A stretch of DNA of 64,000 nucleotides from a virus (Duplodnaviria > Caudoviricetes). The notes under the pieces were generated by a model that was given only the letters and a program-made list of their open reading frames with translations, ran no database searches and had not been told where the DNA came from. Where the stretch lies: IMG/VR virus record IMGVR_UViG_3300022548_000175, positions 4,111 through 68,110 of that record; one strand, given 5' to 3'. Made by a program: the position numbers and the translations under genes. Shown here one piece after another: positions 1 through 64,000 of this stretch (positions within the stretch are counted from its first letter, which is position 1; every line of letters starts with the position of its first letter).

Positions 1-1
1 T

Positions 2-3000
2 AAAGGACAGCGCAATGATGAATATTGGAAGGCTATGGAAACCGGCCAGTCCCTTCCGCCGCCCAAAAATGCGTTTGTAAAAGATAAAATGCTTGCAATG
101 ATGGCTGGAGCCGGGATTAATGTAGAACAAAAAGGAAAGACTTTTGCCTTACGTCCAATGACTGATGATGAAATATTGGCGCGGTCAAGGGGAGAATTAA
201 AAAATCCTGAAGTTTTATATCGTAAAAAAGATATGGCGCCCATGAAAGAAGGGCTTTACGATCCGGTAAAGGCGGGCGGAATATTTGGTGATCATTATAC
301 GCATTTTAAGCTTCCGGAAAAAATATTGAATCCTGTGACGGCTCATGCGGCGGCCATTTTAACAAATAGAAGCGTAAAGGATTTGGAAGATATTATTAAT
401 GGAAAAGTTTTTATTGATAAAATAACGGGAAAGGAATCAAAACCTGGGGATAAAAACGCAATATCGGGCGGTCCGGCTGTTGAGCTTTTACTAAGCAAAG
501 TCGACGTAAAAAATGAACTTAAAGACGCGGAGCAGCAAATTCAATTAACAACAAACCCGTCGAAAATGAATAAGCTGCATAAGAAAATTCGATATTTAAA
601 AGCGTTACAAGAAAATAAAATGAGTCCGACCGATTACATGATACAAAACGTTCTTGTGATACCAAGCAAATATAGGCCTATATTCGCTATGGGGACCGAT
701 GGAACGGTAATTACGTCGGATATAAATGATTTGTATCAATCGGCGGCTCGATCGGCGTCTGCTCTTAAAAATTATAAACAACAATTAAAAGATTCGGGTC
801 TTGATGAAGATACGATAAACGCTCAGCTTGCCGAAATTCGCGGCGCGCTTTACAATGATGTAAAAGCTATTTCCGGCCTTCAAGAGCCGACATCGTATTT
901 ACATCGAATTAAAAATAAAAAAGGGTTTATATATCAGATTGGTTCTTATCCTGGGAAACAAAGCAAAGAAGGGTTTTTCCAAGACAAAGTTCTTGAAAGA
1001 AAGCAGGATTTGGTTGGAAGATCAACGATTATTCTTAATCCAAAACTTGGCGGCGATCAAATTGGAATACCAAAAGAAATGGCCGCTAAAATATTTCAGC
1101 CGTTTATAATGAAAAAAATGGTTGAATGGGGGTACAAGCCCCTTGAAGCCGCAAAGCATGTTGAAGATAGAAGTCCAATTTTTCAAAGAGCCCTGCAAGT
1201 CGTCGCGGATCAGCGCTTAGTCATCGCAAATAGAGCGCCAACCCTTCATATGTGGAATATGACCGCGTTTAAGCCTGTATTGGTAGAGGGCAAATCCATT
1301 GAAGTGCCGGCTATAGGAATAAGCAGAAATTTCGGAGGAGATTTTGACGGCGACACGTTTCAAATTCATACTCCAATTTCTCAGAAGGCCCTTGAAGAAG
1401 CGAAAAAAATGCTCCCGTCGGCGTCAATGCTTAAAACCGGCTATGATACAGTTCTTAATTCTCCGCAAATGGACATGGCGGTTGGGGCCTTTCTCGCATC
1501 AAAGGGTGTCGGCGGGAAAGACGTAAAATTAAAATTTAAAAATATTGAAGAGGCACGTCAAGCGTTTAAACAACATAAATTTACTTATGGTGATATGGTC
1601 ACCATTAATAATAAAAAAGCAACTTTTGGAATCCATGAAATTAACGAATCGGTTCCTGACGACGTTAAAAAATGGAATATTGAACTCAACCAAGATAATA
1701 TTGACAAATGGATTAATGAAGTCACTAAAAAATATAATGGAAAAATCGCCCTCGGTCTTGCCGACAAGATTAAAGAGGTCGGAAATAATTATGTGACAAA
1801 ATTTGGGTTTACCATTGGGCTTTCAGACACCGTGTCCGACAAAGAATTGCAGAAAAAGGTGCTCAATAAAGCAAATAAACTAAAAGATCCCGTTAAAAAA
1901 TTTACCGATATCCTTTTAGGGGCCCGGGAAGAATTAAAAAATAAGCATGGTGAATCGACTATGCTTGGCATTGGCATAAAATCGGGCGGTTCTAAAGGTA
2001 TCGAAAATACCGCCGCTATAACTCTTATGCCTGGAATTCTTGCCGATTCAAATGATAAACCAATTCCGATACCGGTGACAAAATCATATTCTGAAGGTCT
2101 TGATACATTCAGTTATTGGGCGGCCGCGCACGGAGCAAGGGCTGGAAATATTAAAAAATCAGTTTCTTCATATATGCCGGGGTGGCTGACAAAAGATTTG
2201 ACAAATTCATTATATCAAACAAGAATTGTTGAAGAAGAGCCTGTTGATTCTGAAGGTGTTGAATATTCTATTGAAGATCGAAAAGGTATTATGAATAGGT
2301 TTCTCGCCAGAGACGTAAAAGATAAGCGTGGCAAAGTTATCGCTAGAAGAAATGATCTTGTTGATAGCAACCTTATTAATAAATTAAACCAAAATAAAAT
2401 AAAAACTATTTTTGTTCAGTCTCCATTAACGGACCCAACCCCCGGTGACGGATTTAGCGCATATTCATATGGCGTTGATTATGAAAATAAACTTCATAAT
2501 CGCGGGGATAATATTGGTATTATTTCCGCACATACTATTACCGAGCCATCTGTTAACCTCGCTATGAAAGCTTTTCATACCGGCGGGGCGGTTACTAAAG
2601 AAAGAGGGGCGGCGACTGTCTTTGATAAATTAGATAAATTATTGAGATTTCAGGAAAGAATTCCTAATAAAGCGACAATCGCCTCTTCTGACGCCAAAGT
2701 TAAAAATATTGTAAAATCTTCTATTGGCGGATATGATATTATACTTGATAATAATGATATTAGATATGTCGCCCCTGGAAACGAACCGACAGTAAAAAAG
2801 GGTGACGTCGTATTTAAAGGACAGCAAATATCGACAGGAACACCGAGCGTCCATGATATTCTTAAATATCGAGGGATGAAGGACGCACAAAAATTTCTTG
2901 TTCAAGAACTTGATAATATATTTCAAAAAAAGCTTGATAAGCGTGATATTGAAACGGTTGTACGTGGTATTACAAACACAACAAGAATAATGCATCCTGG

Positions 3001-3400
3001 CTCAAGTAATTTTGTTACCGGCGATATAGCGCCAACTACGACAGTTGAATTTTTTAATAAAAACAATGAAAAAGAGCAAGATATTGAGGATACGCTTGGG
3101 GATCATTTAGCGGCAGATTATGGAAAATATAAAAAACATACAAAAATAACGAAAGATATAATTAATGATTTGTCTAAAGCCGGGATAAAACGTATTTTAG
3201 TATTTAAAGACAGAATTAAACATTCCCCGTTCTTAGTGCCTCTTGGGGTTGGAGGGAAGGCGTCAATTCCAGAAGATTGGATAAGCAGGCTTGCGCATGC
3301 TAATATAAACAAGGTTTTAACTGAAGGCACGACAATGGGGTATAAAAGCGAAGCGTCTGAGGTTGGAAGTCCAATACCAAAGCTTGTAATGGGCATGTAA
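2..3400 (+). CDS. rpoC: Phage multisubunit RNA polymerase: C-terminus of beta fused in frame to a compact beta' subunit (5'-truncated by window edge)
   Basis: Frame is open from position 2 (KGQRNDEYWKA-METG). RpoC motifs: RKQDLVGRSTI, ANRAPTLH, catalytic FGGDFDGD, bridge helix AAAHGARAG, trigger loop EPSVNLAMKAFHTGG. N-terminal GQSLPPPKNAF..MMAGAGINV resembles the RpoB C-terminus. Confidence 0.93.
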   Translation, partial: KGQRNDEYWKAMETGQSLPPPKNAFVKDKMLAMMAGAGINVEQKGKTFALRPMTDDEILARSRGELKNPEVLYRKKDMAPMKEGLYDPVKAGGIFGDHYTHFKLPEKILNPVTAHAAAILTNRSVKDLEDIINGKVFIDKITGKESKPGDKNAISGGPAVELLLSKVDVKNELKDAEQQIQLTTNPSKMNKLHKKIRYLKALQENKMSPTDYMIQNVLVIPSKYRPIFAMGTDGTVITSDINDLYQSAARSASALKNYKQQLKDSGLDEDTINAQLAEIRGALYNDVKAISGLQEPTSYLHRIKNKKGFIYQIGSYPGKQSKEGFFQDKVLERKQDLVGRSTIILNPKLGGDQIGIPKEMAAKIFQPFIMKKMVEWGYKPLEAAKHVEDRSPIFQRALQVVADQRLVIANRAPTLHMWNMTAFKPVLVEGKSIEVPAIGISRNFGGDFDGDTFQIHTPISQKALEEAKKMLPSASMLKTGYDTVLNSPQMDMAVGAFLASKGVGGKDVKLKFKNIEEARQAFKQHKFTYGDMVTINNKKATFGIHEINESVPDDVKKWNIELNQDNIDKWINEVTKKYNGKIALGLADKIKEVGNNYVTKFGFTIGLSDTVSDKELQKKVLNKANKLKDPVKKFTDILLGAREELKNKHGESTMLGIGIKSGGSKGIENTAAITLMPGILADSNDKPIPIPVTKSYSEGLDTFSYWAAAHGARAGNIKKSVSSYMPGWLTKDLTNSLYQTRIVEEEPVDSEGVEYSIEDRKGIMNRFLARDVKDKRGKVIARRNDLVDSNLINKLNQNKIKTIFVQSPLTDPTPGDGFSAYSYGVDYENKLHNRGDNIGIISAHTITEPSVNLAMKAFHTGGAVTKERGAATVFDKLDKLLRFQERIPNKATIASSDAKVKNIVKSSIGGYDIILDNNDIRYVAPGNEPTVKKGDVVFKGQQISTGTPSVHDILKYRGMKDAQKFLVQELDNIFQKKLDKRDIETVVRGITNTTRIMHPGSSNFVTGDIAPTTTVEFFNKNNEKEQDIEDTLGDHLAADYGKYKKHTKITKDIINDLSKAGIKRILVFKDRIKHSPFLVPLGVGGKASIPEDWISRLAHANINKVLTEGTTMGYKSEASEVGSPIPKLVMGM

Positions 3401-3437
3401 ATAAAGAAAATTTATAATATAAAATTTATTTGTTGGT

Positions 3438-3968
3438 TTGGTGCTTACTATGACACAACAAAAAAAAGAATTAATAATGCTTATGTCGGCCATTACCGGG
3501 GGAGGCGTTATGGGGGCAATGTTAGATAAAATGATTGGAAAAAAACGTTACCCATATAATACATTTTATAAATATTCTTCTCTTGATCCGGAATATATTC
3601 AAATATTAAAATTGAATATGGGTATTGAAAAGAGCGCGATGAGGGGCCGGGCGGCAAAGCAATCTATATCAGGGTTTCAAAGATTTTTAAGAAGAAATCC
3701 AAAAGATGTGACAAATTTTATAAAAAGAACGTCTGGCAAAATACAGAAATCAACGCCGTATATTAAACAAATTATAGAATCTACAGGCGATATTGCGTCG
3801 ACTATAGGCACAACAATAAAAAGGACGTCCGATGCATGGAAAAACATTTCTGCTTTAAGCGTTCCGAAGAAAAAAAGTTATGCAAAATGGATAATTCCAA
3901 GCGCCGGGGCCGGCGCTTTAGGTGGAGCGTATATTCATAGTAAACTTTCAGAACAGGAAGCGCCATGA
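3438..3968 (+). CDS. Hypothetical putative virion protein with Gly/Ala hydrophobic segments
   Basis: 176-aa ORF; IEKSA motif; GAGAGALGG segment. Confidence 0.6.
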   Translation: MVLTMTQQKKELIMLMSAITGGGVMGAMLDKMIGKKRYPYNTFYKYSSLDPEYIQILKLNMGIEKSAMRGRAAKQSISGFQRFLRRNPKDVTNFIKRTSGKIQKSTPYIKQIIESTGDIASTIGTTIKRTSDAWKNISALSVPKKKSYAKWIIPSAGAGALGGAYIHSKLSEQEAP

Positions 3969-4183
3969 TTTCAAAATCGGCTTTTAATAATTTTTTTTTG
4001 AAATTCGCAAATGATCAGCCGCCAGACCTTGCCGATGTTATCGTCAGGGTTTCTAAAAAAATTCATAAGAATATCGAGCGGCGCAGGGATATACGAAGAT
4101 CATATGGCGGTACGATACCTAAAAAACAGGACACTTCTACATTTGGCGCGATAAAAACCCTTATTAATTTAAAAAGGAGATAG
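3965..4183 (+). CDS. Hypothetical small protein (K-x-A motif)
   Basis: ATGA overlap with upstream gene; MISKSAF..FLKFAN. Confidence 0.55.
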   Translation: MISKSAFNNFFLKFANDQPPDLADVIVRVSKKIHKNIERRRDIRRSYGGTIPKKQDTSTFGAIKTLINLKRR

Positions 4184-4185
4184 GT

Positions 4186-4542
4186 ATGAATAAAAATGAT
4201 ATTCTTGAGCAGATTCGTCAGGAAGCATTTCATGACGAGCTTTTAAAATGCGCGGCTATGGATGACGATATTGAAAGCAGAAAACAACGGGCTGCAAGAT
4301 CGTTCGCCGCGCCAAAATATAAAATTCAGCCGAGCGCCACGGCAAGAAGAATTGCTGAAGACGTGCGGGCGATCGCGTCGGGCGCAAAAAAGGCTGTTAC
4401 TAGCGCCGCGGCTCCAGTAAGAAGCGCTGTTCAGCAAAGGAGTGAAAGAGCTGAAAAAGTGTTTGGTCGAGCCGGACAATATAAAATCGGTCCTTCTAAG
4501 CCTGCAAAGCCGGCGGTAATGCAAATGGCTAGTTCAAAATAA
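4186..4542 (+). CDS. Putative internal head protein with conserved leader
   Basis: Leader MNKNDILEQIRQEAFHDELLKCAA. Confidence 0.6.
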   Translation: MNKNDILEQIRQEAFHDELLKCAAMDDDIESRKQRAARSFAAPKYKIQPSATARRIAEDVRAIASGAKKAVTSAAAPVRSAVQQRSERAEKVFGRAGQYKIGPSKPAKPAVMQMASSK

Positions 4543-4600
4543 TTTTATAAAAGAAATGTATACATAAAACATTCTTAAAATTTATTTAAAGGAGCGCTAT

Positions 4601-5242
4601 ATGAATAAAACCGCTGTTTTAACAGAAATTTATGAGGACGCGTTTAAAAATGAATTGGAAAAAATCGCGTTCACGGAAGACACAGAGCCTGCTTTTGAAT
4701 ATTCTGGAAGAAAAGGGGTAATGCGAGCACTAGGGGCGCTTGCGGGGGGAGCTACCGGCGTAGCCGCAGGAAAGGGAATTAAATTTATTAGCAATAAGCT
4801 TTCAGGGCCATCCCTTGAAAAACTTATTAGTCGTATGCCAAGATCGAGTAAAAACAGATACGCTGCAGCTGGCGCTTTGCTTGGGGCTTTAGGCTCTAAA
4901 TCTTATCTTAGCGCAAAGAATCTTGGCATATTAGGAGCTTTAGCTGGAGGGGTGGCTGGGGATATAAAAGCATCACAATCTTTTATTAAATCAAGAGTAG
5001 GGAAGGATGTGTCACCGATGGATGCGCTTATTCAAGATACTTCTCAGGTAAAGCTGAGAAGAATGCTACACGGCATTCCTGCGGCATCTGTAGGCGCTGG
5101 AATTGGGGCCCTTGCCGGTATGATTGGAGGGGCCAAAAAGGCAAAAGTAGGGGCCGGTATAGGGACAGCTCTTGGCGGGCTAGCCGGTATAGCCTCGGGA
5201 ACTTTAAGTGGAGCTAAAAAATTAGAAGAGCATTATAAATGA
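4601..5242 (+). CDS. Putative virion protein with conserved leader and glycine-zipper-like segments
   Basis: RBS AAGGAG; leader MNKTAVLTEIYEDAFKNELEKIA; repeated GALAGG/GAGIG segments. Confidence 0.65.
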   Translation: MNKTAVLTEIYEDAFKNELEKIAFTEDTEPAFEYSGRKGVMRALGALAGGATGVAAGKGIKFISNKLSGPSLEKLISRMPRSSKNRYAAAGALLGALGSKSYLSAKNLGILGALAGGVAGDIKASQSFIKSRVGKDVSPMDALIQDTSQVKLRRMLHGIPAASVGAGIGALAGMIGGAKKAKVGAGIGTALGGLAGIASGTLSGAKKLEEHYK

Positions 5243-5291
5243 TATTAATTGAAATCAATGTTAACGGCACTTTTATATCAAAAATATAAAA

Positions 5292-6098
5292 GTGCCTAAT
5301 TCTATTTATCAGGGGATGGGGAATATGAATGACGCCCGTAACACCTTAAATTGGATTGAAAGAATTAATGATAATGAAAGAAGGGCTGAACAATTTATCT
5401 CTGCTATAGCTGAAGAAGAGGTGGAAGGGTTAAAACGCTTGAATCGTATAATGCGTCAACGAAATATAAGTTCAAGCGAGGCTGAGCCTATAAAAAATCC
5501 TCATACAGGTCAAAGCAAAGCTGAGCCTATAAAAAATCCTCATACAGGTCAAAGCAAAGCTGAACCTATAAAAAATCCACATATAAGCCCAAGCAAAGCT
5601 GAACCTATAAAAAATCCCCATACAGGCCAAAGCAGATTTGATATTATAGCTAAAAAAATTCAAGAAAAGATTGAACCTCCTACGGGTCAAAGTAGATTTG
5701 ATATTATAGCTAAAAAAATCCGAGAAAAGACTGAGCATATGAGAAATCCTCATACAGGCCCAAGTAGATTTGATATTATATCTAAAAAAATCCGAGAAAA
5801 GATTGAGCCTATGAGAAATATTAATACAGGCCCAAGTAGATTTGATATTATAACTAAAAAAATCCGAGAAAAGGCGGAGCCTATAAAAAATATTCAGATA
5901 GGTCCAACAAAATCTGATATTGAAGCAATAGGGAAAAAGATTGATTCTCTAAGAAATGCTGCGACTTCAAAATTATACGATAAAATTCAAAAATTAAAAA
6001 ATTTTAAATTCAAAAAAGGAGCGGCTCTTGAAGATATAAAAAGAGACGCTTTTGAAGATGAAATAAAAAAAATAGCAATGATAAATTTCTATGACTAA
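5292..6098 (+). CDS. Repeat-containing hypothetical protein
   Basis: AEPIKNPHTGQSK and SRFDIIxKKIREK repeats; C-terminal copy of leader motif (LEDIKRDAFEDEIKKIA). Confidence 0.65.
   Translation: MPNSIYQGMGNMNDARNTLNWIERINDNERRAEQFISAIAEEEVEGLKRLNRIMRQRNISSSEAEPIKNPHTGQSKAEPIKNPHTGQSKAEPIKNPHISPSKAEPIKNPHTGQSRFDIIAKKIQEKIEPPTGQSRFDIIAKKIREKTEHMRNPHTGPSRFDIISKKIREKIEPMRNINTGPSRFDIITKKIREKAEPIKNIQIGPTKSDIEAIGKKIDSLRNAATSKLYDKIQKLKNFKFKKGAALEDIKRDAFEDEIKKIAMINFYD
5481..5920 (+). repeat. In-frame tandem repeats: four 39-nt units followed by longer derived units
   Basis: gctgagcctataaaaaatcctcatacaggtcaaagcaaa at 5481 and 5520, variants at 5559 and 5598, then repeated agatttgatattata..aaaaaaatccgagaaaag units. 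Confidence 0.9.
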
Positions 6099-6142
6099 CC
6101 TCGCGGATAAAGCCGTGAGTCTTCTATTGAAAAGGAGAAGTT

Positions 6143-6940
6143 ATGGCGTCGCAACTGCTCTATAAACTCGCGCAGGAAATTGATAAAAATAAAAGCGCCA
6201 CTTCAGAAAAAGAAAAAAACGCACAGCCAATCGATCCAATGGCGATTATGGATTTTTTTGCTTCAAATTATGATATTACTGACGACCAGTTTCATTCATT
6301 TGCCGAACAAAATGGTTTTAATATCCATGAGGCTGAAGAAATAGCGTATAACCTTGCGTCCGCTTTTATGCAAATGATTCGTGGAGGGCGCGGATATAAT
6401 CTTGACGCCAATTCAGTTGATCCACAGCAATTAAAATGGGGAATGATCATAGAATCCGAGCATAGCTCAATTCCGGCTATTCAGAAAAAAATAGCTCTCG
6501 ATCATCTTGCCGAAGATCCTCAATATTATTCAAATGATATTTTTCAAAAAGAACTTCAAAAAGAATATGAGCAACAAATAGATGAAAATCAAGAGCTTAC
6601 AGGCGAAGAAAAGCAGGCTGCGGAATCTTGTAAAACAAAAAAAATTATGAAGAAAAAATCGGCTATGATTAAAACATCTGCTAAAAAAAATCTTATTAAA
6701 TTTCTCGCCTCATTTTTAGCGCAGTCAAAAAAACAAACGCCGAGGATTGCGAAAGAAAATATATCAAATGTTCAAAGAATGCTTGAGGCCGGCCCGGGAA
6801 AGCCTGTTAGCAAATCATTTGGGATCCCTAAAAAATCTTCGTTGAATCCTTCGCAAGTTTTAAGTCCAAAAACCATTTCAGGGCTCCAAAAAGTCGTTAC
6901 TAGCCTAAAAAAAAGAAATATAACTAATATAACTAAATAA
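6143..6940 (+). CDS. DUF5661-like domain protein
   Basis: QLKWGMIIESEH...KKIALDHLAEDPQYY motif; RBS AAGGAG. Confidence 0.7.
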   Translation: MASQLLYKLAQEIDKNKSATSEKEKNAQPIDPMAIMDFFASNYDITDDQFHSFAEQNGFNIHEAEEIAYNLASAFMQMIRGGRGYNLDANSVDPQQLKWGMIIESEHSSIPAIQKKIALDHLAEDPQYYSNDIFQKELQKEYEQQIDENQELTGEEKQAAESCKTKKIMKKKSAMIKTSAKKNLIKFLASFLAQSKKQTPRIAKENISNVQRMLEAGPGKPVSKSFGIPKKSSLNPSQVLSPKTISGLQKVVTSLKKRNITNITK

Positions 6941-6970
6941 AAAGAGGAGCATTTACTGCTCCTCTTTTAT
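6939..6970. terminator. Bidirectional intrinsic terminator between convergent blocks
   Basis: AAAAGAGGAGCA-ttta-c-TGCTCCTCTTTT. Confidence 0.8.
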
Positions 6971-7045
6971 TAGCGCATATCTGGCGATCGCTATTGCCAG
7001 AGCTATCACACATATAATTACATTGATCCTTTCTAACCTTTTCAT
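6953..7045 (-). CDS. 30-aa single-TM micropeptide (not in ORF track)
   Basis: MKRLERINVIICVIALAIAIARYALIKEEQ with AAAGGAGG RBS 5 nt upstream. Confidence 0.6.
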   Translation of the reverse strand: MKRLERINVIICVIALAIAIARYALIKEEQ

Positions 7046-7124
7046 GGTATCCTCCTTTGATCCAAGCGACATTGCTTGGATCAATATAGTTATACCATAT
7101 TTTTTTAATTTCTAACAAAGCGAA

Positions 7125-7421
7125 CTACCTCTGCATAAAGGCGGAAAGTAGTTCACAATGATTTTCAAGTAGCCTCTCAAATACAGGCGTTGTTACCACA
7201 GACCCGACATATATCGGCAGCTCGTTTGGTTTTATTTTTTTTGCTCTTTTAAATACTCTTTTTGAATATATTATTTTATAACGATTACGATATTTGGAGA
7301 AAGACGAGGCGAGAAGAGAGCATGATATGGCGTTCTTTTTAATTTCTACATCCGTGACAAGATCAAAATCATTTGGGTTATTATACGAAATGATATATGC
7401 ATGATTCATATTAATCCCCAA
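7125..7421 (-). CDS. Hypothetical protein with LPLxIG-type tag
   Basis: ELPIYVGSVVTTPVFERLLE. Confidence 0.65.
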   Translation of the reverse strand: MGINMNHAYIISYNNPNDFDLVTDVEIKKNAISCSLLASSFSKYRNRYKIIYSKRVFKRAKKIKPNELPIYVGSVVTTPVFERLLENHCELLSAFMQR

Positions 7422-7886
7422 TTAATTATGACAATCCACTATGACAAGATAACCTGAAGTCACGCCCTTATCGAATAAGAATTTTTTAACAGGAGTATCT
7501 TTCAGGTCGTCATCATAATAAACTATTCCATCAACGATAAGAATACAGCATGTTAAATCATCTCGTACTTTACTTAATTTCATAACATCCGATTTATGGA
7601 ATGATGAATTTTTTAATTTCATTCCCGTTCCATGGCAATACCCACAGGATCTTGACGTATCTTTACAAGAGCATTGTGTATAATTTCGATAATCACTTAA
7701 AAATTCATGTTCAGGCAAATGGTCTCCGGACCATCTCCCGCCAATAACATACCAGTCATAAAATTTTTCTTCACAAGAATCGTCATTGTTATAGCTATAT
7801 TGCGACATGATATTATTTATTAATACTTTTAATTCTGAGAGTTTTTTTGGCCTTTGAGGAATCCAGACTTCGCAGTGATAATGCAT
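7422..7886 (-). CDS. Hypothetical phage protein (DWYVIGGRW motif, CxC..CxxC insert)
   Basis: 154-aa ORF; FYDWYVIGGRWSG; CSC...CGYCHGTG. Confidence 0.65.
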   Translation of the reverse strand: MHYHCEVWIPQRPKKLSELKVLINNIMSQYSYNNDDSCEEKFYDWYVIGGRWSGDHLPEHEFLSDYRNYTQCSCKDTSRSCGYCHGTGMKLKNSSFHKSDVMKLSKVRDDLTCCILIVDGIVYYDDDLKDTPVKKFLFDKGVTSGYLVIVDCHN

Positions 7887-7991
7887 AATTTTATCCTTTT
7901 ATTTTATATTCTAATTTCTGTTATATCAAAATTTTCTACCAAATCAAAATATTCACTTTTCCATAGCTCATGATTTTAATCGCAGAAACAG

Positions 7992-8474
7992 TCACTTTTT
8001 ATTATGTTTCCATTCTTGTTCCAAAAGTTTATCTAGATTTTTATCAATACCAATTAATAGTGGGTGTAATTGTTTTATCTTGATTATCTTATCAACCAAA
8101 TTTTTATAGTTCAAAATGTCTTCTGGAAGATTAAACCCAATTTTTGTGAATATATTAGAGCTTATATAAAAGATATTATTTATGTCTTCGAATAGATTTG
8201 AAGGGCTTTCGCCATATGACATACCTCCGGCAATCAATACGTACAAATGCTGAATTTCTATGACTAAGCTTTCCCGATGATTTCCTCTAATAGCCCTCTC
8301 AATATTTTTCAATTTCTTGTGTATAATTTTTTGATTCCAATTAATACCATATTTATCAACAACCCACTCGGATTTGTTGGTTTTAAGAGTGTCTACATAA
8401 TTATGTCCAGCCTTAAAATCTAATATCCTGTTTTTGTCCCATAACAGATATGCAATACATAAGTCGGCACCCAT
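7992..8474 (-). CDS. Hypothetical protein with LPLxIG-type tag
   Basis: LHPLLIGIDKNLDKLLEQEWK; RBS AGGAG. Confidence 0.7.
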   Translation of the reverse strand: MGADLCIAYLLWDKNRILDFKAGHNYVDTLKTNKSEWVVDKYGINWNQKIIHKKLKNIERAIRGNHRESLVIEIQHLYVLIAGGMSYGESPSNLFEDINNIFYISSNIFTKIGFNLPEDILNYKNLVDKIIKIKQLHPLLIGIDKNLDKLLEQEWKHNKK

Positions 8475-8555
8475 AAGAACTCCTTTTATAATTTTCCCCC
8501 GTAAAAATCTATCGATCCTATACTGAGGACTTAAAAGGACTCATAGAAAAGAATT

Positions 8556-9110
8556 CTATACAATCCGGAATGGGGGAAGAACTGGTATTACTGGTAACAA
8601 ATGATTTATTTCTTTAACTAATAGCTCGTACAATTTCTTCGGATTCTTAAGTGATTTCTCTACAATACACTTCAGACGATCATTGCCAATAAACAGAGGC
8701 AGAGCCTCATTTCCATTCTTGATAACAGCAAGCATGAGATCACATATCGGTCTGATATCAGATTCTAAAATAAGCATCTGTCCATCTTGATTGGAAGCTA
8801 CTGCTTGGGATTTTTTCATTCCTGGAACCCAAAAATAATTATACGCACTAAGATCATACTTGGCATCACAATGGTGAATGTAACTCAAATTATGTTGTCG
8901 ACAAAAAGCTGTAAGATTATCGCACATCCCGTAATTAGACGAACCTATTAATTGGATAGCCCCTTTCCCCGCTTCATCTTTTAAATCTGCCTCACTACAA
9001 GGTCCAGTTATTTCCGATAGTTCATTGTTGATAATACAGAGAAATTCTTCAATAAAATTTCTTGGCAGATCGCCTCCAATTTCAATGGACATACCGATAT
9101 ATTCACTCAT
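8556..9110 (-). CDS. Hypothetical protein with LPLxIG-type tag
   Basis: ALPLFIGNDRLKCIVEKSLK. Confidence 0.7.
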   Translation of the reverse strand: MSEYIGMSIEIGGDLPRNFIEEFLCIINNELSEITGPCSEADLKDEAGKGAIQLIGSSNYGMCDNLTAFCRQHNLSYIHHCDAKYDLSAYNYFWVPGMKKSQAVASNQDGQMLILESDIRPICDLMLAVIKNGNEALPLFIGNDRLKCIVEKSLKNPKKLYELLVKEINHLLPVIPVLPPFRIV

Positions 9111-9346
9111 AAATTTTCCTTTTTTGGTTTAATGAACACATCATACATTCTATTATCAAGATTACACACATAAGTCATCGTAAACCCATCTAGTATAGGC
9201 CGTGTATCGATTCTCCTAAAATGATAGGACTCTTTAAGCATAACTTCTGAAACAAAATGCAAGCAATGAGTATAGGCTTTTTTTGGAATATGGTGCGACT
9301 TGGCTATTTTATATAACTCATTAGTTATCGGCATGTACGCCTCCAT
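9107..9346 (-). CDS. Hypothetical protein
   Basis: 79-aa ORF in a tightly packed operon. Confidence 0.5.
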   Translation of the reverse strand: MEAYMPITNELYKIAKSHHIPKKAYTHCLHFVSEVMLKESYHFRRIDTRPILDGFTMTYVCNLDNRMYDVFIKPKKENL

Positions 9347-9677
9347 CTGAAGGAAATGTCTTTTTCAATTTTCTTTCTATGAACCTGTCCAAATGCTCAT
9401 CAAGACCAAGCAACAGTGGTAAATTTTTCTTATGCATTAGCTCTTGTACTTTTTCTTTCTGAACCCTGTATAAATTGGCAACATGTTCCAAGGTTCGACA
9501 ATGAACCATTAAAGACCATGGATAAGTTCTTGATGGTGGCCTAATATGTGAACAGCAACTTTGTTTTTCGTTATCAGATGGATACCATCGACAGCCCTTA
9601 TCCATGCTACCTACTGGGTGAACTATGCGTTCTTTTCTATGTAACCATTCAATTAAAGCTTCTTGTTCAGGTGTCAT
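9321..9677 (-). CDS. Hypothetical protein with LPLxIG-type tag
   Basis: NLPLLLGLDEHLDRFIERKLK. Confidence 0.7.
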   Translation of the reverse strand: MTPEQEALIEWLHRKERIVHPVGSMDKGCRWYPSDNEKQSCCSHIRPPSRTYPWSLMVHCRTLEHVANLYRVQKEKVQELMHKKNLPLLLGLDEHLDRFIERKLKKTFPSDGGVHADN

Positions 9678-9680
9678 TTT

Positions 9681-10163
9681 TTAGCCTTCCTCTTTTAAAA
9701 GTTGCTCAAAATATGTAGTATTGTTCATACCTAAATATAGGAGCAATTCCTGAATAGATACTTTTTTATAACTTGAAACATCTTCCAAGCCGAATGGCGC
9801 ATAACGCCAATTAATAGTACGTCGTCTGTATTCAATGAAAATAAAATCATCTACCCAATCCACATTACTAGCCAGTAAAGTGACTTTTATAGAATTATTG
9901 TTATGTTTAACAATCAAAACTAAAACTACAATGTTAGACAGAGTTCTTAATTCATAAATTGAACGAGGTTCTAAAACAGCCCATTTATTTTTTAGAGTCA
10001 TTATTTTCTGTTCAGACTTTATAGTGGCCTCTATACGACGAATGTTTATATCATCAATAATATGAGCTATATTCCTAGGAAGTCGCGCCCCATAAATTCC
10101 AGAGTCCTTCATAGCCTGAACTAGACAAGGTATCCATTTCTTTGCTTTATTAATTGTTTTCAA
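9681..10163 (-). CDS. Hypothetical protein with LPLxIG-type tag
   Basis: ELLLYLGMNNTTYFEQLLKE. Confidence 0.65.
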   Translation of the reverse strand: MKTINKAKKWIPCLVQAMKDSGIYGARLPRNIAHIIDDINIRRIEATIKSEQKIMTLKNKWAVLEPRSIYELRTLSNIVVLVLIVKHNNNSIKVTLLASNVDWVDDFIFIEYRRRTINWRYAPFGLEDVSSYKKVSIQELLLYLGMNNTTYFEQLLKEEG

Positions 10164-10353
10164 TGCCTGATTTAATCTTTGTATTTTATTTATAATCTCG
10201 TCCAGAGGGCGGTTTTTTATTCAGAACTGTAACCAAATAAGACCGAACAGTGCCCGTATCTCATTCATTATTCAACCCTTTGCAGACTCTGATAGATGGC
10301 CCGGTCGGTTTCCGGTATACTGGGCTGGGTTACATATGAATAGAAGGCCTGAT

Positions 10354-10692
10354 TCATTGTTTCATCCTTTCCCCAATAAGCCTGTCTAGTTCTGGGTCCA
10401 AACCTATAAGCGCCGGCAAGACTTCCTTATGATCCAGAATCTTCTTCAGTAGACCTACATTTATACATGATTTTCCGATAACCCCAGAAGCCAGTTCTTG
10501 GTTTATTCCATTTTCCTGCCATTTGATCTGAGCGACGAAGAAGGTATCCTCTTTCGTTTCCTCATTGTGTTGCACACGGACATAAATAGCCCCGTCCCAT
10601 GACGCGGCATAAGTCTCTATTCCAGACTGTTTTGACCCACACCGTGTTGCCTCACCACGACAACCTTGTAGTGACCCGTAGAAATGGCTCAT
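10354..10692 (-). CDS. Hypothetical protein with LPLxIG-type tag
   Basis: MSHFYGSLQGCRGEATRCG N-terminus; VLPALIGLDPELDRLIGERMK. Confidence 0.7.
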   Translation of the reverse strand: MSHFYGSLQGCRGEATRCGSKQSGIETYAASWDGAIYVRVQHNEETKEDTFFVAQIKWQENGINQELASGVIGKSCINVGLLKKILDHKEVLPALIGLDPELDRLIGERMKQ

Positions 10693-10994
10693 TCATCCCC
10701 TTTTAAAATTTTTTCAAAACGTTTTGAGGAGTATTTAAGACTAATATATACCGGCAGGTCTTCACGCTTTATGCTCTTATAAGGGCTCCTAAATGGAACT
10801 ATACGAGGACATTCGCCTACGTCAAGTTCAAAATCTGAAGCTAAAACGTCGACCTCAAAACCGTATCTCAATATTTTTTCAACGACGCCAATAGCGCAAT
10901 GCCCATTACTTTTAAACTCAATAAGCGTTCCCACGAAATCAGTTTTATTTTTTTGGGGCGGGCTTATATCGATTTTTAGCGGCCTCTCAGGCAT
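10689..10994 (-). CDS. Hypothetical protein with LPLxIG-type tag
   Basis: DLPVYISLKYSSKRFEKILKG. Confidence 0.7.
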   Translation of the reverse strand: MPERPLKIDISPPQKNKTDFVGTLIEFKSNGHCAIGVVEKILRYGFEVDVLASDFELDVGECPRIVPFRSPYKSIKREDLPVYISLKYSSKRFEKILKGDE

Positions 10995-11024
10995 TAATAT
11001 CCTCCATTATAAGATAATACACAA

Positions 11025-11729
11025 TTATTTTTTGTTAAATCGTATTATGTTCCCTTCCTTGTCAAATTTCAGATTATTAATTTCTATAGTATCTATAACG
11101 GCTTTATCAGAAATCAAATAATTATAATCTTTTTCTAAATCACGATATATCTCATTCGAGAGCTTATACCGGACGTCTTCCAGACTTTTTTCCAGATACA
11201 TCAGCAAGTTAGCATGCACTTCTAGGCCGGATTTGATGCGCTCTTCTATAAGTTGTTTGGAAAATTCCTCTTTAAATGACCCTATAAGAAGTGGAAGCTC
11301 ATTAACTGGAGTATTGATAATTTTTTCAAATTCATCCCAATCATCGGGCCCATTATAATATCCTTCAAAACTAACGCTGCGGGTATTTGAATGAACATAA
11401 TGATGATCAATTGTTTCAATCTTATAATATGGATTACAAAGTTTTATAATTCTTAATTCCATTTCATTAAATTTTAAAGATTTTGCGGCTTTATAAGCGT
11501 CTATGTCGGCGTTAAAACAAGCGCCGTCCCCTTGAGACCAAAACCCACTGAAGTATATTTTAGCGTCATTAAAACCATGCTCTGCAAGTTTTTCTTTCCA
11601 GAAATCTATTGTACTTTCATACCAAGTGCCGTTTTCAACATTAATTTCGCGGAATTTTTTGAGAACTTTTTCTTTAGCATTTTCAGAAAGTTCTCTAAAT
11701 TGATATACCATAATTTCTACGGTTCTCAT
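11025..11729 (-). CDS. Hypothetical phage protein with internal LPLxIG-type tag
   Basis: YFSGFWSQGDGACF core; internal ELPLLIGSFKEEFSKQLIEERIK. Confidence 0.75.
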   Translation of the reverse strand: MRTVEIMVYQFRELSENAKEKVLKKFREINVENGTWYESTIDFWKEKLAEHGFNDAKIYFSGFWSQGDGACFNADIDAYKAAKSLKFNEMELRIIKLCNPYYKIETIDHHYVHSNTRSVSFEGYYNGPDDWDEFEKIINTPVNELPLLIGSFKEEFSKQLIEERIKSGLEVHANLLMYLEKSLEDVRYKLSNEIYRDLEKDYNYLISDKAVIDTIEINNLKFDKEGNIIRFNKK

Positions 11730-12013
11730 AAAGAAATTCCTTTCAAAATATTTTCCATGTGCTCTGTAACATACCCATGTAAATACAAAGGAAGGTCATT
11801 AACAGCCAATTCCTTTATTTCAGGAAGCATTTTAATAATGAGCCTCCCCCAGTACATAGAAGCAAAAGAATTCGAGAAATAACTTTTCTCAGACGACAAC
11901 ACTTTGAATTGATAAGAAGAATTATTAAAACCTACACCGAGGTATATTCCTACCACCCATCCTATCGATTCGTCGTGTATATAATATATCTTACCTTCTG
12001 ATAGTGTATACAT
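11726..12013 (-). CDS. Hypothetical protein with LPLxIG-type tag
   Basis: DLPLYLHGYVTEHMENILKG. Confidence 0.7.
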   Translation of the reverse strand: MYTLSEGKIYYIHDESIGWVVGIYLGVGFNNSSYQFKVLSSEKSYFSNSFASMYWGRLIIKMLPEIKELAVNDLPLYLHGYVTEHMENILKGISL

Positions 12014-12015
12014 AA

Positions 12016-12243
12016 CTACTCCGGGCGGTTATACAAAACTTTTCCCACTTTTCGCGCGACATATATACAATCATCAAAAGCCACAAGTTTATTATAATCA
12101 AGCCCTGGATAATTTAAACGTTTTTTGACAATATGGCAGACATTTCGCGCTTGTTTTTCGTCTTCGGTTATAAGAATAATATCGCCATAAAGATAATCAT
12201 CATTTGGAATGCATCGAATTGTGATAACTAAATAAACCACCAT
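12016..12243 (-). CDS. Hypothetical protein
   Basis: 75-aa ORF in packed operon. Confidence 0.5.
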   Translation of the reverse strand: MVVYLVITIRCIPNDDYLYGDIILITEDEKQARNVCHIVKKRLNYPGLDYNKLVAFDDCIYVARKVGKVLYNRPE

Positions 12244-12244
12244 A

Positions 12245-12703
12245 TCACGCCTCTTTCAATCGTTTATTATATATTTCTTTCGCTTTCTCTGTTTTCAGAG
12301 TGCCCATAAGCAAAGGTAAATTTTTTTGCCTACAATTAAGGACTTTGAAGCACTCGTCGAGTTCTTCTATGCTTATCATGGATGTTTCTATAACGCTGTT
12401 TGAATCTTTAAAATAGCCACTCCACCACGCGTCTTTTTTAGAAACTTCAAGAGTCAGGCAATCAAACAGTTCTTCATATTCTTTATATACCGGAGACTCT
12501 TCGGTAGAATTATCCAAATCACGAGTTAGAAATTTAGGACTGCAATTCCGGTCACGAATAGTAAAGACGTCAAGCTCTATCGATTTTTTATTAAGCAATT
12601 TTATTCTTTTAAAAAGTTTTTTGTCAATAGTGACCTCGGCTTTATCGGGGCCTTGCATATATTCTTCGCAATATATATTTAAAAGAAATTCGACAGATTT
12701 CAT
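12245..12703 (-). CDS. Hypothetical protein with LPLxIG-type tag
   Basis: NLPLLMGTLKTEKAKEIYNKRLKE; RBS AGGAGGAG. Confidence 0.7.
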   Translation of the reverse strand: MKSVEFLLNIYCEEYMQGPDKAEVTIDKKLFKRIKLLNKKSIELDVFTIRDRNCSPKFLTRDLDNSTEESPVYKEYEELFDCLTLEVSKKDAWWSGYFKDSNSVIETSMISIEELDECFKVLNCRQKNLPLLMGTLKTEKAKEIYNKRLKEA

Positions 12704-12726
12704 AACTCCTCCTTGTGCGTTCTTAT

Positions 12727-12752
12727 AAAAAGGGGCCGCTAAAAACGGCCCT
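12727..12752 (-). terminator. Intrinsic terminator after the VWA gene
   Basis: Minus strand GGGCCG-TTTTTAG-CGGCCC followed by a T-run. Confidence 0.6.
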
Positions 12753-14076
12753 AATACTCTTTCAAATGAACTTTCAACCCCCAGTCTACAGGTGCGGCGG
12801 CCCCATTACATAAACACCAAAGAACCCGAACCCCTTCAGGCTTTTTTGGAGCCGGGGCGCACCCATCCGTTAAAACAATTAATGCTTTGTATTTTTTATC
12901 TTGAGCAAGATTCATAACCGCTTGAAAATCTGTGCCCCCTCGGCCTTTGAAATCAAACTTAACCCTTTTTCTATTAAAAGGAATCGGGCCTTGTTCAATG
13001 CCATGATCAAAAACACACATATCTATTGGAAAGAAATCAATCATAGTATTGATGACGCCAAGAAATTGCCCTAGAAGTTCTGAACTTATGGATCCAGAAC
13101 TGTCTACGGCCGCTAATACTTTATCGACATGGATTCTTTTATAGCCAGGGTGTATATATCCAGTCCTGCGGTTTGGTCTTTTCCTAGTAGACTCTCTGTC
13201 GTTCCAAATGATATTGCCGCAAAACTGGCGAATAAAAGGTTTCCAATTTATTTTGCGGGTTTGCGCGGCAAGTATTTGTTCTTTATCAAAGCCGGGAATA
13301 TCCCCCCACATTTCATTGCGATCAATTTCTATGATCTTCGCCCGAACACGCTCGTCGGCGATTTCATTCTCTTTCCAATCATCGTGCCCATCAAGCATTC
13401 TAACTTTTATTTTTATATTTTTATTTTCTATTTTTTCGTTTGATTTTGAACTTTTTCCTGATTTATTATCGCCGCTTAAGTTTGAATTATTCTTCAAATT
13501 ATCGCCATCCTTTTTTTCGCTCTTCGAGCGGGGCGAGTTCTTTAAATCATTTTTTTCATTGCCCGGCATTTCAATCTGTATCTGAACTTGAGGCGTTCTC
13601 TTTTTCAAGAATTCATAATACCATTCCGCAGATTGCCTTTCTTCTATATCCTTGTATATTTTTTCTTTCTTAAATTCAGATACATGACATCCTATTAACT
13701 TGCCATTTTTGTCTCTGGGTATCTTACAACCGTCATCTTCATGAATTAATTCATTAACGGCTAAATCATAGGCTATATTGCCTAGTTCATAATTATCGAA
13801 CCGCCGGCTCGTACAATGATGAAGCACGAGATGAAGTATTTCATGATTAAGAACATAAGTTAACTCTTCGTCTTTAAGACTATCCACCCATTCCACGTTA
13901 TAGGATAAATCAAAACGACCATCATCCGTAACGCGAACGCTCATTGTTGGGACATGTGCAGAAGGTGTTTTCCTCATCATACCCAGAATTTGATGAACAA
14001 ACCGGCGGCGTATAATAAGAAAATTGATTGCCCATTCAAACCGCTTGATGGCTTTTAGTGAATCGTTTTCAGCCAT
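12751..14076 (-). CDS. DUF2201-type protein: N-terminal HExxH metallopeptidase-like domain plus C-terminal VWA domain
   Basis: LNHEILHLVLHH; MIDAS VDSSGS, GRGGTDF, VLTDG; adjacent to AAA ATPase. Confidence 0.85.
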   Translation of the reverse strand: MAENDSLKAIKRFEWAINFLIIRRRFVHQILGMMRKTPSAHVPTMSVRVTDDGRFDLSYNVEWVDSLKDEELTYVLNHEILHLVLHHCTSRRFDNYELGNIAYDLAVNELIHEDDGCKIPRDKNGKLIGCHVSEFKKEKIYKDIEERQSAEWYYEFLKKRTPQVQIQIEMPGNEKNDLKNSPRSKSEKKDGDNLKNNSNLSGDNKSGKSSKSNEKIENKNIKIKVRMLDGHDDWKENEIADERVRAKIIEIDRNEMWGDIPGFDKEQILAAQTRKINWKPFIRQFCGNIIWNDRESTRKRPNRRTGYIHPGYKRIHVDKVLAAVDSSGSISSELLGQFLGVINTMIDFFPIDMCVFDHGIEQGPIPFNRKRVKFDFKGRGGTDFQAVMNLAQDKKYKALIVLTDGCAPAPKKPEGVRVLWCLCNGAAAPVDWGLKVHLKEY

Positions 14077-14138
14077 TACAAGCCCCTTTCTATAAAAATG
14101 AGAAGGGCCGGATTATTTATCCGGCCCTATCACAATCT

Positions 14139-15299
14139 TTATGAATTAATAGCCGATTGTTTGCCAAGAAGCTGCATTGTATATTCCATAATTTTGGGGT
14201 GTTCTTTATACCACCGAGATGCTTCTTGCCGATATTTAAGCGTAAACAGGCTCCAAAAACCTGACGCCGCCTCTTTACTGATACAAAGATAAAATTTTGC
14301 CAGGTTATCCGACTGCTTCTTGTTCATCTTTTTATCGCCGTCAATGAGATATTCCACAAGTATTTTGCTGTAAAAAGCAACCTCGTTAACCTCCATATTA
14401 GAGAATGTTTTTTCCATATCCTTATTGAAATTGTTTAGAATTTCTTCCGGAGAAAAGATTTTATAATCTGTCCGGATATATTCTACAAAATTTAGGGCTA
14501 TTGTCGTACCCAAATACCCCCTTGCTAAAAGAATGAGATAATCCAGCTTCTTTAATGGATCATAATTTTTAGACGCTTGATATTTAATTGCTTCGCTAAA
14601 CATTACCCATGACCTGCGAGATGGGTAAACCACTCCTGGCTCTATTTTTTCCGGCGTATCCAAATCGTTAGGAATCTTGGTAATATATTTCACGATAGCG
14701 TCATGAACTCCAATAGATTTCGCATAATCAAGCCATTCTGGGACTGTAGGCTTGAAATCAATCACGAAAAATCTATCCTGAAGGGCTGGATCCATCTCAA
14801 GGACTTGATAAGATCCTTGACCGTCCGGGTCGCCGTTAATAGCCGCTACTACGCGCCATCCGGCCGGAAGCCGGTTCAAATTTAATCGATAATCAAGAAC
14901 TATCTCAAATCCGGCTTGCTGGACTTCTCTTGGCGCCCTATCCAGCTCGTCTAAAAATAGAATACCACAAGAATCGGGATCGCGCGGAAACCATACGGGT
15001 AAGTCATGCACCATAACATTATTAATGGTCTCGACTTGATCTATATACTTTCCATCTTTAAATACATTTTTAGTCACCTTAAATGTATCCACTGACCGAG
15101 GGAGACCAATAATATCGCCGGCTTCCCGCTGGCTTAACCTGATATCAATAAATCCAAATGATTTTCCGGTTTCTACAGACAGCTCTTGCGCTGACTGTTT
15201 TACAACTTCAGATTTTCCAAGACCATGGCGGCCGCGGATAAGTATCGACTGGCGGGGAGGAAAATATTTCAAAGTAAACTTTGTCTGGCTGATATTCAT
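14139..15299 (-). CDS. MoxR-like AAA+ ATPase
   Basis: Walker A GRHGLGKS; Walker B LFLDELDRA; EMDPALQDRF; PSRRSW. Confidence 0.88.
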   Translation of the reverse strand: MNISQTKFTLKYFPPRQSILIRGRHGLGKSEVVKQSAQELSVETGKSFGFIDIRLSQREAGDIIGLPRSVDTFKVTKNVFKDGKYIDQVETINNVMVHDLPVWFPRDPDSCGILFLDELDRAPREVQQAGFEIVLDYRLNLNRLPAGWRVVAAINGDPDGQGSYQVLEMDPALQDRFFVIDFKPTVPEWLDYAKSIGVHDAIVKYITKIPNDLDTPEKIEPGVVYPSRRSWVMFSEAIKYQASKNYDPLKKLDYLILLARGYLGTTIALNFVEYIRTDYKIFSPEEILNNFNKDMEKTFSNMEVNEVAFYSKILVEYLIDGDKKMNKKQSDNLAKFYLCISKEAASGFWSLFTLKYRQEASRWYKEHPKIMEYTMQLLGKQSAINS

Positions 15300-15325
15300 A
15301 GAAACTCCTTTTAATAATTCTTGTA

Positions 15326-15598
15326 TTAAGCAGGCTCAATTTTTGTACCAAGGCGTATTTCTTCAAGTATTGAAGATATATGTTCACAACGTTCAAGTCC
15401 TCCGACCCATACTACCGCCCGGCCTGTATTATGCGCCTCGAGCATTATAGCCGTCGCCTGTTGTCTTCCATACCCCGTCGCTTCCATTATCTGATTGACA
15501 ACCTCATCCATGCTATGATTATCATCATTAAATAAAATGACTTTGTATGGCTTGCCAAGATTGATGTTAACGTTAGTTTTGTTGAGTATTTGTTCCAT
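15326..15598 (-). CDS. clpS: ATP-dependent Clp protease adaptor ClpS
   Basis: YKVILFNDDNHSMDEVV...ATAIMLEAHNTGRAVV signature. Confidence 0.9.
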   Translation of the reverse strand: MEQILNKTNVNINLGKPYKVILFNDDNHSMDEVVNQIMEATGYGRQQATAIMLEAHNTGRAVVWVGGLERCEHISSILEEIRLGTKIEPA

Positions 15599-15634
15599 AT
15601 TATACCTACTTTATAAATTTGTATTTTGAAGATT

Positions 15635-16330
15635 TCAATCTTTAGATTTAATTCTTATTTTTTTTAGTCTTTGTTCTAATGCCATTTTTCCAGCCTCTGT
15701 TTTCATAGTTCCAATAAGAAGCGGTATTTCAGATTTAGGGCACTCCAAGGCTTGTCGCCGTTCTATTATTGCCTGGCAATCGCTTCTATCATAAAAATTC
15801 TTCAATTGTTCATAACTACAATGCCGTGCAATAATTTTTGACCATGCTTTCATAGGACCTTGTATTAAACCTCTAAAAGAGTTTTCACTGAGCTCTCGTA
15901 TACTTAAAAGAAAATCTTTCCACGATTTCATTTCACGACCGAGCTCTTGTTTCATGAATTCAAAGGCATTACAAGGGCATGAATCTGAAAACATTAATGT
16001 AAAAATTTGTGATCCTATATTTATATCTTCCCAGTTACCACAATCTTTTGTTATAGTCATCCCTTTTGAATATATTACGGCTTCGGGTTGTATTTCAAAG
16101 ATGGATTCAAATAAATCGCCGTGTGCATGCCAGCATCCATATAAACTTATTTTTCCACTATATAGTATTCGATATCCAAGGTGATCATATGAACGGGCCT
16201 TGATTCTAAAATGAATTTTATTTCCATTGCGTTCTAAAAATAGAAATTTAAGATTTCCATGGTATTTTTTTTCATTTACGCGGGCAAGGGCTTGCTCCAT
16301 ATCTTGTATATTAACGCCTTTTATTAACAT
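15635..16330 (-). CDS. Hypothetical protein with LPLxIG-type tag
   Basis: EIPLLIGTMKTEAGKMALEQRLKK. Confidence 0.7.
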   Translation of the reverse strand: MLIKGVNIQDMEQALARVNEKKYHGNLKFLFLERNGNKIHFRIKARSYDHLGYRILYSGKISLYGCWHAHGDLFESIFEIQPEAVIYSKGMTITKDCGNWEDINIGSQIFTLMFSDSCPCNAFEFMKQELGREMKSWKDFLLSIRELSENSFRGLIQGPMKAWSKIIARHCSYEQLKNFYDRSDCQAIIERRQALECPKSEIPLLIGTMKTEAGKMALEQRLKKIRIKSKD

Positions 16331-16641
16331 TGTTTAAGTTTCCTTTCTAGCTCTTTTTTTCCTTCGGCGGTGGTTAACTGATCTATAAGCAGAGGAAGTT
16401 TATCCGGTTCGGTTTTATTAACAAGCTGAATCTCTTGAAAAAGTATTTGAAACTGAAAAACCTTTCCGCTATATCTGCATTTTACGCATTCACAATATGA
16501 ATCCTCATCCCATTCGGTATCCCCTAAACTCTCAGTGCCACTATCATAGACTGTCATAATGGCTTTAGTTTCGATTAAAAAAGGCTCTTCCGATTTGCAC
16601 TCAGGACACCTCATCCCCGCCAAACAATTTGTATTAGACAT
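16324..16641 (-). CDS. Small Cys-rich (zinc-ribbon-like) protein with LPLxIG-type tag
   Basis: CPEC...CECVKC; KLPLLIDQLTTAEGKKELERKLK. Confidence 0.7.
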   Translation of the reverse strand: MSNTNCLAGMRCPECKSEEPFLIETKAIMTVYDSGTESLGDTEWDEDSYCECVKCRYSGKVFQFQILFQEIQLVNKTEPDKLPLLIDQLTTAEGKKELERKLKQC

Positions 16642-16744
16642 TAAAAACCCCCTGAAAATTGTAATATTTTTATTTTAGTTGTTTTTTCAATTCGCATAAT
16701 CTATAATAAAATATAAGGCTTATTGTCACTATTCAGGAACACAT

Positions 16745-18136
16745 ATGCGTAATGAAAGAATAAGTCAAGTCATTTCATACATTCCAGTTCCTTGGATTTG
16801 TAACGGCAAAATAACCGGCAAAGTTGAAGGTTCGCCTACGTATTGGGTTAGAGTCGAAAATACTCCGCTTGGGGCGTTAAACGCCGATATAAACGCTGTA
16901 CCAATATACCAGCCGGGCGGCTCCAAAGATTATAAGCCAAACGATCACGTCAAAGTTCTTCTTGTTCATCATTTCAATATTGATTCAAATCAATTTGAAG
17001 GCGTCGCCCGAATGTATAAAACATATATACTTGGGCTGTATGAGCCTGAAGCGATGATAGATACCAAAATTCAAAATCCAATTACTGAAAAAGGAAATGA
17101 CAGAACCGTTATATCACACGAGAACAGCCAGGGCGCTATCGTAATGACTGATAACTATGAAATGATACAATCCCCTGGCGGAGCTGTATCGAAAGTTATG
17201 AAAGCGTTTGGTGTTGGTGTACATAAAAATTGTGAATATACTAAAGCGCAAAATTTTCATCGAATAATTTCACATTCAGATGAAAAATATTTTTCTCGTG
17301 AGCATTTCGGTCTTTTTGATGGAAAAACTCTTGAAGATGAGCAGACAAACGTGTCTCCAATAGATTTTCTTATTAATTATCGAAGATTCGTTCAACAGAC
17401 AAAAGAACCTGATAAATGGGTTTCTTTATGTGAGGGCGCATACGCTCCATGGGTCGGCGCGAATAACAGCAATACGTCGATGATAATGGGGAAAGACGTT
17501 CTTTTTACCAAAATTATTAATAATCAATCAAAGCGATTAACGATTGAAATGGGCGAGCCAGGTCAAGATTTTTTTCTTTTAAGAATTGATGACATAAAAA
17601 TTGGAGAATATACCGCGCCAACAGAAGCCGGAGCTACTCCAGGCGTTATTGGAAATAAATTTAAAATAGGAATAAGTGACGAAGGAGCCGTTGAAATATA
17701 CGCGGCCGGCAAAGGCATTCCAATTTCAAATATAGCCGGATTTAAATTATCGTTATCGGCTGATGGTGAATTAAAAATTCAATGCGCTAAAAAAATCACC
17801 ATTACTCACGGCGACGCTGATGAAAATATAAACTCAATCAGCCTTGATCCTGTTAATGGCGTAGAGATAAAATCTCTTGCCGGGTTTAAAGTAAATGGAA
17901 AAAAATTAGTAAATGAAAATTTCTTAGACTGGTTGAGTAATAACCAGGCCAGCCTTGTTTCATCCGTTTTGCCGCCCGGTAGTCCGTGTCCAATGTTTCC
18001 TGCGACATTGGCTTTATTTCAGACTCAAAAAAATTTGCCTGATAGCGCTCTTGGTTTTTTAACGGCAAGCGTCCCTGTTCCAGCGACAGGGGTTAATCTT
18101 CAAACGGATTTGTTTGAAACTGTGCCTGTGGGATAA
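16745..18136 (+). CDS. Putative baseplate spike (gp5/gpV-like)
   Basis: OB-fold-like N-terminus, beta-strand-rich C-terminal repeats (LKIQCAKKITITHG, VEIKS); myovirus context. Confidence 0.55.
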   Translation: MRNERISQVISYIPVPWICNGKITGKVEGSPTYWVRVENTPLGALNADINAVPIYQPGGSKDYKPNDHVKVLLVHHFNIDSNQFEGVARMYKTYILGLYEPEAMIDTKIQNPITEKGNDRTVISHENSQGAIVMTDNYEMIQSPGGAVSKVMKAFGVGVHKNCEYTKAQNFHRIISHSDEKYFSREHFGLFDGKTLEDEQTNVSPIDFLINYRRFVQQTKEPDKWVSLCEGAYAPWVGANNSNTSMIMGKDVLFTKIINNQSKRLTIEMGEPGQDFFLLRIDDIKIGEYTAPTEAGATPGVIGNKFKIGISDEGAVEIYAAGKGIPISNIAGFKLSLSADGELKIQCAKKITITHGDADENINSISLDPVNGVEIKSLAGFKVNGKKLVNENFLDWLSNNQASLVSSVLPPGSPCPMFPATLALFQTQKNLPDSALGFLTASVPVPATGVNLQTDLFETVPVG

Positions 18137-18165
18137 AAAAAGCTGGGCGGGAAGCACCCCGCCCT
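18136..18165 (-). terminator. Intrinsic terminator of the antisense micropeptide gene
   Basis: Minus strand GGGCGGG-GTGCTT-CCCGCCC-AGC-TTTTTT. Confidence 0.7.
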
Positions 18166-18172
18166 TTCCTCT

Positions 18173-18283
18173 TTACAGCCAGCGCCGACGCTTCCGCCGG
18201 CGCCTTGCTGCTGCCGCGGCCGCTATAATAGCAGCCGCTGTTGCCGCTGTCGCCACGGCAACTTTTTTAATGTTAATAATCAT
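18173..18283 (-). CDS. 36-aa Ala-rich/Arg-tailed micropeptide (not in ORF track)
   Basis: MIINIKKVAVATAATAAAIIAAAAAARRRRKRRRWL; RBS AAAGGGGG; own terminator. Confidence 0.6.
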   Translation of the reverse strand: MIINIKKVAVATAATAAAIIAAAAAARRRRKRRRWL

Positions 18284-18375
18284 ATTACCCCCTTTCTATT
18301 TATATTTATACCAGAAATTCTTGCAAAATAACATCATACAATATATTATATTATACATAATCCAGAGGAGCGCCT

Positions 18376-20550
18376 ATGATTACAATTAATGACACTGTTA
18401 TTAAAAAGCCGGTATTTGAAAAAGTCTCTGAATTAACTATGACAGGAGACATTACAAAATGGCATGAAATGATTATGAACCAATTCTTTGAAGAAGTTGA
18501 TTTTTTGCCGCAAAATATTGGAGTTGACGTCGTATTAAGCGCCGTTGATACAAATAAAGGCTATGGAAAGGGAAGTGTTGTCGTTTGGTTTAAAAGAAAA
18601 AAAATTAATTTTCCTATTATTATTAAAAATTTTAAATTGAGCCCATTTGATGTTATGGTATATAATGCCAACGGGGAACAAAAATATCTTCCTGCTAATT
18701 TTGAAAATATAAAAAGAATAATATCAACTGATCAGATCGGGGTTCTTGAAAATATTTGGGATAAAGGAAATAACCAAATGAATTCAATTAAAACCCCGGG
18801 CGGCGTATATCCAAAACAATTAATTCCCATTACCGACCAGCCGATCGATATGACATACCCGCCATTTGCAAAAATGTCAGGATGGAGAGAGCGGGCTTAC
18901 AAAGAAGATCTTGAAAAATTTTCGACGTTTATAGAAAGTAACCCGGAAATAAAAGCAAATTATGTCGATAATACCGGAGATTTAATTACAAATATTATTA
19001 ATCTTGCAAATAGTAAAAAACAAATAATCACCGATACTGACAAGGTCAAGAATATCGATTTAAAAGGCCTTGTATCGGCAAAAAGGGCGATAACAATTAT
19101 AGACTCGGAAATATTTGACGTTAATCAACTTCAACCCATATTTCCTCCAGCCGTGTGCGAACTAAGATTATATGAATATCCTACAATGGAAGATTTCTTG
19201 GAAAGCGGAGAAAATATGAGTGAACGGTTTATGGCGACAAAAAATGGAAAGCCAATTGTCGGCATAGTTCTTGATATGAAAGATACAGAAAGCCTTTCTT
19301 ATAACTCCCCTGCAATAGAACACGCATCAATGACGAATTTAGAAAAAGAAAAATTAGTTAGACAGCCTCGCGATCAAATTTTTATATCACTTGATGGCAG
19401 TTGTTATTCAGAATTCTATGATTATTCTAAAACTGGTATTGGATTTTATGGCTCTAAAATTATTCAGGTTGTCCCGGGAATGATTGATAAAGTTCTGAAA
19501 ATTATTTCAAATAATATTAGTGATGATTTTACTTTTATCAATGAACAAAATAGATATGACGGTTCGGATAAATTATTCAATCCGATTGATACAATGGATC
19601 AGGGTCAACAAAATATTTTTTATAATTGTCCGCGCCCTTCTAAGCTTGTTGTAATTTATGGTGCAAATAATTGTTTTGAATGTATAATGTTTCGCGGCAA
19701 TTATAAAAAAATAATTGTTAACGGGTCTCCGGTTTATACCTCACAAAAAACCGTCATAATACCCGCAAATGTTGCTATAATTCAAAAAGTCAAATCAGTT
19801 AAAGATAAAGTTTATCAGATTGCCGCGCTCGGTGCCAATGAGATATTTTTAATCCCAGAAACGTCAATTGTTATTAACACAAAATATATGCATCAATATC
19901 AACCGTCTGAATTTTTACGCCCAAATCTTCCTATTCAAAAGATATTTGAAGATGCAAATATAAGCAAAACGTCTGTTGAAATTGACGCAAACGCTGGAGG
20001 GTATAGAATCGTCGGCGAGCCATATGATAACCTAAAAAAAATTGCCGGTGATAAGCCGCTTTCTACAAAATCCGCCATTAATGCGCTTCATATCATGGGA
20101 ATGGAAAAGAAAGCGGCGGAAACGGCATTAAAACATGTAATCAATCGGTATCTTAACAAGAATGCGTCCGACAAAAAAGTGTTTATATATGGATTAAGAG
20201 GCGATTATATTAATCCTGAATTTAAAATTGAAAAGAAATCGTCGCATGAGGAAGTTTTGAAAAAAATAGCCTCTATTCTTCGAAAGAACCTTATTAAAGA
20301 AGCGAGCGCTCTTAATAACCCTGACGCTGTTGATGTTGTTCTTTCTCTTAATTTTATTAATAAGGATAATTTGATTGGTTTTATAAATAATATCGGAGAA
20401 ATGAAAAGAATTCTTTCTGAGCTTTCAAAAATGCTAATAGCATCACGGTTAGGGCTGTCTGATCTTGATGAGTCGGCAATTAAAAAGACCATGGAAGGCC
20501 TTGATGACGTTATTCATGGTCTTGAAAATATTAAGCTTGCTATTAAATAG
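18376..20550 (+). CDS. Large putative virion structural protein
   Basis: 724 aa; RBS GAGGAG; several K-x-[AS] motifs (EKVS, EKKAA, KKIAS, IKEAS). Confidence 0.7.
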   Translation: MITINDTVIKKPVFEKVSELTMTGDITKWHEMIMNQFFEEVDFLPQNIGVDVVLSAVDTNKGYGKGSVVVWFKRKKINFPIIIKNFKLSPFDVMVYNANGEQKYLPANFENIKRIISTDQIGVLENIWDKGNNQMNSIKTPGGVYPKQLIPITDQPIDMTYPPFAKMSGWRERAYKEDLEKFSTFIESNPEIKANYVDNTGDLITNIINLANSKKQIITDTDKVKNIDLKGLVSAKRAITIIDSEIFDVNQLQPIFPPAVCELRLYEYPTMEDFLESGENMSERFMATKNGKPIVGIVLDMKDTESLSYNSPAIEHASMTNLEKEKLVRQPRDQIFISLDGSCYSEFYDYSKTGIGFYGSKIIQVVPGMIDKVLKIISNNISDDFTFINEQNRYDGSDKLFNPIDTMDQGQQNIFYNCPRPSKLVVIYGANNCFECIMFRGNYKKIIVNGSPVYTSQKTVIIPANVAIIQKVKSVKDKVYQIAALGANEIFLIPETSIVINTKYMHQYQPSEFLRPNLPIQKIFEDANISKTSVEIDANAGGYRIVGEPYDNLKKIAGDKPLSTKSAINALHIMGMEKKAAETALKHVINRYLNKNASDKKVFIYGLRGDYINPEFKIEKKSSHEEVLKKIASILRKNLIKEASALNNPDAVDVVLSLNFINKDNLIGFINNIGEMKRILSELSKMLIASRLGLSDLDESAIKKTMEGLDDVIHGLENIKLAIK

Positions 20551-20559
20551 AAAAAAATT

Positions 20560-20733
20560 ATGAACTATCAACCGCTGCTGATTTCTTCCCTTAAAAAAGC
20601 CATAAAAATAAAAAAACTTGAAAAAAAATATAAAAATTATAAAGATATTGAAAAAGACGCCTCAATTTCTTATGGCTTTTGGGGTAAGTTATTAGAATTT
20701 TATAACCGCTCACGAGACTTTGGCCGAAAGTGA
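20560..20733 (+). CDS. 57-aa basic hypothetical protein (not in ORF track)
   Basis: MNYQPLLISSLKKAIKIKKLEKKYKNYKDIEKDASISYGFWGK... Confidence 0.45.
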   Translation: MNYQPLLISSLKKAIKIKKLEKKYKNYKDIEKDASISYGFWGKLLEFYNRSRDFGRK

Positions 20734-20792
20734 ATTGAAATAGTTCAAAGAAGATTGTGTCTAGTCTGAAAGTGCCATTTCAACTAATAAAT

Positions 20793-20825
20793 AAAAAAAA
20801 GCCCTTTCGGTCGGGAAAGGGCTTT
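20793..20825. terminator. Intrinsic terminator ending the RT operon (possibly bidirectional)
   Basis: AAAGCCCTTTC-ggtcgg-GAAAGGGCTTT; 8-A run gives a U-tract on the minus strand. Confidence 0.85.
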
Positions 20826-20828
20826 ATT

Positions 20829-21035
20829 ATACATTACACAGAACTCACCTGGCTGGGGGTCGGGGGAACAGCCAGGTGACCTGGCGTCCGACCCGACGGG
20901 TCAGGGCGACAGTTGAATCGGCGTCTTTTTCATTTATTGATTTTGCAATAAATGAAAAATAGCCGACAATCAACTCTCAACTTTTATCAATAGAAACATT
21001 GATAATGGGTTTTATCCCAAGCTTCTGTGATGTAT
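20829..21035 (-). ncRNA. Candidate retron-type ncRNA (msr-msd) no. 1
   Basis: Terminal arms ATACATCACAGAA / TTCTGTG(TA)ATGTAT, G at 21022 opposite G at 20844, 14-bp perfect core stem 20926-20959, GC-rich hairpins; same strand and operon as the RT. Confidence 0.7.
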
Positions 21036-21190
21036 TATCTTCTCATCTTTTTCCTAATATAAGAAATGGCAGGCACAATTTGACGAACATAATCGGCTGT
21101 CGCTTCGATTAATTTGTCAATTGCCATTACAATTTCAGAGACCTCAAAATTAAACGCGGACTCTTTCCTTTTTTCTTCATCAACAGCCAT
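21035..21190 (-). CDS. 51-aa hypothetical protein in the RT operon (not in ORF track)
   Basis: RBS AGGAGG; MAVDEEKRKESAFNFEVSEIVMAIDKLIEATADYVRQIVPAISYIRKKMRR. Confidence 0.65.
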   Translation of the reverse strand: MAVDEEKRKESAFNFEVSEIVMAIDKLIEATADYVRQIVPAISYIRKKMRR

Positions 21191-21219
21191 AAACCCTCCT
21201 ATTGAAAATTGTTAATAAA

Positions 21220-21699
21220 TTAACATTTCGATAGGCGTTCTTTGACCATTCTGTCTACTTTGATGTTGAATTCATCTGACGAATGGCCTTTGACCCATCG
21301 AATATGGAATGACCGGAACTCGGAGGATAAATGATCCAGCTTCTTCCAATATTCGACGTTTATGACTGTTTTTTTATTTGTTTTTTTCCAATTATTTTTT
21401 TTCCATTCTGGAAGATATTCAAAAAAATTGTCGCATACATATTTTGAATCGGTATATACGATGACAGAATGCTTTTTTGATATTTCATAAAATTTATTAG
21501 TATAATCCATCAGCCGCTTCGCACCGGCGATAACGGCAAGTAATTCCATTTGATTATTAGTAGCGTTATCTCGTATTCCAGAATTATACATCAATTCTTT
21601 TTTTGAAGAATCAAGAATAATATATGCATACGCGCCTGGACACCCTGCGTCTCGTTTGTTTCCTATACACCCTCCGTCAGTATATATAATAAATTCCAT
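21220..21699 (-). CDS. rnhA: Ribonuclease HI
   Basis: YTDGGC, TNNQMEL, YTDSKY, WVKGH, NIKVD catalytic motifs; TAATG overlap with RT stop. Confidence 0.95.
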   Translation of the reverse strand: MEFIIYTDGGCIGNKRDAGCPGAYAYIILDSSKKELMYNSGIRDNATNNQMELLAVIAGAKRLMDYTNKFYEISKKHSVIVYTDSKYVCDNFFEYLPEWKKNNWKKTNKKTVINVEYWKKLDHLSSEFRSFHIRWVKGHSSDEFNIKVDRMVKERLSKC

Positions 21700-22763
21700 T
21701 ATACCGCCTGAGTTGATATTTGCATTTTCTTTTCAAACTCAATAAGTTGGTTCATATATTTTTGACCTTTATTATGGTCAATAGACATAAGATATGAAGC
21801 CCATCCTTTTAATTGTCTTATCAATGATTTTGTTGTATGTTCTTTATTTTTTACGGTTGCATGATGCACTTTTGCCCTAAATAACATTACCAATTTTCGT
21901 TTGACAGACGTTTTTTCATTGACGACAACACCGCACACCTTCATGCATCCGCCGCGATTTTTCCAAATTGTTTTCTTCATATTTGGTTTAAACCCGAACG
22001 CCCAAAGAAGGCGGTATGCTTTTTTTTGAACTATGGCTTTAAGATCGTTTTTATCAAGGCTCATACTGCTGAACGCCATATCATCGGCGTATCTTGTATA
22101 CACTATTCCTCTTTCGCCGCAATATTTAAGCATTTTTTCGTCATATCCCCGCATTACAATATTTGCAAGCATTGGCGATGTAGGAAATCCTTGCGCAGTA
22201 TGTCCCGAAATTGTGCAAAGCTCTATTATTCTTTTAAATAAAGATTGATACCCTGTTGTTTGGCAATATTCTGGAATAAATAACGCTTTTATTTCTTCGC
22301 ATTTATATTGATAATTTTTCAATTTATTATGATATAATGATGGGTGGCAAAGCCCGTACATCATTCTTTCATAATATTTGCAAAGCCTGCAAATATTTTT
22401 ATTCCCAAATAAACAATTCTGTAAATGATGTACGGATATTGTATCAAAAAAACTTTTAATATCAATTTTTCCTATTGATTTTGCCCCAACATGCGGCAGC
22501 GCGTTTGTTTTTATACTTCGCCCACGAACAAACCCGTGAGCAGCGCTTGAAGGCCTATATCGCATTAAAATTTTCCAATAAATGGCTTTTTGTAGATATT
22601 TTAAATCTTTATCTGGAGCGATAATAATTCTTTTACTTCCATCGCTTTTTGGTATTTGAATTCTTTGAACATGATGTTCTTTATTTGCAATAACATTATC
22701 AATAAAAGAAATATCTTTTCCAAAAATATTTTCAATATCAAAGTTTGATTTTATCTCCGGCAT
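21699..22763 (-). CDS. Retron-type reverse transcriptase (probable start MPEIK at 22763; track start 22856)
   Basis: IPKSDGSKRII, AHGFVRGRSIKTNALPH (NAxxH region X), IDIKSFF, QGFPTSP, YTRYADD, VCG in place of VTG (region Y). Confidence 0.92.
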   Translation of the reverse strand: MPEIKSNFDIENIFGKDISFIDNVIANKEHHVQRIQIPKSDGSKRIIIAPDKDLKYLQKAIYWKILMRYRPSSAAHGFVRGRSIKTNALPHVGAKSIGKIDIKSFFDTISVHHLQNCLFGNKNICRLCKYYERMMYGLCHPSLYHNKLKNYQYKCEEIKALFIPEYCQTTGYQSLFKRIIELCTISGHTAQGFPTSPMLANIVMRGYDEKMLKYCGERGIVYTRYADDMAFSSMSLDKNDLKAIVQKKAYRLLWAFGFKPNMKKTIWKNRGGCMKVCGVVVNEKTSVKRKLVMLFRAKVHHATVKNKEHTTKSLIRQLKGWASYLMSIDHNKGQKYMNQLIEFEKKMQISTQAV

Positions 22764-23832
22764 TTGATTTTGCCTCCTGCTCTTTTTGGGATTGTTTTCT
22801 GGCCTCGTCAATATCCATTCCCGTCTTAACAAGTTCAATCGCGCGCTTTTCAACATTATCTTCCTTATCTACTCCGTATTTTTCCATGTTGTCGGCCCCT
22901 TCCGCAGAATTTGTTTTAGTTTTATTGAAATAACAATCAACATCATCAAGAAATTTATTTTCATCCTCATTTTTTATAAGACACGCGCCGACTGAAAAAT
23001 GCCCGCCGCCGCGGCCATATGAGAGATTTCTAAAAAATTCTCCAATATTGATTGTATTCTGCTTTCCGCACCATTGATTATAACCCATTTGAATATATTT
23101 ATGATGCGGGCCTGATAATGATATTCTGATTGCGTATTTAATATCCGGAATCATTAAGAACTCGGAATATCTTGGAAACTGTCCCTGCCTGGTTTGATGA
23201 ATAATCGAACAATCCCCGAATTTCAAAATATTTTTCATAATTTTCAAGGCAATATTTTTTATATTTTTTACCTCTTGATATGTAATACCCATTTTTTTAA
23301 TGGCATATCCAACATCGCATTTATTTAAAGCGATATTTTCTACGATTCTCGAATATGTCATATCAGAGGGGAAGGTGGTCTCAATGTATGCCCGAAGAAT
23401 CATGAGCGGGTGGTCTGATTCAAAAATAAATTGCGGGGATGGAAACGACGCCGAATCAATCATATTTGCCATTGCCGATAAATCAGGAAAATGATCTCCA
23501 AATTTTTTGGTCAATATTTGAACAAGAGATTTTGCGGAAGGGTCATACCAAATATTATCCGTCATGATTTGGTCTGGACCAAAATCCGGACTATAATGAT
23601 GATCCGCCCAAATTGTGGCTCTTTTATTAAATTCAAAATCGAAAATGGCTAATTCTTCGTTTATCGGTATTTTTTCTAATATTTTTTTTAATGTTTCCCC
23701 CCTCATCGTCGAGTTTACCGGATGTAAACAAGACGTAAAATAATTGAACTTTTTTTCTTGTGCATTATAATGCAAGAATAGGCTTGCTGATATTATCCCA
23801 TCAACATCGTTATGAAAAATGATATGCTCCAA
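22738..23832 (-). CDS. DHH-family phosphoesterase
   Basis: HNDVDG, IFDF, ADHH, DHHA1-like GGGH; TTG start with AAAGGAGG RBS. Confidence 0.85.
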   Translation of the reverse strand: MEHIIFHNDVDGIISASLFLHYNAQEKKFNYFTSCLHPVNSTMRGETLKKILEKIPINEELAIFDFEFNKRATIWADHHYSPDFGPDQIMTDNIWYDPSAKSLVQILTKKFGDHFPDLSAMANMIDSASFPSPQFIFESDHPLMILRAYIETTFPSDMTYSRIVENIALNKCDVGYAIKKMGITYQEVKNIKNIALKIMKNILKFGDCSIIHQTRQGQFPRYSEFLMIPDIKYAIRISLSGPHHKYIQMGYNQWCGKQNTINIGEFFRNLSYGRGGGHFSVGACLIKNEDENKFLDDVDCYFNKTKTNSAEGADNMEKYGVDKEDNVEKRAIELVKTGMDIDEARKQSQKEQEAKSNAGDKIKL

Positions 23833-23951
23833 GCCGCCTCCTTTGTGGTTTAAGTTATAAAAAAGAGCTTGTTATGGTGAATAAACTGAGTCCGACTTAT
23901 TGATAAAGGACTCTCATAATAACAATACCATAATTAAAAATAAAATAACAC

Positions 23952-24218
23952 TTATGGCTTCAATATACGACGGTCGGTGAGATTTCCAAGTTTTTTATTT
24001 TTATTGACGGCGGGTCTCAAATATTCGGATCCTTTTGGCGGGACGCTTTTTTTTAGAATATATCGAAGCGGTTGAATATCATTATTTCTTCTGGCTGATT
24101 CTAGAGTATCATTTTTGGAAAATGTATTATTTGTTTTAATCGTTTTTCCACGATATATATTTGAAAAACTTTTTGAGAGATTAAGCGTTGAAATTATTTG
24201 AGCTAATTTTATAATCAT
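23952..24218 (-). CDS. Hypothetical basic protein (K-x-A motif)
   Basis: MIIKLAQ. Confidence 0.5.
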   Translation of the reverse strand: MIIKLAQIISTLNLSKSFSNIYRGKTIKTNNTFSKNDTLESARRNNDIQPLRYILKKSVPPKGSEYLRPAVNKNKKLGNLTDRRILKP

Positions 24219-24220
24219 TA

Positions 24221-24622
24221 TTATGCGCTGTAGCTTTCAAATACATTCCCGATTTTGCCGGCGCCATATGTTGCCGCGCTGCCGGCCCCTATTTTAGCCG
24301 CTGGTTTTATCCAACGGCCGCTCCCCATATAATTTGAAAAACGCCTAAAAATACCAGGTCTAGGATTTAAATAATTTTCAAAACTTTTTAATGCTGACGG
24401 CGCCGTTCGTTCAATACTTTGAAAAACTGATGGAGCGTATTGTTTTACGGCTGAATATGCGGCTCTGGCGAATGGCCTAGCCATTCTCCCTATACTATGA
24501 ACAGCCCCTCTTGCTAACATTCCGCCAACAGTCCCTCCAATAAATCTTAAAACTCCAAGCTTTTCAAGTTCGTCTTGAAAAGCTTGGCGATAAATGTCTT
24601 GCAATATTTCCTGTTTATTCAT
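24221..24622 (-). CDS. Putative internal head protein with conserved leader
   Basis: MNKQEILQDIYRQAFQDELEKLG. Confidence 0.65.
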   Translation of the reverse strand: MNKQEILQDIYRQAFQDELEKLGVLRFIGGTVGGMLARGAVHSIGRMARPFARAAYSAVKQYAPSVFQSIERTAPSALKSFENYLNPRPGIFRRFSNYMGSGRWIKPAAKIGAGSAATYGAGKIGNVFESYSA

Positions 24623-24626
24623 TGTT

Positions 24627-25121
24627 TCAGTCGCTCATAGATTTTCCAATTGCGAATCCAGCCATACCGGCGCCAATTGGAACGACCAAATCATTTTTTT
24701 CAAGCGTTTTTAAATATTTTGGAATCCGTTTTAAATACTTTTGCTTGATAAGTTTTCTTAGAAGCGGATTCTTTGCAATTTTTTCCATTTCATTCTTCCA
24801 TCCTTGATGGCGAATTTGATCAAGAATGGCCTTTTTATTTATTCCACTTTTCCTTTTCATTTGCTTCCCATAATTTAACCCTTTATAAAAATATGTTCGA
24901 GCAATTTCTTGATTTTCAATCGCATTACGGTTAATAAATTCCCTTGCCATAGCATTCGCCATGTTTTCGGCGCCGCTTTTTTTTCCAGATTGATACGCCA
25001 AAGCTCCGACGGCGGTTGGCGTTCCTAATGCAGCGCCGATTGCCGCAGCCTGAACGGCAGGATTTTTTGCCAATTTATATACTTTTCTTGCGGTATTGAT
25101 TTTTTTTAATATATTTGGCAT
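24627..25121 (-). CDS. Putative virion protein with internal copy of leader motif
   Basis: INKKAILDQIRHQGWKNEMEKIA; two hydrophobic Gly/Ala segments. Confidence 0.6.
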   Translation of the reverse strand: MPNILKKINTARKVYKLAKNPAVQAAAIGAALGTPTAVGALAYQSGKKSGAENMANAMAREFINRNAIENQEIARTYFYKGLNYGKQMKRKSGINKKAILDQIRHQGWKNEMEKIAKNPLLRKLIKQKYLKRIPKYLKTLEKNDLVVPIGAGMAGFAIGKSMSD

Positions 25122-25187
25122 GCTTCCCTCCTTTTATATATAATATAATTAATAATAATATAATATAAAATATATATTTATATATAT

Positions 25188-26213
25188 ATGAGTAAGGTAC
25201 CTTTTGAAAAATTTATTATATCGCTTTTATTTTCAAATAAAAGCATACCATTTATCGTCGATAAACTTAAGACATTTAATTATCATGTAAAAGACGAAGA
25301 AGTGTCTGAAATATTCGACGATATTAAGGGCATATTGCCGCCTAATATTGTAAATCTTTTAAATGCAGGAAATATCTTAAATTTGGACGATCCAAATCAT
25401 GTTCAATGGCTTAAACAATTTGATATATTTGAGATTTTTGAATATATGCATAAAAAATATGATAATCCGCCGTTATATTATAAATGGATTGATGATATTA
25501 TTTGGGCTCATACTTATGAAGACGTAATGACATTAATAAATATTTTTATGTTTAATGGAGAACCGTTTGACTCAATTTCTGATATTATTATGTTTAAATA
25601 TAGAAAAAAAATTGGCATAGACGCGCTGCAATTATATCAAAAATTATTTTGGAATTCAAAAAATATGACGTCAAAAGAGGCCATGTACTATTGCATTCCG
25701 TTTAGAACAAACACGGTTGTTGTTAGAAAAATACGAATGGGCAATGGAGAAATAATAAATTCTGAAGAAAATAATGATGGATCAGATATAAATGTTCTTT
25801 TTTATGACAACAATTACATAAAATGGAAAATAGGATATAAAAATGTTAAAATCCCAACCGCTAAAGATTTTTTTGATTCCGTAAAAAAAGATAGCTTTTT
25901 TAAATATCAAGAAGTGATGAATATGACCCAAAGTGTTGAGGTTTTTAGCGAAGAGGGCGTTAATGATAAAATAGGAGCGTATAATATTCATCGTATATCC
26001 AAAAGAAATGTTGAAGAACAGCGCGCAAAATTATCAAAAATGTGGCTTGATATATACTTAAAAGCCAATGAATCCGCCCCTGAAACCAAAGAGAATGAAG
26101 ATTTTTTTAATAAACTCGAGCAAGTATCGCTTGATTTCAATGATGATGAAAAAATAGTCGACATTGGAAGCGTTCCAGACATTTTGAACGATATTAAAGG
26201 GGATATATCGTAA
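25188..26213 (+). CDS. Hypothetical protein upstream of terminase (possible small-subunit-like role)
   Basis: 341-aa ORF; the functional guess rests on position only. Confidence 0.5.
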   Translation: MSKVPFEKFIISLLFSNKSIPFIVDKLKTFNYHVKDEEVSEIFDDIKGILPPNIVNLLNAGNILNLDDPNHVQWLKQFDIFEIFEYMHKKYDNPPLYYKWIDDIIWAHTYEDVMTLINIFMFNGEPFDSISDIIMFKYRKKIGIDALQLYQKLFWNSKNMTSKEAMYYCIPFRTNTVVVRKIRMGNGEIINSEENNDGSDINVLFYDNNYIKWKIGYKNVKIPTAKDFFDSVKKDSFFKYQEVMNMTQSVEVFSEEGVNDKIGAYNIHRISKRNVEEQRAKLSKMWLDIYLKANESAPETKENEDFFNKLEQVSLDFNDDEKIVDIGSVPDILNDIKGDIS

Positions 26214-26256
26214 CGCCGATCGGCAAATAATTTTAACCAGTATCGGCCCCCTATAT

Positions 26257-27939
26257 ATGCGGGAAAATTCAAAAATGAATATACGCCCATCTGATTTTGC
26301 CTGTAAAATCTTTCATATTAACGGCATGCCTTTTCAAATGCCAAAAAATTCTATGAGGCATTTATATCCTATTTATAATAAACCATCAAGAACAATATTA
26401 CTTAAATTTGGCAGACAAACGCATAAATCGACTACTTTAGCAAATAAGCTAGCTCTTCCGTCGATAAAATATCCAAATTACCATTCTTTATATGTCGCCC
26501 CGACAGGGCATCAAGTGTCTGTTTTTTCGACTGATAAATTAAATGGAGCGCTTCGCGGATCGAATATAGTTCGTGATTATTTTATGAACACCCAAACAAG
26601 AGATCAAATATCATATAAAGAATTGGTGAATGGAAGCAAGATATATCTTCGATCCGCCTTTCATACCGCCGACTCAATTCGCGGCATTTCAGCTGATAGC
26701 GTCATTATAGACGAGATTCAAGACATTATTAGCGATCATGTGTCCGTTATCGAGCAATGCATGAGCCATAGTATGGCAAAACACGCGATGTTAAAAGAGC
26801 AATGCCGCGATATTCCAAAGCATTTGTTTCACTGCAGTATGTACGCCGGAACGCCAAAAACAATTGAAAATACCATGGAGAAATATTGGCAGCAATCTAC
26901 TCAAAACGAATGGATAATAAAATGTCAACATTGTAATAAATATAATTACATAAATGAATACAATATAGGCGATACTTGTCTTATATGCAATAAATGTAAA
27001 AAGCCAATATTTTATGAAGATGGTCAATGGGTTTCCATGAATTCGAACGGATTTATAGAAGGGTACCGCCTTCCGCAAATAGTTTTAAATTGGATTAATA
27101 ACAGAGAAAATCCTGAATCATGGAAAACACAAGTCATAGATACAAGAAAAATTTATTCTACAGAAAAATATTTTAATGAAGTTCTAGCTTTACCATATGC
27201 AAACGCAAAACACCCTATAAGCATTGTTGAAATTAAGGCTGTATGTAAACAATACCCGCCAATGTCCGAGAATGATAGTGCATCGCATCCAATGATTAAA
27301 GGGTATATGAATTTCGCCGGCATTGATTGGGGAAAAGGAGATACGGCAAGCGGAACATCGTATTCGGTCCTTTCAATATGCTCACAAATAAAAAATAGGT
27401 TCAGTCTTATATTTAATAAGAGATATACAGGAAGGCTGTCAGACCCTTTAATTCAAATAGACGACATGATTCGTCTTATACATTTATTTGATTGTAAAAT
27501 AGTAATAGCAGACACCGGAGACGGTAGAGTATCAAACGCCATAATGGTTGAAAAGCTTGGAGCGGAAAGGTTCGCTGAAGTATATGAGCATGGAACAATT
27601 CGTAAAAAAATTCATTGGGACGGCGCTAAAGGACATTACCTCATTAATCGTACAAGAGTTATGACTGACGTAATAATGGAAATAAAAAGAAATCAAGTCG
27701 ATTTCTTCAGATTTGAAGATTTTGAACCATATGCTCAAGATTTTACCGGTATATATGCCGAATATAGCGAAAGAACCCGTTTAACAAGATATGATCATGT
27801 TGTTCCTGACGATTGTTTTCATGCATATATGTTCGCAAGAATAGGAAAAGCGATTATAACCGGCGAATATTCAAGATATTTAAGTCATGCTCAAGATTGG
27901 GACGACACTTCAGACCCGGGGGCGATTACATTACCATGA
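26257..27939 (+). CDS. terL: Terminase large subunit
   Basis: Walker A region FGRQTHKST, Walker B VIIDEIQD, GTPKT coupling motif, CxxC..CxxC, nuclease AGIDWG and C-terminal PDDCFHA. Confidence 0.9.
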   Translation: MRENSKMNIRPSDFACKIFHINGMPFQMPKNSMRHLYPIYNKPSRTILLKFGRQTHKSTTLANKLALPSIKYPNYHSLYVAPTGHQVSVFSTDKLNGALRGSNIVRDYFMNTQTRDQISYKELVNGSKIYLRSAFHTADSIRGISADSVIIDEIQDIISDHVSVIEQCMSHSMAKHAMLKEQCRDIPKHLFHCSMYAGTPKTIENTMEKYWQQSTQNEWIIKCQHCNKYNYINEYNIGDTCLICNKCKKPIFYEDGQWVSMNSNGFIEGYRLPQIVLNWINNRENPESWKTQVIDTRKIYSTEKYFNEVLALPYANAKHPISIVEIKAVCKQYPPMSENDSASHPMIKGYMNFAGIDWGKGDTASGTSYSVLSICSQIKNRFSLIFNKRYTGRLSDPLIQIDDMIRLIHLFDCKIVIADTGDGRVSNAIMVEKLGAERFAEVYEHGTIRKKIHWDGAKGHYLINRTRVMTDVIMEIKRNQVDFFRFEDFEPYAQDFTGIYAEYSERTRLTRYDHVVPDDCFHAYMFARIGKAIITGEYSRYLSHAQDWDDTSDPGAITLP

Positions 27940-28169
27940 CACAAATAACTTTTAAAGGGTTTAAGCAGGTGATTAAGGAGGCGCCGAAAAAAGCCTCTCA
28001 AACGCCGTTTCTTGGAAGAATGGCTATGCTTCCAAGAGATCCAGTAAAAAGCATGCGGCAGCAAATTATAAAACAGATACAATATAAGCCTGTTCATACA
28101 TTAAAACAACCTAAAAAAATAAAAGGTTCAGCCATAGTAAAAGAGTGGCGAGGAGGCGCAATCTCATGA
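27936..28169 (+). CDS. Hypothetical basic protein
   Basis: ATGA overlap with terL stop; MTQITFKGFKQVIKEAP. Confidence 0.5.
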   Translation: MTQITFKGFKQVIKEAPKKASQTPFLGRMAMLPRDPVKSMRQQIIKQIQYKPVHTLKQPKKIKGSAIVKEWRGGAIS

Positions 28170-28459
28170 TAAAAGAAGCTCCGTTTAAATCAGAAGCTCA
28201 AAGAAGATGGATGTTCGCTAATCATCCTGAAATTGCCAAGAGATGGGCGAAACACACGCCAAAGGGGAAACATCTTCCTGAGTATGTTAAAAAAGCGATG
28301 CTTGAATCATTTATAAAAATCGCTAAAAAATTGAAAAAACTTCCTCCTGTGCCTATGGCTATTCTTGAGCAACAGGAAGCGCAAATGATTATGGATGAAA
28401 AAAGAAAAGGGTTAAGTCCGGCAGCCGCTAGGGCTGGAAAGACGGTTCGATTGTATTGA
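28166..28459 (+). CDS. Hypothetical phage protein (PFKSEAQRRWM motif)
   Basis: AGGAGG RBS; its stop codon coincides with the IS right end. Confidence 0.6.
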   Translation: MIKEAPFKSEAQRRWMFANHPEIAKRWAKHTPKGKHLPEYVKKAMLESFIKIAKKLKKLPPVPMAILEQQEAQMIMDEKRKGLSPAAARAGKTVRLY

Positions 28460-28460
28460 A

Positions 28461-28651
28461 CTACCCCTGCCTAAAGGCAGCGGCTTCCTGCTTCATTGTC
28501 AATAACTTATGATTGTTACCAATCAAAGAGGTCATCAACTCCACAGGCTTGACTTCCCTACGTTCCGTAGGTAGTTTTTTACTTTCTAACATTATATTCA
28601 TGGCTGAATTTACATCCCTGTCCATTTTGCTTCCGCAAAATGGACAGTCGT
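28461..28651 (-). pseudogene. tnpB: 3' fragment of a second TnpB
   Basis: HDCPFCGSKMDRDVNSAMNI..EAAAFRQG. Confidence 0.85.
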
Positions 28652-29351
28652 GAACCACCCTTGCCTAAAGTCAAGGGCTTCTAAGGACGAGCTAACTGGA
28701 GTTAGGTTGGAGTCCTTAAGGCTCGTACCGAGCCTGAGTATATTTAGTGCGGCATTCAAATCTCTATCTAAGGAGCAATTACAATGAGGGCAGTTGTGGA
28801 TTCTAACAGACAGGTTTTTAGGAACTTCTTTACCACACTGACTACAAAGTTGAGAGGTATTCTTGGGGTTGACTTTGATTACTTCTCTCCCAGCTTCTTC
28901 CGCTTTGAAGCGAAGTATCTCAAAGAACTGAAACCAAGCCACGTCTCTCATGCTCCTATTAAGATTAGTATACGTTTTCCAATAAGTTCCCACCCTGCTT
29001 GTTTAAGAGTGAAGGAATCGTACCTACTTTTTCCCTTGAACCTAGGAAATCCAGGAGTCTGTCCTTTTTTGATTCTGCTAAAGAAATTTTTGTATGCCTT
29101 ATCCAAACGTTCCACTACGTCTTGAAGTGTCTGAGATGGGACTTTTGTGAATTCTGGAAAAGCTTCCTTGAGTTCTGGAAGTTGTTTTTTTTGGTCATAG
29201 CCCGAAACAGACCTCCCAAGACTTTTCCAGGAGTCTTTACGCTGTTCCAGACAAAGATTATATACTTGACGACAAAGCTCAAGGACTTCAAGCGTCTCTT
29301 GGTTTCAGTTTCTTTGTTCGTGTAGGCACTGTACTTGAAACTCTTTTTCAT
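28610..29351 (-). pseudogene. tnpB: TnpB pseudogene (frameshift plus internal deletion)
   Basis: MKKSFKY start; frameshift into LCRQVYNLCL..SQTLQDVVERLDKAYKNFF..PGFPRFK; deletion junction near 28975 to NRSMRDVAWFQF..TSQLCSQCG..CPHC..DRDLNAALNI. Confidence 0.9.
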
Positions 29352-29444
29352 TTTGAATCTCAAGTTAGTTATTACTTCTTTAGACAACCTAATTATACTA
29401 AAATTCCGAAGAAAAGGCACCTATTTTTCGTATTCATCCCCTCC

Positions 29445-29849
29445 CTAAAGTAAGGGGTTTTCTGCTAGTTTAGGATAAATACCTTTTTCAAATTTATACG
29501 CATTTATGTTAATTTCAAAATTTTGATTTGCGCGTTTAATTTCATCAATACCGTCATGCGCTAAAGACGCAAATTCTAATATTTCTTTTACTGTTTTCTC
29601 AAAAAGATTGTCATACCATTCTTCGGACTGTTGATATTCACCAAGAGACGTTAGCCGGAATTCGTTAATAAGATTTTTTTTAATTGTTACAATGGCTTCA
29701 AATGGAATTCGATTTTTTCCATGTTTTGAAATTACAAACTCAAACATTTTTGAGACAAATGATTTAAAAATATCTTCAAGAAGCTGTTTTTTATCCAATT
29801 TAGGGTCGGCGTTTAAAATCGATTTTTTTAAGTCTTCTTGAAAATTCAT
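29445..29849 (-). CDS. Hypothetical protein whose C-terminus is supplied by the IS left end
   Basis: Terminal PKLAENPLL* is encoded in the IS left-end sequence. Confidence 0.6.
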   Translation of the reverse strand: MNFQEDLKKSILNADPKLDKKQLLEDIFKSFVSKMFEFVISKHGKNRIPFEAIVTIKKNLINEFRLTSLGEYQQSEEWYDNLFEKTVKEILEFASLAHDGIDEIKRANQNFEININAYKFEKGIYPKLAENPLL

Positions 29850-29967
29850 TAGAATTCCTTTCTTTTATTATTTTATATTAATATAATAAAAATTATGACG
29901 CCGTATGACGAAAATATTTATAAAAATAACGATTGAAAGTTAAAATATATTATATTACAATATACAT

Positions 29968-30192
29968 ATGAAGAATATATCAAAAAATTTCCTTGCCTTC
30001 ATAAATAAAAACCCCAATTTTGGACGACAAACATCCAAAAGCTTGCTAAGATTTGTGCCAAAAATTACGTCAACTGCAAAAACAAGGGCGATTAATGTCG
30101 CAAAAGAAATTGGAAATAACACAGCGTGGGCGGCAGGTGTTTTAGCGGGCGGTTCATTATTATATCCATTTTTTACTCAAAGGGAATTTTAA
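29968..30192 (+). CDS. Hypothetical small protein with C-terminal hydrophobic segment
   Basis: AWAAGVLAGGSLLYPFF. Confidence 0.5.
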   Translation: MKNISKNFLAFINKNPNFGRQTSKSLLRFVPKITSTAKTRAINVAKEIGNNTAWAAGVLAGGSLLYPFFTQREF

Positions 30193-31037
30193 TGTCAAAC
30201 GATATTATTCAAAAAATTAAAAATATAGCTCATGAAGTCGCGGAAAAATATCTTCTTTTCGGCGACAACATGAATGATACTATTACCGAAAAATACAATA
30301 ATAATGAAATTGATAATAAAGAAATGCTAAAAAGAATATGTGAGCACGCCAATCAAAACGTTTATCTTGCAAAATTTCAAAATCAATCGGGGCGAAAAAA
30401 TATTTCTTTTGAATTAGCGGATTTTGATACAATCAAAAAGAACATAGAAGAAAGCGAGAAATCTATGAAACTTTATGAAACTCCCCCTGACGATTTTAGA
30501 TCATCGCTTGAAATTGTCGCCGATATCCTTCCTAAAACTGAAGAGGGTGAGGGGGAAGGGGAAGAAAAAACAGCCGGCATTGATAAAATGGCGATGTATA
30601 CTCTTCATGAATACAAACAAGTATTTGTTAAACTTGCAAGCGCAATAGAAAATCTAAAAATATCTTCAATGCAGGAAATCGAATCTAATTTTGATCTTAT
30701 CAGCCGCAACACAAAAAGGATGGTCGCTAATGGCGAATCTCTTGGCGATATTTCCAAAATCGCTTGTCGATGCATCCAAGAAGACGGAATTAATCCTACT
30801 CCAGTTATGAAAACATACGCAATTATTGAAAAGGAACTTGTGAATAACGGATTTAATGTGCGAACTGATTTTACAAAAATATCATCATTAAAAATTAATC
30901 ATTCGTCTGAAGCGTTAAAGCCGGTCAAATCATTATCATTAGCTTTTGAGAAAGTCTCCGCTTTTAATGAAATGCTGGTTAATATCAATAATGTAATTAA
31001 AATGTTTGATGATTTTATTAAAGAGCGTAGAAAATGA
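30192..31037 (+). CDS. Putative virion protein (start MSNDII)
   Basis: TAATG overlap; EEKTAG/DKMA motifs. Confidence 0.7.
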   Translation: MSNDIIQKIKNIAHEVAEKYLLFGDNMNDTITEKYNNNEIDNKEMLKRICEHANQNVYLAKFQNQSGRKNISFELADFDTIKKNIEESEKSMKLYETPPDDFRSSLEIVADILPKTEEGEGEGEEKTAGIDKMAMYTLHEYKQVFVKLASAIENLKISSMQEIESNFDLISRNTKRMVANGESLGDISKIACRCIQEDGINPTPVMKTYAIIEKELVNNGFNVRTDFTKISSLKINHSSEALKPVKSLSLAFEKVSAFNEMLVNINNVIKMFDDFIKERRK

Positions 31038-31804
31038 TAATTGATGAAATTAAATATAATATTTTATCCAAATTTGTTAATAATAAACCCGAGCCTGTTA
31101 CTAACGCTAGAAGGGTTAGGGACGCTGCGCTTATGGCGGCAGGCACGGCTTTTGCAGAAATATTAACGCGTTATGGGATCAAAAAGCTTCCCCCAAAAAC
31201 ATATTCTAGATTAATAGCGCCATTTATAAAAGAAAAAAAACCAAGTCAATTTAGATTATTTAATCCAGAAACATTTATTCCAAATGTCGTAAGCGGCGCT
31301 ATACTCGGAGCTTTTGATCAAGACGTAAAAAACGCCATTATCAAATCAAAATTTAATAAAAAATTAAAAGAAAACGCTATTAAAGCTTTAAAAAAAGAAA
31401 GAGAAATATCTTTTGGGATTTATCCATATAAATACAAATTTGAAAAAACATCGGGGCTTGAGGATATCACAATAAAAGGAATAAAAGGCATTGGACATCT
31501 TGGGAAAGTTATAGGATACGGCCTTGTCCCAATGGGCAAAGGGAAATTGGGCGTAATTGGAATGAAAATTGTGGGGCGCAAAAATCAGTTCCCTTTATCA
31601 CATAAAATATTTGGGCTTGGCGTAAAAAGCGGAATCGCAACTGGAGCATATTTAGGCGGAAAAGAATTATATAAACTAATAAATGAAAAAAAATATCAAA
31701 ATTATACGACATTATTAAGAAATAACATTCTTACTGGACGCATACAACCTGACGAATTAAACGAGGAAGAGATCGAGGCGGTAAAAGAATTGGGACTAAA
31801 ATGA
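31034..31804 (+). CDS. Putative virion protein
   Basis: FEKTSG; Gly-rich hydrophobic segments. Confidence 0.6.
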   Translation: MIIDEIKYNILSKFVNNKPEPVTNARRVRDAALMAAGTAFAEILTRYGIKKLPPKTYSRLIAPFIKEKKPSQFRLFNPETFIPNVVSGAILGAFDQDVKNAIIKSKFNKKLKENAIKALKKEREISFGIYPYKYKFEKTSGLEDITIKGIKGIGHLGKVIGYGLVPMGKGKLGVIGMKIVGRKNQFPLSHKIFGLGVKSGIATGAYLGGKELYKLINEKKYQNYTTLLRNNILTGRIQPDELNEEEIEAVKELGLK

Positions 31805-32043
31805 GCGGTAATTGGAAAAAATATTTTTTTAAAGAAATGGAAAAAAGGGCTTGGAAAATATTTAGCCCTGGAAATATTTTTTGGGGTGCTACGACTATTG
31901 GAGGAACGGCGATGGATGTGGCGGCTAATAAAGCTCAGGTAAAATCAGTTTTAAGCCCCAAAAAACTTGAAAATGATTATGGATATATGTTTGATAAATC
32001 AACCGTTAATTTAAGAAATCAAAACCGATCACTTTTCAGATAA
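31801..32043 (+). CDS. Putative virion protein
   Basis: FFKEMEKRAW. Confidence 0.55.
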   Translation: MSGNWKKYFFKEMEKRAWKIFSPGNIFWGATTIGGTAMDVAANKAQVKSVLSPKKLENDYGYMFDKSTVNLRNQNRSLFR

Positions 32044-32057
32044 GGAATCCACAATTT

Positions 32058-32642
32058 ATGAACTCAAAAATTGAAAAAGCGGCGGCCAGCCTTTTAAAAA
32101 AAGGCAAAATCACACAAGAGGAATTTAATCTTCTTAAAAAAGCGCGGATTGGCCGTAACCTGCCTTTGCCGAGGCTCAAGGCAGGGCTTGAATTTAGAAA
32201 ATCCGTTCCAATCATAAGCGAGGCGATCCCAAAACAAGTTCTCCCATGGCTTCAAGGCGGAGCGTATGGTCTTTTTGGGGCAGCCCTTCTTAAACAACTT
32301 TTGAACCCGGTTTCTGAAAAAATAAAAGCTCATCAATCATATAACCAATTAATCAAAAAAAATCCTATTCTTGCCGAAAAAGATCCTCAAGAGATTAAAG
32401 ATTATTTTAATGTAATTCAAACTTTTTCACCGAAGGCCGCGTCAAATCCCCTTGTCGCTGGAGCATTGATAAATAAAATGATGGAATTTGGCGGTGTTGA
32501 TCATAAACTGGTTCAGGATCTTGCCTCAATTCAGTCCGGTCTTAAATCAACAGACGCAATGAGTCATTTGACCGGAGCCGCTGCGCGATCATTGATGACA
32601 ACAGGCGTAATGGAAACCGGCGGCAACATTGGCTTTGGATAA
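32058..32642 (+). CDS. Putative virion protein
   Basis: KIEKAAA; FSPKAASNPLVAGALI. Confidence 0.65.
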   Translation: MNSKIEKAAASLLKKGKITQEEFNLLKKARIGRNLPLPRLKAGLEFRKSVPIISEAIPKQVLPWLQGGAYGLFGAALLKQLLNPVSEKIKAHQSYNQLIKKNPILAEKDPQEIKDYFNVIQTFSPKAASNPLVAGALINKMMEFGGVDHKLVQDLASIQSGLKSTDAMSHLTGAAARSLMTTGVMETGGNIGFG

Positions 32643-32711
32643 TATCAAAAGAAAGCGAAGCGTACAATTACGTTAATCATAATAAGACAAACGATTTATT
32701 GAACAAATTTT

Positions 32712-33035
32712 ATGAAAATCAATTATATTGAATTTGAAAAAACGGCCGGTCCAACGGGAAAAGCCTTACTTACTCTTGCCAAAGCGACCGGCAGGCTTAT
32801 TAAAAGACATCCTTTGGCTATTCTTACAGGTCTTGGGGGGCTTGGCGTTTTAAATATTGCGCTGAATCTTGGCAATAAATTAAGAGGAGCGCATCAAATT
32901 TTTAATGAAACCGGTAAACGCCAAGTCATGAATTATCAAACCGAACTTTTAAAACAAATTAATGAAAATATAAAACAAAAAAATTTAAGTCAGACGCAAA
33001 AACAAAATATTCCTATTACTCCACCGCTGAGATAA
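32712..33035 (+). CDS. Putative virion protein
   Basis: EFEKTAG; TM-like segment. Confidence 0.55.
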   Translation: MKINYIEFEKTAGPTGKALLTLAKATGRLIKRHPLAILTGLGGLGVLNIALNLGNKLRGAHQIFNETGKRQVMNYQTELLKQINENIKQKNLSQTQKQNIPITPPLR

Positions 33036-33039
33036 ATAT

Positions 33040-34917
33040 ATGATTAAATATGTTGAATTTGACTCAATTGATGAAACCGGAAAACATATTATTCCGGCCA
33101 ATTCTATTTATGATTTAAATAAAACAGCGTCAGACACATATTCCCCGGAAATCATGAAAGTTATTTCAAGCATTCAGAGAGACCCAAAGAGATATTATGT
33201 CGTTGTTAACGCTCTTGGATCATATGAAATATGGGGCGCAAATAGAAATGGCGATGCTTTTCCGGAAGACGCTCTTAAACATGTGTCTTTGCGCACTGAC
33301 ATGGGAACTCCAAATGATTACGGATACAAAACATTTGAATATTACGCAAAATGGTTTCGTAATCATGTTAATAAAGAAAACAGTCCATCTTTTGGCGAAG
33401 TTATTTTTTCTCATTGGAACCCGACCCTTCATAGAGTAGAATTAATAGTGGCTATTGACACGGAAAAAGACGGCGAAACTATACAAGCGATTGAAAATGG
33501 AGATCTTGTCAGTGTAAGCATGGGATGCAGAGTCCCGGAAGATTTTTGTAGTATTTGCGGTAATAAGGCAAAAAGCAGAAAAGAATATTGTTTACACGCC
33601 AGAGACCATCTTGGAGAAATCGTGACCGAGGAACTCGCCAGAAAATGGTCTGCACAACTCGGTAAAACAATTATTCCTGGTATGCAAGTTTTTGTATGGA
33701 ATAGAAAACCAAAATTTTTTGATATATCAAAAGTTTATGTGGGGGCCGACAGAACCTCCTATATTCTTGGCAAAGCCGCGGCAAAAAAAACAAAAGCTCG
33801 TTCTAGCCTTGATATTGCAGAATCGTATGGAATTACTGATTCTATGATTGATAAAGCCGCCGCTGTTAAAAAGATAGGAGATATTGACAAAGAAGTCGGG
33901 GCGCTCGGGCCGTCGGATATAGACGGATCGGTTCGGCCGATAAATCCATTAGAAATACTTCCTAAAGCAATTAATGAAAAAATAAACAAAAGCATTGATG
34001 AAGAGCCGGTATTGCCAAGAGAATTTCTTGATGGGATAGCAAAAACAAGACCTCTTGGCTCAATATTTTCTACGATGCTTGGTCTTGGCATTTTTCCAAA
34101 ACCGGTTGAAGTTCAAAGAATCGTTTTAGTGCATATCGGCCATAAACCTCTTGCGGATCAGCTTGAAGAAAATGATAAAATATTTGATTACAATGACGAT
34201 TCCGAATCTATAGATATTCCTGATAATTTTGACGATTCTCTTTCAAGAATATTTATTCCTTTTTTGGCTGAGAGAAGCGGATGCCCATATTTTCTACTCC
34301 CTAGAATTGAATATCTTGATAAACAATCGTCAATGACAAAGCAAGCGTTTTATTCAAGCACGATGGGAAAAGATTATTGGGTTGATCCAAACCCAAAAAT
34401 AGGTTTACAGCAAAACTACGTCATTGCACCGTCACCAGGGTTATTTGCAGGAATAGCCGCTTTATATACAGGGTTAAAAGCCAAGGCCCTTGGAATTGAC
34501 TCAGCTCAAATGGCAAATATTTTTGTAAATAAGCCATGGCTTGCCGCTCTAATAGGGGGAGGAATCATATATACTTTATATAAAACATTAGCCCCAAAAC
34601 AAAATCAAAATGACGCATTAAAACCCGCGACTGACTTCTATGATATTTTGCAAAACACCAATTTAAGCGGGCATCTCAAGAGGGGGTCGGTTGAAAAAAC
34701 AGTAACAAATTTGGGTAGAGGAATGATAGCGGCGGGAATAGCTTTTCCATCGGCTTATTTTATTAACGCCGCAAATCAAAAATCGTTTTCAACAAAAGGA
34801 ATTCCATTATTTCCAATACCAAATTTAAATCCAACAACAACGGCTATCTCGACGGGTATTATAACGGCTTTATCGCCTAAATTAATGGATATAATAAAAA
34901 AATCATTGAAAAAATAA
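33040..34917 (+). CDS. Prohead (maturation) protease with long C-terminal extension
   Basis: NRNGDAF, HVNK, VSMGCRVPEDFCSICG, ISKVYVGAD motifs; located upstream of scaffold and capsid genes. Confidence 0.75.
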   Translation: MIKYVEFDSIDETGKHIIPANSIYDLNKTASDTYSPEIMKVISSIQRDPKRYYVVVNALGSYEIWGANRNGDAFPEDALKHVSLRTDMGTPNDYGYKTFEYYAKWFRNHVNKENSPSFGEVIFSHWNPTLHRVELIVAIDTEKDGETIQAIENGDLVSVSMGCRVPEDFCSICGNKAKSRKEYCLHARDHLGEIVTEELARKWSAQLGKTIIPGMQVFVWNRKPKFFDISKVYVGADRTSYILGKAAAKKTKARSSLDIAESYGITDSMIDKAAAVKKIGDIDKEVGALGPSDIDGSVRPINPLEILPKAINEKINKSIDEEPVLPREFLDGIAKTRPLGSIFSTMLGLGIFPKPVEVQRIVLVHIGHKPLADQLEENDKIFDYNDDSESIDIPDNFDDSLSRIFIPFLAERSGCPYFLLPRIEYLDKQSSMTKQAFYSSTMGKDYWVDPNPKIGLQQNYVIAPSPGLFAGIAALYTGLKAKALGIDSAQMANIFVNKPWLAALIGGGIIYTLYKTLAPKQNQNDALKPATDFYDILQNTNLSGHLKRGSVEKTVTNLGRGMIAAGIAFPSAYFINAANQKSFSTKGIPLFPIPNLNPTTTAISTGIITALSPKLMDIIKKSLKK

Positions 34918-35022
34918 TATTTATAAGTTATAATAAAATTGCATTAGCAATAGATAAATTGTATATTATTAATAGTTATTAAGTTATTAATTAGATAAAA
35001 CAAAAGTCATTTTTTTTTACTA

Positions 35023-36024
35023 ATGGGGGTTTTTATGGAAACTCGTAAGTCAAGATTTGAAGACCACATGAATACCATTGAGGCGAGCCATTCAAAGTCG
35101 GCCGCGGCGAAAAAGAACGCGCTGTCCGGAAACGATTTGTTGGCAAAACTTGCTCAAGAACTTAACCTAAATGAGCCGGAAAAAACAATTAATGAAGCTA
35201 TAAGTGAAGCTGCGCCGTCCAAAGAAGGGGAGGTTATTCCAGCCGCATCAACCATTGCCGAGGCAAATTCAGACGTTGAAGAGGCAACTGACGCGGTTGC
35301 AATGCCTCAAGTCATGATGGCCGGCGGCGTTCCTGCAGACATGGAAGCCGGAAGTGCCCCAAATCCTGAATCGCTTATAATGCCGGTTATATCCGCTGCC
35401 GATGGAAACATTCAGACGGCTAATGATTTGGGCCGTACTCCCGAGGCTGTGGCGGCTGCTGCAGAACCGACGTCAAAAGGCGTGGTTTCGGCGGAAGAGA
35501 TGGAGGCCGAAAAAATCGGAAGATTGATCGCCAAATCTTTCCAAGAAGCTCTTGAAAAATCGGCGTATGACGCCGAATACATTGACGCTCTTAATCTGTT
35601 GAAAGAAGCCGGCCTGCTTGAAGGATATAACATTAAGGGTGTAGAAATTGAAAAAACAGCTTCTGCGGAAGGTTTTCTTGAAAAAATTGCTAATCGAGAA
35701 AAGCTGACCAAAGATGATATTATTGGCGCCGCCAATGAACTTATTGAGTTTAATAAGCAGGCGGCCATTGCGGAAGAAGAGGGTCGTGAGGCCGCAAATA
35801 ATCTTGTTGATTTTTTGGTAAAAGTCTCTCAGGAATCTGAAGAAGACAAAGAAGGCGAATCTGATGAAGAAGAAATGGAAGAAAGCGCCGAAGAAAAGAA
35901 AAAAGAAAATGAAAAAGAAGAGGCAGGAGAAACCAAAGAGTCTCAACTGAAAATTGCGTCGCTTCTTTCTGATCCAAAGGTTGTCGAGGCAATTAAAACA
36001 CTGAAATCCAACGGTCTCATTTAA
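35023..36024 (+). CDS. Putative capsid scaffolding protein
   Basis: Acidic, Ala/Glu-rich coiled-coil; between protease and capsid; many K-x-[AS] sites. Confidence 0.6.
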   Translation: MGVFMETRKSRFEDHMNTIEASHSKSAAAKKNALSGNDLLAKLAQELNLNEPEKTINEAISEAAPSKEGEVIPAASTIAEANSDVEEATDAVAMPQVMMAGGVPADMEAGSAPNPESLIMPVISAADGNIQTANDLGRTPEAVAAAAEPTSKGVVSAEEMEAEKIGRLIAKSFQEALEKSAYDAEYIDALNLLKEAGLLEGYNIKGVEIEKTASAEGFLEKIANREKLTKDDIIGAANELIEFNKQAAIAEEEGREAANNLVDFLVKVSQESEEDKEGESDEEEMEESAEEKKKENEKEEAGETKESQLKIASLLSDPKVVEAIKTLKSNGLI

Positions 36025-36030
36025 AATAAA

Positions 36031-36528
36031 ATGATTTTAAAAGAAACCAATATTGGTCGTCTTATTCTTGAATCAATTTCGGATAAGACGACCGAAAAAA
36101 AAGCGTCAAAAAAAGTTGACGCTTCTGAAATACGAAAAGTCGCAAAAGGTTTAACAAAAATTGCGGCTATTCCGTATAATGAAGCTGTCTATAAGTCTGT
36201 CCAGGAACTGATGAAAATCGCTGCTGAATATCTTGAGGATTCGGCGCATGAGCTTGAAAATTCTATTGCTAGACAAGCCGAATTAGAAAAAGCCATTGAT
36301 ATAGCTTCGCTTTTAGATGATATGATCAGTTATGGAATAATCGATCCTGAAGAAACTGAGGAAAAAATAGCTGAACTTTCAAAAAAAAGCGATAAAGAAA
36401 TCGAAATTATAAAAACAGCGATGGATATGATCAAGGCTGGAAAAAGAGGAGCAAACCTGTTTGAATTTTCAAAATCCGCGTCAACAATCATTAAAAAGCG
36501 CGGAATGTTTGATGCAATTTTAGACTAA
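36031..36528 (+). CDS. Putative head assembly protein
   Basis: Coiled-coil; K-x-A motifs; head operon. Confidence 0.55.
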   Translation: MILKETNIGRLILESISDKTTEKKASKKVDASEIRKVAKGLTKIAAIPYNEAVYKSVQELMKIAAEYLEDSAHELENSIARQAELEKAIDIASLLDDMISYGIIDPEETEEKIAELSKKSDKEIEIIKTAMDMIKAGKRGANLFEFSKSASTIIKKRGMFDAILD

Positions 36529-36547
36529 TAAAACTAAGGAGAAAATT

Positions 36548-37018
36548 ATGCTTGAAATTCTAACTCATTTTTCAAAGCTAGACCGTGTTTCTCGTTCAGT
36601 TGACCCTTCCAGTTTTGTCGCCTCGCCCGGTATCTGGGCGGCGGTACAACCCGACGGCTCGATCGCCAATTGTGACGCGTCTTCAATTAAAACCATACAT
36701 AAACTAGTTATTGGAAGTAAAAGCTCCAATATCTATGAAGGTCATGATGTAGAGGTTGGCCGAGTCGCAACAATGGAAAGTATTGGGGTGCGCTGCAAGG
36801 TCGACAGTGAAGGATACGCTGGCACAATCGCTCAGGGCGATAATTTGTATGTATCATATCAAACGACAGGGACGAGCGCTATTGGAAAACTTTCTTCAAC
36901 AGCCACACCGGTCGGCGGCGAAACCGGATCTCGTGAGGTAGTGGCCCGTTGTGAAGAAGTTGGAACCAATTATATTGTTTTCAAAACCATTAGCCCGTAT
37001 GTAACAACCCTACAATAA
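36548..37018 (+). CDS. Putative head decoration/cement protein
   Basis: Small beta-rich protein directly upstream of the major capsid gene. Confidence 0.55.
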   Translation: MLEILTHFSKLDRVSRSVDPSSFVASPGIWAAVQPDGSIANCDASSIKTIHKLVIGSKSSNIYEGHDVEVGRVATMESIGVRCKVDSEGYAGTIAQGDNLYVSYQTTGTSAIGKLSSTATPVGGETGSREVVARCEEVGTNYIVFKTISPYVTTLQ

Positions 37019-37028
37019 ATGATAAAAA

Positions 37029-37053
37029 TGGAGGCTGATTATATCAGCCTCCA
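37029..37053. promoter_or_regulatory. 11-bp hairpin upstream of the major capsid gene
   Basis: TGGAGGCTGAT-tat-ATCAGCCTCCA. Confidence 0.55.
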
Positions 37054-37091
37054 CTATATATAATCTAATAAAACATTAAAGGAGAATTTTT

Positions 37092-38117
37092 ATGATTAAC
37101 GATCTAACCGCTTATCAGCATAATCAGGCTTTTCTTGAAAAAATAGCCACTGTTTCAGGTCAGATGGAGCTTCAGGAGGCTGGTCGTCAGTATCTAAAAA
37201 CCGAACTTATGGAAGCGGCTTTTAGTAGAGCTATAATACCGCAGGAGCCTATCACAACCGCGGATTGTCAGCGCAATGTTAATGATAATTCGCTGTATGT
37301 CATTCGTGATATAGAGCCTGACGCGGAAGCTGTCGGTGTAGATAATATCGGCGAGCCTGATGGTAAATATATTAAGGGCGAGCGATATATCATACCGGTT
37401 GTGAATTTTGCGACCAAACGGTTTCAAATCACAATTGAAGATCTTCGCGCTTATCAGTATAAAATTACCAAGCGTATTGAAGATAAGTCTGTTCCGATTC
37501 TTGAAAAACTTGAGGATAAATTTTTCCTACGCCTTGCGGGAGCTGCTCTTTCAGGCGGTACCGCCGGTTCTCAGAAGGGTGTCAAATATACCGGCGCAAC
37601 AAATCTAACGATTGCTGCTACGGATATCATCAAGATTAAGAATACTTTGGCAAGCGGCATTAACGGAAGTGACGCAAAACGTAAGGAAGTTGGATGTCTT
37701 TTGATGTGCCAGGAAGCGTTTGAGACTGCGGTTGTTCTGCCTGGGGCTGGTGATGATTTCGGTAAGGATCGCGTGCTGAACGGGATCACATCAGACACTC
37801 TATATGGTACAAGAGTAATTCGTACTATTAAGAGTGATATGCTCCCCGTTGGGCACATCTGGGCGTTTACAACTCCAGACTTCCTTGGTCATAATTATGG
37901 TCTTGGCGATCCTCGATTTGAAATCCGTTCAAATTTCGGTCTCATTGAATGGCAGTCGACCGAATCTATTGCTATGGGCATCGGAAACCGTCTTTCGGTC
38001 GCCCTTCTTACATTGAAAGGTTCGGTTAATCCTGGCGGATCCACCAACCTTGAAATTTCTACTGATGGAACGATAGACGCTAATATTTCTAACTATTATG
38101 CGTCTTTGAAAGTGTAA
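37092..38117 (+). CDS. Major capsid protein (HK97-like fold inferred)
   Basis: 341 aa; strong RBS AAGGAG; follows protease/scaffold/decoration genes; followed by a strong terminator. Confidence 0.8.
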   Translation: MINDLTAYQHNQAFLEKIATVSGQMELQEAGRQYLKTELMEAAFSRAIIPQEPITTADCQRNVNDNSLYVIRDIEPDAEAVGVDNIGEPDGKYIKGERYIIPVVNFATKRFQITIEDLRAYQYKITKRIEDKSVPILEKLEDKFFLRLAGAALSGGTAGSQKGVKYTGATNLTIAATDIIKIKNTLASGINGSDAKRKEVGCLLMCQEAFETAVVLPGAGDDFGKDRVLNGITSDTLYGTRVIRTIKSDMLPVGHIWAFTTPDFLGHNYGLGDPRFEIRSNFGLIEWQSTESIAMGIGNRLSVALLTLKGSVNPGGSTNLEISTDGTIDANISNYYASLKV

Positions 38118-38141
38118 ACACACTGCGGGTTCCTTATAGAT

Positions 38142-38175
38142 AGGCCCGGTCCCAGTTTGGGCCGGGCCTTTTTTT
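38142..38175 (+). terminator. Intrinsic terminator after the capsid gene
   Basis: AGGCCCGG-loop-CCGGGCCT-TTTTTT. Confidence 0.85.
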
Positions 38176-38201
38176 GTAATGCAATCTGTGAGAGAAAAAA
38201 A

Positions 38202-38693
38202 ATGGCGCTAACATATGAAAATTATGTAAATTCTCTCAGATCTTATATTAAAGATTCTGAACTTAAAAACATTCTTCTTAAATACGCCAAGGAGAATACG
38301 GATGAAGAACTTGGCATGTATATTCAAATGGCGATGAGTTTTTTAAGATCTATCCCCCCGTTCGTGATTGATTTTGATTATGCAAACTTTCCGTTTCCAT
38401 CGCTTATTGTTCATCAGGCAGCCATAGAGTGCATGATATCTAATGGAATATTACACGCAAGGAATGAATTAACATATAATAACGGCGGTATAACATTAAA
38501 AGTTTTTGATTCACAAAGATATATAAATTTTATTAACGCGCTTCTTCGATTAACGGATTTTGAAATTCAAAACTTTACAAAATTAAAAATTGCTATCAAT
38601 ATTAACGGGTCTTTTGGCGGGATTTATAGTCCATATTCATATTTGCATTCAAGACAACAAATTCTAAATCCAAATAGTATTCTTGATGGATAG
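38202..38693 (+). CDS. Putative head-tail adaptor/neck protein (start MALTYEN)
   Basis: Position after capsid gene; helical protein with NELTYNNGGIT motif. Confidence 0.6.
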   Translation: MALTYENYVNSLRSYIKDSELKNILLKYAKENTDEELGMYIQMAMSFLRSIPPFVIDFDYANFPFPSLIVHQAAIECMISNGILHARNELTYNNGGITLKVFDSQRYINFINALLRLTDFEIQNFTKLKIAININGSFGGIYSPYSYLHSRQQILNPNSILDG

Positions 38694-38702
38694 GAGTTAT
38701 TT

Positions 38703-39272
38703 ATGTCTATTATAACGGCTGAAGATATTGACAGGCTTGCAAAAGCAAGCTCAAAATTTGCCAGAATGATTAAATGCGCGGAAGATGGGCTTCCTTTTGA
38801 TGAAAACGTGCCAGGCTCACAACAGCCTGAAAATCAAAATGTCGCCAATGAAGGCGCATATATGATGAATAATGCGCAGCCACAACAGAATCAAAATATA
38901 TCACAAGGATATGCTGATGAATATGTTGCGGTTCCAGAAGAAGAAATGGTAAATGAAGAAGAGCCGGTTGAAAACGCTCCCGAAGATGTTGGCGCAAGAG
39001 CCGCACAATCATTTTTAGCCCCATTTTTTGACGCGGCAATAAATGGCGATCAGGCCGCGCAGGATGTTATTGCGAGAGCCGCAGGGCACATAGCAAGCTC
39101 TACCGCTCAAGCATATTCTTCTTCTATACAGGATATGCAGGCAAACATGCAAGACATGCCTCAAAACGCCGATCAAAATATGGATGAAGAATTAATCGCA
39201 AATCCTGAAGAAGAAATAGCAAGTTTTGTCGTTCCTATTAAAAATGAAAACACTCAAAATGGAAATGGTTAA
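38703..39272 (+). CDS. Acidic hypothetical protein
   Basis: LAKASS/MIKCAE motifs; low-complexity Q/E/N. Confidence 0.55.
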   Translation: MSIITAEDIDRLAKASSKFARMIKCAEDGLPFDENVPGSQQPENQNVANEGAYMMNNAQPQQNQNISQGYADEYVAVPEEEMVNEEEPVENAPEDVGARAAQSFLAPFFDAAINGDQAAQDVIARAAGHIASSTAQAYSSSIQDMQANMQDMPQNADQNMDEELIANPEEEIASFVVPIKNENTQNGNG

Positions 39273-39360
39273 ACCGCATTATAAAAGACGCAACTTAGTG
39301 AACAATTATTTTATGGATGGACAATAGTTCATCCATTTTTTATTTTTAAAGGGGGAGTTT

Positions 39361-39927
39361 ATGAAAATTACAAAAAATTTTTTTTTCTATGAATTTGGAC
39401 CGTCTGGGTGTAAAAAAGATTGGGCCCCTAATAATGAATTTCAAAAAAGATTAATTATTGATCTTGCGACAAATCTTCAAATTTTAAGAGATATTGCAAA
39501 AGTCCCTATAAACATATCGTGCGGCATTAGAACTATAGAAGATCATTATCGCCTTCAAGGCTCAGGTTATCATCCATCAGAAACAAGCGATCATTTCTTT
39601 GGCGTCGCCGTTCCAATAAAACCAACGAGTCCAAAATATTCAAAATTTGGCGGTACATATAATTTTTCAGTCGGCGCCGTTGATTGCGTGCCTGTAGGAA
39701 TTTCAGTCCAAAAATTTTTTAAAATTTCAATGAAATCATATATAGATTCAAAAACAAAATTCGGTCAAATTATTTATGAAAAAGACCCCATTAGAAATGT
39801 TGAATGGGTCCATCTTAGCAATTTTTATGAAAATTATTTTTCATATGCAATAGTTCAATGGCTTGGAAAACATAAATTTATGCAATCAATTGATGGCGGA
39901 AAGACTTACACAATAGCGTCGCTTTAA
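39361..39927 (+). CDS. Peptidase M15-like (endolysin-type) protein
   Basis: MKITKNFFFYEF, LQILRD...INISCGIR, SDH, AVD, WVHLS. Confidence 0.75.
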   Translation: MKITKNFFFYEFGPSGCKKDWAPNNEFQKRLIIDLATNLQILRDIAKVPINISCGIRTIEDHYRLQGSGYHPSETSDHFFGVAVPIKPTSPKYSKFGGTYNFSVGAVDCVPVGISVQKFFKISMKSYIDSKTKFGQIIYEKDPIRNVEWVHLSNFYENYFSYAIVQWLGKHKFMQSIDGGKTYTIASL

Positions 39928-39938
39928 AAGGAGAAAAA

Positions 39939-40811
39939 ATGGTCAGTATTATTATTCCGGCTAGAAACGAACAATTTCTTCAAAAAACTATTGATAGTAT
40001 AATTAGCGCCGCAAAAGGTGATTATGAAATTATAGCCGGCCTTGATGGTTATCTACCACAGCCTCCTTTAAAAGAGCATCCAAAGCTCAAGTTTATATAT
40101 GAAACCGAAAGTATTGGAATGCGCCCGATAATTAACGAAATGATTAATATCGCGCATGGCGAATTTATTATGAAAGCGGACGCTCATTGCCTTTTTAGCG
40201 AGGGTTTTGACGTTGTATTATCAAAAAACTGCGAAGATAATTGGATAGTTATTCCAAGACAATATTCTCTTGATCCTGATAATTGGACAAGAAATTTAAA
40301 TAAGCCGTTTGTTGATTATTGGTATTTATCGGCGCCAAATACGGCCCCAGAGCATGAGCTCGGCTCTCAAAATAGGGGCCTGCACGGTACCCGATGGCAT
40401 GAATATAAAAATCGCCCTGGAGCGTCAGAAAAACAAATTGATGATACAATGTCATTTCAAGGGTCGTGCTGGTTTATGTCAAAAAAACACGCGGAAAATA
40501 TAGGGGTGATGGATCAAGAAAGTTATGGCAATTTTGCTTATGAAGCCGTTGAGCTTGGCATGAAAACATGGATGTCGGGCGGAAGAGTTGTTGTTAATAA
40601 AAAGGCGTGGTTTGCCCATTTACATAAAGGAAAGCGTTTTGGAAGAGGGTATTTTCTTTCAAAAAGATCTGTAACTATGGCGGCTAAATATTGCATTGAT
40701 ACGTGGATGAATAATAAATGGCCAAAATCAATTCATGATATGAAATGGCTTGTTGATAAATTCGCTCCTGTACCAACATGGGAAAATTTTGACTGGTCAA
40801 AAAAATGGTAA
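39939..40811 (+). CDS. Glycosyltransferase family 2
   Basis: SIIIPARNE, IMKADAH (DxD-like), GSCWFM, ELGMKTW. Confidence 0.85.
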   Translation: MVSIIIPARNEQFLQKTIDSIISAAKGDYEIIAGLDGYLPQPPLKEHPKLKFIYETESIGMRPIINEMINIAHGEFIMKADAHCLFSEGFDVVLSKNCEDNWIVIPRQYSLDPDNWTRNLNKPFVDYWYLSAPNTAPEHELGSQNRGLHGTRWHEYKNRPGASEKQIDDTMSFQGSCWFMSKKHAENIGVMDQESYGNFAYEAVELGMKTWMSGGRVVVNKKAWFAHLHKGKRFGRGYFLSKRSVTMAAKYCIDTWMNNKWPKSIHDMKWLVDKFAPVPTWENFDWSKKW

Positions 40812-40827
40812 TTGTTAAGGAGGAAAA

Positions 40828-41433
40828 ATGGTAAAAGAATGGCTTCATGAACAATGCGCAAAAAAAAGCGAACAAGTTACCCCAATATGTGTTTATAAAT
40901 ATCCAGGACGTCTTGTGAGAGAGGGTTTGGCGTCATGGTTCAAAATGTGGGGGTTTAAAAATGGCGTTGAAATAGGGACTCGTGAAGGAAAATTTGCGGA
41001 AGTTCTTTTAAATACAATTCCTGACCTTCAATTAACATGCGTTGATCCGTGGTCAACGCATGATTATAGATCGCGCCTTATAGGCCAAGAGCAACAAGAT
41101 ATATATTATCAAACATGCGTAAAAAATCTTTCAAAATTTGGAGAACGAGTCAAAATAATGAAAACGTTCAGCATGAACGCCGTTCAAGAATTTAAAGACA
41201 ATTCCCTTGACTTTGTATATATTGACGGTTCTCATGAATTTGACGACGTCATGCGTGATATCATTGAATGGGCTAAAAAAGTCAGGCCTGATGGTATAGT
41301 ATCAGGACATGACTATTATAGATTTAAAAGAGCCGGTGTTGTACAAGCTGTTGATTTATATACACATATGCATAAAATTGATGAATGGTATATTACTGAC
41401 GAAAGAGAGCCTACATGGTTCTGGGCAAAATAA
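40828..41433 (+). CDS. Class I SAM-dependent methyltransferase (Methyltransf_24-like)
   Basis: VEIGTREG, VDPW, YIDGSH, SGHDY. Confidence 0.85.
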   Translation: MVKEWLHEQCAKKSEQVTPICVYKYPGRLVREGLASWFKMWGFKNGVEIGTREGKFAEVLLNTIPDLQLTCVDPWSTHDYRSRLIGQEQQDIYYQTCVKNLSKFGERVKIMKTFSMNAVQEFKDNSLDFVYIDGSHEFDDVMRDIIEWAKKVRPDGIVSGHDYYRFKRAGVVQAVDLYTHMHKIDEWYITDEREPTWFWAK

Positions 41434-41960
41434 TTTCAACAACTCTTAAACAAGAAGTTTTATCAAAATATAAAACCGAAATATTTATTGAAACCGGAAC
41501 AGCCTGCGGTGGCGGCGTAAAAATAGCTTTATCCGTTGGGTTTTCAAAAATATTTAGTATTGAAATAAATAAAGATTTATACCTGGCTAATCTTGAAAAA
41601 TTTAAAAATAATAAAGAAGTGATTTTAATACATGGAGATTCTGGTCTTGAATTTCCATCTCTTATTTCAAAAATAGATCGGCAAGCTACGTTTTGGCTTG
41701 ACGCGCATTTTCATAAAAGAAAACAGGTTATACGAACATGGTGCCCATTATATGAAGAGCTTCAGGCGATATCGACGTCTCCAATTAAAAATCATATAAT
41801 TATGATTGATGATATGAGGGTTTTTGGAAATTCAATGTGGGGAAAAAGAGTTTCAAAGGAAAAGGTTATTGAAAAAATATTGTCAATAAATCCAAATTAT
41901 AAAATTACATATGAAGACAATACAATGGCTGAAAAAGATGTTTTAGTCGCAACAATATAA
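41415..41960 (+). CDS. SAM-dependent methyltransferase-like protein
   Basis: IFIETGT, SIEIN, GDS, FWLDAH, MIDDMR. Confidence 0.7.
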   Translation: MVLGKIISTTLKQEVLSKYKTEIFIETGTACGGGVKIALSVGFSKIFSIEINKDLYLANLEKFKNNKEVILIHGDSGLEFPSLISKIDRQATFWLDAHFHKRKQVIRTWCPLYEELQAISTSPIKNHIIMIDDMRVFGNSMWGKRVSKEKVIEKILSINPNYKITYEDNTMAEKDVLVATI

Positions 41961-41989
41961 ACCGCCCTTCCTGAAATGGTTGGGCTTCT

Positions 41990-42883
41990 TTGCTAAAAAT
42001 TATGAAAATATTTATTAAAACAATAGCGGCGAATTCATTTTGTTATTCAAAAATATCCGAAGCTATAAAGCGGTTTTCGCCTTCTAATTATGAATTTATA
42101 AATAATCCTAAAAACGCGGATCTTTTTATACTTTTTATAAACGGACGATTTCACCATTTTACATTATTTATTGAAGAATTTAAAAAGCCATATGTTGTTT
42201 TTCAAAGCTGCATAAGAAGCACAAGACATAAACACACATCAGTATGGCGTTATATGTGGGAAAATGCAAAATTAGTTTGGAGTTATTACCCCTTAAATAA
42301 ATATATTAAAGACGATGGTGGTAATTGGTCAATTCCAAATTTTTACCACTCTCCGCTCGGGGCTGATGAAACAATTTTCACAATGGATGAAACTAAAACA
42401 AAACGATTTATTACAATGAGTTCCGGGTGGGACGAGTCTCTTGATAATAACTCAGAACATATTAAAGAAGTTCACATTGCCGCCGGAATAGCTCAAAAAG
42501 AAGTGTTTCATCTTGGAAAATTTGATAATCATCCTCCTCATGTTTTTGTTGAACATAATATAAGCGATCACGATCTTGCGTTAAGATATCAAGAGTGCCA
42601 TTCTGTTGTAGGATTAAGAAAAATAGAGGCGTTTGAAATGCCTTTAATTGAGGGTTTATTTTGCGGCATACGCCCTATTGTTTTTGATAGACCACATTAT
42701 AGACTTTGGCATGATCAATGGGGTATTTTTATTCCAGAATCAAGCCCTGGAAATATTATTACAAATTTATTGGAGATTTTTAATAATGGCATACAACCTA
42801 TTACAAAAAAAGAGCGGGAAGAAGCCGTTTCTATGTTTAACTGGAAAAAAATTATTAATGGTTTTTGGGAGCGATTAAAATGA
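41990..42883 (+). CDS. GT-B fold (GT4-like) glycosyltransferase
   Basis: EAFEMPLIEGLFCGIRPIVFD motif. Confidence 0.7.
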   Translation: MLKIMKIFIKTIAANSFCYSKISEAIKRFSPSNYEFINNPKNADLFILFINGRFHHFTLFIEEFKKPYVVFQSCIRSTRHKHTSVWRYMWENAKLVWSYYPLNKYIKDDGGNWSIPNFYHSPLGADETIFTMDETKTKRFITMSSGWDESLDNNSEHIKEVHIAAGIAQKEVFHLGKFDNHPPHVFVEHNISDHDLALRYQECHSVVGLRKIEAFEMPLIEGLFCGIRPIVFDRPHYRLWHDQWGIFIPESSPGNIITNLLEIFNNGIQPITKKEREEAVSMFNWKKIINGFWERLK

Positions 42884-43824
42884 TGCCTGATCTTAGCGTT
42901 ATAATACCGGCAAGAAACGAAGAATGGGTTTATTATACAATTCATGATATAATAAATCATTCAAAATTAAATACGGAAGCTATTGTCATTCTTGATGGAT
43001 ATATGCCTAATGATATCCCCAAAAGCCCAAAAGTAAAAATTATTTATCATAGCGAATCAATTGGACAAAGAGCGGCGACAAATGAAGGGGTAAAAATAAG
43101 CAATGCAAAATATATTATGAAATTAGACGCCCACTGCGCACTTGATGACGGATTTGATATAAAATTAATTTCAGAAATGAAGCCTGAATACACAATGGTA
43201 CCAAGAATGTACAATCTTCATGTATTTGATTGGAAATGCATGAAATGTGGAGATAGAAGATATATGGGGCCGTTGCCGACAAATTGCCCACAATGCGATA
43301 ATACGACTGATTTTAAGAAAAAATTGGTATGGAAGCCAAGATTAAGCAGACGATCTGACTTTATGAGATTTGATAATACGCTTCATTTTCAATATTGGAA
43401 AAATTATGAAAAACGTCCGGAGGCTCAAGCGGATATTGCAGACCAAATGTGTTGCATAGGCGCATGCTGGCTAATGGAGCGCGAAAAATATTGGGAACTT
43501 GACGGCCTTGATGAAAAACATGGCAGTTGGGGGCAAATGGGGGTTGAAATCGCTTGTAAATCGTGGCTTTCAGGCGGAAAACAAGTTGTTAATAAAAAAA
43601 CATGGTTTGCTCATATGTTTCGTACTCAGCCAGGGTTTGGGTTTCCATATCCAAATCCTGGAATTGGGGCAAGAAAATATTCTCGAGATTTATGGATAAA
43701 TAATAAATGGCCAAAAGCAAAATATCCATTATCTTGGCTTCTTGAAAAGTTTTGGCCTGTTGAAGGATGGACTAGCGAAGATCTTGAAAATCTTAAAAAT
43801 GGAACGTTTATTATACCTCAATAA
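42880..43824 (+). CDS. Glycosyltransferase family 2 (paralogue of 39939) with CxxC..CxxC insert
   Basis: SVIIPARNE, MKLDAH, CMKC..CPQC, GACWLM. Confidence 0.85.
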   Translation: MMPDLSVIIPARNEEWVYYTIHDIINHSKLNTEAIVILDGYMPNDIPKSPKVKIIYHSESIGQRAATNEGVKISNAKYIMKLDAHCALDDGFDIKLISEMKPEYTMVPRMYNLHVFDWKCMKCGDRRYMGPLPTNCPQCDNTTDFKKKLVWKPRLSRRSDFMRFDNTLHFQYWKNYEKRPEAQADIADQMCCIGACWLMEREKYWELDGLDEKHGSWGQMGVEIACKSWLSGGKQVVNKKTWFAHMFRTQPGFGFPYPNPGIGARKYSRDLWINNKWPKAKYPLSWLLEKFWPVEGWTSEDLENLKNGTFIIPQ

Positions 43825-43853
43825 AATTTTTATATCCAATAAAGGAGGAGTAT

Positions 43854-44120
43854 ATGCCGTGGAAAGAAGCTGATTTAATAGCCGATTTACAATCTAAATA
43901 TAAAGCGGTAGGGACACCAAATGTTCTGGAGCATTCAGATGAAAAAAATATAACATGGCTGTCTGTAAATGTTTTTGACGTCGCAGAATATAAAAACATC
44001 CCCATCGCACACCGTAAAAACATCGAATATTACGTTTTCCATCGTGGCGAGCCAAACGAAGAAGCTTATTATAAAGATTGGGAACCGCCAAAAATAGCCG
44101 ATTCTGTAGCAAAAATATAG
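43854..44120 (+). CDS. Hypothetical protein
   Basis: RBS AAGGAGGAG; 88 aa. Confidence 0.6.
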   Translation: MPWKEADLIADLQSKYKAVGTPNVLEHSDEKNITWLSVNVFDVAEYKNIPIAHRKNIEYYVFHRGEPNEEAYYKDWEPPKIADSVAKI

Positions 44121-44138
44121 GAATAATAAAATATAAAT

Positions 44139-47100
44139 ATGGCTAAAATATTATCAACAGCGTTTCAACTCAATAATTCCACTGGGAATCAGGATATCAT
44201 TATCCCCGGTATAAATGGTGAAACTGTCAAAGCCGCACGGATTATAGCTGTCTGCGCTACATCCCAAGACATTAATAATGATCATTTATTTATGTCTCAT
44301 GGGTATACTGATGGAACACGCCAGCACTACGTATTTATGGCGTGTAGAGATAATGTAAATCCACAAAGAAGTTTGCGGGGATATAATAATGACGCCGTTA
44401 TATTTCTTCACAGCGTCACTGGTGGTATATATGCAAAAGCGTCATTTGTATCTTTCATTACAAACGGTATTCGCATAAACGTCACCACAGCTCCTTCAAG
44501 TAAAATTTGGTGCCTACTTCAATTATTTGCTGGAGACGATATTTCAACATATGTTACGGCGTTTAATCCGTCGACGTCTATCAACGGCACGGTGACGATT
44601 ACGCCCGGATTCCAATCAGATATTATTTATTTTGGATCGGCGAGTTCATCCGAAACAAATGATGGTGGGTTGGCATGGATCAACAATTCAGAAGGAATCG
44701 CCGTTAGAAATAGTAATCAGGCGTGCATATTCCATTCAATGAGTGATAACATTTCACCATCACTGGCTGATGGCTCGACAATAAATAACCGCGTCGCGAG
44801 GATAGATAACGCCACATTTGAATTAACGTCAATTACAAGCACACAATTTGTTGTTACAACAAGAGACAGCACGGTATCATCCGGTCGTTTTATTATTTGT
44901 CTTGCAATTAAAATCGCAAATGGCGACGCTTCATTGCAGTTTATTGACTCGCCAACGTCAACAGGTAATATATTATATACTAACGCCGGATTTAAGCCAA
45001 CTATTGTAGAAATAGTTGGAAGCCAAGCTCAAGCATATAATGCCTGGTATGATGATGGGCGGGCAGGCGCCTGGTTCTATTACCTGAAAGATGGTAATTC
45101 AGAAAATACCATTGCGACAGGGGCGCGAGACGGCGTATCTACAAGCGACTCTTTTGTTCGCAATGAAATAAACAAACTTATTCATGTTGATCATACACAG
45201 ACGACAAGACATCAGGCTACGTTTATAGAATTTACTTCTAACGGCATTATTCTTAATTTTTCTACCACGGATAGTGCAGTAAGAAAATGGTTTATATTAT
45301 ACATAAAAGAATCTACAGGTACTCCATTAAATCCGTCTCAATGGGGAAGAAAATGTAAATTAACTATAAATCACACAAAAGTATATGAAGATTTGACCAA
45401 TTTTCCCGTCTGTTTAACAAAAGATAACGTTCCATCTGAAATGTTGACGTCCGGCGGCGCATATAGCTGCAAGCCTGACGGCTCAGACATTCGTATATCT
45501 ATGGACTCGGCGGGGACTATTGAATGCCCTATCGAGATAGTCGTTTGTTCTCTAAATAGTAATCCTGCAAACTCATTGTTTGAAGCGCATGTTAAATTGC
45601 CGGCAGTTTCATCAAGTACTGATACAACATTTTATATCTGGTACAATAATCCATCGGCGGTAGGATATGGCAATAATGAGACTTATGGACGCAACAGTGT
45701 TTGGAATAATGATTATGTGTATGTTTCTCATTGCCAATCAAATGATTGCATTGATAGTGCAGGAAATCATAGCAGCGGCTCTCCTCAGAACAATGTAGCG
45801 ACAGCCCCTGGCGTTCAGCAAAATGGCCTTTATCATGACGCTCCAAATAAACTTACAAGAATTCAAGACCATCCTCTTACCAGAATAAATAATCTTTGGA
45901 CATCTTTGCATGGATTTGCACTGGAAGCGTGGGCAAAAACCGATTCTAACTTTAATCCTAATACGGTAGATAACCATTTTTTAAGACGAACATTTATATC
46001 AAAAGGAGCAGATTGGTTTACAAATTATAAACAACATTATGCATTTGGTTTTTGGGATATTGATACATTAGGTTTAGAATATCATGGAGGCAATAATTGG
46101 CAAATCCTAAAACCTAACTCATCACCAGAAGGGTCGTGGGCTTCAAATGTTCAATATTACATTGCAGTCCGAATGACAAAAACTGGCTCAAGTAATCGTA
46201 AATATACATTTGTTATACGTCAACCATCTGGATTTCGTAATGAAACAGAACAAACAGCTCCAGCAGATCCAGATGATCCATCGTCTGGAATACAAAATAG
46301 CTTAAATATTGGAGGGCACACCACCGATTCTGGTACTATATATCAATCTTGGTCAACCGGAGGAATAATACTTGATGAGGTGCGAATAAGCCAAATCGAG
46401 CGCTCCGTTAACTGGCTGAAAACAACTTATGAGACTATTGGAGATCCATCAAATTTTATAACAGAAGGAACCCCAGGGCCGCCTATATCACCATCAGCAT
46501 CCGAATCAGCATCTGAGTCGGCGTCTGAATCAGCATCTGAGTCGGCGTCTATTTCCCCATCAGCGTCAGAGTCAGCATCAGAGTCTGCATCCGAATCATC
46601 ATCTGAGTCGGCTTCAGAATCAGCGTCTATTTCTCCATCAGCATCTGAATCTGCGTCTGAATCAGCCTCGGAATCTGCATCTATATCTCCATCAGCATCT
46701 GAGTCAGCGTCAGAGTCGGCGTCAGAATCCGCATCTGAATCAGCCTCGGAATCTGCATCTATATCTCCATCAGCATCTGAGTCAGCGTCAGAGTCGGCGT
46801 CAGAATCCGCATCTGAATCAGCCTCGGAATCTGCATCTATTTCTCCGTCAGCGTCTGAGTCAGCGTCAGAGTCATCATCTGAGTCGGCGTCTATTTCCCC
46901 ATCAGCATCAGAATCGGCATCAGAGTCAGCCTCGGAATCTGCGTCTGAGTCTATGTCTGAATCGGCGTCAGAGTCGTCATCTATATCCCCATCAGCGTCC
47001 GAATCTTCGTCAGAATCAGCGTCAGAATCGGCGTCTATATCCCCGTCGGCATCTGAATCCGCATCAGAGTCATCGTCTATTTCCCCATCAGCATCAGAAT

Positions 47101-48221
47101 CGGAGTCTGAATCTGCATCAGAATCAGAATCTGTTTCCCCGTCAGCGTCAGAATCAGCATCTGAATCCGCGTCTGAGTCGGCGTCAGAGTCAGCGTCTAT
47201 TTCTCCGTCAGCGTCTGAGTCGGCGTCTGAGTCGGCGTCTGAGTCGGCGTCTCCATCTCAATCAGAATCAGAGTCAGCATCTGAGTCGGCGTCAGAATCA
47301 GCATCTGAGTCGGCGTCAGAATCAGCCTCGACGTCAGCATCTGAGTCTGCATCAGAATCCATATCAGAATCTGCATCTATTTCTCCGTCAGCATCTGAGT
47401 CAGCGTCGGTATCAGCTTCAGAGTCGGCATCAGAGTCGATGTCTGAGTCAGCGTCTATTTCTCCATCAGAATCTGAGTCGTCGTCAGCGTCAGCATCCGA
47501 ATCTGAATCGGAATCAACCTCTGCGTCCGCGTCCGAATCAATGTCAGAATCGGCTTCGATGTCGGCGTCCGAGTCAGCGTCTCCGTCCCCATCAGAATCA
47601 GAATCGGAATCGGAATCGGAATCAGCGTCCGAGTCGGCGTCTGAATCCGCCTCAATATCAGAAAGCATGTCAGAATCATATTCAGAGTCGGCGTCTGCGA
47701 GTGCGAGCGAATCATTTTCTATAAGCCAATCCCCTTCTGAGTCGGCTTCCGAATCCTATTCTGAGTCTGCTTCTGAATCCATGTCAGAATCGCAATCAGA
47801 ATCGGCGTCTGAATCTTTTTCAGAAAGCTGGTCTGAAAGTTTTTCAGAATCAGCAAGCGAATCTGAATCAATATCGCAATCAGCGTCATATAGCGCATCA
47901 GCATCAGAATCTGCGTCGGCGTCCGCAAGTCCGTCCGAACCGCCGGAAACATTTTATGATTTAATGGTTTATAAAACTGAAAGAAATTATCATAAAATAA
48001 CTTGGAAGTTTCAGCCTGAAGAAGGTAAACATATTGATGATTATAACTTTATGGTATATTATAGTTTAACACCTCATTGTAATTTTCAGGTATGTCGTGA
48101 TAATAATGGAAATCCTGTGGTTATTGATGGATCCACAAATCCATTAGAATTTATACATGTATTAAAACATTATGATTTTAATAAATGGTATTATTATAAA
48201 ATCAGGGCTATAAAGAAATAA
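44139..48221 (+). CDS. Large fibre/adhesin-like virion protein: beta-rich N-domain, DUF2341-like and LamG/ConA-like domains, ~485-aa Ser-Ala-Ser-Glu repeat, C-terminal FnIII-like module
   Basis: [17 protein letters not shown] (DUF2341-like); LEAWAK..LDEVRIS (LamG-like); SASE repeats. Confidence 0.75.
46485..47938 (+). repeat. Coding low-complexity repeat (SASE)n punctuated by SISP
   Basis: 12-nt period with synonymous codon variation (tca/tcg/tct/tcc, gca/gcg, gaa/gag). Confidence 0.97.
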
Positions 48222-48595
48222 ATTATTTTAAGGCATATAAAAAAAATTAAGATTGGAGAGCTGGCAATATGAAAGATAAAAATTATTATCGTAGTTTTCG
48301 TGGTGGTATTATTGGCGGGCAGTCATTTGATAATGACGAAAGCGATGTATGGGATGTGCTGCTTGGAAGTCATGATGATTGTGATAATACTGAACAAACA
48401 AATATTGTTGAAGCGCAGGAACTGCCCGACAGCGGCGTTTTTGTTGATGAGCTGGGCGCCGATATTAATTATGAACTTGAATAATTGAAAGGTGGCAGCT
48501 TATGGATATGATAGGCCTATCATTAATAGCTTTGGCGATATGGTGCTTGATTGGGTTTGTGGGCGTTATGTGGAGCGTGTGGAGGGCGACAGAAG

Positions 48596-48742
48596 ATGAC
48601 CGACGCTGAATTATTATATTGGATATACCGAGCGTTAACAGAAGCTCAATCAAAAGGCGTTGGAGAACTGCAATGCGTGGTCGGTGAAATACGATCACGG
48701 ATTGCGGCCCATATTAATACGCATGACGGCGGCAACAGATAA
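48596..48742 (+). CDS. Small hypothetical protein in an inserted cassette
   Basis: MTDAELLYWIYRALTEAQ...; overlaps a preceding 35-aa TM ORF. Confidence 0.4.
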   Translation: MTDAELLYWIYRALTEAQSKGVGELQCVVGEIRSRIAAHINTHDGGNR

Positions 48743-48756
48743 AAAAGGGGAATATA

Positions 48757-49419
48757 GTGAGGGCAAGCGAATCAGCTTCTGAATCATATAGCGAAAGCGC
48801 TTCTATATCGCCGTCTCAGTCTGAATCGGCGAGCGCGTCAGCTTCAGAATCGGCAAGCCCATCAATAGAAATATCCGATCCGGTATATCTCGGAATTGAT
48901 CTTGATGGGGTCCATCTTGTTATGGAGCACGCCGAAAGAATTTTGAATGAAATATTTATAGGAACGCCATGCAAAATAGTTAAAAAAAGGGAAACGGGAC
49001 AAAGGTGCCCAAAATGCTGGTCTGAAAGTCGCCAACAGAGAATATTGACGCATTGTGACGTTTGTTTTGGGAGCGGCTTTGTTAATGGGTATTATTGCGC
49101 GATTGATGCAAGGGTTGCGTTTGATTCCGATCCAAAGAAAAACGATTCGCAAAGAAATTTTGAAGATGTGTATAATGTCATGCGCGCCCGTATGCAAAAT
49201 TACCCTATTGTTCGCCCGAAAGACCTTATTATAAATTGTGATGAAAATAAGAGATATGTAGTATTATATGTTGAAACCACAAAGTTGCCATTAATGGCAA
49301 AAAGTGGTACAATATTATCAGGAAGAGATCATATCGTCAGCCAGTTATTAACCTTGCAAGAGCTTAATCCAGACGATAATGAATATGATTTAAATATTGA
49401 TCTCCTTCCTCCTAGTTAA
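48757..49419 (+). CDS. Putative neck/head-closure protein with short N-terminal SASE repeat
   Basis: RCPKCW..HCDVCFGSGFVNGYY; YPIVRPKDLI; N-terminal SASE stretch. Confidence 0.65.
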   Translation: MRASESASESYSESASISPSQSESASASASESASPSIEISDPVYLGIDLDGVHLVMEHAERILNEIFIGTPCKIVKKRETGQRCPKCWSESRQQRILTHCDVCFGSGFVNGYYCAIDARVAFDSDPKKNDSQRNFEDVYNVMRARMQNYPIVRPKDLIINCDENKRYVVLYVETTKLPLMAKSGTILSGRDHIVSQLLTLQELNPDDNEYDLNIDLLPPS

Positions 49420-49437
49420 ATTTATTTTTATATAAAG

Positions 49438-50031
49438 GTGGTGCATATGATGAAGCCATGCAAATATGATTATTCAAAATTCCGGGATATGGATATTTTT
49501 TTATCACATAGTGATAAAATTATTGGAAGAATAATTAAATTAGCGACTCTTATGAAATTTTGTCCTAAAGACGAATCTATCCCAACACACGGCGGGTTTA
49601 TTGTGGAAACATATGGTCAATTTTTTGCCGCCGAAATGAAACCTCGATATACTGAAAGCAGTTTGAAAGAATATACTGGTCATTTTGAACAAATTGTCGA
49701 GATATGGAGATGTAAAAGATTTGATGACGAAAATGTTCGTATAAACGCCAGAAAACACCTAGCTTATTTACATCGTGAACAAAAAAATTATGACGCCACC
49801 GGGGCTATTTTAAGTAGCAGACTTGGACAAATTATTTTTGGTCGAATACCTTTTTTTAAAAATAATAAAGAAGGCCATTTTTGCACAGAGATGAGTTCTG
49901 ATGTCATCAGGGCTTACGCCGATCCGGACATGCCAATCGCCCCAAACCCTCTTGATCAATCAAGATATTTTAAATCACGGCCTGATCTATATTATCCGAT
50001 AGAAGGGTTTAAATTATATCATGACATTTAA
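49438..50031 (+). CDS. Permuted papain-like amidase (YiiX/YebB-like)
   Basis: His (PTHGG) precedes Cys (YD...FCTE), the permuted NlpC/P60 order. Confidence 0.7.
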   Translation: MVHMMKPCKYDYSKFRDMDIFLSHSDKIIGRIIKLATLMKFCPKDESIPTHGGFIVETYGQFFAAEMKPRYTESSLKEYTGHFEQIVEIWRCKRFDDENVRINARKHLAYLHREQKNYDATGAILSSRLGQIIFGRIPFFKNNKEGHFCTEMSSDVIRAYADPDMPIAPNPLDQSRYFKSRPDLYYPIEGFKLYHDI

Positions 50032-50386
50032 TGAAATAATTTCAAATATAAAAGATATTATATTATTTCTAGCTGGCAGCGGAATTTTTGCAAAATTTGC
50101 GGTTGAATGGATTAATTATCAAAGAGAGAAAAAAAAAATAAAAAACAAAGAAGGTCATGAAATATTTATTCATAACGAATCCGGCGGAAATGGAAAAGTG
50201 CAATATGCAACAATTAAAGATCTTATGGAGCACGCGCTGGAATGTCCAAAAAATATTTATGAAAAAATAGAAGATATTAATACTCGTCTAAGCGAAAAAA
50301 TGGATTCTAATCACAGAGAGACTATGAGAACGTTTACTCAGATTAAAATGGCTATAAAAGACTTACAGTTAAAAATAAATAAATAA
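50021..50386 (+). CDS. Single-TM coiled-coil protein (holin-like candidate)
   Basis: IILFLAGSGIFAKFAV TM segment followed by a basic patch. Confidence 0.45.
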   Translation: MTFNEIISNIKDIILFLAGSGIFAKFAVEWINYQREKKKIKNKEGHEIFIHNESGGNGKVQYATIKDLMEHALECPKNIYEKIEDINTRLSEKMDSNHRETMRTFTQIKMAIKDLQLKINK

Positions 50387-51315
50387 TGTCTACACCGGCA
50401 CTAACTACTAATTTTCCACTCTCTGTCGTTGTTGACGGCATTATAAGCTATTTACATTTTGTTTTTGGAAATCCGGATATGATACCGCCTGAATATCGGT
50501 GGGATAAAAACGACAGAGTAAGTAAAATAAGAATCTGCGCTCCTTTTGTTATTGATAATGAAAAACCTATGAGCGCGCCGTTTATTGTTGTAGAGCGCGG
50601 TGGTTTTGGTTTTGCAAATAGAATTATTGATAATTTGAGAACGAGTAACTCCCCGACCAATGATACGGTTGAGCGTGTTGATTGGATGGATGGAAATATT
50701 AACATAACATGCGGCTCTGGTGTTGCGAGCGAAGCCTCGTGCCTTGCAAATATTGTAGCGCTCCTTATTCAAGCCGATCGTAAAGGTATATGTAATACTT
50801 TAAAATTTGTTCGTAATTTAAAATACGCCGGAATAGGGCCTGAAATTCCAGTGGTAAAATATGCGGAAGTTCATAGATGGGAAGTAACCGTCCAATTTTT
50901 TGTATCTCTACAATTTGGATGGATTCATAAACAAATGGAGCTGACCCCGTGGAATAAAACTGATATTATTAATGTTCATAAAGAAATGTTTTCAAATCAT
51001 GGTCAAACAATAAAAGATTCCGACCTTTTGATTGATCCAAGCAAGAATTTCGGCGTTACTTCCGAAAACGATCCTCAACTTTTACCGGCTGAACTTTCAA
51101 AAAAATATTATTATATTAGATTTGAAAATAATACATATAAACAAATATATCCTATTGCAGAAATAGTCGATCAACACACGCTTAGGCTTGTTACTCATGA
51201 TGAAAATGACACTGAAATACCGTGGAAAGCGCCGGAAACCGCGTCAAATTTGAAATATAATCTTCTTTGGAATCGCGTCCATATTTATACAAAAATACCT
51301 GGCGCTTATTCATAA
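50386..51315 (+). CDS. Putative tail completion/terminator protein
   Basis: Immediately upstream of sheath; PFIVVERG motif. Confidence 0.55.
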   Translation: MSTPALTTNFPLSVVVDGIISYLHFVFGNPDMIPPEYRWDKNDRVSKIRICAPFVIDNEKPMSAPFIVVERGGFGFANRIIDNLRTSNSPTNDTVERVDWMDGNINITCGSGVASEASCLANIVALLIQADRKGICNTLKFVRNLKYAGIGPEIPVVKYAEVHRWEVTVQFFVSLQFGWIHKQMELTPWNKTDIINVHKEMFSNHGQTIKDSDLLIDPSKNFGVTSENDPQLLPAELSKKYYYIRFENNTYKQIYPIAEIVDQHTLRLVTHDENDTEIPWKAPETASNLKYNLLWNRVHIYTKIPGAYS

Positions 51316-51389
51316 AATATTATATAATTAAATTGGGCATAAATTATTTTAAATATAAATGAAATACTATCGAAAATAAGGAGTTTAAT

Positions 51390-53912
51390 ATGGCAACATA
51401 CCAAGGTCCTCATGTAACAGTTACCCAGAAATTTGAGCTTACCCCTCCAGCGGTTGCCGTTGAAGATCTCCCAACGGTAGTTGTCGGTACGGCATATGAT
51501 GTTTATAGCAAAGAAAGCCTTGGAATGGCCCCGGGGCTTACCGGCACAGCCGGCTCATCAGGTATTACGACAAGGCTCAGTTTTGGCGTTGAAAAAGTTG
51601 TTTTTGACCATACGGTGGTTGGAAAACGCGGGTTTGAATTTTATCCGCCCAAAGTATATGTTAAAACAGAAAATAAAGACTTTGAAATTGAATCTGAAGA
51701 TGTTGAATTCACATCTGAAGGCGTGATTCTGGACGTTGACGACACATATCCGGTTATTGAAATTAAAAAGGGTTCTTCAGAAGCGTTTGTTCCATTCTAT
51801 TCAGCCACAACAACGGTAAAAATCGAGCCGTCTGACCTTCAAACCGTTATTATTACTAACGGCGGGGTTGTATCGGCAAGAATTCAAAAAGGACAAAGTG
51901 TTTTTATCAATAACGGCGGGTGGGTTAAAGTCGGCGAAGTTGGAGCAGTTCCTTTGTCAGAAGACAAAATTAAGCTGGCGGTACCATATCTGTCGGCAAT
52001 AACGTCCGGTACTGGTATTATAATCGGAGCAGCAAGTGCAACTTTGAATTTACCGGATTGTTTTTATGACCCAAATGCCGATTTTATAGCAGACCGCGTT
52101 CAAATCGGCGATATTCTAGAAATGAATACAACCGATATGGGGGAAGAAATTTTTGCGAGTATTGTTTCGATAGTTAATAAAAACATGCTTCGTCTTCAAA
52201 CCGACGTTGTAGATTCTAATGATATTTTTAAACTGAAAAGCATGCATAGCGCGGTATCGCCTCTTGATTCTACTTTCAACGTGGGTTCGTATAAAATTAC
52301 GAGACTGATCGCGTTTTCAAAAGTAATTTATGAGGCTGGTACCGGTAGGCCAATCGTAGAAAAGATTGACGCCACAAAATTCAAAGTGGCAAAAGCCGGA
52401 ATGACGGTGGCGCCGGCCGTTGGGGATTGGTTTACAATAAGCCCAACGTCAAGCCCAATCAACTCGCATACTCATTTTTATAAGATTGAAAGCGTATTTG
52501 ATGACGGTACAAATTATGTCATCGGGTGCGGAAAAGACATTTATCTCGACGGAGGAACTACTATATTTACAGGCGGCGCGAGTGAGCGCTTTAATATGTG
52601 GCGACCAGAAACGGCGAATGAAATCGTCGCTGATTTCAGGGCGGTTCGCACATCCAATATTGGAAATGTAATGAGAATAACTTCAGAAGCCGATATTACG
52701 TCGGCATGGTCAAAAGATAGTACAATTGATGTTCATAACGAGCTTGCATGGATGGCTGCGACAGCGAGAGCTGCGGCTGGAGGAAAGGTTATATATGGAG
52801 TTCATGTCGACGCCTCAGATCCAGATCTTGCTGGCCAATACGCGGCGGCGTTTGAGGCGTTAAAAATATACGATGTATATAGCCATGCAATAGGGACGAC
52901 AAATTCTGGCGTTAATTCAATTGTCAGCGCTTATCTTGAAGATCAATCAGACCCATATCAAGGTCATGAACGCATAGCCACATTATGCTATGATCAAGAT
53001 GATGTTTATATGCAATGTGAAGGCGTCGGCAATATATCGTCTTCTGGGCTTATTACAATAACAAGCTCGCCATTCGATCCTATTGCCGCTGGAGTTTCCG
53101 CAAATGATAAGGTTGATATATTTAATACTAACGGCGCATACGTTGGTACTACAACAGTGCTTATTACTCCAAACCCATTGTCGCCAAATTTAATTCAAAC
53201 CAATTATAATAACGCAAATCTTGCCGGACATACGTTCAAGTTTAAAAGTGGGCGTCCGACGGATCAGGCGATTAAAATAGGCTCAATTAAATATGGGAAT
53301 AGACGGGTTAAAACTATTTGGCCTGGATATTTTTATGCGACAGTTAACGGTAAACGGATGCTTTTGCCTCCTTATTATATAACGGCTGATATTGCGGGAA
53401 GAGACAGCAGAATTATTGTTTCACAATCATTTACTAATATGAATTTTACTCCATATGGAATGTCAAATATCCAGCTTGACACTAATTTCTATTTCAAGAA
53501 ATCCGAGCTGGATACAATTGGTGCCGGCGGGATTGATATAATCATTCAAGACCAATCAATTAGTCAATCAATAAAATCCCGCCATGATTTGACGTCAAAT
53601 ATGGACGCCGTGGAGTACCGCGAGCATTCGATAACAAAACAGGCTGATATATGCGCAAAAACATATCGCGCAGCCGTCTCCCCATATGTCGGTAAATTTA
53701 ATATTACAGACGATTTGCTGCGATTTATCGGGCAAGTTTGTAATATAGTATCGCAAAAACTGACAAAATATCCTGGAATAGTCGCCGACGCAAAGGTCGA
53801 TTCAATTAAACGTGACGAGGTAATTGCCGATAAGATTAATATCTATATAACAATAATCGTATTTGTCGCCGGCAACTACTATGATATTCAACTACTTGTT
53901 AAATCACGATAA
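51390..53912 (+). CDS. Tail sheath protein
   Basis: N-terminal YQGPHVTV; C-terminal sheath domain (DKINIYITIIVFVAGNYYDIQLLV); 840 aa. Confidence 0.85.
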   Translation: MATYQGPHVTVTQKFELTPPAVAVEDLPTVVVGTAYDVYSKESLGMAPGLTGTAGSSGITTRLSFGVEKVVFDHTVVGKRGFEFYPPKVYVKTENKDFEIESEDVEFTSEGVILDVDDTYPVIEIKKGSSEAFVPFYSATTTVKIEPSDLQTVIITNGGVVSARIQKGQSVFINNGGWVKVGEVGAVPLSEDKIKLAVPYLSAITSGTGIIIGAASATLNLPDCFYDPNADFIADRVQIGDILEMNTTDMGEEIFASIVSIVNKNMLRLQTDVVDSNDIFKLKSMHSAVSPLDSTFNVGSYKITRLIAFSKVIYEAGTGRPIVEKIDATKFKVAKAGMTVAPAVGDWFTISPTSSPINSHTHFYKIESVFDDGTNYVIGCGKDIYLDGGTTIFTGGASERFNMWRPETANEIVADFRAVRTSNIGNVMRITSEADITSAWSKDSTIDVHNELAWMAATARAAAGGKVIYGVHVDASDPDLAGQYAAAFEALKIYDVYSHAIGTTNSGVNSIVSAYLEDQSDPYQGHERIATLCYDQDDVYMQCEGVGNISSSGLITITSSPFDPIAAGVSANDKVDIFNTNGAYVGTTTVLITPNPLSPNLIQTNYNNANLAGHTFKFKSGRPTDQAIKIGSIKYGNRRVKTIWPGYFYATVNGKRMLLPPYYITADIAGRDSRIIVSQSFTNMNFTPYGMSNIQLDTNFYFKKSELDTIGAGGIDIIIQDQSISQSIKSRHDLTSNMDAVEYREHSITKQADICAKTYRAAVSPYVGKFNITDDLLRFIGQVCNIVSQKLTKYPGIVADAKVDSIKRDEVIADKINIYITIIVFVAGNYYDIQLLVKSR

Positions 53913-53928
53913 ACAATCGGAGGGCTAA

Positions 53929-54753
53929 ATGAAGCTCGAATTAGAAACCCTTACTAGCCATGAAAACGGATGGAATTGGGAGACTCAACATGTTTCTCAG
54001 TCATTCGTAGATTCTACAGGATCTGTAGTCGACGCTGCAAAGGTTGGCATCAATGATATAGTTGAAGCCGGCACCGTTTTAATAGCAGCCGGGCCTGCAA
54101 TGCTTGATGGTATGGTTAAAGAGTTTGGAAAAGCAGGCTCCGGCGGCAGTTCTTCCGGGTTTAGAATTGTGCCAATAGGCCTTGTTGAGGCGGCTCAAAT
54201 ATCTATGAATAAACCTCTTAATCGAATATTCGAAATAGGATCTCGATTGAGTTATATCATACCGGGAAGAATGATCGGGGGTATAAGTTTGAGCCGCGTA
54301 TTTTTTGACGGTCCAAACCTTTTAAAAGCAATTTATCTTGGGGAAGTTAATTCTGATTGCTCGACGCAAACCAAAAAACGCGTTAAATTTCAAAGTGGTA
54401 ATATTGATACGGAAACCGGCGCTCTTGTAACCCAAGAATTTGACCATATTGGTTCTGGAAATATAGCAATGAATTTGGCCTCTGCATTTTTTGACCAGCC
54501 GGTTGGGCTTGCGTTTATTTTTAGGGATTTGCAAGATCAATCAGTCGGGCAAATTTATTTTGAAGGGTGTCGGGTATCCACCTATAATATTGGAATAAGC
54601 GCCCAAATGAACGTTCTGACGGAAGCGATTAGTTTAGAATTTGTTCGTTGTCGTCCAATAGTTGTTGTATCATCTAATGAATATAATAGAACAGAACCGA
54701 CCACATCCCTTGCTGATATTAATATTGTTTCTTCAAGAGATACGTCTTTTTAA
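53929..54753 (+). CDS. Tail tube protein
   Basis: Follows sheath; PIGLVE..NRIFEIGS..GGISLSRVFFDG. Confidence 0.75.
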   Translation: MKLELETLTSHENGWNWETQHVSQSFVDSTGSVVDAAKVGINDIVEAGTVLIAAGPAMLDGMVKEFGKAGSGGSSSGFRIVPIGLVEAAQISMNKPLNRIFEIGSRLSYIIPGRMIGGISLSRVFFDGPNLLKAIYLGEVNSDCSTQTKKRVKFQSGNIDTETGALVTQEFDHIGSGNIAMNLASAFFDQPVGLAFIFRDLQDQSVGQIYFEGCRVSTYNIGISAQMNVLTEAISLEFVRCRPIVVVSSNEYNRTEPTTSLADINIVSSRDTSF

Positions 54754-54771
54754 ATTTAAGGTTTATTAGCT

Positions 54772-54801
54772 AAAAAAAAGCCTCTTTTTAGAGGCTTTTT
54801 T
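54772..54801. terminator. Bidirectional terminator
   Basis: AAAAAAGCCTCT-ttt-AGAGGCTTTTTT. Confidence 0.85.
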
Positions 54802-55357
54802 CTTTTTTTCTATTTTTCTCCAGCCACATTATTGATATACAATTCCAAGCCGCATGATAAAGATGTTGAAATCCGCTTTCAACATCATATATATCACCTT
54901 TCCAATATTGTTCAAGATGACGGTTTAACGCCGAATAGTATCGATGCAGCTCGACATTTTGCCAATTATTAGCGTTATATTTATTTGCGCCATAAGTATA
55001 AATTTCCACTATTTTTGTCGTCCATTCTGGGTTTATAAGATCCCACCTTTGAACAAATTTGCTTGTTGAAAAAACTTCTTCATACGAATATTTTCTTGGA
55101 TCCGCCAACATCAAAGTTCCAATCATTGCACCCATTAATGGATGAAAATCTCCAAGACGATAATTTCGCTCCATATACCATTGTGCAATATTTGAACGAA
55201 TTATGTTATAAATGTGAGAACGATTAAAAATTATTTCTTTTTTTTTCAACATATACATTTTAATAAATGGCTTTATAAAAGCCGCCATTGATATAAAATA
55301 TTCTATTGGAACCAAATGCCAATCAGCTTTCCCTTTATCAAATTTTAACCCGTTCAT
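54788..55357 (-). CDS. dATP/dGTP diphosphohydrolase-like (DUF5664) protein, apparently tandem-duplicated; probable start MNGLKFD
   Basis: GLKFDKGKADWHLVP; YGANKY..NW; YYSALNRHL; ESGFQHLYHAAWN. Confidence 0.8.
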   Translation of the reverse strand: MNGLKFDKGKADWHLVPIEYFISMAAFIKPFIKMYMLKKKEIIFNRSHIYNIIRSNIAQWYMERNYRLGDFHPLMGAMIGTLMLADPRKYSYEEVFSTSKFVQRWDLINPEWTTKIVEIYTYGANKYNANNWQNVELHRYYSALNRHLEQYWKGDIYDVESGFQHLYHAAWNCISIMWLEKNRKKEKSL

Positions 55358-55386
55358 ATGTGTGCGTTCCTTGTGCGATTGCTTTT

Positions 55387-55618
55387 GTTCAAACGAAATA
55401 GAACATTTAGTGTGCCACGCCGAACACAGACGAGGGTTCCGTACCCAGCTCGGGGCGCCCTCCTTCCCCGCCGGTCGTTCTAATTTTCGCGAGCGAATAC
55501 CGAGCAGTGTTATCATCCCCTTTTTCGATATTCTCGGGTCACTGCGAGAGTATGCAGCGAGCGAAAATTAGAATAAGATTGGATAGATGAAGCATCTATC
55601 CGCTTATCTCCTTTGAAC
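55387..55618 (-). ncRNA. Candidate retron-type ncRNA no. 2
   Basis: Arms GTTCAAA/TTTGAAC with G (55611) opposite G (55394); 9-bp hairpin 55581-55601; long hairpin 55478-55573 with 13-bp perfect base; GC-rich hairpins 55410-55475. Confidence 0.6.
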
Positions 55619-55630
55619 TAAAAACAAAAT

Positions 55631-55978
55631 TTATATACCAAACGCGTCTTGCACAATTTCTTTCATAATATTCTTTGAAAGCGGGTTTTTTACAATACTT
55701 ACAAATTCATTAGAATTACATCGACATACATCCACCCAATTGGGATTTAAAGATTTACAAAAATTGCATACCTTGTAATACTTTCTCTCGTCATTGATTG
55801 CAGATTTTATGTACATCGACGGCACCTTAAATGATTTTCCGTCTATTATTATTGAAACATTATTTTCATCTACAGGCCGGCATTTAATCCATTCGTCTTC
55901 ATTTTCTCTTAAAAATTGCGCTAATTTTGTGATTACCCCTCTCCTTCTTACAAATCTAATTCTAAATTTTGCTATCAT
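55631..55978 (-). CDS. Hypothetical protein with C-terminal zinc ribbon
   Basis: CNFC...CRCNS. Confidence 0.6.
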   Translation of the reverse strand: MIAKFRIRFVRRRGVITKLAQFLRENEDEWIKCRPVDENNVSIIIDGKSFKVPSMYIKSAINDERKYYKVCNFCKSLNPNWVDVCRCNSNEFVSIVKNPLSKNIMKEIVQDAFGI

Positions 55979-56150
55979 CTGATTTTATCCTTCCATTTTT
56001 TTGGTTTGAATATTTATCTTCAAATTCTATTGAATTTATAATGATCGGGCTTTTGTTGTCGCGATTTACTAATAAAATATTTTTCAAAAACCCAAAAAAT
56101 TTATCTATAAATTTTTCTTCTACTGATAAAGTTATTATAATCCTTGGCAT
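55962..56150 (-). CDS. Hypothetical small protein
   Basis: 62 aa; GAAGG RBS. Confidence 0.45.
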   Translation of the reverse strand: MPRIIITLSVEEKFIDKFFGFLKNILLVNRDNKSPIIINSIEFEDKYSNQKNGRIKSDDSKI

Positions 56151-56199
56151 AATAACCTTCTACTATAATATTCACTCAAAAAAAACAAAAATAACACAT

Positions 56200-56325
56200 C
56201 ACACCGGTGAGCGCCGGCGCTATTTTAAAATAGGCAGGGGTGTTAAACAGCCGACAACGTAAACCGCAACCGTCCTTATGTTACGCCGCGGCTGGAGAGG
56301 GGGCAAACACACGCCCTGCCTATAA
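56200..56325. ncRNA. GC-rich structured intergenic element (rod with bubbles plus palindromes)
   Basis: ATAGGCAGGG/CCCTGCCTAT, GTGTT/AACAC, CAGCCG/CGGCTG, CGTAA/TTACG nested; AGCGCCGGCGCT and CACCGGTG palindromes. Confidence 0.45.
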
Positions 56326-56353
56326 TTTTCTCCCTTCTCTCATTAGGCTAAAA

Positions 56354-57919
56354 TCACAAATTTGTTTCCAATCCTTTATCAGAATGCCATTCAATAAATT
56401 TACTGGACCTGCCCTCATAACCGTTTTTACTAACGACTTTAGCGACAAGCCCATTTAAATTTTTTCCAATGAGATTTTTGACAAAATCTTCAGATCCAAG
56501 CTGTCCGGGCCCAAGTTTGAATTTCTTGCCGGATTTAAGAGATTTAAACCACATAACCCCGGCGGTTCTTCCGGTCGGCCCATATTTCAATTCATTTCCA
56601 ATAACCTCCCAGTCATCTGGATCAGTCACAAATTTCAATTTATAACCATTCAAAATAGATCCGTTTTTTGGCACTCCAACAAGGCCTTCGCCTTTATTAA
56701 AATTCGGTCCAACCAGCCTAACGACTTTAATAAAATCATTTTTTATCGCCTCTTGGAGCTTTCTATTATCCCAAAACCCTAAATGAGAAACATCTTTACC
56801 GTTTACTTTATCGGCCCGATACAACAATATTTCCGGCTTTACATTAAGCGGCCGTATTTCAGCGGAATTTAATATTCCTCCAATCTCAGCGGCAGTAAGA
56901 TATTTTCCATTTTTTAGAAATTTTAATTCACCCATTCCGACAAAATTACCGGTCATTCTAGCGATCTCCGGCAATTTTCCTGTATATTCTATTCTTCTGC
57001 CTGAAACGCGGCTTATTCTTGGAGACCATATCGTAGTTCCTTTTGGTGTCATAACAATATGGGCAGCAGCACCATCCTCTTTTTTAGTAATGGTTTTAGG
57101 ATCAACCATTTTTAAAAATTGATCTTTTGAATTAGTTGAAATAAGATGCAGCTTATCTTTAAGCCCCGCTGGTTCTTTTAAAATAGAGCCAACCGCGCTC
57201 ATTTTTTCATTTAATCGATGGAAAAATATATTATGATACCGGTTAATCTTTGGTGCATATATAACGGCCGTCTCTCCATCATTTTTAATAATTTCAACCG
57301 GCTCATCCATTATTATGCGCCTTGTCTTTCCTGCGCCATAACCATTAATTCCGCTTCCGCCATTCTCCCAACTTAATCTTGCATTACCTGGAGAATGATC
57401 TAAATTCTGCGGAATAATTTTTCTTGTATTCAACAATTTTTGAATGTCTTTTTTAACAGCATCGGCGTCTCCTCGTCGAAGCGCTTTATTTGCATTGGCC
57501 GGTATTTTTTTAATAAAACTGATTTTACCAATGTGTATGTCTAAATGCGGCCCCGCCTTATTAGCGTCATGAAACGCCACAACCATTTTTTCAATTTTTC
57601 TACCATATTTATTTATCTCAGAAAACCACGATCTGCCGCCAAATCCATTTTTTCCAAATAATTTTATTGAACCATCCGATGCCTCAATTAACATTTTCCT
57701 AAACGGCCCTCTAGCTAAATTAATTATTTTTCCAACTGCCTGATTTACAATTATATCCGAAATTGTTATTTCTCCTTTTATAATCGCTAATATATTCTGA
57801 TAATTAATGATAATATCTACAATAGATGGGATTAAAATATTTATTGGTTTTAAAGAGAACATATCAAACAATCTAATTCCAGACGCTATAGCGCCATTAT
57901 TCATCCACATAATCTCCAT
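56354..57919 (-). CDS. ATP-dependent DNA ligase-like protein with LigD phosphoesterase-like motif
   Basis: KEDG (motif I), GEL, EGLV, YKLKF, OB-like tail; FHDANKAGPHLDIHI. Confidence 0.7.
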   Translation of the reverse strand: MEIMWMNNGAIASGIRLFDMFSLKPINILIPSIVDIIINYQNILAIIKGEITISDIIVNQAVGKIINLARGPFRKMLIEASDGSIKLFGKNGFGGRSWFSEINKYGRKIEKMVVAFHDANKAGPHLDIHIGKISFIKKIPANANKALRRGDADAVKKDIQKLLNTRKIIPQNLDHSPGNARLSWENGGSGINGYGAGKTRRIIMDEPVEIIKNDGETAVIYAPKINRYHNIFFHRLNEKMSAVGSILKEPAGLKDKLHLISTNSKDQFLKMVDPKTITKKEDGAAAHIVMTPKGTTIWSPRISRVSGRRIEYTGKLPEIARMTGNFVGMGELKFLKNGKYLTAAEIGGILNSAEIRPLNVKPEILLYRADKVNGKDVSHLGFWDNRKLQEAIKNDFIKVVRLVGPNFNKGEGLVGVPKNGSILNGYKLKFVTDPDDWEVIGNELKYGPTGRTAGVMWFKSLKSGKKFKLGPGQLGSEDFVKNLIGKNLNGLVAKVVSKNGYEGRSSKFIEWHSDKGLETNL

Positions 57920-58167
57920 CTTCTCTTTCTATTGTATCTTTTTTCTCCGTGCCGCGCTATCATACGAACAATTCCTGTCGCCAAAACAGGGGCGACCATT
58001 CTTTTTTCAATAAAAACTGGCACCGGAACCTTCATAGTAAACCTTCCTAATAAAAAGCTCATCCCAATTGAGGCAAGCATTAAAATTGATCCGGCCTCCC
58101 AATTATCATGAATATCGGCTTTTATTTCATTAACGCGCCTTTTAAATAATTTACTAATTTTTTTCAT
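57901..58167 (-). CDS. Hypothetical membrane protein
   Basis: TM segment AGSILMLASIGMSFLLG. Confidence 0.5.
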   Translation of the reverse strand: MKKISKLFKRRVNEIKADIHDNWEAGSILMLASIGMSFLLGRFTMKVPVPVFIEKRMVAPVLATGIVRMIARHGEKRYNRKRRWRLCG

Positions 58168-58195
58168 TATTCCCCCTTTTTACATAAATTATAAA

Positions 58196-58222
58196 ATAAA
58201 AAAGAGACCTTTTAGGTCTCTT
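58196..58222 (-). terminator. Intrinsic terminator downstream of ncRNA no. 3
   Basis: AAGAGACCT-aaa-AGGTCTCTT followed by a T-run on the minus strand. Confidence 0.75.
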
Positions 58223-58223
58223 C

Positions 58224-58409
58224 ATTCTCAACTTAAAAATTGATTATAAAATTTTTATATTTTTCAAAACCGTAGCCGGGAGGACGAGGAGTTCGCGCTT
58301 TAGCGCGAATGACGCAGTCCGTAGGGCGGAGGTTTTGGAAAAATATAAACATTTGATTGCACGAGATAATGCAATCATCCGCTGAAGCAGCGGACATTAT
58401 CTTGAGAAT
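58224..58409 (-). ncRNA. Candidate retron-type ncRNA no. 3 (stand-alone transcription unit)
   Basis: Arms ATTCTCAA/TTGAGAAT with G (58401) opposite G (58232); hairpins 58378-58394 and 58354-58377; long hairpin 58254-58349; promoter upstream and terminator downstream. Confidence 0.65.
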
Positions 58410-58434
58410 AAAAAAAATAAATCTATTCAATATT

Positions 58435-58463
58435 ATTATATCACATAAAAATAAATTATAACA
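58435..58463 (-). promoter_or_regulatory. Two extended -10 (TGnTATAAT) elements upstream of ncRNA no. 3
   Basis: TGTTATAAT (58463-58455) and TGATATAAT (58443-58435). Confidence 0.55.
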
Positions 58464-58497
58464 CAATTATCAATAGTCTCATTATATAACCGGATTT

Positions 58498-58767
58498 TTA
58501 TTTATTATCTGAAAGCTGCACAATTCTTTTATTATTCAATATAGACCTAAGATGGTCAATTTGATTCACCTGCTCTGGATGCCGGTGTTCTAAATAATTT
58601 TTATAGCTCGCCACTTCTTGAAAAAATACTATATCCCTAAATTTTTTTAAGAGATAATCGTATTCATCGGCGTATTTTTCTTTAAGAGTTTTATCGGCGA
58701 GCTCTATTATTTTTTTTTCAGATTCTTGGTCAAGGATAAAATTTCCATCTAATAAGATAATACCCAT
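58498..58767 (-). CDS. Hypothetical protein
   Basis: 89-aa ORF. Confidence 0.55.
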   Translation of the reverse strand: MGIILLDGNFILDQESEKKIIELADKTLKEKYADEYDYLLKKFRDIVFFQEVASYKNYLEHRHPEQVNQIDHLRSILNNKRIVQLSDNK

Positions 58768-58772
58768 AATAT

Positions 58773-59663
58773 TTATTTTGCAAAAAAGGCATGTAAAATA
58801 GAAGGAAAAATTACAAGTGAATTTATCATTCCATCTATTTGTTTAAAATATTCTATAGCCGAATATGGATCATTAAAAAATGGTTGAAGAACTTCGCGCT
58901 TTAACATAAAATGTTCAAGAACGATATTAACGTCAAGAACACCGCCAATGGATAATTTTTGTCCGGCTATTCTTCCCAATGTTATTCCTACATTATACAT
59001 TAACGCGATAACCGCAATCGGCATTAATTCATACCAATTTTTAAATATTCCAGTTACGATAACGGATTCATTATTCGCAATACGCCGTTCAATTTCGAGA
59101 AAAGCCCATTTAATACCTTTATCATTACCGCCAATTCCATTATCCCATAAATCAATATCAATTGAACTATTTGCCTGGCCTGAAAAAAGAAGTCCGTCAA
59201 CAAGCTCTTTTGTGGAGGAGTTTTTTCCGGAATCACATATAACTATTATTTGTTTTTTTGAACATACAAAAACATTTTTTGTAGTTATCGGCACTCTCGC
59301 GGTATTTATATGTGGTTTAGAAAAATTGGCAATTGACGTTAAAATATCTCTCGCCATTTTCATTACTTCTGTGGTAAACCCAGCCGCCGGATCATATTTT
59401 TCTATAAACATTTGATTATCTTCAATAAAAACGTCATGTTTTCTAATTATTTTTTCATCAACTGTTCCGTCAATATATGTAACGGAACTAATTATTGAAA
59501 CGCTTCCTTTTAATTTATTTGGTTCGGAATTTTCTTTATCTATAAAAATCTCCATTAATTGATTAGTTTCCAAAGGAATTCTTCTCTTTTTAGAATTCTG
59601 GAGAACGGCGTCTATTTCGGCTGTTAAATCTTTGTGAACACTTACATCTTTATTATTTTCCAT
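58773..59663 (-). CDS. Hypothetical protein
   Basis: 296-aa ORF; no motif confidently recognised. Confidence 0.6.
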   Translation of the reverse strand: MENNKDVSVHKDLTAEIDAVLQNSKKRRIPLETNQLMEIFIDKENSEPNKLKGSVSIISSVTYIDGTVDEKIIRKHDVFIEDNQMFIEKYDPAAGFTTEVMKMARDILTSIANFSKPHINTARVPITTKNVFVCSKKQIIVICDSGKNSSTKELVDGLLFSGQANSSIDIDLWDNGIGGNDKGIKWAFLEIERRIANNESVIVTGIFKNWYELMPIAVIALMYNVGITLGRIAGQKLSIGGVLDVNIVLEHFMLKREVLQPFFNDPYSAIEYFKQIDGMINSLVIFPSILHAFFAK

Positions 59664-60117
59664 ATATTATTTCCATTTGATTGTTTTCAACTACTATACA
59701 AACGTTTTGCTTAATTATATCTTCATGTTTCACATTAAAATTTATGCTGCCGTCAGGGTATTGCACCATAAATATAGAGTCATTATGATTATCAAGCAGT
59801 AATTGTTTTATTATTTTATATTTTTTTACCCATCGTATTCCGCCGCTCCTTTTTACGGCTTTAACGATTGGAAGCACATTTTCACAATGTTCAGATTTTA
59901 ATAATTTTTTTTTATTTGAAATATTTTTATTTTTCGATAATGCGCCATCGACGCTTATATTATATTTTTTTGGAGTTATTGAAATAACACAGCCTTTATT
60001 ATTTTTAGGCTCCCCAATCCATTCAGTATCTTTCAAAAGAAAATTCTCAATATCAACATTATCATCAATTTTTGCGACAACATGAAAAAGAACTTGCGCA
60101 TTAATCGTTTTCGACAT
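59653..60117 (-). CDS. Hypothetical protein
   Basis: 154-aa ORF; RBS AAGGAG. Confidence 0.55.
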   Translation of the reverse strand: MSKTINAQVLFHVVAKIDDNVDIENFLLKDTEWIGEPKNNKGCVISITPKKYNISVDGALSKNKNISNKKKLLKSEHCENVLPIVKAVKRSGGIRWVKKYKIIKQLLLDNHNDSIFMVQYPDGSINFNVKHEDIIKQNVCIVVENNQMEIIYGK

Positions 60118-60181
60118 TTATCGCTCCTTTTCCATAAAATAAACATACAACTTTAACTTGGCGCCATCTCAAACTGAAAAA

Positions 60182-60907
60182 TTAAGGCCTTCTCCATTTT
60201 CCATCGATATATTCCAAGAGCATGCGTTCATTATTACAAATAATTGGCGCACCCCTTGTAATACGGCACACTTTGAATCCGCCGCTTTTTAATGGCATAA
60301 GAAATTTATCACCATTAATGGACATTTTCGCCGTTTCAATATCATGAAAATCCTGCGTAACTTGAATACTGACCATCCCTGAGTCGGTTTCCATTTCAAC
60401 ATGAAAACCTGACAATTCAAACGCTCCTGGAGTCGAATCCGCAATCGGATCGCGTTTCCCAATAATACCACCTTCAGAAGTATAATCTCCATTAAATTTC
60501 ATTGGACCGGTTGATCGCATAGGATTTGTTACTCCGCCTTCAATATCAGAATCAATCCGAGCGTCTTGCACGACAGTGTCGTCAAATCCTGACTTAGAGG
60601 ATATTGGAAGCTCGCTTCTATTAGTTATAACATTATTTTTATCATTTTCTGTGTCCAATTTTTCAATTTCTTTTTTATCTTCATTAAGAAGTTCTTCCAT
60701 CGGCGTAAGATCAATCCCGCCGCCATATTCTACAACGTCTTGAGAAAATTCAGGATCTTTATCATCAATATGACTAATTCCCTCATTATCATCGATATGA
60801 TTAACGCCTTCATTTTCCTGAGGCATGTTTTGCCCCTGATTTTGTTCCTGTTTTTGATTTTCAATTCTTCCGTGTCCATGCAAAAACACTTTTTGATTCA
60901 TATCCAT
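60182..60907 (-). CDS. Acidic hypothetical protein
   Basis: 241 aa; short EGVNHIDD/EGISHIDD repeat. Confidence 0.6.
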   Translation of the reverse strand: MDMNQKVFLHGHGRIENQKQEQNQGQNMPQENEGVNHIDDNEGISHIDDKDPEFSQDVVEYGGGIDLTPMEELLNEDKKEIEKLDTENDKNNVITNRSELPISSKSGFDDTVVQDARIDSDIEGGVTNPMRSTGPMKFNGDYTSEGGIIGKRDPIADSTPGAFELSGFHVEMETDSGMVSIQVTQDFHDIETAKMSINGDKFLMPLKSGGFKVCRITRGAPIICNNERMLLEYIDGKWRRP

Positions 60908-60960
60908 ACCAATCCCCCTTTAAATTGAATTCCGGCGTTATATGCATCAAAATAAATGAA

Positions 60961-61779
60961 TTATTCTAAAGAAATTGAATCTTTTTGACACAGAACCCAT
61001 CTCAACGTCGCTTTAACCCATTCGTTCTCAGAATATTCCAAAGCGTCTTCTATTTCTTTTTTAGCCCTTATCGCCTTTATAGGTTTTCCAGCGGCTTTGG
61101 CGGCTTTATTAATTGAAATACGGCGCTTTCCTGGTTTACTGACGTCTTTAATGAGCTTATCAAGCTTTTCTTTTTGTTCCGCAGGGCTTAATCCGCTCAA
61201 TTTAGCCGCAGCTGTTGCGCTTATAATGCCAGAATCAACCGCTTTCTTAACCGCGGCTGATAACCCTATGATTTCCATCCAATTCTTAATAGTTTGTACA
61301 GTGACGCCAAAAACAATTGCGGCTTCTTTTTCAGTTCTCCCCATATCTAAATATCTTTTACATTTTTCCGCTTTGGCCAGAATACCATCACCCTGCCTAA
61401 GCTCGTTCTCTGAAATCATAACGCCAAGCTGTTCCGCCTCGTCTCCCCTTGTTAATACGCATGGAACTTTTATCGGCTCTTTTCCTTCTTTTCTTAGGCG
61501 CTTATTAGCCTCACGAGCGGCTTTAACACGCTGCCTTCCCGTTATAACAACGTCCTGATTATTTCTTCTAACAATTCGAATGTTTTGTAAAATGCCTTTA
61601 TGCATTATATTAAGAACCATTGGCTCTTCAACAGGAAGCTCAACTCTTGGATCATACAATGGATCGGACTTATCAGTAATAATAACAAGATCGTCCGGAT
61701 CAACCATGTACATATTTGTGCGAGGACATTCTGAAGCGTTTGACATAATACTGCCCTTTCTATTTTGTTGTGAATACAA
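60961..61779 (-). CDS. ParB/Srx-like protein with HTH
   Basis: GILQNIRI, ITGRQRVKAA, SENELR, HTH EKEAAIVFGVTVQTIKNW. Confidence 0.85.
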   Translation of the reverse strand: MYSQQNRKGSIMSNASECPRTNMYMVDPDDLVIITDKSDPLYDPRVELPVEEPMVLNIMHKGILQNIRIVRRNNQDVVITGRQRVKAAREANKRLRKEGKEPIKVPCVLTRGDEAEQLGVMISENELRQGDGILAKAEKCKRYLDMGRTEKEAAIVFGVTVQTIKNWMEIIGLSAAVKKAVDSGIISATAAAKLSGLSPAEQKEKLDKLIKDVSKPGKRRISINKAAKAAGKPIKAIRAKKEIEDALEYSENEWVKATLRWVLCQKDSISLE

Positions 61780-61883
61780 CTTTTATTATGTATAAAAAAT
61801 ATAAACTTCTCTTATAATATTTATATCGAAATACGCCATAAAATAACGGCCACGTCACGATAGATATGAAATCTCTCTTATTG

Positions 61884-62114
61884 TTAATCATCGCATTTTT
61901 TTGACGATAATTTTTGATTTATTTCTTTTAACGATAAAATTTGATCCGGTACGTCTTCAAGTTTATTCCACGGAATACAGACGCGCTCATTGCAAAACGG
62001 TATTCCTTTTTTACACCGAATAAAGTAATTATATTCGCCTCGCCGTTCAAAAAATTTATCTTCACATACCGACTTAAAATCATCGAACGATATCAATTTC
62101 TTCAAATTTTTCAT
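61884..62114 (-). CDS. Hypothetical Cys-containing protein
   Basis: 76-aa ORF. Confidence 0.45.
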   Translation of the reverse strand: MKNLKKLISFDDFKSVCEDKFFERRGEYNYFIRCKKGIPFCNERVCIPWNKLEDVPDQILSLKEINQKLSSKKCDD

Positions 62115-62958
62115 CTTTTAACCCCCAATTATCTTTATTATAATAAAAAAAAGAATTTTGAGCCTCCATCAATCTGATAATATTTAAAAGATCTTCATAT
62201 GAAATTTTTTTTATTTTATCATCGTTCATCCTATTATATTCTTTTGAAAATTCTATGCCAGGCACCCATCCTCCGGCATGTTCAATATGATAAACAACTT
62301 TCGGCGGTCTTAAAACAATCTCTTTACATCCATTATATACCGCATAATATTCAAATATAGAGTCTATATGAATTGAAAAAACGTCTTTTTCGTAATACCC
62401 GCGAAGCCGAAACCAGTCGTTTCTATGTAATAACTGAAAATCACCGCACGCATTGGTACAAAGCTCGTCTGTATAGGAAAGGTTTATGCGTATAAGATTT
62501 TTTTTCGCCTCTTCAACATTTTTTACGCCGCTTTTGGCGTCATATCGATACGCCCGGTATATACATCCCTTCTGTAATTTTTTTTTAGATAAAAAAGAAA
62601 TAACACTATCATCAAATAAAATATCAACATTTGTGGCGAGAATAAATTCGCCCCTCGCCCTTCTAATACCGACATTTTTAGCGATCATTTGATATAATGG
62701 TATTAGCTTATGCTGCCCATATCTTTTATGGACGCCGCCTGGAACTATAATTGACCTAAATTTTCCTTTTAATACTTCATGAAGAAGCGGTTTATTATTT
62801 GGGGGATTCCAGTCAACAATAATAATTTCTATAGGAAAATTAAATTTTTCAGACTGCCTATTTAGGTTATCTATAAAATTCTGCATTCTTTCGTTAAGAT
62901 TTCCGCCATGATTGTCGTTTCTTGATGCGGCTACAATACTAAGATATTCCCTTTCCAT
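62080..62958 (-). CDS. GT-A fold (GT2-like) glycosyltransferase
   Basis: SRNDNHGG, IIIVDWN, KNVGIRRARGEFILATNVD, GDFQL. Confidence 0.8.
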   Translation of the reverse strand: MEREYLSIVAASRNDNHGGNLNERMQNFIDNLNRQSEKFNFPIEIIIVDWNPPNNKPLLHEVLKGKFRSIIVPGGVHKRYGQHKLIPLYQMIAKNVGIRRARGEFILATNVDILFDDSVISFLSKKKLQKGCIYRAYRYDAKSGVKNVEEAKKNLIRINLSYTDELCTNACGDFQLLHRNDWFRLRGYYEKDVFSIHIDSIFEYYAVYNGCKEIVLRPPKVVYHIEHAGGWVPGIEFSKEYNRMNDDKIKKISYEDLLNIIRLMEAQNSFFYYNKDNWGLKDEKFEEIDIVR

Positions 62959-63298
62959 CCAATTCCTCGTCTATTTTTTCAAAAGTTTCTTTAATCGTTT
63001 CCATTATCAAAGAGCCGCTCTTACATATTAAATATATCGGATATTCAAGATTTAAAAGACCTGAAGGGTCGGTAAGTCCAATTTGTGCGTCTGGAAATTT
63101 TGATTTTAAAAATAAAACAGCAAATTCCGGATCTTTTCTAATTATTGGTTGTATATGATATTCGCCTTTTTGAACGCCATCAATATAAACTTCTCTTATA
63201 TTAAAAAATTTAAATTTCATTTCTCCATACGTGATGTTCGAAACTTTTAACCCGAAATCATACGAAAACATTCCGCCTTCATTAAATTTATTTTCCAT
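62939..63298 (-). CDS. Hypothetical protein
   Basis: 119-aa ORF. Confidence 0.55.
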   Translation of the reverse strand: MENKFNEGGMFSYDFGLKVSNITYGEMKFKFFNIREVYIDGVQKGEYHIQPIIRKDPEFAVLFLKSKFPDAQIGLTDPSGLLNLEYPIYLICKSGSLIMETIKETFEKIDEELDGKGIS

Positions 63299-63482
63299 AT
63301 TGCGACCTCATGTCTATTATTTTCAATTTAAGATGATCAGCGTTTTCGATATAATTTTCAACCAATGAATATAATATTGATTGCATAGTCGTTCTATTAT
63401 CTTTAGCGACTTTTTTGAATTTATCCCTCAACTCCTTTGAAATTTTAAAATTTATCGTAATTAGATTATTATTATCTTCCAT
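63288..63482 (-). CDS. Ribbon-helix-helix DNA-binding protein
   Basis: ITINFKISKELRDKFKKVA..TMQSILYSLVENYI. Confidence 0.7.
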   Translation of the reverse strand: MEDNNNLITINFKISKELRDKFKKVAKDNRTTMQSILYSLVENYIENADHLKLKIIDMRSQYGK

Positions 63483-64000
63483 GCAATTCTCCGTTAGTCT
63501 TTATAATAATAAATAATATAAAACTTTCATTATTTTATTATACATTTTATATTGCATTTTTCTTATATATAATATAATAAAAAAAAATGTAAAAAACAAA
63601 TATTTTTTGTCAAAGGTTAAAGTAATACTTTAAGTGACACGACGTAAGTTAGATTTATTTTTTTTTTCATTTTCATACATGTTTAAGTGATTAAATAAAC
63701 AATTTAAGCGCTATAATTCTAACTTTATGAAAAAACACCCCCTTTTCGTTTCTAAAATGTAAAAATGGCTTAACCGGTTAAAATTTTCAATTTTCTTTTT
63801 ACATTTTAGAAAAATTCGACATCGGAAAATGAAGAAAATCGCGATTTTCTCCCCTCACGTCAAGAAAAGTCTACTTAAAAAGCAAAAAATCATACTTAAA
63901 GTTTTACATTAAGGTTATATATTTTTTATTTTAAATATCAATAAGTTGTAAATTGGCACGATTTTTGCTATGCCCAATATATATATATATTATATAATAT

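Follow-up and report, generated by a model that had tools for sequence, protein, structure and literature searches.

The window analysed here is a stretch of 64,000 nucleotides of phage DNA (Caudoviricetes), part of a 68-kb contig that represents about 38% of a genome. Within it, small genes sharing a C-terminal tag form a same-strand array around a gene set encoding ClpS, a MoxR-type ATPase and a zincin/vWA protein, and the tagged genes run divergent from the neighbouring plus-strand genes. The features of this block are as follows.

6940-6968: terminator-like hairpin, end of block
7125..7421, minus strand: 98-aa tagged ORF; tag 7161-7244 (..NELPIYVG..FERLLEN), subtype LPxY..FE..LL; 22.9 bits
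7992..8474, minus strand: 160-aa tagged ORF; tag 8001-8087 (..LHPLLIGIDKNLDKLLE..), subtype LIGxD..LD; orthologue L114:8836-9309
8556..9110, minus strand: 184-aa tagged ORF; tag 8640-8714, then a second conserved tail (LLPxxPxLPP); family in 6 loci
9321..9677, minus strand: 118-aa tagged ORF; tag 9363-9440 (..KNLPLLLGLDEHLDRFIERKLK)
9681..10163, minus strand: 160-aa tagged ORF; tag 9687-9770 (..QELLLYLG..FEQLLKEE)
10354..10692, minus strand: 112-aa tagged ORF; tag 10357-10443; N-terminal 44 residues match phrog_5927
10689..10994, minus strand: 101-aa tagged ORF; SH3/Sm-like barrel and tag 10695-10781 (REDLPVYIS / KRFEKILKG), two modelled helices; 39.5 bits
11025..11729, minus strand: 234-aa tagged phrog_5162-family protein; tag 11232-11321, inside ~37 extra residues absent from other members
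11726..12013, minus strand: 95-aa tagged ORF; tag 11735-11818 (..NDLPLYLHG..MENILKG)
12016..12243, minus strand: 75-aa untagged ORF; homologue P0163 elsewhere tagged
12245..12703, minus strand: 152-aa tagged ORF; tag 12251-12343; alpha/beta body, no fold match; modelled helix 126-132, loop, helix 139-151
12733-12751: terminator-like hairpin after the vWA gene
12751..14076, minus strand: 441-aa zincin-like metallopeptidase (DUF2201_N, HEILH) fused to vWA (DUF2201, MIDAS DSSGS..T..D); candidate tag reader
14104..14128, minus strand: terminator-like hairpin after MoxR
14139..15299, minus strand: 386-aa MoxR-type AAA+ ATPase (AAA_5)
15326..15598, minus strand: 90-aa ClpS homologue (PF02617, E 1.3e-19)
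15635..16330, minus strand: 231-aa tagged ORF; tag 15659-15748 (..SEIPLLIGTMKTEAGKMALEQRLKK), subtype LIGT.KTE
16324..16641, minus strand: 105-aa tagged ORF; tag 16330-16422; zinc-ribbon-like body (CPEC..CVKC)

A first-pass annotation of this DNA had described 12 small proteins with a common tag. All 12 were found to be real minus-strand ORFs bearing the motif [KR]x[DE]-L-P-L-[LYF]-[ILM]-G, followed by a short loop and a helix ending LLKG or RLK. The comparison with shuffled controls which that annotation had proposed showed enrichment: the regular expression [LI]P[LIVA][LYF][LIVM][GSHD] matched the whole 68-kb contig, translated in six frames, 11 times, whereas 200 residue shuffles gave 1.8 +/- 1.3 matches (maximum 7), and 10 of the 11 matches fell inside the tagged-gene block. 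When a profile was built from the tags of other genomes, with no window sequence included, the window ORFs ranked as the top 12 of the 644 six-frame ORFs of the contig (8.1-37 bits); the best score in the reversed-sequence control was 6.3 bits. The tag was absent from the other ORFs of the contig by this profile, and none of the putative structural genes scored, in agreement with the earlier claim. All 12 copies lie within 9.5 kb around ClpS-MoxR-vWA, and the rest of the 68 kb has none. Different synonymous codons are used among the copies for Leu (CTG/TTA/CTT/TTG), Pro (CCG/CCA/CCT) and Gly (GGG/GGT/GGC/GGA), indicating that the tag is conserved as a protein and is not a DNA repeat; selection on it acts at the protein level, not on the DNA. 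The three subtypes recognised earlier (LPxY..FExxLK, LIGxD..LD and LIG.xKTE) were found again across genomes.

What the copies share is a portable mini-domain whose length, about 30-35 residues, exceeds the ~25 aa first estimated. A short amphipathic lead-in is followed by helix 1 ([DE]-L-P-L-[LYF]-[ILM]), which a Gly closes; next come a loop of 3-6 residues, often starting with an aromatic residue and containing T/S, and a helix 2 with the consensus ..[FL]-E-x-L-L-K-G or ..LE-x-R-L-K. AlphaFold2 predictions, made on single chains, gave two short helices, with LPLxIG as a short helix and not a strand. For ORFs 10689 and 12245 the models have the same two-helix tail on different body folds, with pLDDT above 90. 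We also considered the helix-hairpin-helix (HhH) motif, in which the consensus h-x-x-h-P-G-h-G forms a hairpin between two helices. It was rejected, as the tag has a single Gly, reads LPxxhG and not LPGhG, and is modelled as helical over LPLxxG; HHH Pfam models gave no match at E below 0.1.

After removal of the tag, none of the 12 window bodies clustered with another by BLASTP, which bears out the description of their N-terminal parts as unrelated. The 64 non-redundant tags fell on 49 BLASTP body clusters, and in related phages the module is spread across at least 40 protein families. Tagged bodies matched DUF1281_C and DUF4241 in Pfam and phrog_5162 and phrog_5927 in PHROG, and MORN-like repeats or a zinc ribbon were recognised by eye in others; no body matched a family of known function. 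The phrog_5162 family is widespread, and untagged relatives are common in cultured phages. In ORF 11025-11729 the tag is an insertion of ~37 residues relative to the homologues in phages Av-05, PHA46 and CBB. ORF 12245 has an orthologue in L082 that has lost the tag, P0163, the homologue of the untagged ORF 12016, has gained it, and five proteins of the library set carry two tags. The module is thereby portable, as the idea of a modular, grafted tag had implied: it is mostly fused to the C-termini of unrelated small accessory proteins, with at least one internal insertion.

These observations bear on the explanation that there is no common partner, and that all tagged proteins belong to a single huge family of fast-diverging paralogues, in which the N-terminal parts are no longer recognisable and the hairpin, as a C-terminal cap, is the best-conserved structural piece. 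Many of the LPLY-type proteins are indeed small proteins rich in beta structure, in which G-x-h-Y and h-h-A-S patterns recur, the ORF 10689 model is an SH3/Sm-like barrel with a hairpin and is weakly KapB-like, and the ~28 tandem small genes of locus L139 resemble recent duplicates. However, the insertion within a phrog_5162 protein that has such untagged relatives, the presence of the tag on DUF1281, DUF4241, MORN-like, zinc-ribbon and 150-230-aa alpha/beta bodies, the orthologues with and without it and the two-tag fusions all argue against this explanation, and we consider it unlikely.

The distance from LP to the stop codon was 21-33 residues in 10 of the 12 window ORFs, but 48 residues in ORF 8556-9110 and 90 residues in ORF 11025-11729. 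Over 85 copies, the module ended within 3 residues of the protein end in 60 and was followed by 4 to 242 extra residues in 25, and the last residue of the tagged proteins was any of 17 different amino acids. The module has no need of a free C-terminus. A degradation tag in the classic C-terminal degron sense, one of the roles first suggested, is disfavoured by the unconserved last residue and by the extended and internal copies; an ssrA-type degron was rejected on these grounds and on that of the two-tag copies. In a broader form, the module could be a turnover signal, recognised by a host protease or by a phage route assisted by AAA+/ClpS, that restricts how long the whole panel persists. The mainly C-terminal position (60/85), the operon shared with ClpS, MoxR and a zincin peptidase, and the second AAA_5/CbbQ ATPase with a CobT-type vWA protein and the Cdc48/FtsH-type AAA protein that relatives also encode would suit this role. 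Yet ClpS recognises N-terminal residues and not C-terminal modules, a confidently predicted, well-folded hairpin is atypical of a degron, and the variable ends and internal copies are unlike ssrA-type degrons. We regard a turnover signal as distinctly unlikely.

Helix 1 is hydrophobic at four of five positions (L 89%, L 80%, L/Y/F and I/L/M; 64 copies). These positions exceed what helix 2 alone could bury, and a further surface, of the body or of a partner, is therefore probably needed. The reading that we tentatively prefer, at somewhat less than an even chance, is that the module is a common docking handle by which the whole panel is recognised by one receptor. Some observations weigh against it. 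The acidic residue preceding LP is found in only 58% of the 64 copies and could be a mere helix cap, and the hairpin of the SH3-type proteins may pack onto their own barrel, as suggested by KapB, whose SH3 barrel carries a helical hairpin and which is the best but non-significant structural match of the ORF 10689 model (E 0.02-0.05). The surplus hydrophobic positions also bear on a different possibility, in which the hairpins pair into a four-helix bundle and the panel forms mixed oligomers, with the subtypes as pairing classes. Such a two-helix hairpin would be a classic dimerisation unit, three conserved subtypes are present within one genome, and two-tag proteins occur naturally; but confident models were obtained for single chains with no partner present, and why dozens of unrelated proteins would co-assemble is not obvious, which makes this very unlikely.

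The module is not confined to the window. We found 94 tag copies in 30 related metagenome loci, nearly all on the MoxR strand, and 120 of 122 tags were on that strand, in most cases shortly after the vWA gene, although the tag-MoxR linkage is biased by the retrieval route since all the related loci were retrieved via MoxR. Locus L139 carries about 28 tagged ORFs on both sides of ClpS-MoxR-vWA, and more distant MoxR/vWA phages have either zero such tags or a single tagged protein. A search of 1.84 billion proteins returned 47 significant matches, comprising 46 small tagged proteins and one repeat artefact, with no cellular protein among them. The module is conserved over an uncultured phage lineage. 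No match covering the tag was obtained for those window proteins that were compared with Pfam-A, PHROGs v4 or NCBIfam 20, or for the 46 library proteins against Pfam and PHROG; PADLOC gave nothing relevant, the best PDB profile comparison (Hjc, E 0.39) was at chance level, and nothing resembling the tag was found in the literature. The tag is thus outside the domain databases Pfam, PHROGs, NCBIfam and PDB.

The absence of cellular proteins from these matches is relevant to the view that the module imitates a peptide that binds a host hub, for instance the C-terminal peptide of FtsZ or a Leu-rich segment bound by chaperones, and so docks the panel on a conserved host machine. The FtsZ peptide follows the pattern D-[IV]-P-x-[FY]-[LM]-[RK], then a short variable tail. 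The segment [DE]-L-P-L-[YF]-[ILM] superficially fits this pattern, the marine tag variant ..LP[LM]LLxNRN[LV]K.. is also suggestive, and a universal host target would suit the conservation of the tag across habitats. Against this, FtsZ was not among the significant matches in the 1.84 billion proteins, Gly follows the hydrophobic pair in 72% of copies where FtsZ has a basic residue, and the tag segment is a predicted helix whose partner, a second conserved helix, has no counterpart in FtsZ. Host mimicry is, in our view, scarcely probable.

Short address peptides shared by many proteins include the T4 capsid-targeting sequence, encapsulin cargo-loading peptides, clamp-binding and SSB tails, and ssrA-type degrons. 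The module is like these in being one short conserved element, mostly terminal, on many unrelated proteins, but it is longer, is predicted to form two helices, tolerates internal positions and has no conserved terminal residue; none of the T4 capsid-targeting, encapsulin-loading, clamp/SSB or ssrA peptides matched it in sequence. Phages are known to deliver diverse small accessory proteins, and the panel is of this type. The module could accordingly be pictured as a virion-loading signal, with the panel packed in the capsid for co-injection in the manner of the T4 and encapsulin peptides, and virion assembly has been proposed for a MoxR-vWA-peptidase pair (PMC7824862). This is highly improbable, given that the tagged genes lie opposite in strand to the flanking plus-strand genes and have their own terminators, that the tag is missing from the other ORFs of the contig, putative structural genes included, and that it has no similarity to known loading peptides.

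For the proposed docking handle, a candidate reader is encoded in the same operon. Because the HExxH and MIDAS (DxSxS..T..D) motifs were invariant in 56 of 56 vWA proteins, the vWA-zincin protein looks functional. The window MoxR has at most 31% identity to the MoxR of any cultured phage, and ClpS was not found within +/-10 kb at the tag-rich loci L118, L120 and L107.

The closest known systems are the peptide-processing modules of vWA-MoxR conflict systems described by Kaur, Burroughs, Iyer and Aravind 2020 (PMC7159879), whose precursors are small, rapidly diverging proteins with a conserved C-terminal peptide, for example FxSxx-COOH. vWA MIDAS sites bind peptides, and zincin peptidases linked to vWA-MoxR systems process the small variable proteins (PMC7159879). 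The phage locus is alike in having MoxR, vWA and a zincin-type peptidase (DUF2201_N and DUF2201 in one protein beside the AAA_5 MoxR) next to small proteins with variable N-terminal parts and a conserved C-terminal piece. It differs in that peptidase and vWA form one fused protein, each phage genome has 12 or more putative clients instead of one precursor, and the tagged bodies are folded and come from many families. Moreover, the phage element is a 30-residue two-helix module (LPLxxG...LLKG), distinct from all four precursor types (FxSxx, RxD, acidic and FtsH-associated); it was seen with no VMAP, AP-ATPase or radical-SAM partner, and it is viral, with cleavage only putative. A second precedent is provided by T4-like (group 2.2) jumbo phages, which encode a MoxR and peptidase-vWA chaperone pair and a phage ClpS (Iyer et al. 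2021, PMC7824862). The locus shares with them MoxR, a vWA protein with an N-terminal metallopeptidase and the phage ClpS; no client tag shared among proteins was named for that pair (PMC7824862).

Our leading candidate for the reader, held with considerable reservation, is the co-operonic MoxR AAA+/vWA-zincin pair. The vWA MIDAS site would then capture the module, MoxR would remodel the tagged client, and the fused zincin peptidase may cut it, so that the panel would consist of clients whose activity, assembly or lifetime is under joint control. The distant MoxR/vWA phages with no tag or one imply that the ATPase pair is not in need of tags, and as the contig is only about 38% of the genome, the gene for the true reader may lie outside it or in the host. 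In its fullest form, the proposal is that the hairpin is the client-recognition handle of a phage MoxR/vWA-zincin machine, possibly with ClpS, which processes, activates or times the removal of host-takeover/anti-defence effectors; this we consider doubtful.

Tag arrays unrelated in sequence adjoin MoxR in other clades. The complete 158-kb genome L031 has a tag ..VPE..DPFxEIDxxR in about 37 strong copies (40 matches, E <= 0.01), ~27 of them directly beside MoxR, and in L035 and L056 small proteins ending ..LEVISESR lie near MoxR genes. These arrays support the idea that the machine proposed above would exemplify a general rule among large phages, 'one tag, one AAA+ reader, many clients'.

A shared portable handle would mean that the small dark proteins of large phages are handled as one group, and identification of a single reader would give entry to dozens of dark-matter families together. 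Being short, predicted to fold and apparently transferable, the module might serve as an orthogonal docking tag. If the MoxR/vWA-zincin pair is the reader, a class of phage AAA+ chaperones that is widespread but functionally obscure would gain a first set of clients and a rule for their recognition.

The source record is 68,110 bp long and about 38% complete as estimated by CheckV, and it therefore derives from a large uncultured phage. At 7125-16641 of the window, 18 minus-strand ORFs are tightly packed between plus-strand gene blocks, and include the following genes:

15326-15598, minus strand: ClpS homologue (PF02617, E 1.3e-19)
14139-15299, minus strand: MoxR-type AAA_5 ATPase
12751-14076, minus strand: 441-aa protein with a zincin-like N-terminal domain and a C-terminal vWA domain (DUF2201_N and DUF2201)

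Terminator-like hairpins were observed 3' of MoxR, of the vWA gene and of the final ORF of the block. A promoter scan of the block gave no more matches than were found in shuffles, no intergenic motif common to the block genes was seen on inspection by eye, and the 190-nt gap at 10164-10353 yielded neither significant RNA structure (z = -0.58) nor an Rfam family. One untagged ORF of 154 aa (7422-7886, minus strand) contains a DnaJ-type zinc-finger-like CxxCxGxG sequence (CGYCHGTG) with CSC..C before it, and has no Pfam match.

Twelve ORFs of this block, named here by their lower coordinates, had been described in the first-pass annotation as sharing an LPLxIG tag, and the motif was found in all 12. 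Using a strict regular expression for the six-residue core, we counted 11 occurrences in a six-frame translation of the whole contig, 10 of them inside the block, as against 1.8 +/- 1.3 in residue shuffles; the motif is thus enriched over shuffled controls. An independent profile, built from tags of other genomes only and scored on the 644 six-frame ORFs of the contig, ranked exactly the 12 named ORFs at the top (8.1-37 bits, with the best reversed-sequence control at 6.3 bits). No other contig ORF scored with this profile, putative structural genes included, in agreement with the earlier statement that the structural genes lack the tag. The shuffles and the independent profile rule out a chance origin of the motif. 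Copies of the tag differ by synonymous codons at the conserved Leu, Pro and Gly, and conservation therefore lies at the level of the protein rather than of a DNA repeat or regulatory site, which excludes a DNA-level repeat, promoter or recombination element.

The placement of the tag at the C-terminus stands as its usual position, since the core lies 21-33 residues from the stop in 10 of the 12 ORFs. The distance is 48 residues in ORF 8556 and 90 in ORF 11025, and in the latter, where the tag is internal, the description does not hold. Across 85 copies, 60 reach the stop within 3 residues of the end of the module and 25 continue for 4 to 242 residues more, and the last residue of the tagged proteins is not conserved. 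The module is usually terminal, and is independent of the chain end.

The tag has the consensus h-x-h-h-x-x-[KR]-[DE]-L-P-L-[YL]-[ILM]-G-[WLY]-x-Y-K-[ST]-x-x-F-E-x-L-L-K-G-E. Over 64 non-redundant copies the Leu, Pro and Gly of the core are conserved at 89%, 91% and 72%, and an acidic residue precedes LP in only 58% of copies. The three subtypes proposed at the outset proved to be real and, because each is found again across genomes, old. The module is absent from every library searched: it had no matches in Pfam, PHROGs, NCBIfam or PADLOC, a PDB profile search gave a chance-level match only (E 0.39), and an ESM Atlas look-up provided no usable lead. The negative Pfam, PHROGs, NCBIfam, PADLOC and PDB profile searches rule out a known catalogued domain. 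An HhH motif and a villin-headpiece-like LPLW..LKK..G motif were also considered, and both were rejected on the misfit of spacing and Gly pattern and on the lack of Pfam matches. Full-text literature searches on the motif and on MoxR, vWA and ClpS of phages found no published description of the tag.

In AlphaFold2 models of ORFs 10689 and 12245 the pLDDT of the tag exceeds 90. The model of ORF 10689 has a helix at 77-85 (REDLPVYIS), a short turn and a second helix at 91-97 (KRFEKIL), and that of ORF 12245 has a helix at 126-132 (QKNLPLL), a six-residue loop and a helix at 139-151, with another helix ahead. Since the models show a helix over LPLxxG, this segment is predicted to be not a strand but a short helix that begins with D/E-x-P and is terminated by Gly, and the module as a whole a two-helix hairpin. 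Four of the five core positions of helix 1 are hydrophobic, in excess of what helix 2 would cover, so further surface is probably needed from the body or from a partner. Self-association of the tags with one another was also considered, and we regard it as very unlikely.

When the tag was removed, 64 tagged proteins separated into 49 BLASTP clusters, and no two of the 12 window bodies clustered, as expected from the claim that the N-terminal bodies are unrelated. Recognisable and mutually unrelated bodies include phrog_5162, phrog_5927, DUF1281_C / Api92-like and DUF4241, a zinc ribbon and MORN-like repeats (HREDGPA). The body folds of the two AlphaFold2 models differ, being an SH3/Sm-like barrel in ORF 10689 vs a nine-strand alpha/beta fold in ORF 12245, and a Foldseek fold search yielded nothing significant with either of them. 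ORF 11025-11729 is a member of a family that is widespread in cultured phages, and it has about 37 extra residues compared with its homologues in Av-05, PHA46 and CBB; these residues contain the tag, so the module is an internal insertion there. The orthologue of ORF 12245 at one related locus (L082) stops ahead of the tag, and window ORF 12016-12243, itself untagged, has P0163 as a homologue with the tag. Two tags occur together in five library proteins, each tag after its own body. The body clusters, the body families, the internal insertion and the presence or absence of the tag among orthologues all support the initial view of a modular, grafted element, and it is unlikely that the tag is a structural cap common to a single, divergent family of paralogues. 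In ORF 8556-9110 (minus strand) and its orthologues at L082, L084, L097, L106 and L114, a second conserved tail (..LLPxxPxLPP[FL]xI..) follows the tag; this is the only family with another conserved element regularly behind it.

A homologue search with ORF 15635 returned the protein itself only. MoxR has hundreds of metagenome homologues at 45-74% identity, and an alignment of MoxR homologues was used to fetch 80 loci each from IMG/VR (MoxR 28-40% identical) and from metagenomes (37-77%). Besides the top-ranking window ORFs, profile scanning recovered copies in these relatives, with 94 tags spread over 30 loci among the 43 closest from metagenomes; none were found in the 80 distant IMG/VR loci or in 39 MoxR loci that are cellular or more distant. 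An improved profile gave 122 matches at >= 8 bits vs 2 in reversed sequences, of which 120 were encoded on the same strand as MoxR. Measured from the match start, which lies some ten residues ahead of the LP core, the median distance to the stop was 30 residues. Among 1.84 billion representative proteins, a profile search gave 47 matches at E <= 0.001, 46 of them real and one a repeat artefact; 45 of the real matches are 64-259 aa long and have the module at the C-terminus or close to it, and the other, of 452 aa, contains two copies. Scanning IMG/VR with MoxR as a single protein gave no matches, a degenerate DNA tag pattern that recovers just about 1 of about 120 local tags gave 0 IMG/VR matches, and chance candidates dominated a word-index search for longer proteins with the tag. 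Among cultured phages, megablast found no close relative and tblastn found MoxR at most 31% identical. Tags are present in four MAG-binned relatives. The bins of related contigs (Thermoplasmatales, Proteobacteria and KSB1) conflict with one another and are probably mis-binned. We regard mimicry of a host hub peptide by the tag as extremely unlikely.

A peatland metagenome contig (Ga0187871_10001502; L139:1214-16200) has about 28 tandem small ORFs of 63-135 aa, which end in a near-uniform variant, ..DLALYTHWPxHTKEFWDLLNET, with Ala in place of the highly conserved Pro, and lie on either side of ClpS-MoxR-vWA. In a marine clade (L125:991-14206), MoxR and vWA are found amid nucleotide-metabolism genes, with neighbours encoding a PurA-like adenylosuccinate synthetase, ThyX, a DHH protein, an M16 peptidase and a GMP-reductase/IMPDH interrupted by a Hint domain; one conserved protein, about 230-290 aa in length, bears the tag variant ..LP[LM][LF]LxN[RK]N[LV]K...[EQ]RMxxG.

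Because the module is short, conserved under selection, predicted to be folded, portable and present on unrelated proteins, the simplest reading is a common handle for one reader, which we put forward tentatively as a real possibility. In such putative docking, one reader would recognise the same handle on unrelated proteins of one virus. The candidate reader is the MoxR / vWA-zincin pair, an assignment that gene context makes possible, though doubtful. Tag arrays occupy the MoxR strand, mostly directly 3' of the vWA gene, and all 56 vWA proteins compared have invariant HExxH and MIDAS motifs. The MIDAS sites of vWA domains bind peptides, and in bacteria vWA-MoxR systems are associated with zincin peptidases whose processing substrates are small, variable proteins bearing a conserved peptide at the C-terminus (PMC7159879). 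The linkage of tag to MoxR is biased, since all of the related loci were retrieved by way of MoxR, and more distant MoxR/vWA phages have no tag or a single tagged protein. Several tag-rich arrays have no ClpS nearby. It is quite unlikely that the tag is a turnover signal. A published analysis of T4-like jumbo phages noted the same MoxR and peptidase-vWA pair as in the window phage and proposed that it acts in virion assembly (PMC7824862). A virion-loading signal is highly improbable for the tag, which is carried by none of the putative structural genes. The AAA+ complement is unusually rich in relatives of the window phage (L082:3158-6446 and L085:1783-3366), which encode, upstream of MoxR, a second AAA_5/CbbQ-type ATPase together with a CobT-type vWA protein, as well as a classical AAA protein of Cdc48/FtsH type. 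BLASTP with these extra proteins found no match (E <= 1e-5) in the incomplete 68-kb contig.

A crude scan for 4-mers common to the C-terminal ends of ORFs at each MoxR locus revealed further tags, unrelated in sequence to the LPLxxG module. The complete 158-kb genome with terminal repeats IMGVR_UViG_3300014208_000003 (G001; L031:11102-20779) has a C-terminal module ..[DE][IV]PE..(9-11 residues)..DPF[FL]EI[DE]xxR, for the most part in open frames 80-110 aa long; about 37 of the matches are strong, and 40 have E <= 0.01. A cluster of about 27 copies at 58.5-69.1 kb adjoins MoxR (about 69.4-70.4 kb), and smaller clusters are found at 130-132, 139 and 143.5 kb. At two IMG/VR loci (L035:1196-8718 and L056:5728-7993), eight and four small ORFs of 57-98 aa just upstream of MoxR/vWA carry ..[LF]EVISE[SG]R (e.g. 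..LEVISESR) or close variants at, or a few residues from, the C-terminus, again a common ending particular to one lineage. Around MoxR and vWA at L042:7886-20383, sixteen ankyrin-like paralogues have in common the ending ..NNFYVK[FY]LILERLYN.. (e.g. ..FLILERLYN), and they resemble one family of paralogues more than unrelated bodies with a tag.

What is new here is the module itself; tags that occur on many proteins and are recognised by one partner are a kind already known, and for this module we only infer the function. The recurrence of shared C-terminal tags near MoxR suggests, short of proof, that such tagging is a general habit of large phages.

Follow-up and report, generated by a model that had tools for sequence, protein, structure and literature searches.

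The window, i.e. the whole stretch of 64,000 nucleotides analysed here, belongs to a viral record that covers only ~38% of the genome of a large uncultured phage. Between its capsid genes and a neck gene lies a cassette of enzyme genes (39939-43824) comprising two GT2-type transferases, a methyltransferase of the Methyltransf_24 family and two ORFs whose resemblance to enzymes is weaker, followed by a small ORF and the gene for a long fibre protein, P0001. The features are as follows.

36548..37018, +, capsid decoration/cement protein (AlphaFold model of alignment A2, pLDDT 80)
37092..38117, +, major capsid protein (Atlas feature search, 0.98 to HK97-fold major capsid protein clusters; context and lineage marker)
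39939..40811, +, GT2a, soluble GT-A glycosyltransferase, paralog of GT2b (PF00535 GT2, E 1.3e-9)
40828..41433, +, class I SAM-dependent methyltransferase, Methyltransf_24 (PF13578, E 2.3e-19)
41415..41960, +, second methyltransferase-like ORF, weak (RMNT_CmcI, E 0.0019, under the cut-off)
41990..42883, +, possible GT-B/GT4-like protein, weak (phrog_2170 glycosyltransferase, E 8.8e-5)
42865..43824, +, GT2b, core enzyme, soluble GT27-like GT-A transferase with a rubredoxin-like zinc-ribbon insert (PF00535, E 7.3e-13)
43854..44120, +, ORF of 88 aa between cassette and fibre gene, no annotation
44139..45338, +, P0001 residues 1-400, tandem duplicate of a ~190-aa domain, fold not recognised (internal BLAST between the halves, E 4e-5)
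45339..46484, +, P0001 residues ~401-782, DUF2341 + LamG_3-like (concanavalin-A-like) module, putative lectin-like head (PF10102 and PF13385 in distant homologs)
46485..47948, +, P0001 residues ~783-1270, strict (Ser-X)n tract of 488 residues, proposed O-glycan acceptor stalk (from sequence)
47949..48221, +, P0001 residues 1271-1360, FN3-fold domain (alignment A5)
48757..49419, +, neck stopper-like protein with an N-terminal ~34-aa Ser-X tract (48766-48867) and a CxxC...CxxCxGxG motif (sequence and fold matches)

The major capsid and decoration proteins lie on one side of the cassette, which begins 1.8 kb past the capsid gene, and the neck stopper-like protein lies on the other. The stretch from 39336 to 48221 has no strong terminator, and neighbouring genes in the cluster are separated by gaps of -19 to +29 nt, in agreement with an initial annotation that had placed the cluster inside the structural operon. 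The same annotation described one small ORF followed by a long Ser-repeat protein, and this order was confirmed, the 88-aa ORF (no family match, and no homolog among the fetched loci) preceding a 1360-aa ORF with the 488-residue Ser-X repeat. Its gene set of GT2, MTase, MTase-like, GT4-like and GT2 holds for both GT2 genes and the first methyltransferase, whereas the labels MTase-like and GT4-like are weak, with matches below family thresholds: for 41415-41960 because the sole match, RMNT_CmcI, is sub-threshold, and for 41990-42883 because the glycosyltransferase signals are faint (phrog_2170, and a PF00534/GT4 match at window positions 42530-42787 of 16.2 bits against a cut-off of 26.4). Both ORFs have orthologs in L081, the closest cassette-bearing relative, where the former is 59% identical and in the same position and the latter is 46% identical.

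P0001 (44139-48221) is encoded by one open frame of 4083 nt. Its N-terminal region is homologous to P0002 (56%) and to the L081 fibre (33%), and its first 60 residues resemble the start of a gene located just after a baseplate module in phage L002. Pfam returned no match on P0001 itself, and residues ~401-782 aligned with the DUF2341 region of a protein in contig L041 (BLAST E 1e-11). In the Ser-X tract, 242 of the 248 Ser residues fall in a single dipeptide register, far above chance, with E (96), A (86), P (24) and I (17) at the X positions. The tract is missing from P0002, the 56%-identical homolog, whose end coincides exactly with the tract start. All four TCN codons are used in the tract, accounting for 96% of its Ser codons, and the DNA repeat units mostly match at 63-80%, partly bearing out the synonymous diversification noted earlier; one 78-bp unit, however, departs from it, being 96% identical over 2.9 copies. 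The C-terminal domain of P0001 corresponds to the domain with which the neck stopper protein begins in relatives (alignment A5), and the A5 model places residues 1-107 in an FN3 fold (Z ~10). The DUF2341 + LamG_3-like module (residues ~400-780) and the conserved FN3 domain stand at opposite ends of the stalk.

The neck stopper-like protein could also be identified at the level of fold, matching the phage 812 neck (Z 10.8 over 150 aa), the 812 stopper (9.2), the Douge connector (9.1) and the Pam3 neck (9.0). The Ser-X tract at its N-terminus, the second in this phage, had been overlooked in the initial annotation. For the decoration protein, the top 11 VIA-align matches were all small capsid accessory chains (Z 11.1 for BB1, 10.1 for Pam3, 9.9 for XM1 and 8.4 for the TW1 capsid stabilizing protein). 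No Ser-X or Ser/Thr-rich tail was found on the capsid and decoration proteins of this phage, whereas cassette-bearing relatives encode extra decoration paralogs with N- or C-terminal Ser-rich tails of ~40-145 aa. The glycan shield proposed earlier is too strong a term for this phage, in which tracts occur only on one fibre and the neck protein; capsid-wide display was seen only in relatives, for which the term shield fits better, and "glycosylated neck fibres" is the better description here.

By their sequences, the core transferases are GT27-like, with polypeptide GalNAc-transferases as the closest solved relatives, although the match is remote, extends to the catalytic motifs only and includes no lectin domain. 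A search of the PDB with the GT2b family profile had GalNAc-T1 at the top (1xhb, 4.8e-12), followed by T2, T9, T10, T4, T7 and T12, with 12 further GalNAc-T sequences besides 1xhb. Conserved residues in GT2b include D88/H90 (DxH), W222-G223...E228...W234...G237-G238 (Gal/GalNAc-T motif) and a third His, H250, and its zinc-ribbon insert matched NF045720 (1e-4). The best solved relative of GT2a is likewise a polypeptide GalNAc-transferase (6s22, E 8e-4). Enzymes of this kind act on Ser/Thr-rich polypeptides and initiate mucin-type O-glycosylation in animals. None of the cassette enzymes has a transmembrane segment or signal-like hydrophobic stretch, which is consistent with modification in the cytoplasm, the site of virion assembly. 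GT2a and GT2b gave no tblastn match in 50,697 GenBank phage records.

To what extent the cassette and Ser-rich proteins occur together could be judged from 40 viral contigs with GT2b homologs, which come from unrelated phages and have only GT2a, the methyltransferase and GT2b in common with the window. GT2a homologs were present in all 40 loci and methyltransferase homologs adjoined GT2b in 26, and gene fusions (GT2b-GT2-MT in L007, GT2b-GT2 in L036) indicate that the enzymes are tied together; this comparison supports the view that the methyltransferases go along with the transferases, and the enzyme encoded at 40828-41433 is probably a sugar O-methyltransferase. Long Ser-rich ORFs on the same strand adjoined the cassette in 31 of the 40 contigs, and in each of the nine exceptions one or both flanks are shorter than 5 kb. 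The co-occurrence of Ser repeats and glycosyltransferase clusters in phages, named as a check when the locus was first annotated, was found. For example, L041, an unrelated contig, carries DUF2341, LamG_3 and a Ser-X tract beside the same cassette. The cassette is also shared with Patescibacteria and DPANN genomes, and Ser-rich ORFs were found near the transferase at 50 of 80 MAG loci. At these loci, 60 such ORFs lay downstream and 4 upstream of GT2b (32,027 versus 296 Ser-rich residues), even though more flanking sequence was covered upstream (631 kb) than downstream (476 kb); 62 of the 64 were on the transferase strand, and where the downstream flank reached 5 kb or more, 34 of 41 loci had a downstream Ser-rich ORF. 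This comparative evidence supports a functional link between the enzyme cassette and Ser-X tracts, with the tracts on virion proteins.

Within the phage lineage, marked by a major capsid protein of 66-94% identity in 38 related viral contigs and L081, cassette and tract were both present at 13 loci and both absent from 11, with no discordant locus. However, this concordance amounts to 2 to 4 independent contrasts, too few for significance in a sign test, and the "no cassette" state is only partly assessable in L043 and L044, which have short flanks. L081 (capsid protein 94% identical) encodes a neck protein tagged with Ser-X and a 1477-aa fibre in which SESASE repeats account for ~940 aa, whereas the near relative L043 (91%) lacks both cassette and tract within its short flanks. 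In L074, the tracts are present beside only weak GT8-like and methyltransferase ORFs.

Taken together, these data make it fairly likely that the locus encodes a phage-borne protein O-glycosylation module acting on Ser-X tracts of virion proteins, and the same pairing of enzymes and fibre in many unrelated phages and in ultra-small bacteria suggests that the phage probably builds sugar-coated stalks. During late expression, the soluble GT27-like GT2b, together with GT2a, would draw on host nucleotide sugars in the cytoplasm and place sugars on serines of the (Ser-X)n tracts in two virion proteins, the neck stopper protein and the fibre P0001. Elongation of the glycans would fall to the remaining transferase-like ORF, and their O-methylation to the methyltransferase(s). 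A tract modified in this way would form a stiff, protease-resistant, mucin-like stalk. Mucin domains extend ~0.25 nm per residue, and on this assumption 488 residues would give a stalk of roughly 120 nm. P0001 is most likely attached at the head-tail neck by the FN3 domain at its C-terminus, a domain that in relatives is covalently joined to the neck stopper protein, and would present the DUF2341/LamG-like module outward as a binding head; since its N-terminal 60 residues resemble a gene start beside a baseplate module in L002, the orientation could also be the reverse. The initial annotation had proposed a glycosylated, possibly O-methylated stalk with a lectin-like head, of which the enzyme-tract link and the lectin-like module at the far end of the stalk are supported by the comparison; the use of the tracts as acceptors, the donor sugar, glycan methylation, the attachment point on the virion and a role in adhesion or protection are what we infer.

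The tracts may instead be unmodified flexible or acidic linkers, with the cassette acting on another target in the infected cell, such as teichoic acid, the S-layer or a lipid-linked glycan of the host envelope, so as to exclude superinfecting phages or mask receptors. Phage glycosyltransferases altering host serotype are well known (reviewed in PMC12619734), the cassette is mobile across viral contigs, and an acceptor is not readable from sequence; however, we regard this explanation as unlikely, given that the enzymes lack membrane segments, that their nearest solved relatives act on polypeptides and that the strong directional adjacency to Ser-rich ORFs in ~120 independent loci would be left unexplained. 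Slightly less likely again is that the transferases glycosylate other virion proteins (capsid/decoration), in the manner of mycobacteriophages, with the Ser-X tract as a bystander. The proximity of the capsid gene would suit such targets, but Ser/Thr-rich tails are lacking from both of these proteins in this phage and, in relatives, the decoration paralogs co-occurring with the cassette are exactly those with Ser tails, which points back to the tracts.

Hypermodification of phage DNA bases seems improbable. In PHROG, the methyltransferase falls into a family labelled "DNA methyltransferase", DNA-decorating phage glycosyltransferases are common (PMC12619734, citing Pyle et al. 2024), and the window has a dATP/dGTP diphosphohydrolase-like gene, so that some manipulation of the nucleotide pool is likely. 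However, the 68-kb record, an incomplete genome, contains no thymidylate-synthase-like hydroxymethylase, Pfam assigns the methyltransferase to Methyltransf_24 and not to any DNA methyltransferase family, GT27-like motifs and adjoining Ser-rich ORFs would be unexpected for DNA enzymes, and a Woesebacteria chromosome groups the same enzymes with nucleotide-sugar synthesis genes and Ser-rich proteins. That the long repeat is merely repetitive DNA or an assembly artefact, not translated as annotated, is hardly credible: repeats are prone to assembly errors and antisense ORFs are also present (47258-47668 and others), but the open frame links a conserved N-terminal module in frame to a conserved FN3 domain, 242 of the 248 Ser residues keep one register and this design recurs in L081 at 62-68% DNA identity.

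We found no paper describing this system, which shares features with several known ones. Like eukaryotic GT27 enzymes (PDB 1xhb, 2ffu, 4d0t), the phage transferases have a GT-A fold, DxH, the Gal/GalNAc-T motif and a third His, with proposed acceptors that are Ser/Thr-rich, proline-containing and of low complexity; they differ in being ~300 aa long, in carrying a zinc-ribbon insert and in lacking a membrane anchor and a ricin-type lectin domain, and the similarity is remote (E 5e-12 with the family profile). In the SRR glycoproteins Fap1, GspB, SraP and PsrP, Ser-X repeats are glycosylated in the cytoplasm by soluble, adjacently encoded enzymes, and a binding domain is carried on the stalk. 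The analogy drawn earlier with these adhesins is upheld only at the acceptor level, in the long Ser-X dipeptide repeats (SASE/SAST-like); soluble enzymes encoded nearby and a putative binding domain on a stalk are further points of resemblance. There are also differences: P0001 has neither an aSec signal peptide nor an LPxTG motif, SecA2/SecY2 was not found, and the product would be part of a virus particle rather than a cell-wall adhesin. A GtfA/GtfB identity for the core transferases was rejected, the enzymes being GT27-like, and a GtfA/B priming pair is not established because the only GT4 trace is sub-threshold; among the matches to the GT2b profile there is also one to S. parasanguinis GalT1, in its GT2 domain (5hea, E 3.8e-6).

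Staphylococcal SD-repeat proteins (ClfA, Sdr) are glycosylated by SdgA/SdgB, which protects the stalk from proteolysis (PMC3794999). They share with P0001 a strict Ser-X dipeptide stalk, O-glycosylated on serine as we propose here, but use another enzyme family, are anchored in the cell wall and have almost only Asp at X. In mycobacteriophages (Che8, Corndog/cluster O, Myrna), two reports (PMC11600133, PMC12363180, citing Freeman et al. [quoted passage not shown] No sequence relationship with those phages was detected for GT2a and GT2b by tblastn in the 50,697 GenBank phage records, however, and the present system differs from theirs in its strict and long Ser-X arrays, which measure 34 to 488 aa here and reach ~1000 aa in other phages, in the placement of these arrays on decoration paralogs as well as on fibres and the neck protein, and in a cassette shared with Patescibacteria and DPANN genomes.

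The window takes in 64 kb of an IMG/VR virus record that is 68 kb long and about 38% complete (CheckV); the phage is a member of a lineage of large uncultured phages whose contigs reach 208 kb. The main genes around the cassette and the fibre are as follows:

26257-27939, large terminase, upstream of the virion genes
33040-34917, protease-scaffold gene, upstream of the virion genes
36548-37018, decoration/cement protein, 156 aa (AlphaFold model, pLDDT 80)
37092-38117, major capsid protein (Atlas feature score 0.98 to HK97-fold capsid clusters)
48757-49419, neck stopper-like protein (from the fold of a modelled relative, alignment A5)

The top matches of the decoration protein model were exclusively small capsid decoration/cement chains (Z 11.1 for BB1, 10.1 for Pam3, 9.9 for XM1, 9.7 for HFTV1 and 8.4 for the TW1 capsid stabilizing protein). 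PHROGs and Pfam returned nothing for most of the structural genes or for the proteins carrying strict (Ser-X)n dipeptide repeats (Ser-X tracts) in other phages, NCBIfam gave no match above its cut-offs, megablast with the cassette-fibre region gave zero matches in GenBank phages, and PDB sequence-profile searches were unproductive for the capsid protein, decoration protein, fibre N-terminus, methyltransferase and ORF 41990. Strong terminators are located at 38142-38169, after the capsid gene, and at 39313-39336; from 39361 to 48221 the gaps between genes range from -19 to +29 nt with no strong terminator within, and the cassette and fibre gene are placed between the capsid genes and the neck stopper-like gene. 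The conserved 188-aa ORF at 39361-39927 (+), which has a weak 'endolysin' PHROG match (phrog_894, E 1.7e-12) and lies inside the head-neck module in all relatives, could encode a virion-associated cell-wall hydrolase. Elsewhere, ORF 54788-55516 (-) contains a dATP/dGTP diphosphohydrolase N-terminal domain (PF18909, E 7e-28; phrog_801); enzymes of this type serve phages that replace a DNA base, for example in the 2-aminoadenine pathway.

The cassette is followed by an 88-aa ORF and then by the 1360-aa fibre ORF (P0001, 44139-48221), which is organized, by residue, as follows:

1-400, a domain of about 190 aa in tandem duplicate (E 4e-5)
about 400-780, DUF2341 + LamG_3 type, from homologs and alignment to a protein of the unrelated contig L041 (E 1e-11)
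783-1270, Ser-X tract
1271-1360, FN3 domain

Of the 488 tract residues, 248 are Ser, and 242 of these fall in a single dipeptide register, with X chiefly E, A, P and I, bearing out the long serine-rich repeat that the initial annotation had placed after one small ORF. The synonymous codon diversification claimed for it holds in that the Ser codons are 96% TCN, with all four in use, and most repeat units match at 63-80%; the 2.9 copies of one 78-bp unit, however, are 96% identical, so that most of the tract is old and diversified while a part was duplicated recently. Pfam found no match on the fibre at E <= 0.01, its more distant homologs P0003-P0008 carry both PF10102 and PF13385, and residues 419-552 are those aligning to the DUF2341 region of the L041 protein. 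There is no hydrophobic segment at the fibre N-terminus (maximum KD19 1.47, residue 250), and the C-terminus is the FN3 domain. A homolog of 796 aa and 56% identity, P0002, stops exactly at the tract start, indicating that the tract and everything after it are an add-on. Scanning of viral contigs with P0002 found nothing, and an Atlas search with fibre residues 1-400 found unnamed viral clusters only. On an unrelated contig, L002 (IMGVR_UViG_3300031673_001884), the gene start at 7514-7690, directly after a myovirus baseplate module (Dit-like, Pam3 gp18 plug, gp41 hub), is 64% identical to the first 60 residues of the fibre; by this likeness, other phages may use the fibre N-terminus as a module for docking at the baseplate. 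The fibre gene also contains antisense ORFs of 77-136 aa (45592-47952, (-); e.g. 47258-47668), three of them within the repeat, which are by-products of the repeat codon periodicity and not genes.

The enzyme cluster that precedes the fibre gene comprises five ORFs:

39939-40811, GT2a (PF00535, E 1.3e-9)
40828-41433, methyltransferase (Methyltransf_24, E 2.3e-19)
41415-41960, second methyltransferase-like ORF (sub-threshold CmcI-type match only)
41990-42883, possible GT4-like ORF (faint: phrog_2170, 8.8e-5; PF00534, 16.2 bits, cut-off 26.4)
42865-43824, GT2b (PF00535, E 7.3e-13)

Pfam families therefore confirmed GT2a, the methyltransferase and GT2b, whereas the ORFs annotated as methyltransferase-like and GT4-like fell below family cut-offs; the only GT4 trace in the cluster is the sub-threshold PF00534 match, and none was reported by Pfam. 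In a search of all PDB sequences with a GT2b profile built from 26 family members (alignment A4), polypeptide N-acetylgalactosaminyltransferases came first, with GalNAc-T1 (4.8e-12) followed by T2, T9, T10, T4, T7 and T12. GT2b contains the DxH metal motif (K86-x-D88-A-H90-C versus LDAHC in T1), the Gal/GalNAc-T motif (W222 G223 ... E228 ... W234 ... G237 G238 versus WGGENLEISFRIWQCGG) and the third His ligand (H250, AHMFR versus GHVFR in GalNAc-T1), and the catalytic residues D88/H90, the W222-G238 motif and H250 are kept across the 26 members. The best solved relative of GT2a is also a GalNAc-T. These phage transferases are of about 300 aa (GT2b, 319 aa), with no hydrophobic or transmembrane segment and no lectin domain match. 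Family-wide, the catalytic domain is interrupted by a rubredoxin-like CxxC...CxxC zinc ribbon (GT2b residues 123-153, window 43231-43323), which might recognise substrate. GT2b of other loci has a 234-aa C-terminal extension resembling a further GT-like domain, not a lectin; it is absent as a separate ORF from the window, the sole match being weak and on the methyltransferase ORF. No sugar-nucleotide genes were found in the window. Among 1.84 billion protein representatives, the GT2b family accounts for 427 clusters at E <= 1e-30, many of them multi-domain fusions, and tblastn with GT2a and GT2b at E <= 1e-3 gave zero matches in 50,697 GenBank phage records, including the glycosylating mycobacteriophages.

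Scanning of viral contigs with GT2b yielded 40 loci with 45-62% identity, whose only genes in common with the window were GT2a, the methyltransferase (26/40) and GT2b, so the cassette is mobile. Long Ser-rich ORFs (SPSASV, SPSESP, SSTP and similar), with tracts of 40 to about 1000 residues, lie beside the cassette on the same strand in 31 of these loci; in each of the other nine, the sequence on one or both sides is shorter than 5 kb. In L007, GT2b, a second GT2 and the methyltransferase form a single 935-aa protein, and in L036 two transferases are fused. The protein directly after the cassette in L041 combines DUF2341, LamG_3 and a Ser-X tract, which is the architecture of the window fibre.

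The association extends to cellular genomes. A scan of one genome per species gave 127 GT2b matches, of which 80 loci were kept, mostly in MAGs of Patescibacteria (Woesebacteria, Levybacteria, Saccharibacteria, WWE3 and Paceibacterota) and DPANN archaea, with complete chromosomes included. Ser-rich ORFs numbered 60 downstream of GT2b and 4 upstream, although the DNA examined was 476 kb downstream versus 631 kb upstream, the upstream halves serving as an internal base-rate control; 62 of the 64 were on the transferase strand, and tract residues amounted to 32,027 downstream versus 296 upstream. A Ser-rich ORF was present in 34 of the 41 loci with at least 5 kb downstream, and the longest single ORFs reached 2467 aa. 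For example, the locus in a complete Woesebacteria chromosome (CP066693.1, 206638-227630), bounded by TatC and ComM, consists in order of nucleotide-sugar genes (Polysacc_synt_2 dehydratase, UDP-GlcNAc 2-epimerase) and a carbamoyltransferase, small transferase/methyltransferase genes, GT2b and three Ser/Pro-rich proteins with tracts of 171-457 aa. These surrounding cellular genes indicate that the system is cellular as well as viral, and suggest that Patescibacteria apply the same system to their own surface proteins.

Within the lineage of the phage itself, a capsid-protein scan gave 38 loci with a conserved order of protease-scaffold, 35023, 36031, decoration, capsid, 38157, 38703, 39361 and then an FN3-like + neck fusion protein. 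All cassette-bearing loci carry Ser- or Thr-rich tracts: extra decoration-protein paralogs have them as N- or C-terminal tails of roughly 40-145 aa, and the FN3-neck protein has one at its N-terminus. Cassette-free loci with long flanks have no tracts. One locus, L074, has tracts and no BLAST-detectable cassette, with weak GT8-like and methyltransferase ORFs just downstream. The 168-kb contig L081 (CAZUBH010000002.1; capsid protein 94% identical) is collinear with the window across the whole cassette, and then encodes a 1477-aa fibre with a repeat of about 940 aa and a Ser-X-tagged, unsplit FN3-neck protein; L043 (capsid protein 91%) lacks both cassette and tract. The binning of L081 in an 'uncultured Thermoplasmatales archaeon' MAG is probably an error: the contig is likely a phage genome and, among near-complete relatives of the window, the best. 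When mapped on the capsid-protein tree, cassette and tract are both present in 13 loci and both absent in 11, with no discordant locus and four changes per trait; since these provide only two to four independent contrasts, a sign test on independent pairs was not significant, and the pattern is consistent with linkage and is not statistical proof. In L051, L052 and L054 (15563-17329 and equivalents), L076 and L078, Ser-X is replaced by Thr/Pro-rich tracts (T 43-54%) on the neck protein or neighbouring proteins, which suggests a different acceptor flavour or enzyme specificity.

A second Ser-X tract of about 34 residues, overlooked in the initial annotation, opens ORF 48757-49419. In every relative having FN3, the neck protein starts with this domain (alignment A5). 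In the modelled FN3-neck protein, residues 1-107 have the FN3 fold (Z about 10), and residues 109-277 matched the neck of phage 812 (Z 10.8 over 150 aligned residues, rmsd 4.6), the 812 stopper (9.2), the Douge connector (9.1) and the Pam3 neck (9.0), and the Foldseek E was 5.8e-4; in this model (pLDDT 73), residues 109-277 are predicted, at the level of fold only, to be a neck ring subunit. In the window, FN3 and the neck domain are separate polypeptides, parted by about 540 bp (48222-48756) containing small ORFs, one of them acidic and 71 aa long (48269-48484). No compared locus had a homolog of the 650-bp stretch 48222-48870 that includes this segment. From comparison with L081, the simplest reading is that recombination within repeat DNA fused the fibre tract to the neck-protein tract, so that the fibre would now end in the FN3 domain of the neck protein.

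Taken together, the cassette enzymes probably use the tracts as acceptors. In the cytoplasm, the soluble GT27-like enzymes would glycosylate the tract serines with host nucleotide sugars as donors, and the remaining cassette enzymes would extend and O-methylate the glycan. With less confidence, we propose an orientation and role for the fibre, in which it may dock at the neck via FN3, with a stiff mucin-like stalk carrying the LamG-like module at its tip. Relatives may coat their whole capsid by the same chemistry, through the tagged decoration-protein paralogs; a 'shield' therefore fits these relatives but fits this phage less well. The initial observation is thus real, and its interpretation as glycan display is partly supported and sharpened.

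Action of the cassette on the host surface instead is disfavoured by the lack of membrane segments in the enzymes and by the adjacency statistics of GT2b and Ser-rich ORFs. Other virion proteins as acceptors are likewise disfavoured, as only the tagged paralogs co-occur with the cassette. The enzyme family and the cellular loci argue against DNA modification, and no thymidylate-synthase-like gene was found in the record, which is about 38% complete. That the repeat is an artefact is unlikely, because an open frame runs through it into conserved domains on either side and because L081 is collinear.

The preferred reading, tracts as acceptors, might be extended tentatively to a previously undescribed mucin-type O-glycosylation system of prokaryotes and viruses, in which soluble GT27-like transferases and accessory transferase/methyltransferase arrays act on portable (Ser-X)n modules. 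Patescibacteria and DPANN would employ this system for giant surface proteins, and many unrelated phages for capsid decoration, neck and fibre proteins. Here, the repeat DNA may also have been the recombination joint fusing a lectin-headed fibre to the neck FN3, and the phage could thereby share the glycoprotein coat type of its probable ultra-small host. If true, the Ser-X module would be attachable to any virion protein, and GT2b family plus Ser-X tract would be a sequence rule predicting which virions are glycosylated and, in Patescibacteria and DPANN with their nearly uncharacterised surfaces, which surface proteins are. The enzymes would be akin to the animal initiators of mucin glycosylation, with a bearing on the evolutionary origin of GT27, and such small soluble O-glycosyltransferases with a simple peptide tag might find use in glyco-engineering.

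To our knowledge, mycobacteriophages are the only phages shown to glycosylate their own particles, a modification that blunts antibody recognition; the present system, if real, would be a different and far more widespread one among environmental phages. As in the mycobacteriophage type, phage glycosyltransferases and an O-methyltransferase are found with virion genes, a likeness in gene content, but the Che8, Corndog and Myrna enzymes show no sequence relationship to GT2a or GT2b by tblastn and their acceptor is also different. The likeness to Gram-positive serine-rich repeat (SRR) glycoproteins drawn in the initial annotation stands for the long serine-rich dipeptide acceptor but not for secretion and priming, components of which are absent or not established: the fibre is without the extended aSec signal peptide and LPxTG anchor, the 68-kb record (about 38% of the genome) has no SecA_DEAD match for accessory SecA2/SecY2, and the GT4-type GtfA/GtfB pair is represented by a single sub-threshold match (PF00534). 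The Ser-X acceptor repeats of staphylococcal SD-repeat proteins also resemble the tract. With CAZy GT27, GT2b shares the GT-A domain, the DxH and Gal/GalNAc-T motifs and the third His ligand, but not the C-terminal ricin-type lectin domain or the type II membrane anchor; judged from sequence, the cassette enzymes may work most like GT27 transferases while failing these two architectural features. Literature searches on Ser-rich repeats with glycosyltransferases in phages, on GT27 in phages and on Patescibacteria found no description of the pairing in the papers covered. The kind of system, virion/protein O-glycosylation, would thus be a known one, and what appears to be new is the combination of GT27-like enzymes with a portable Ser-X acceptor module.
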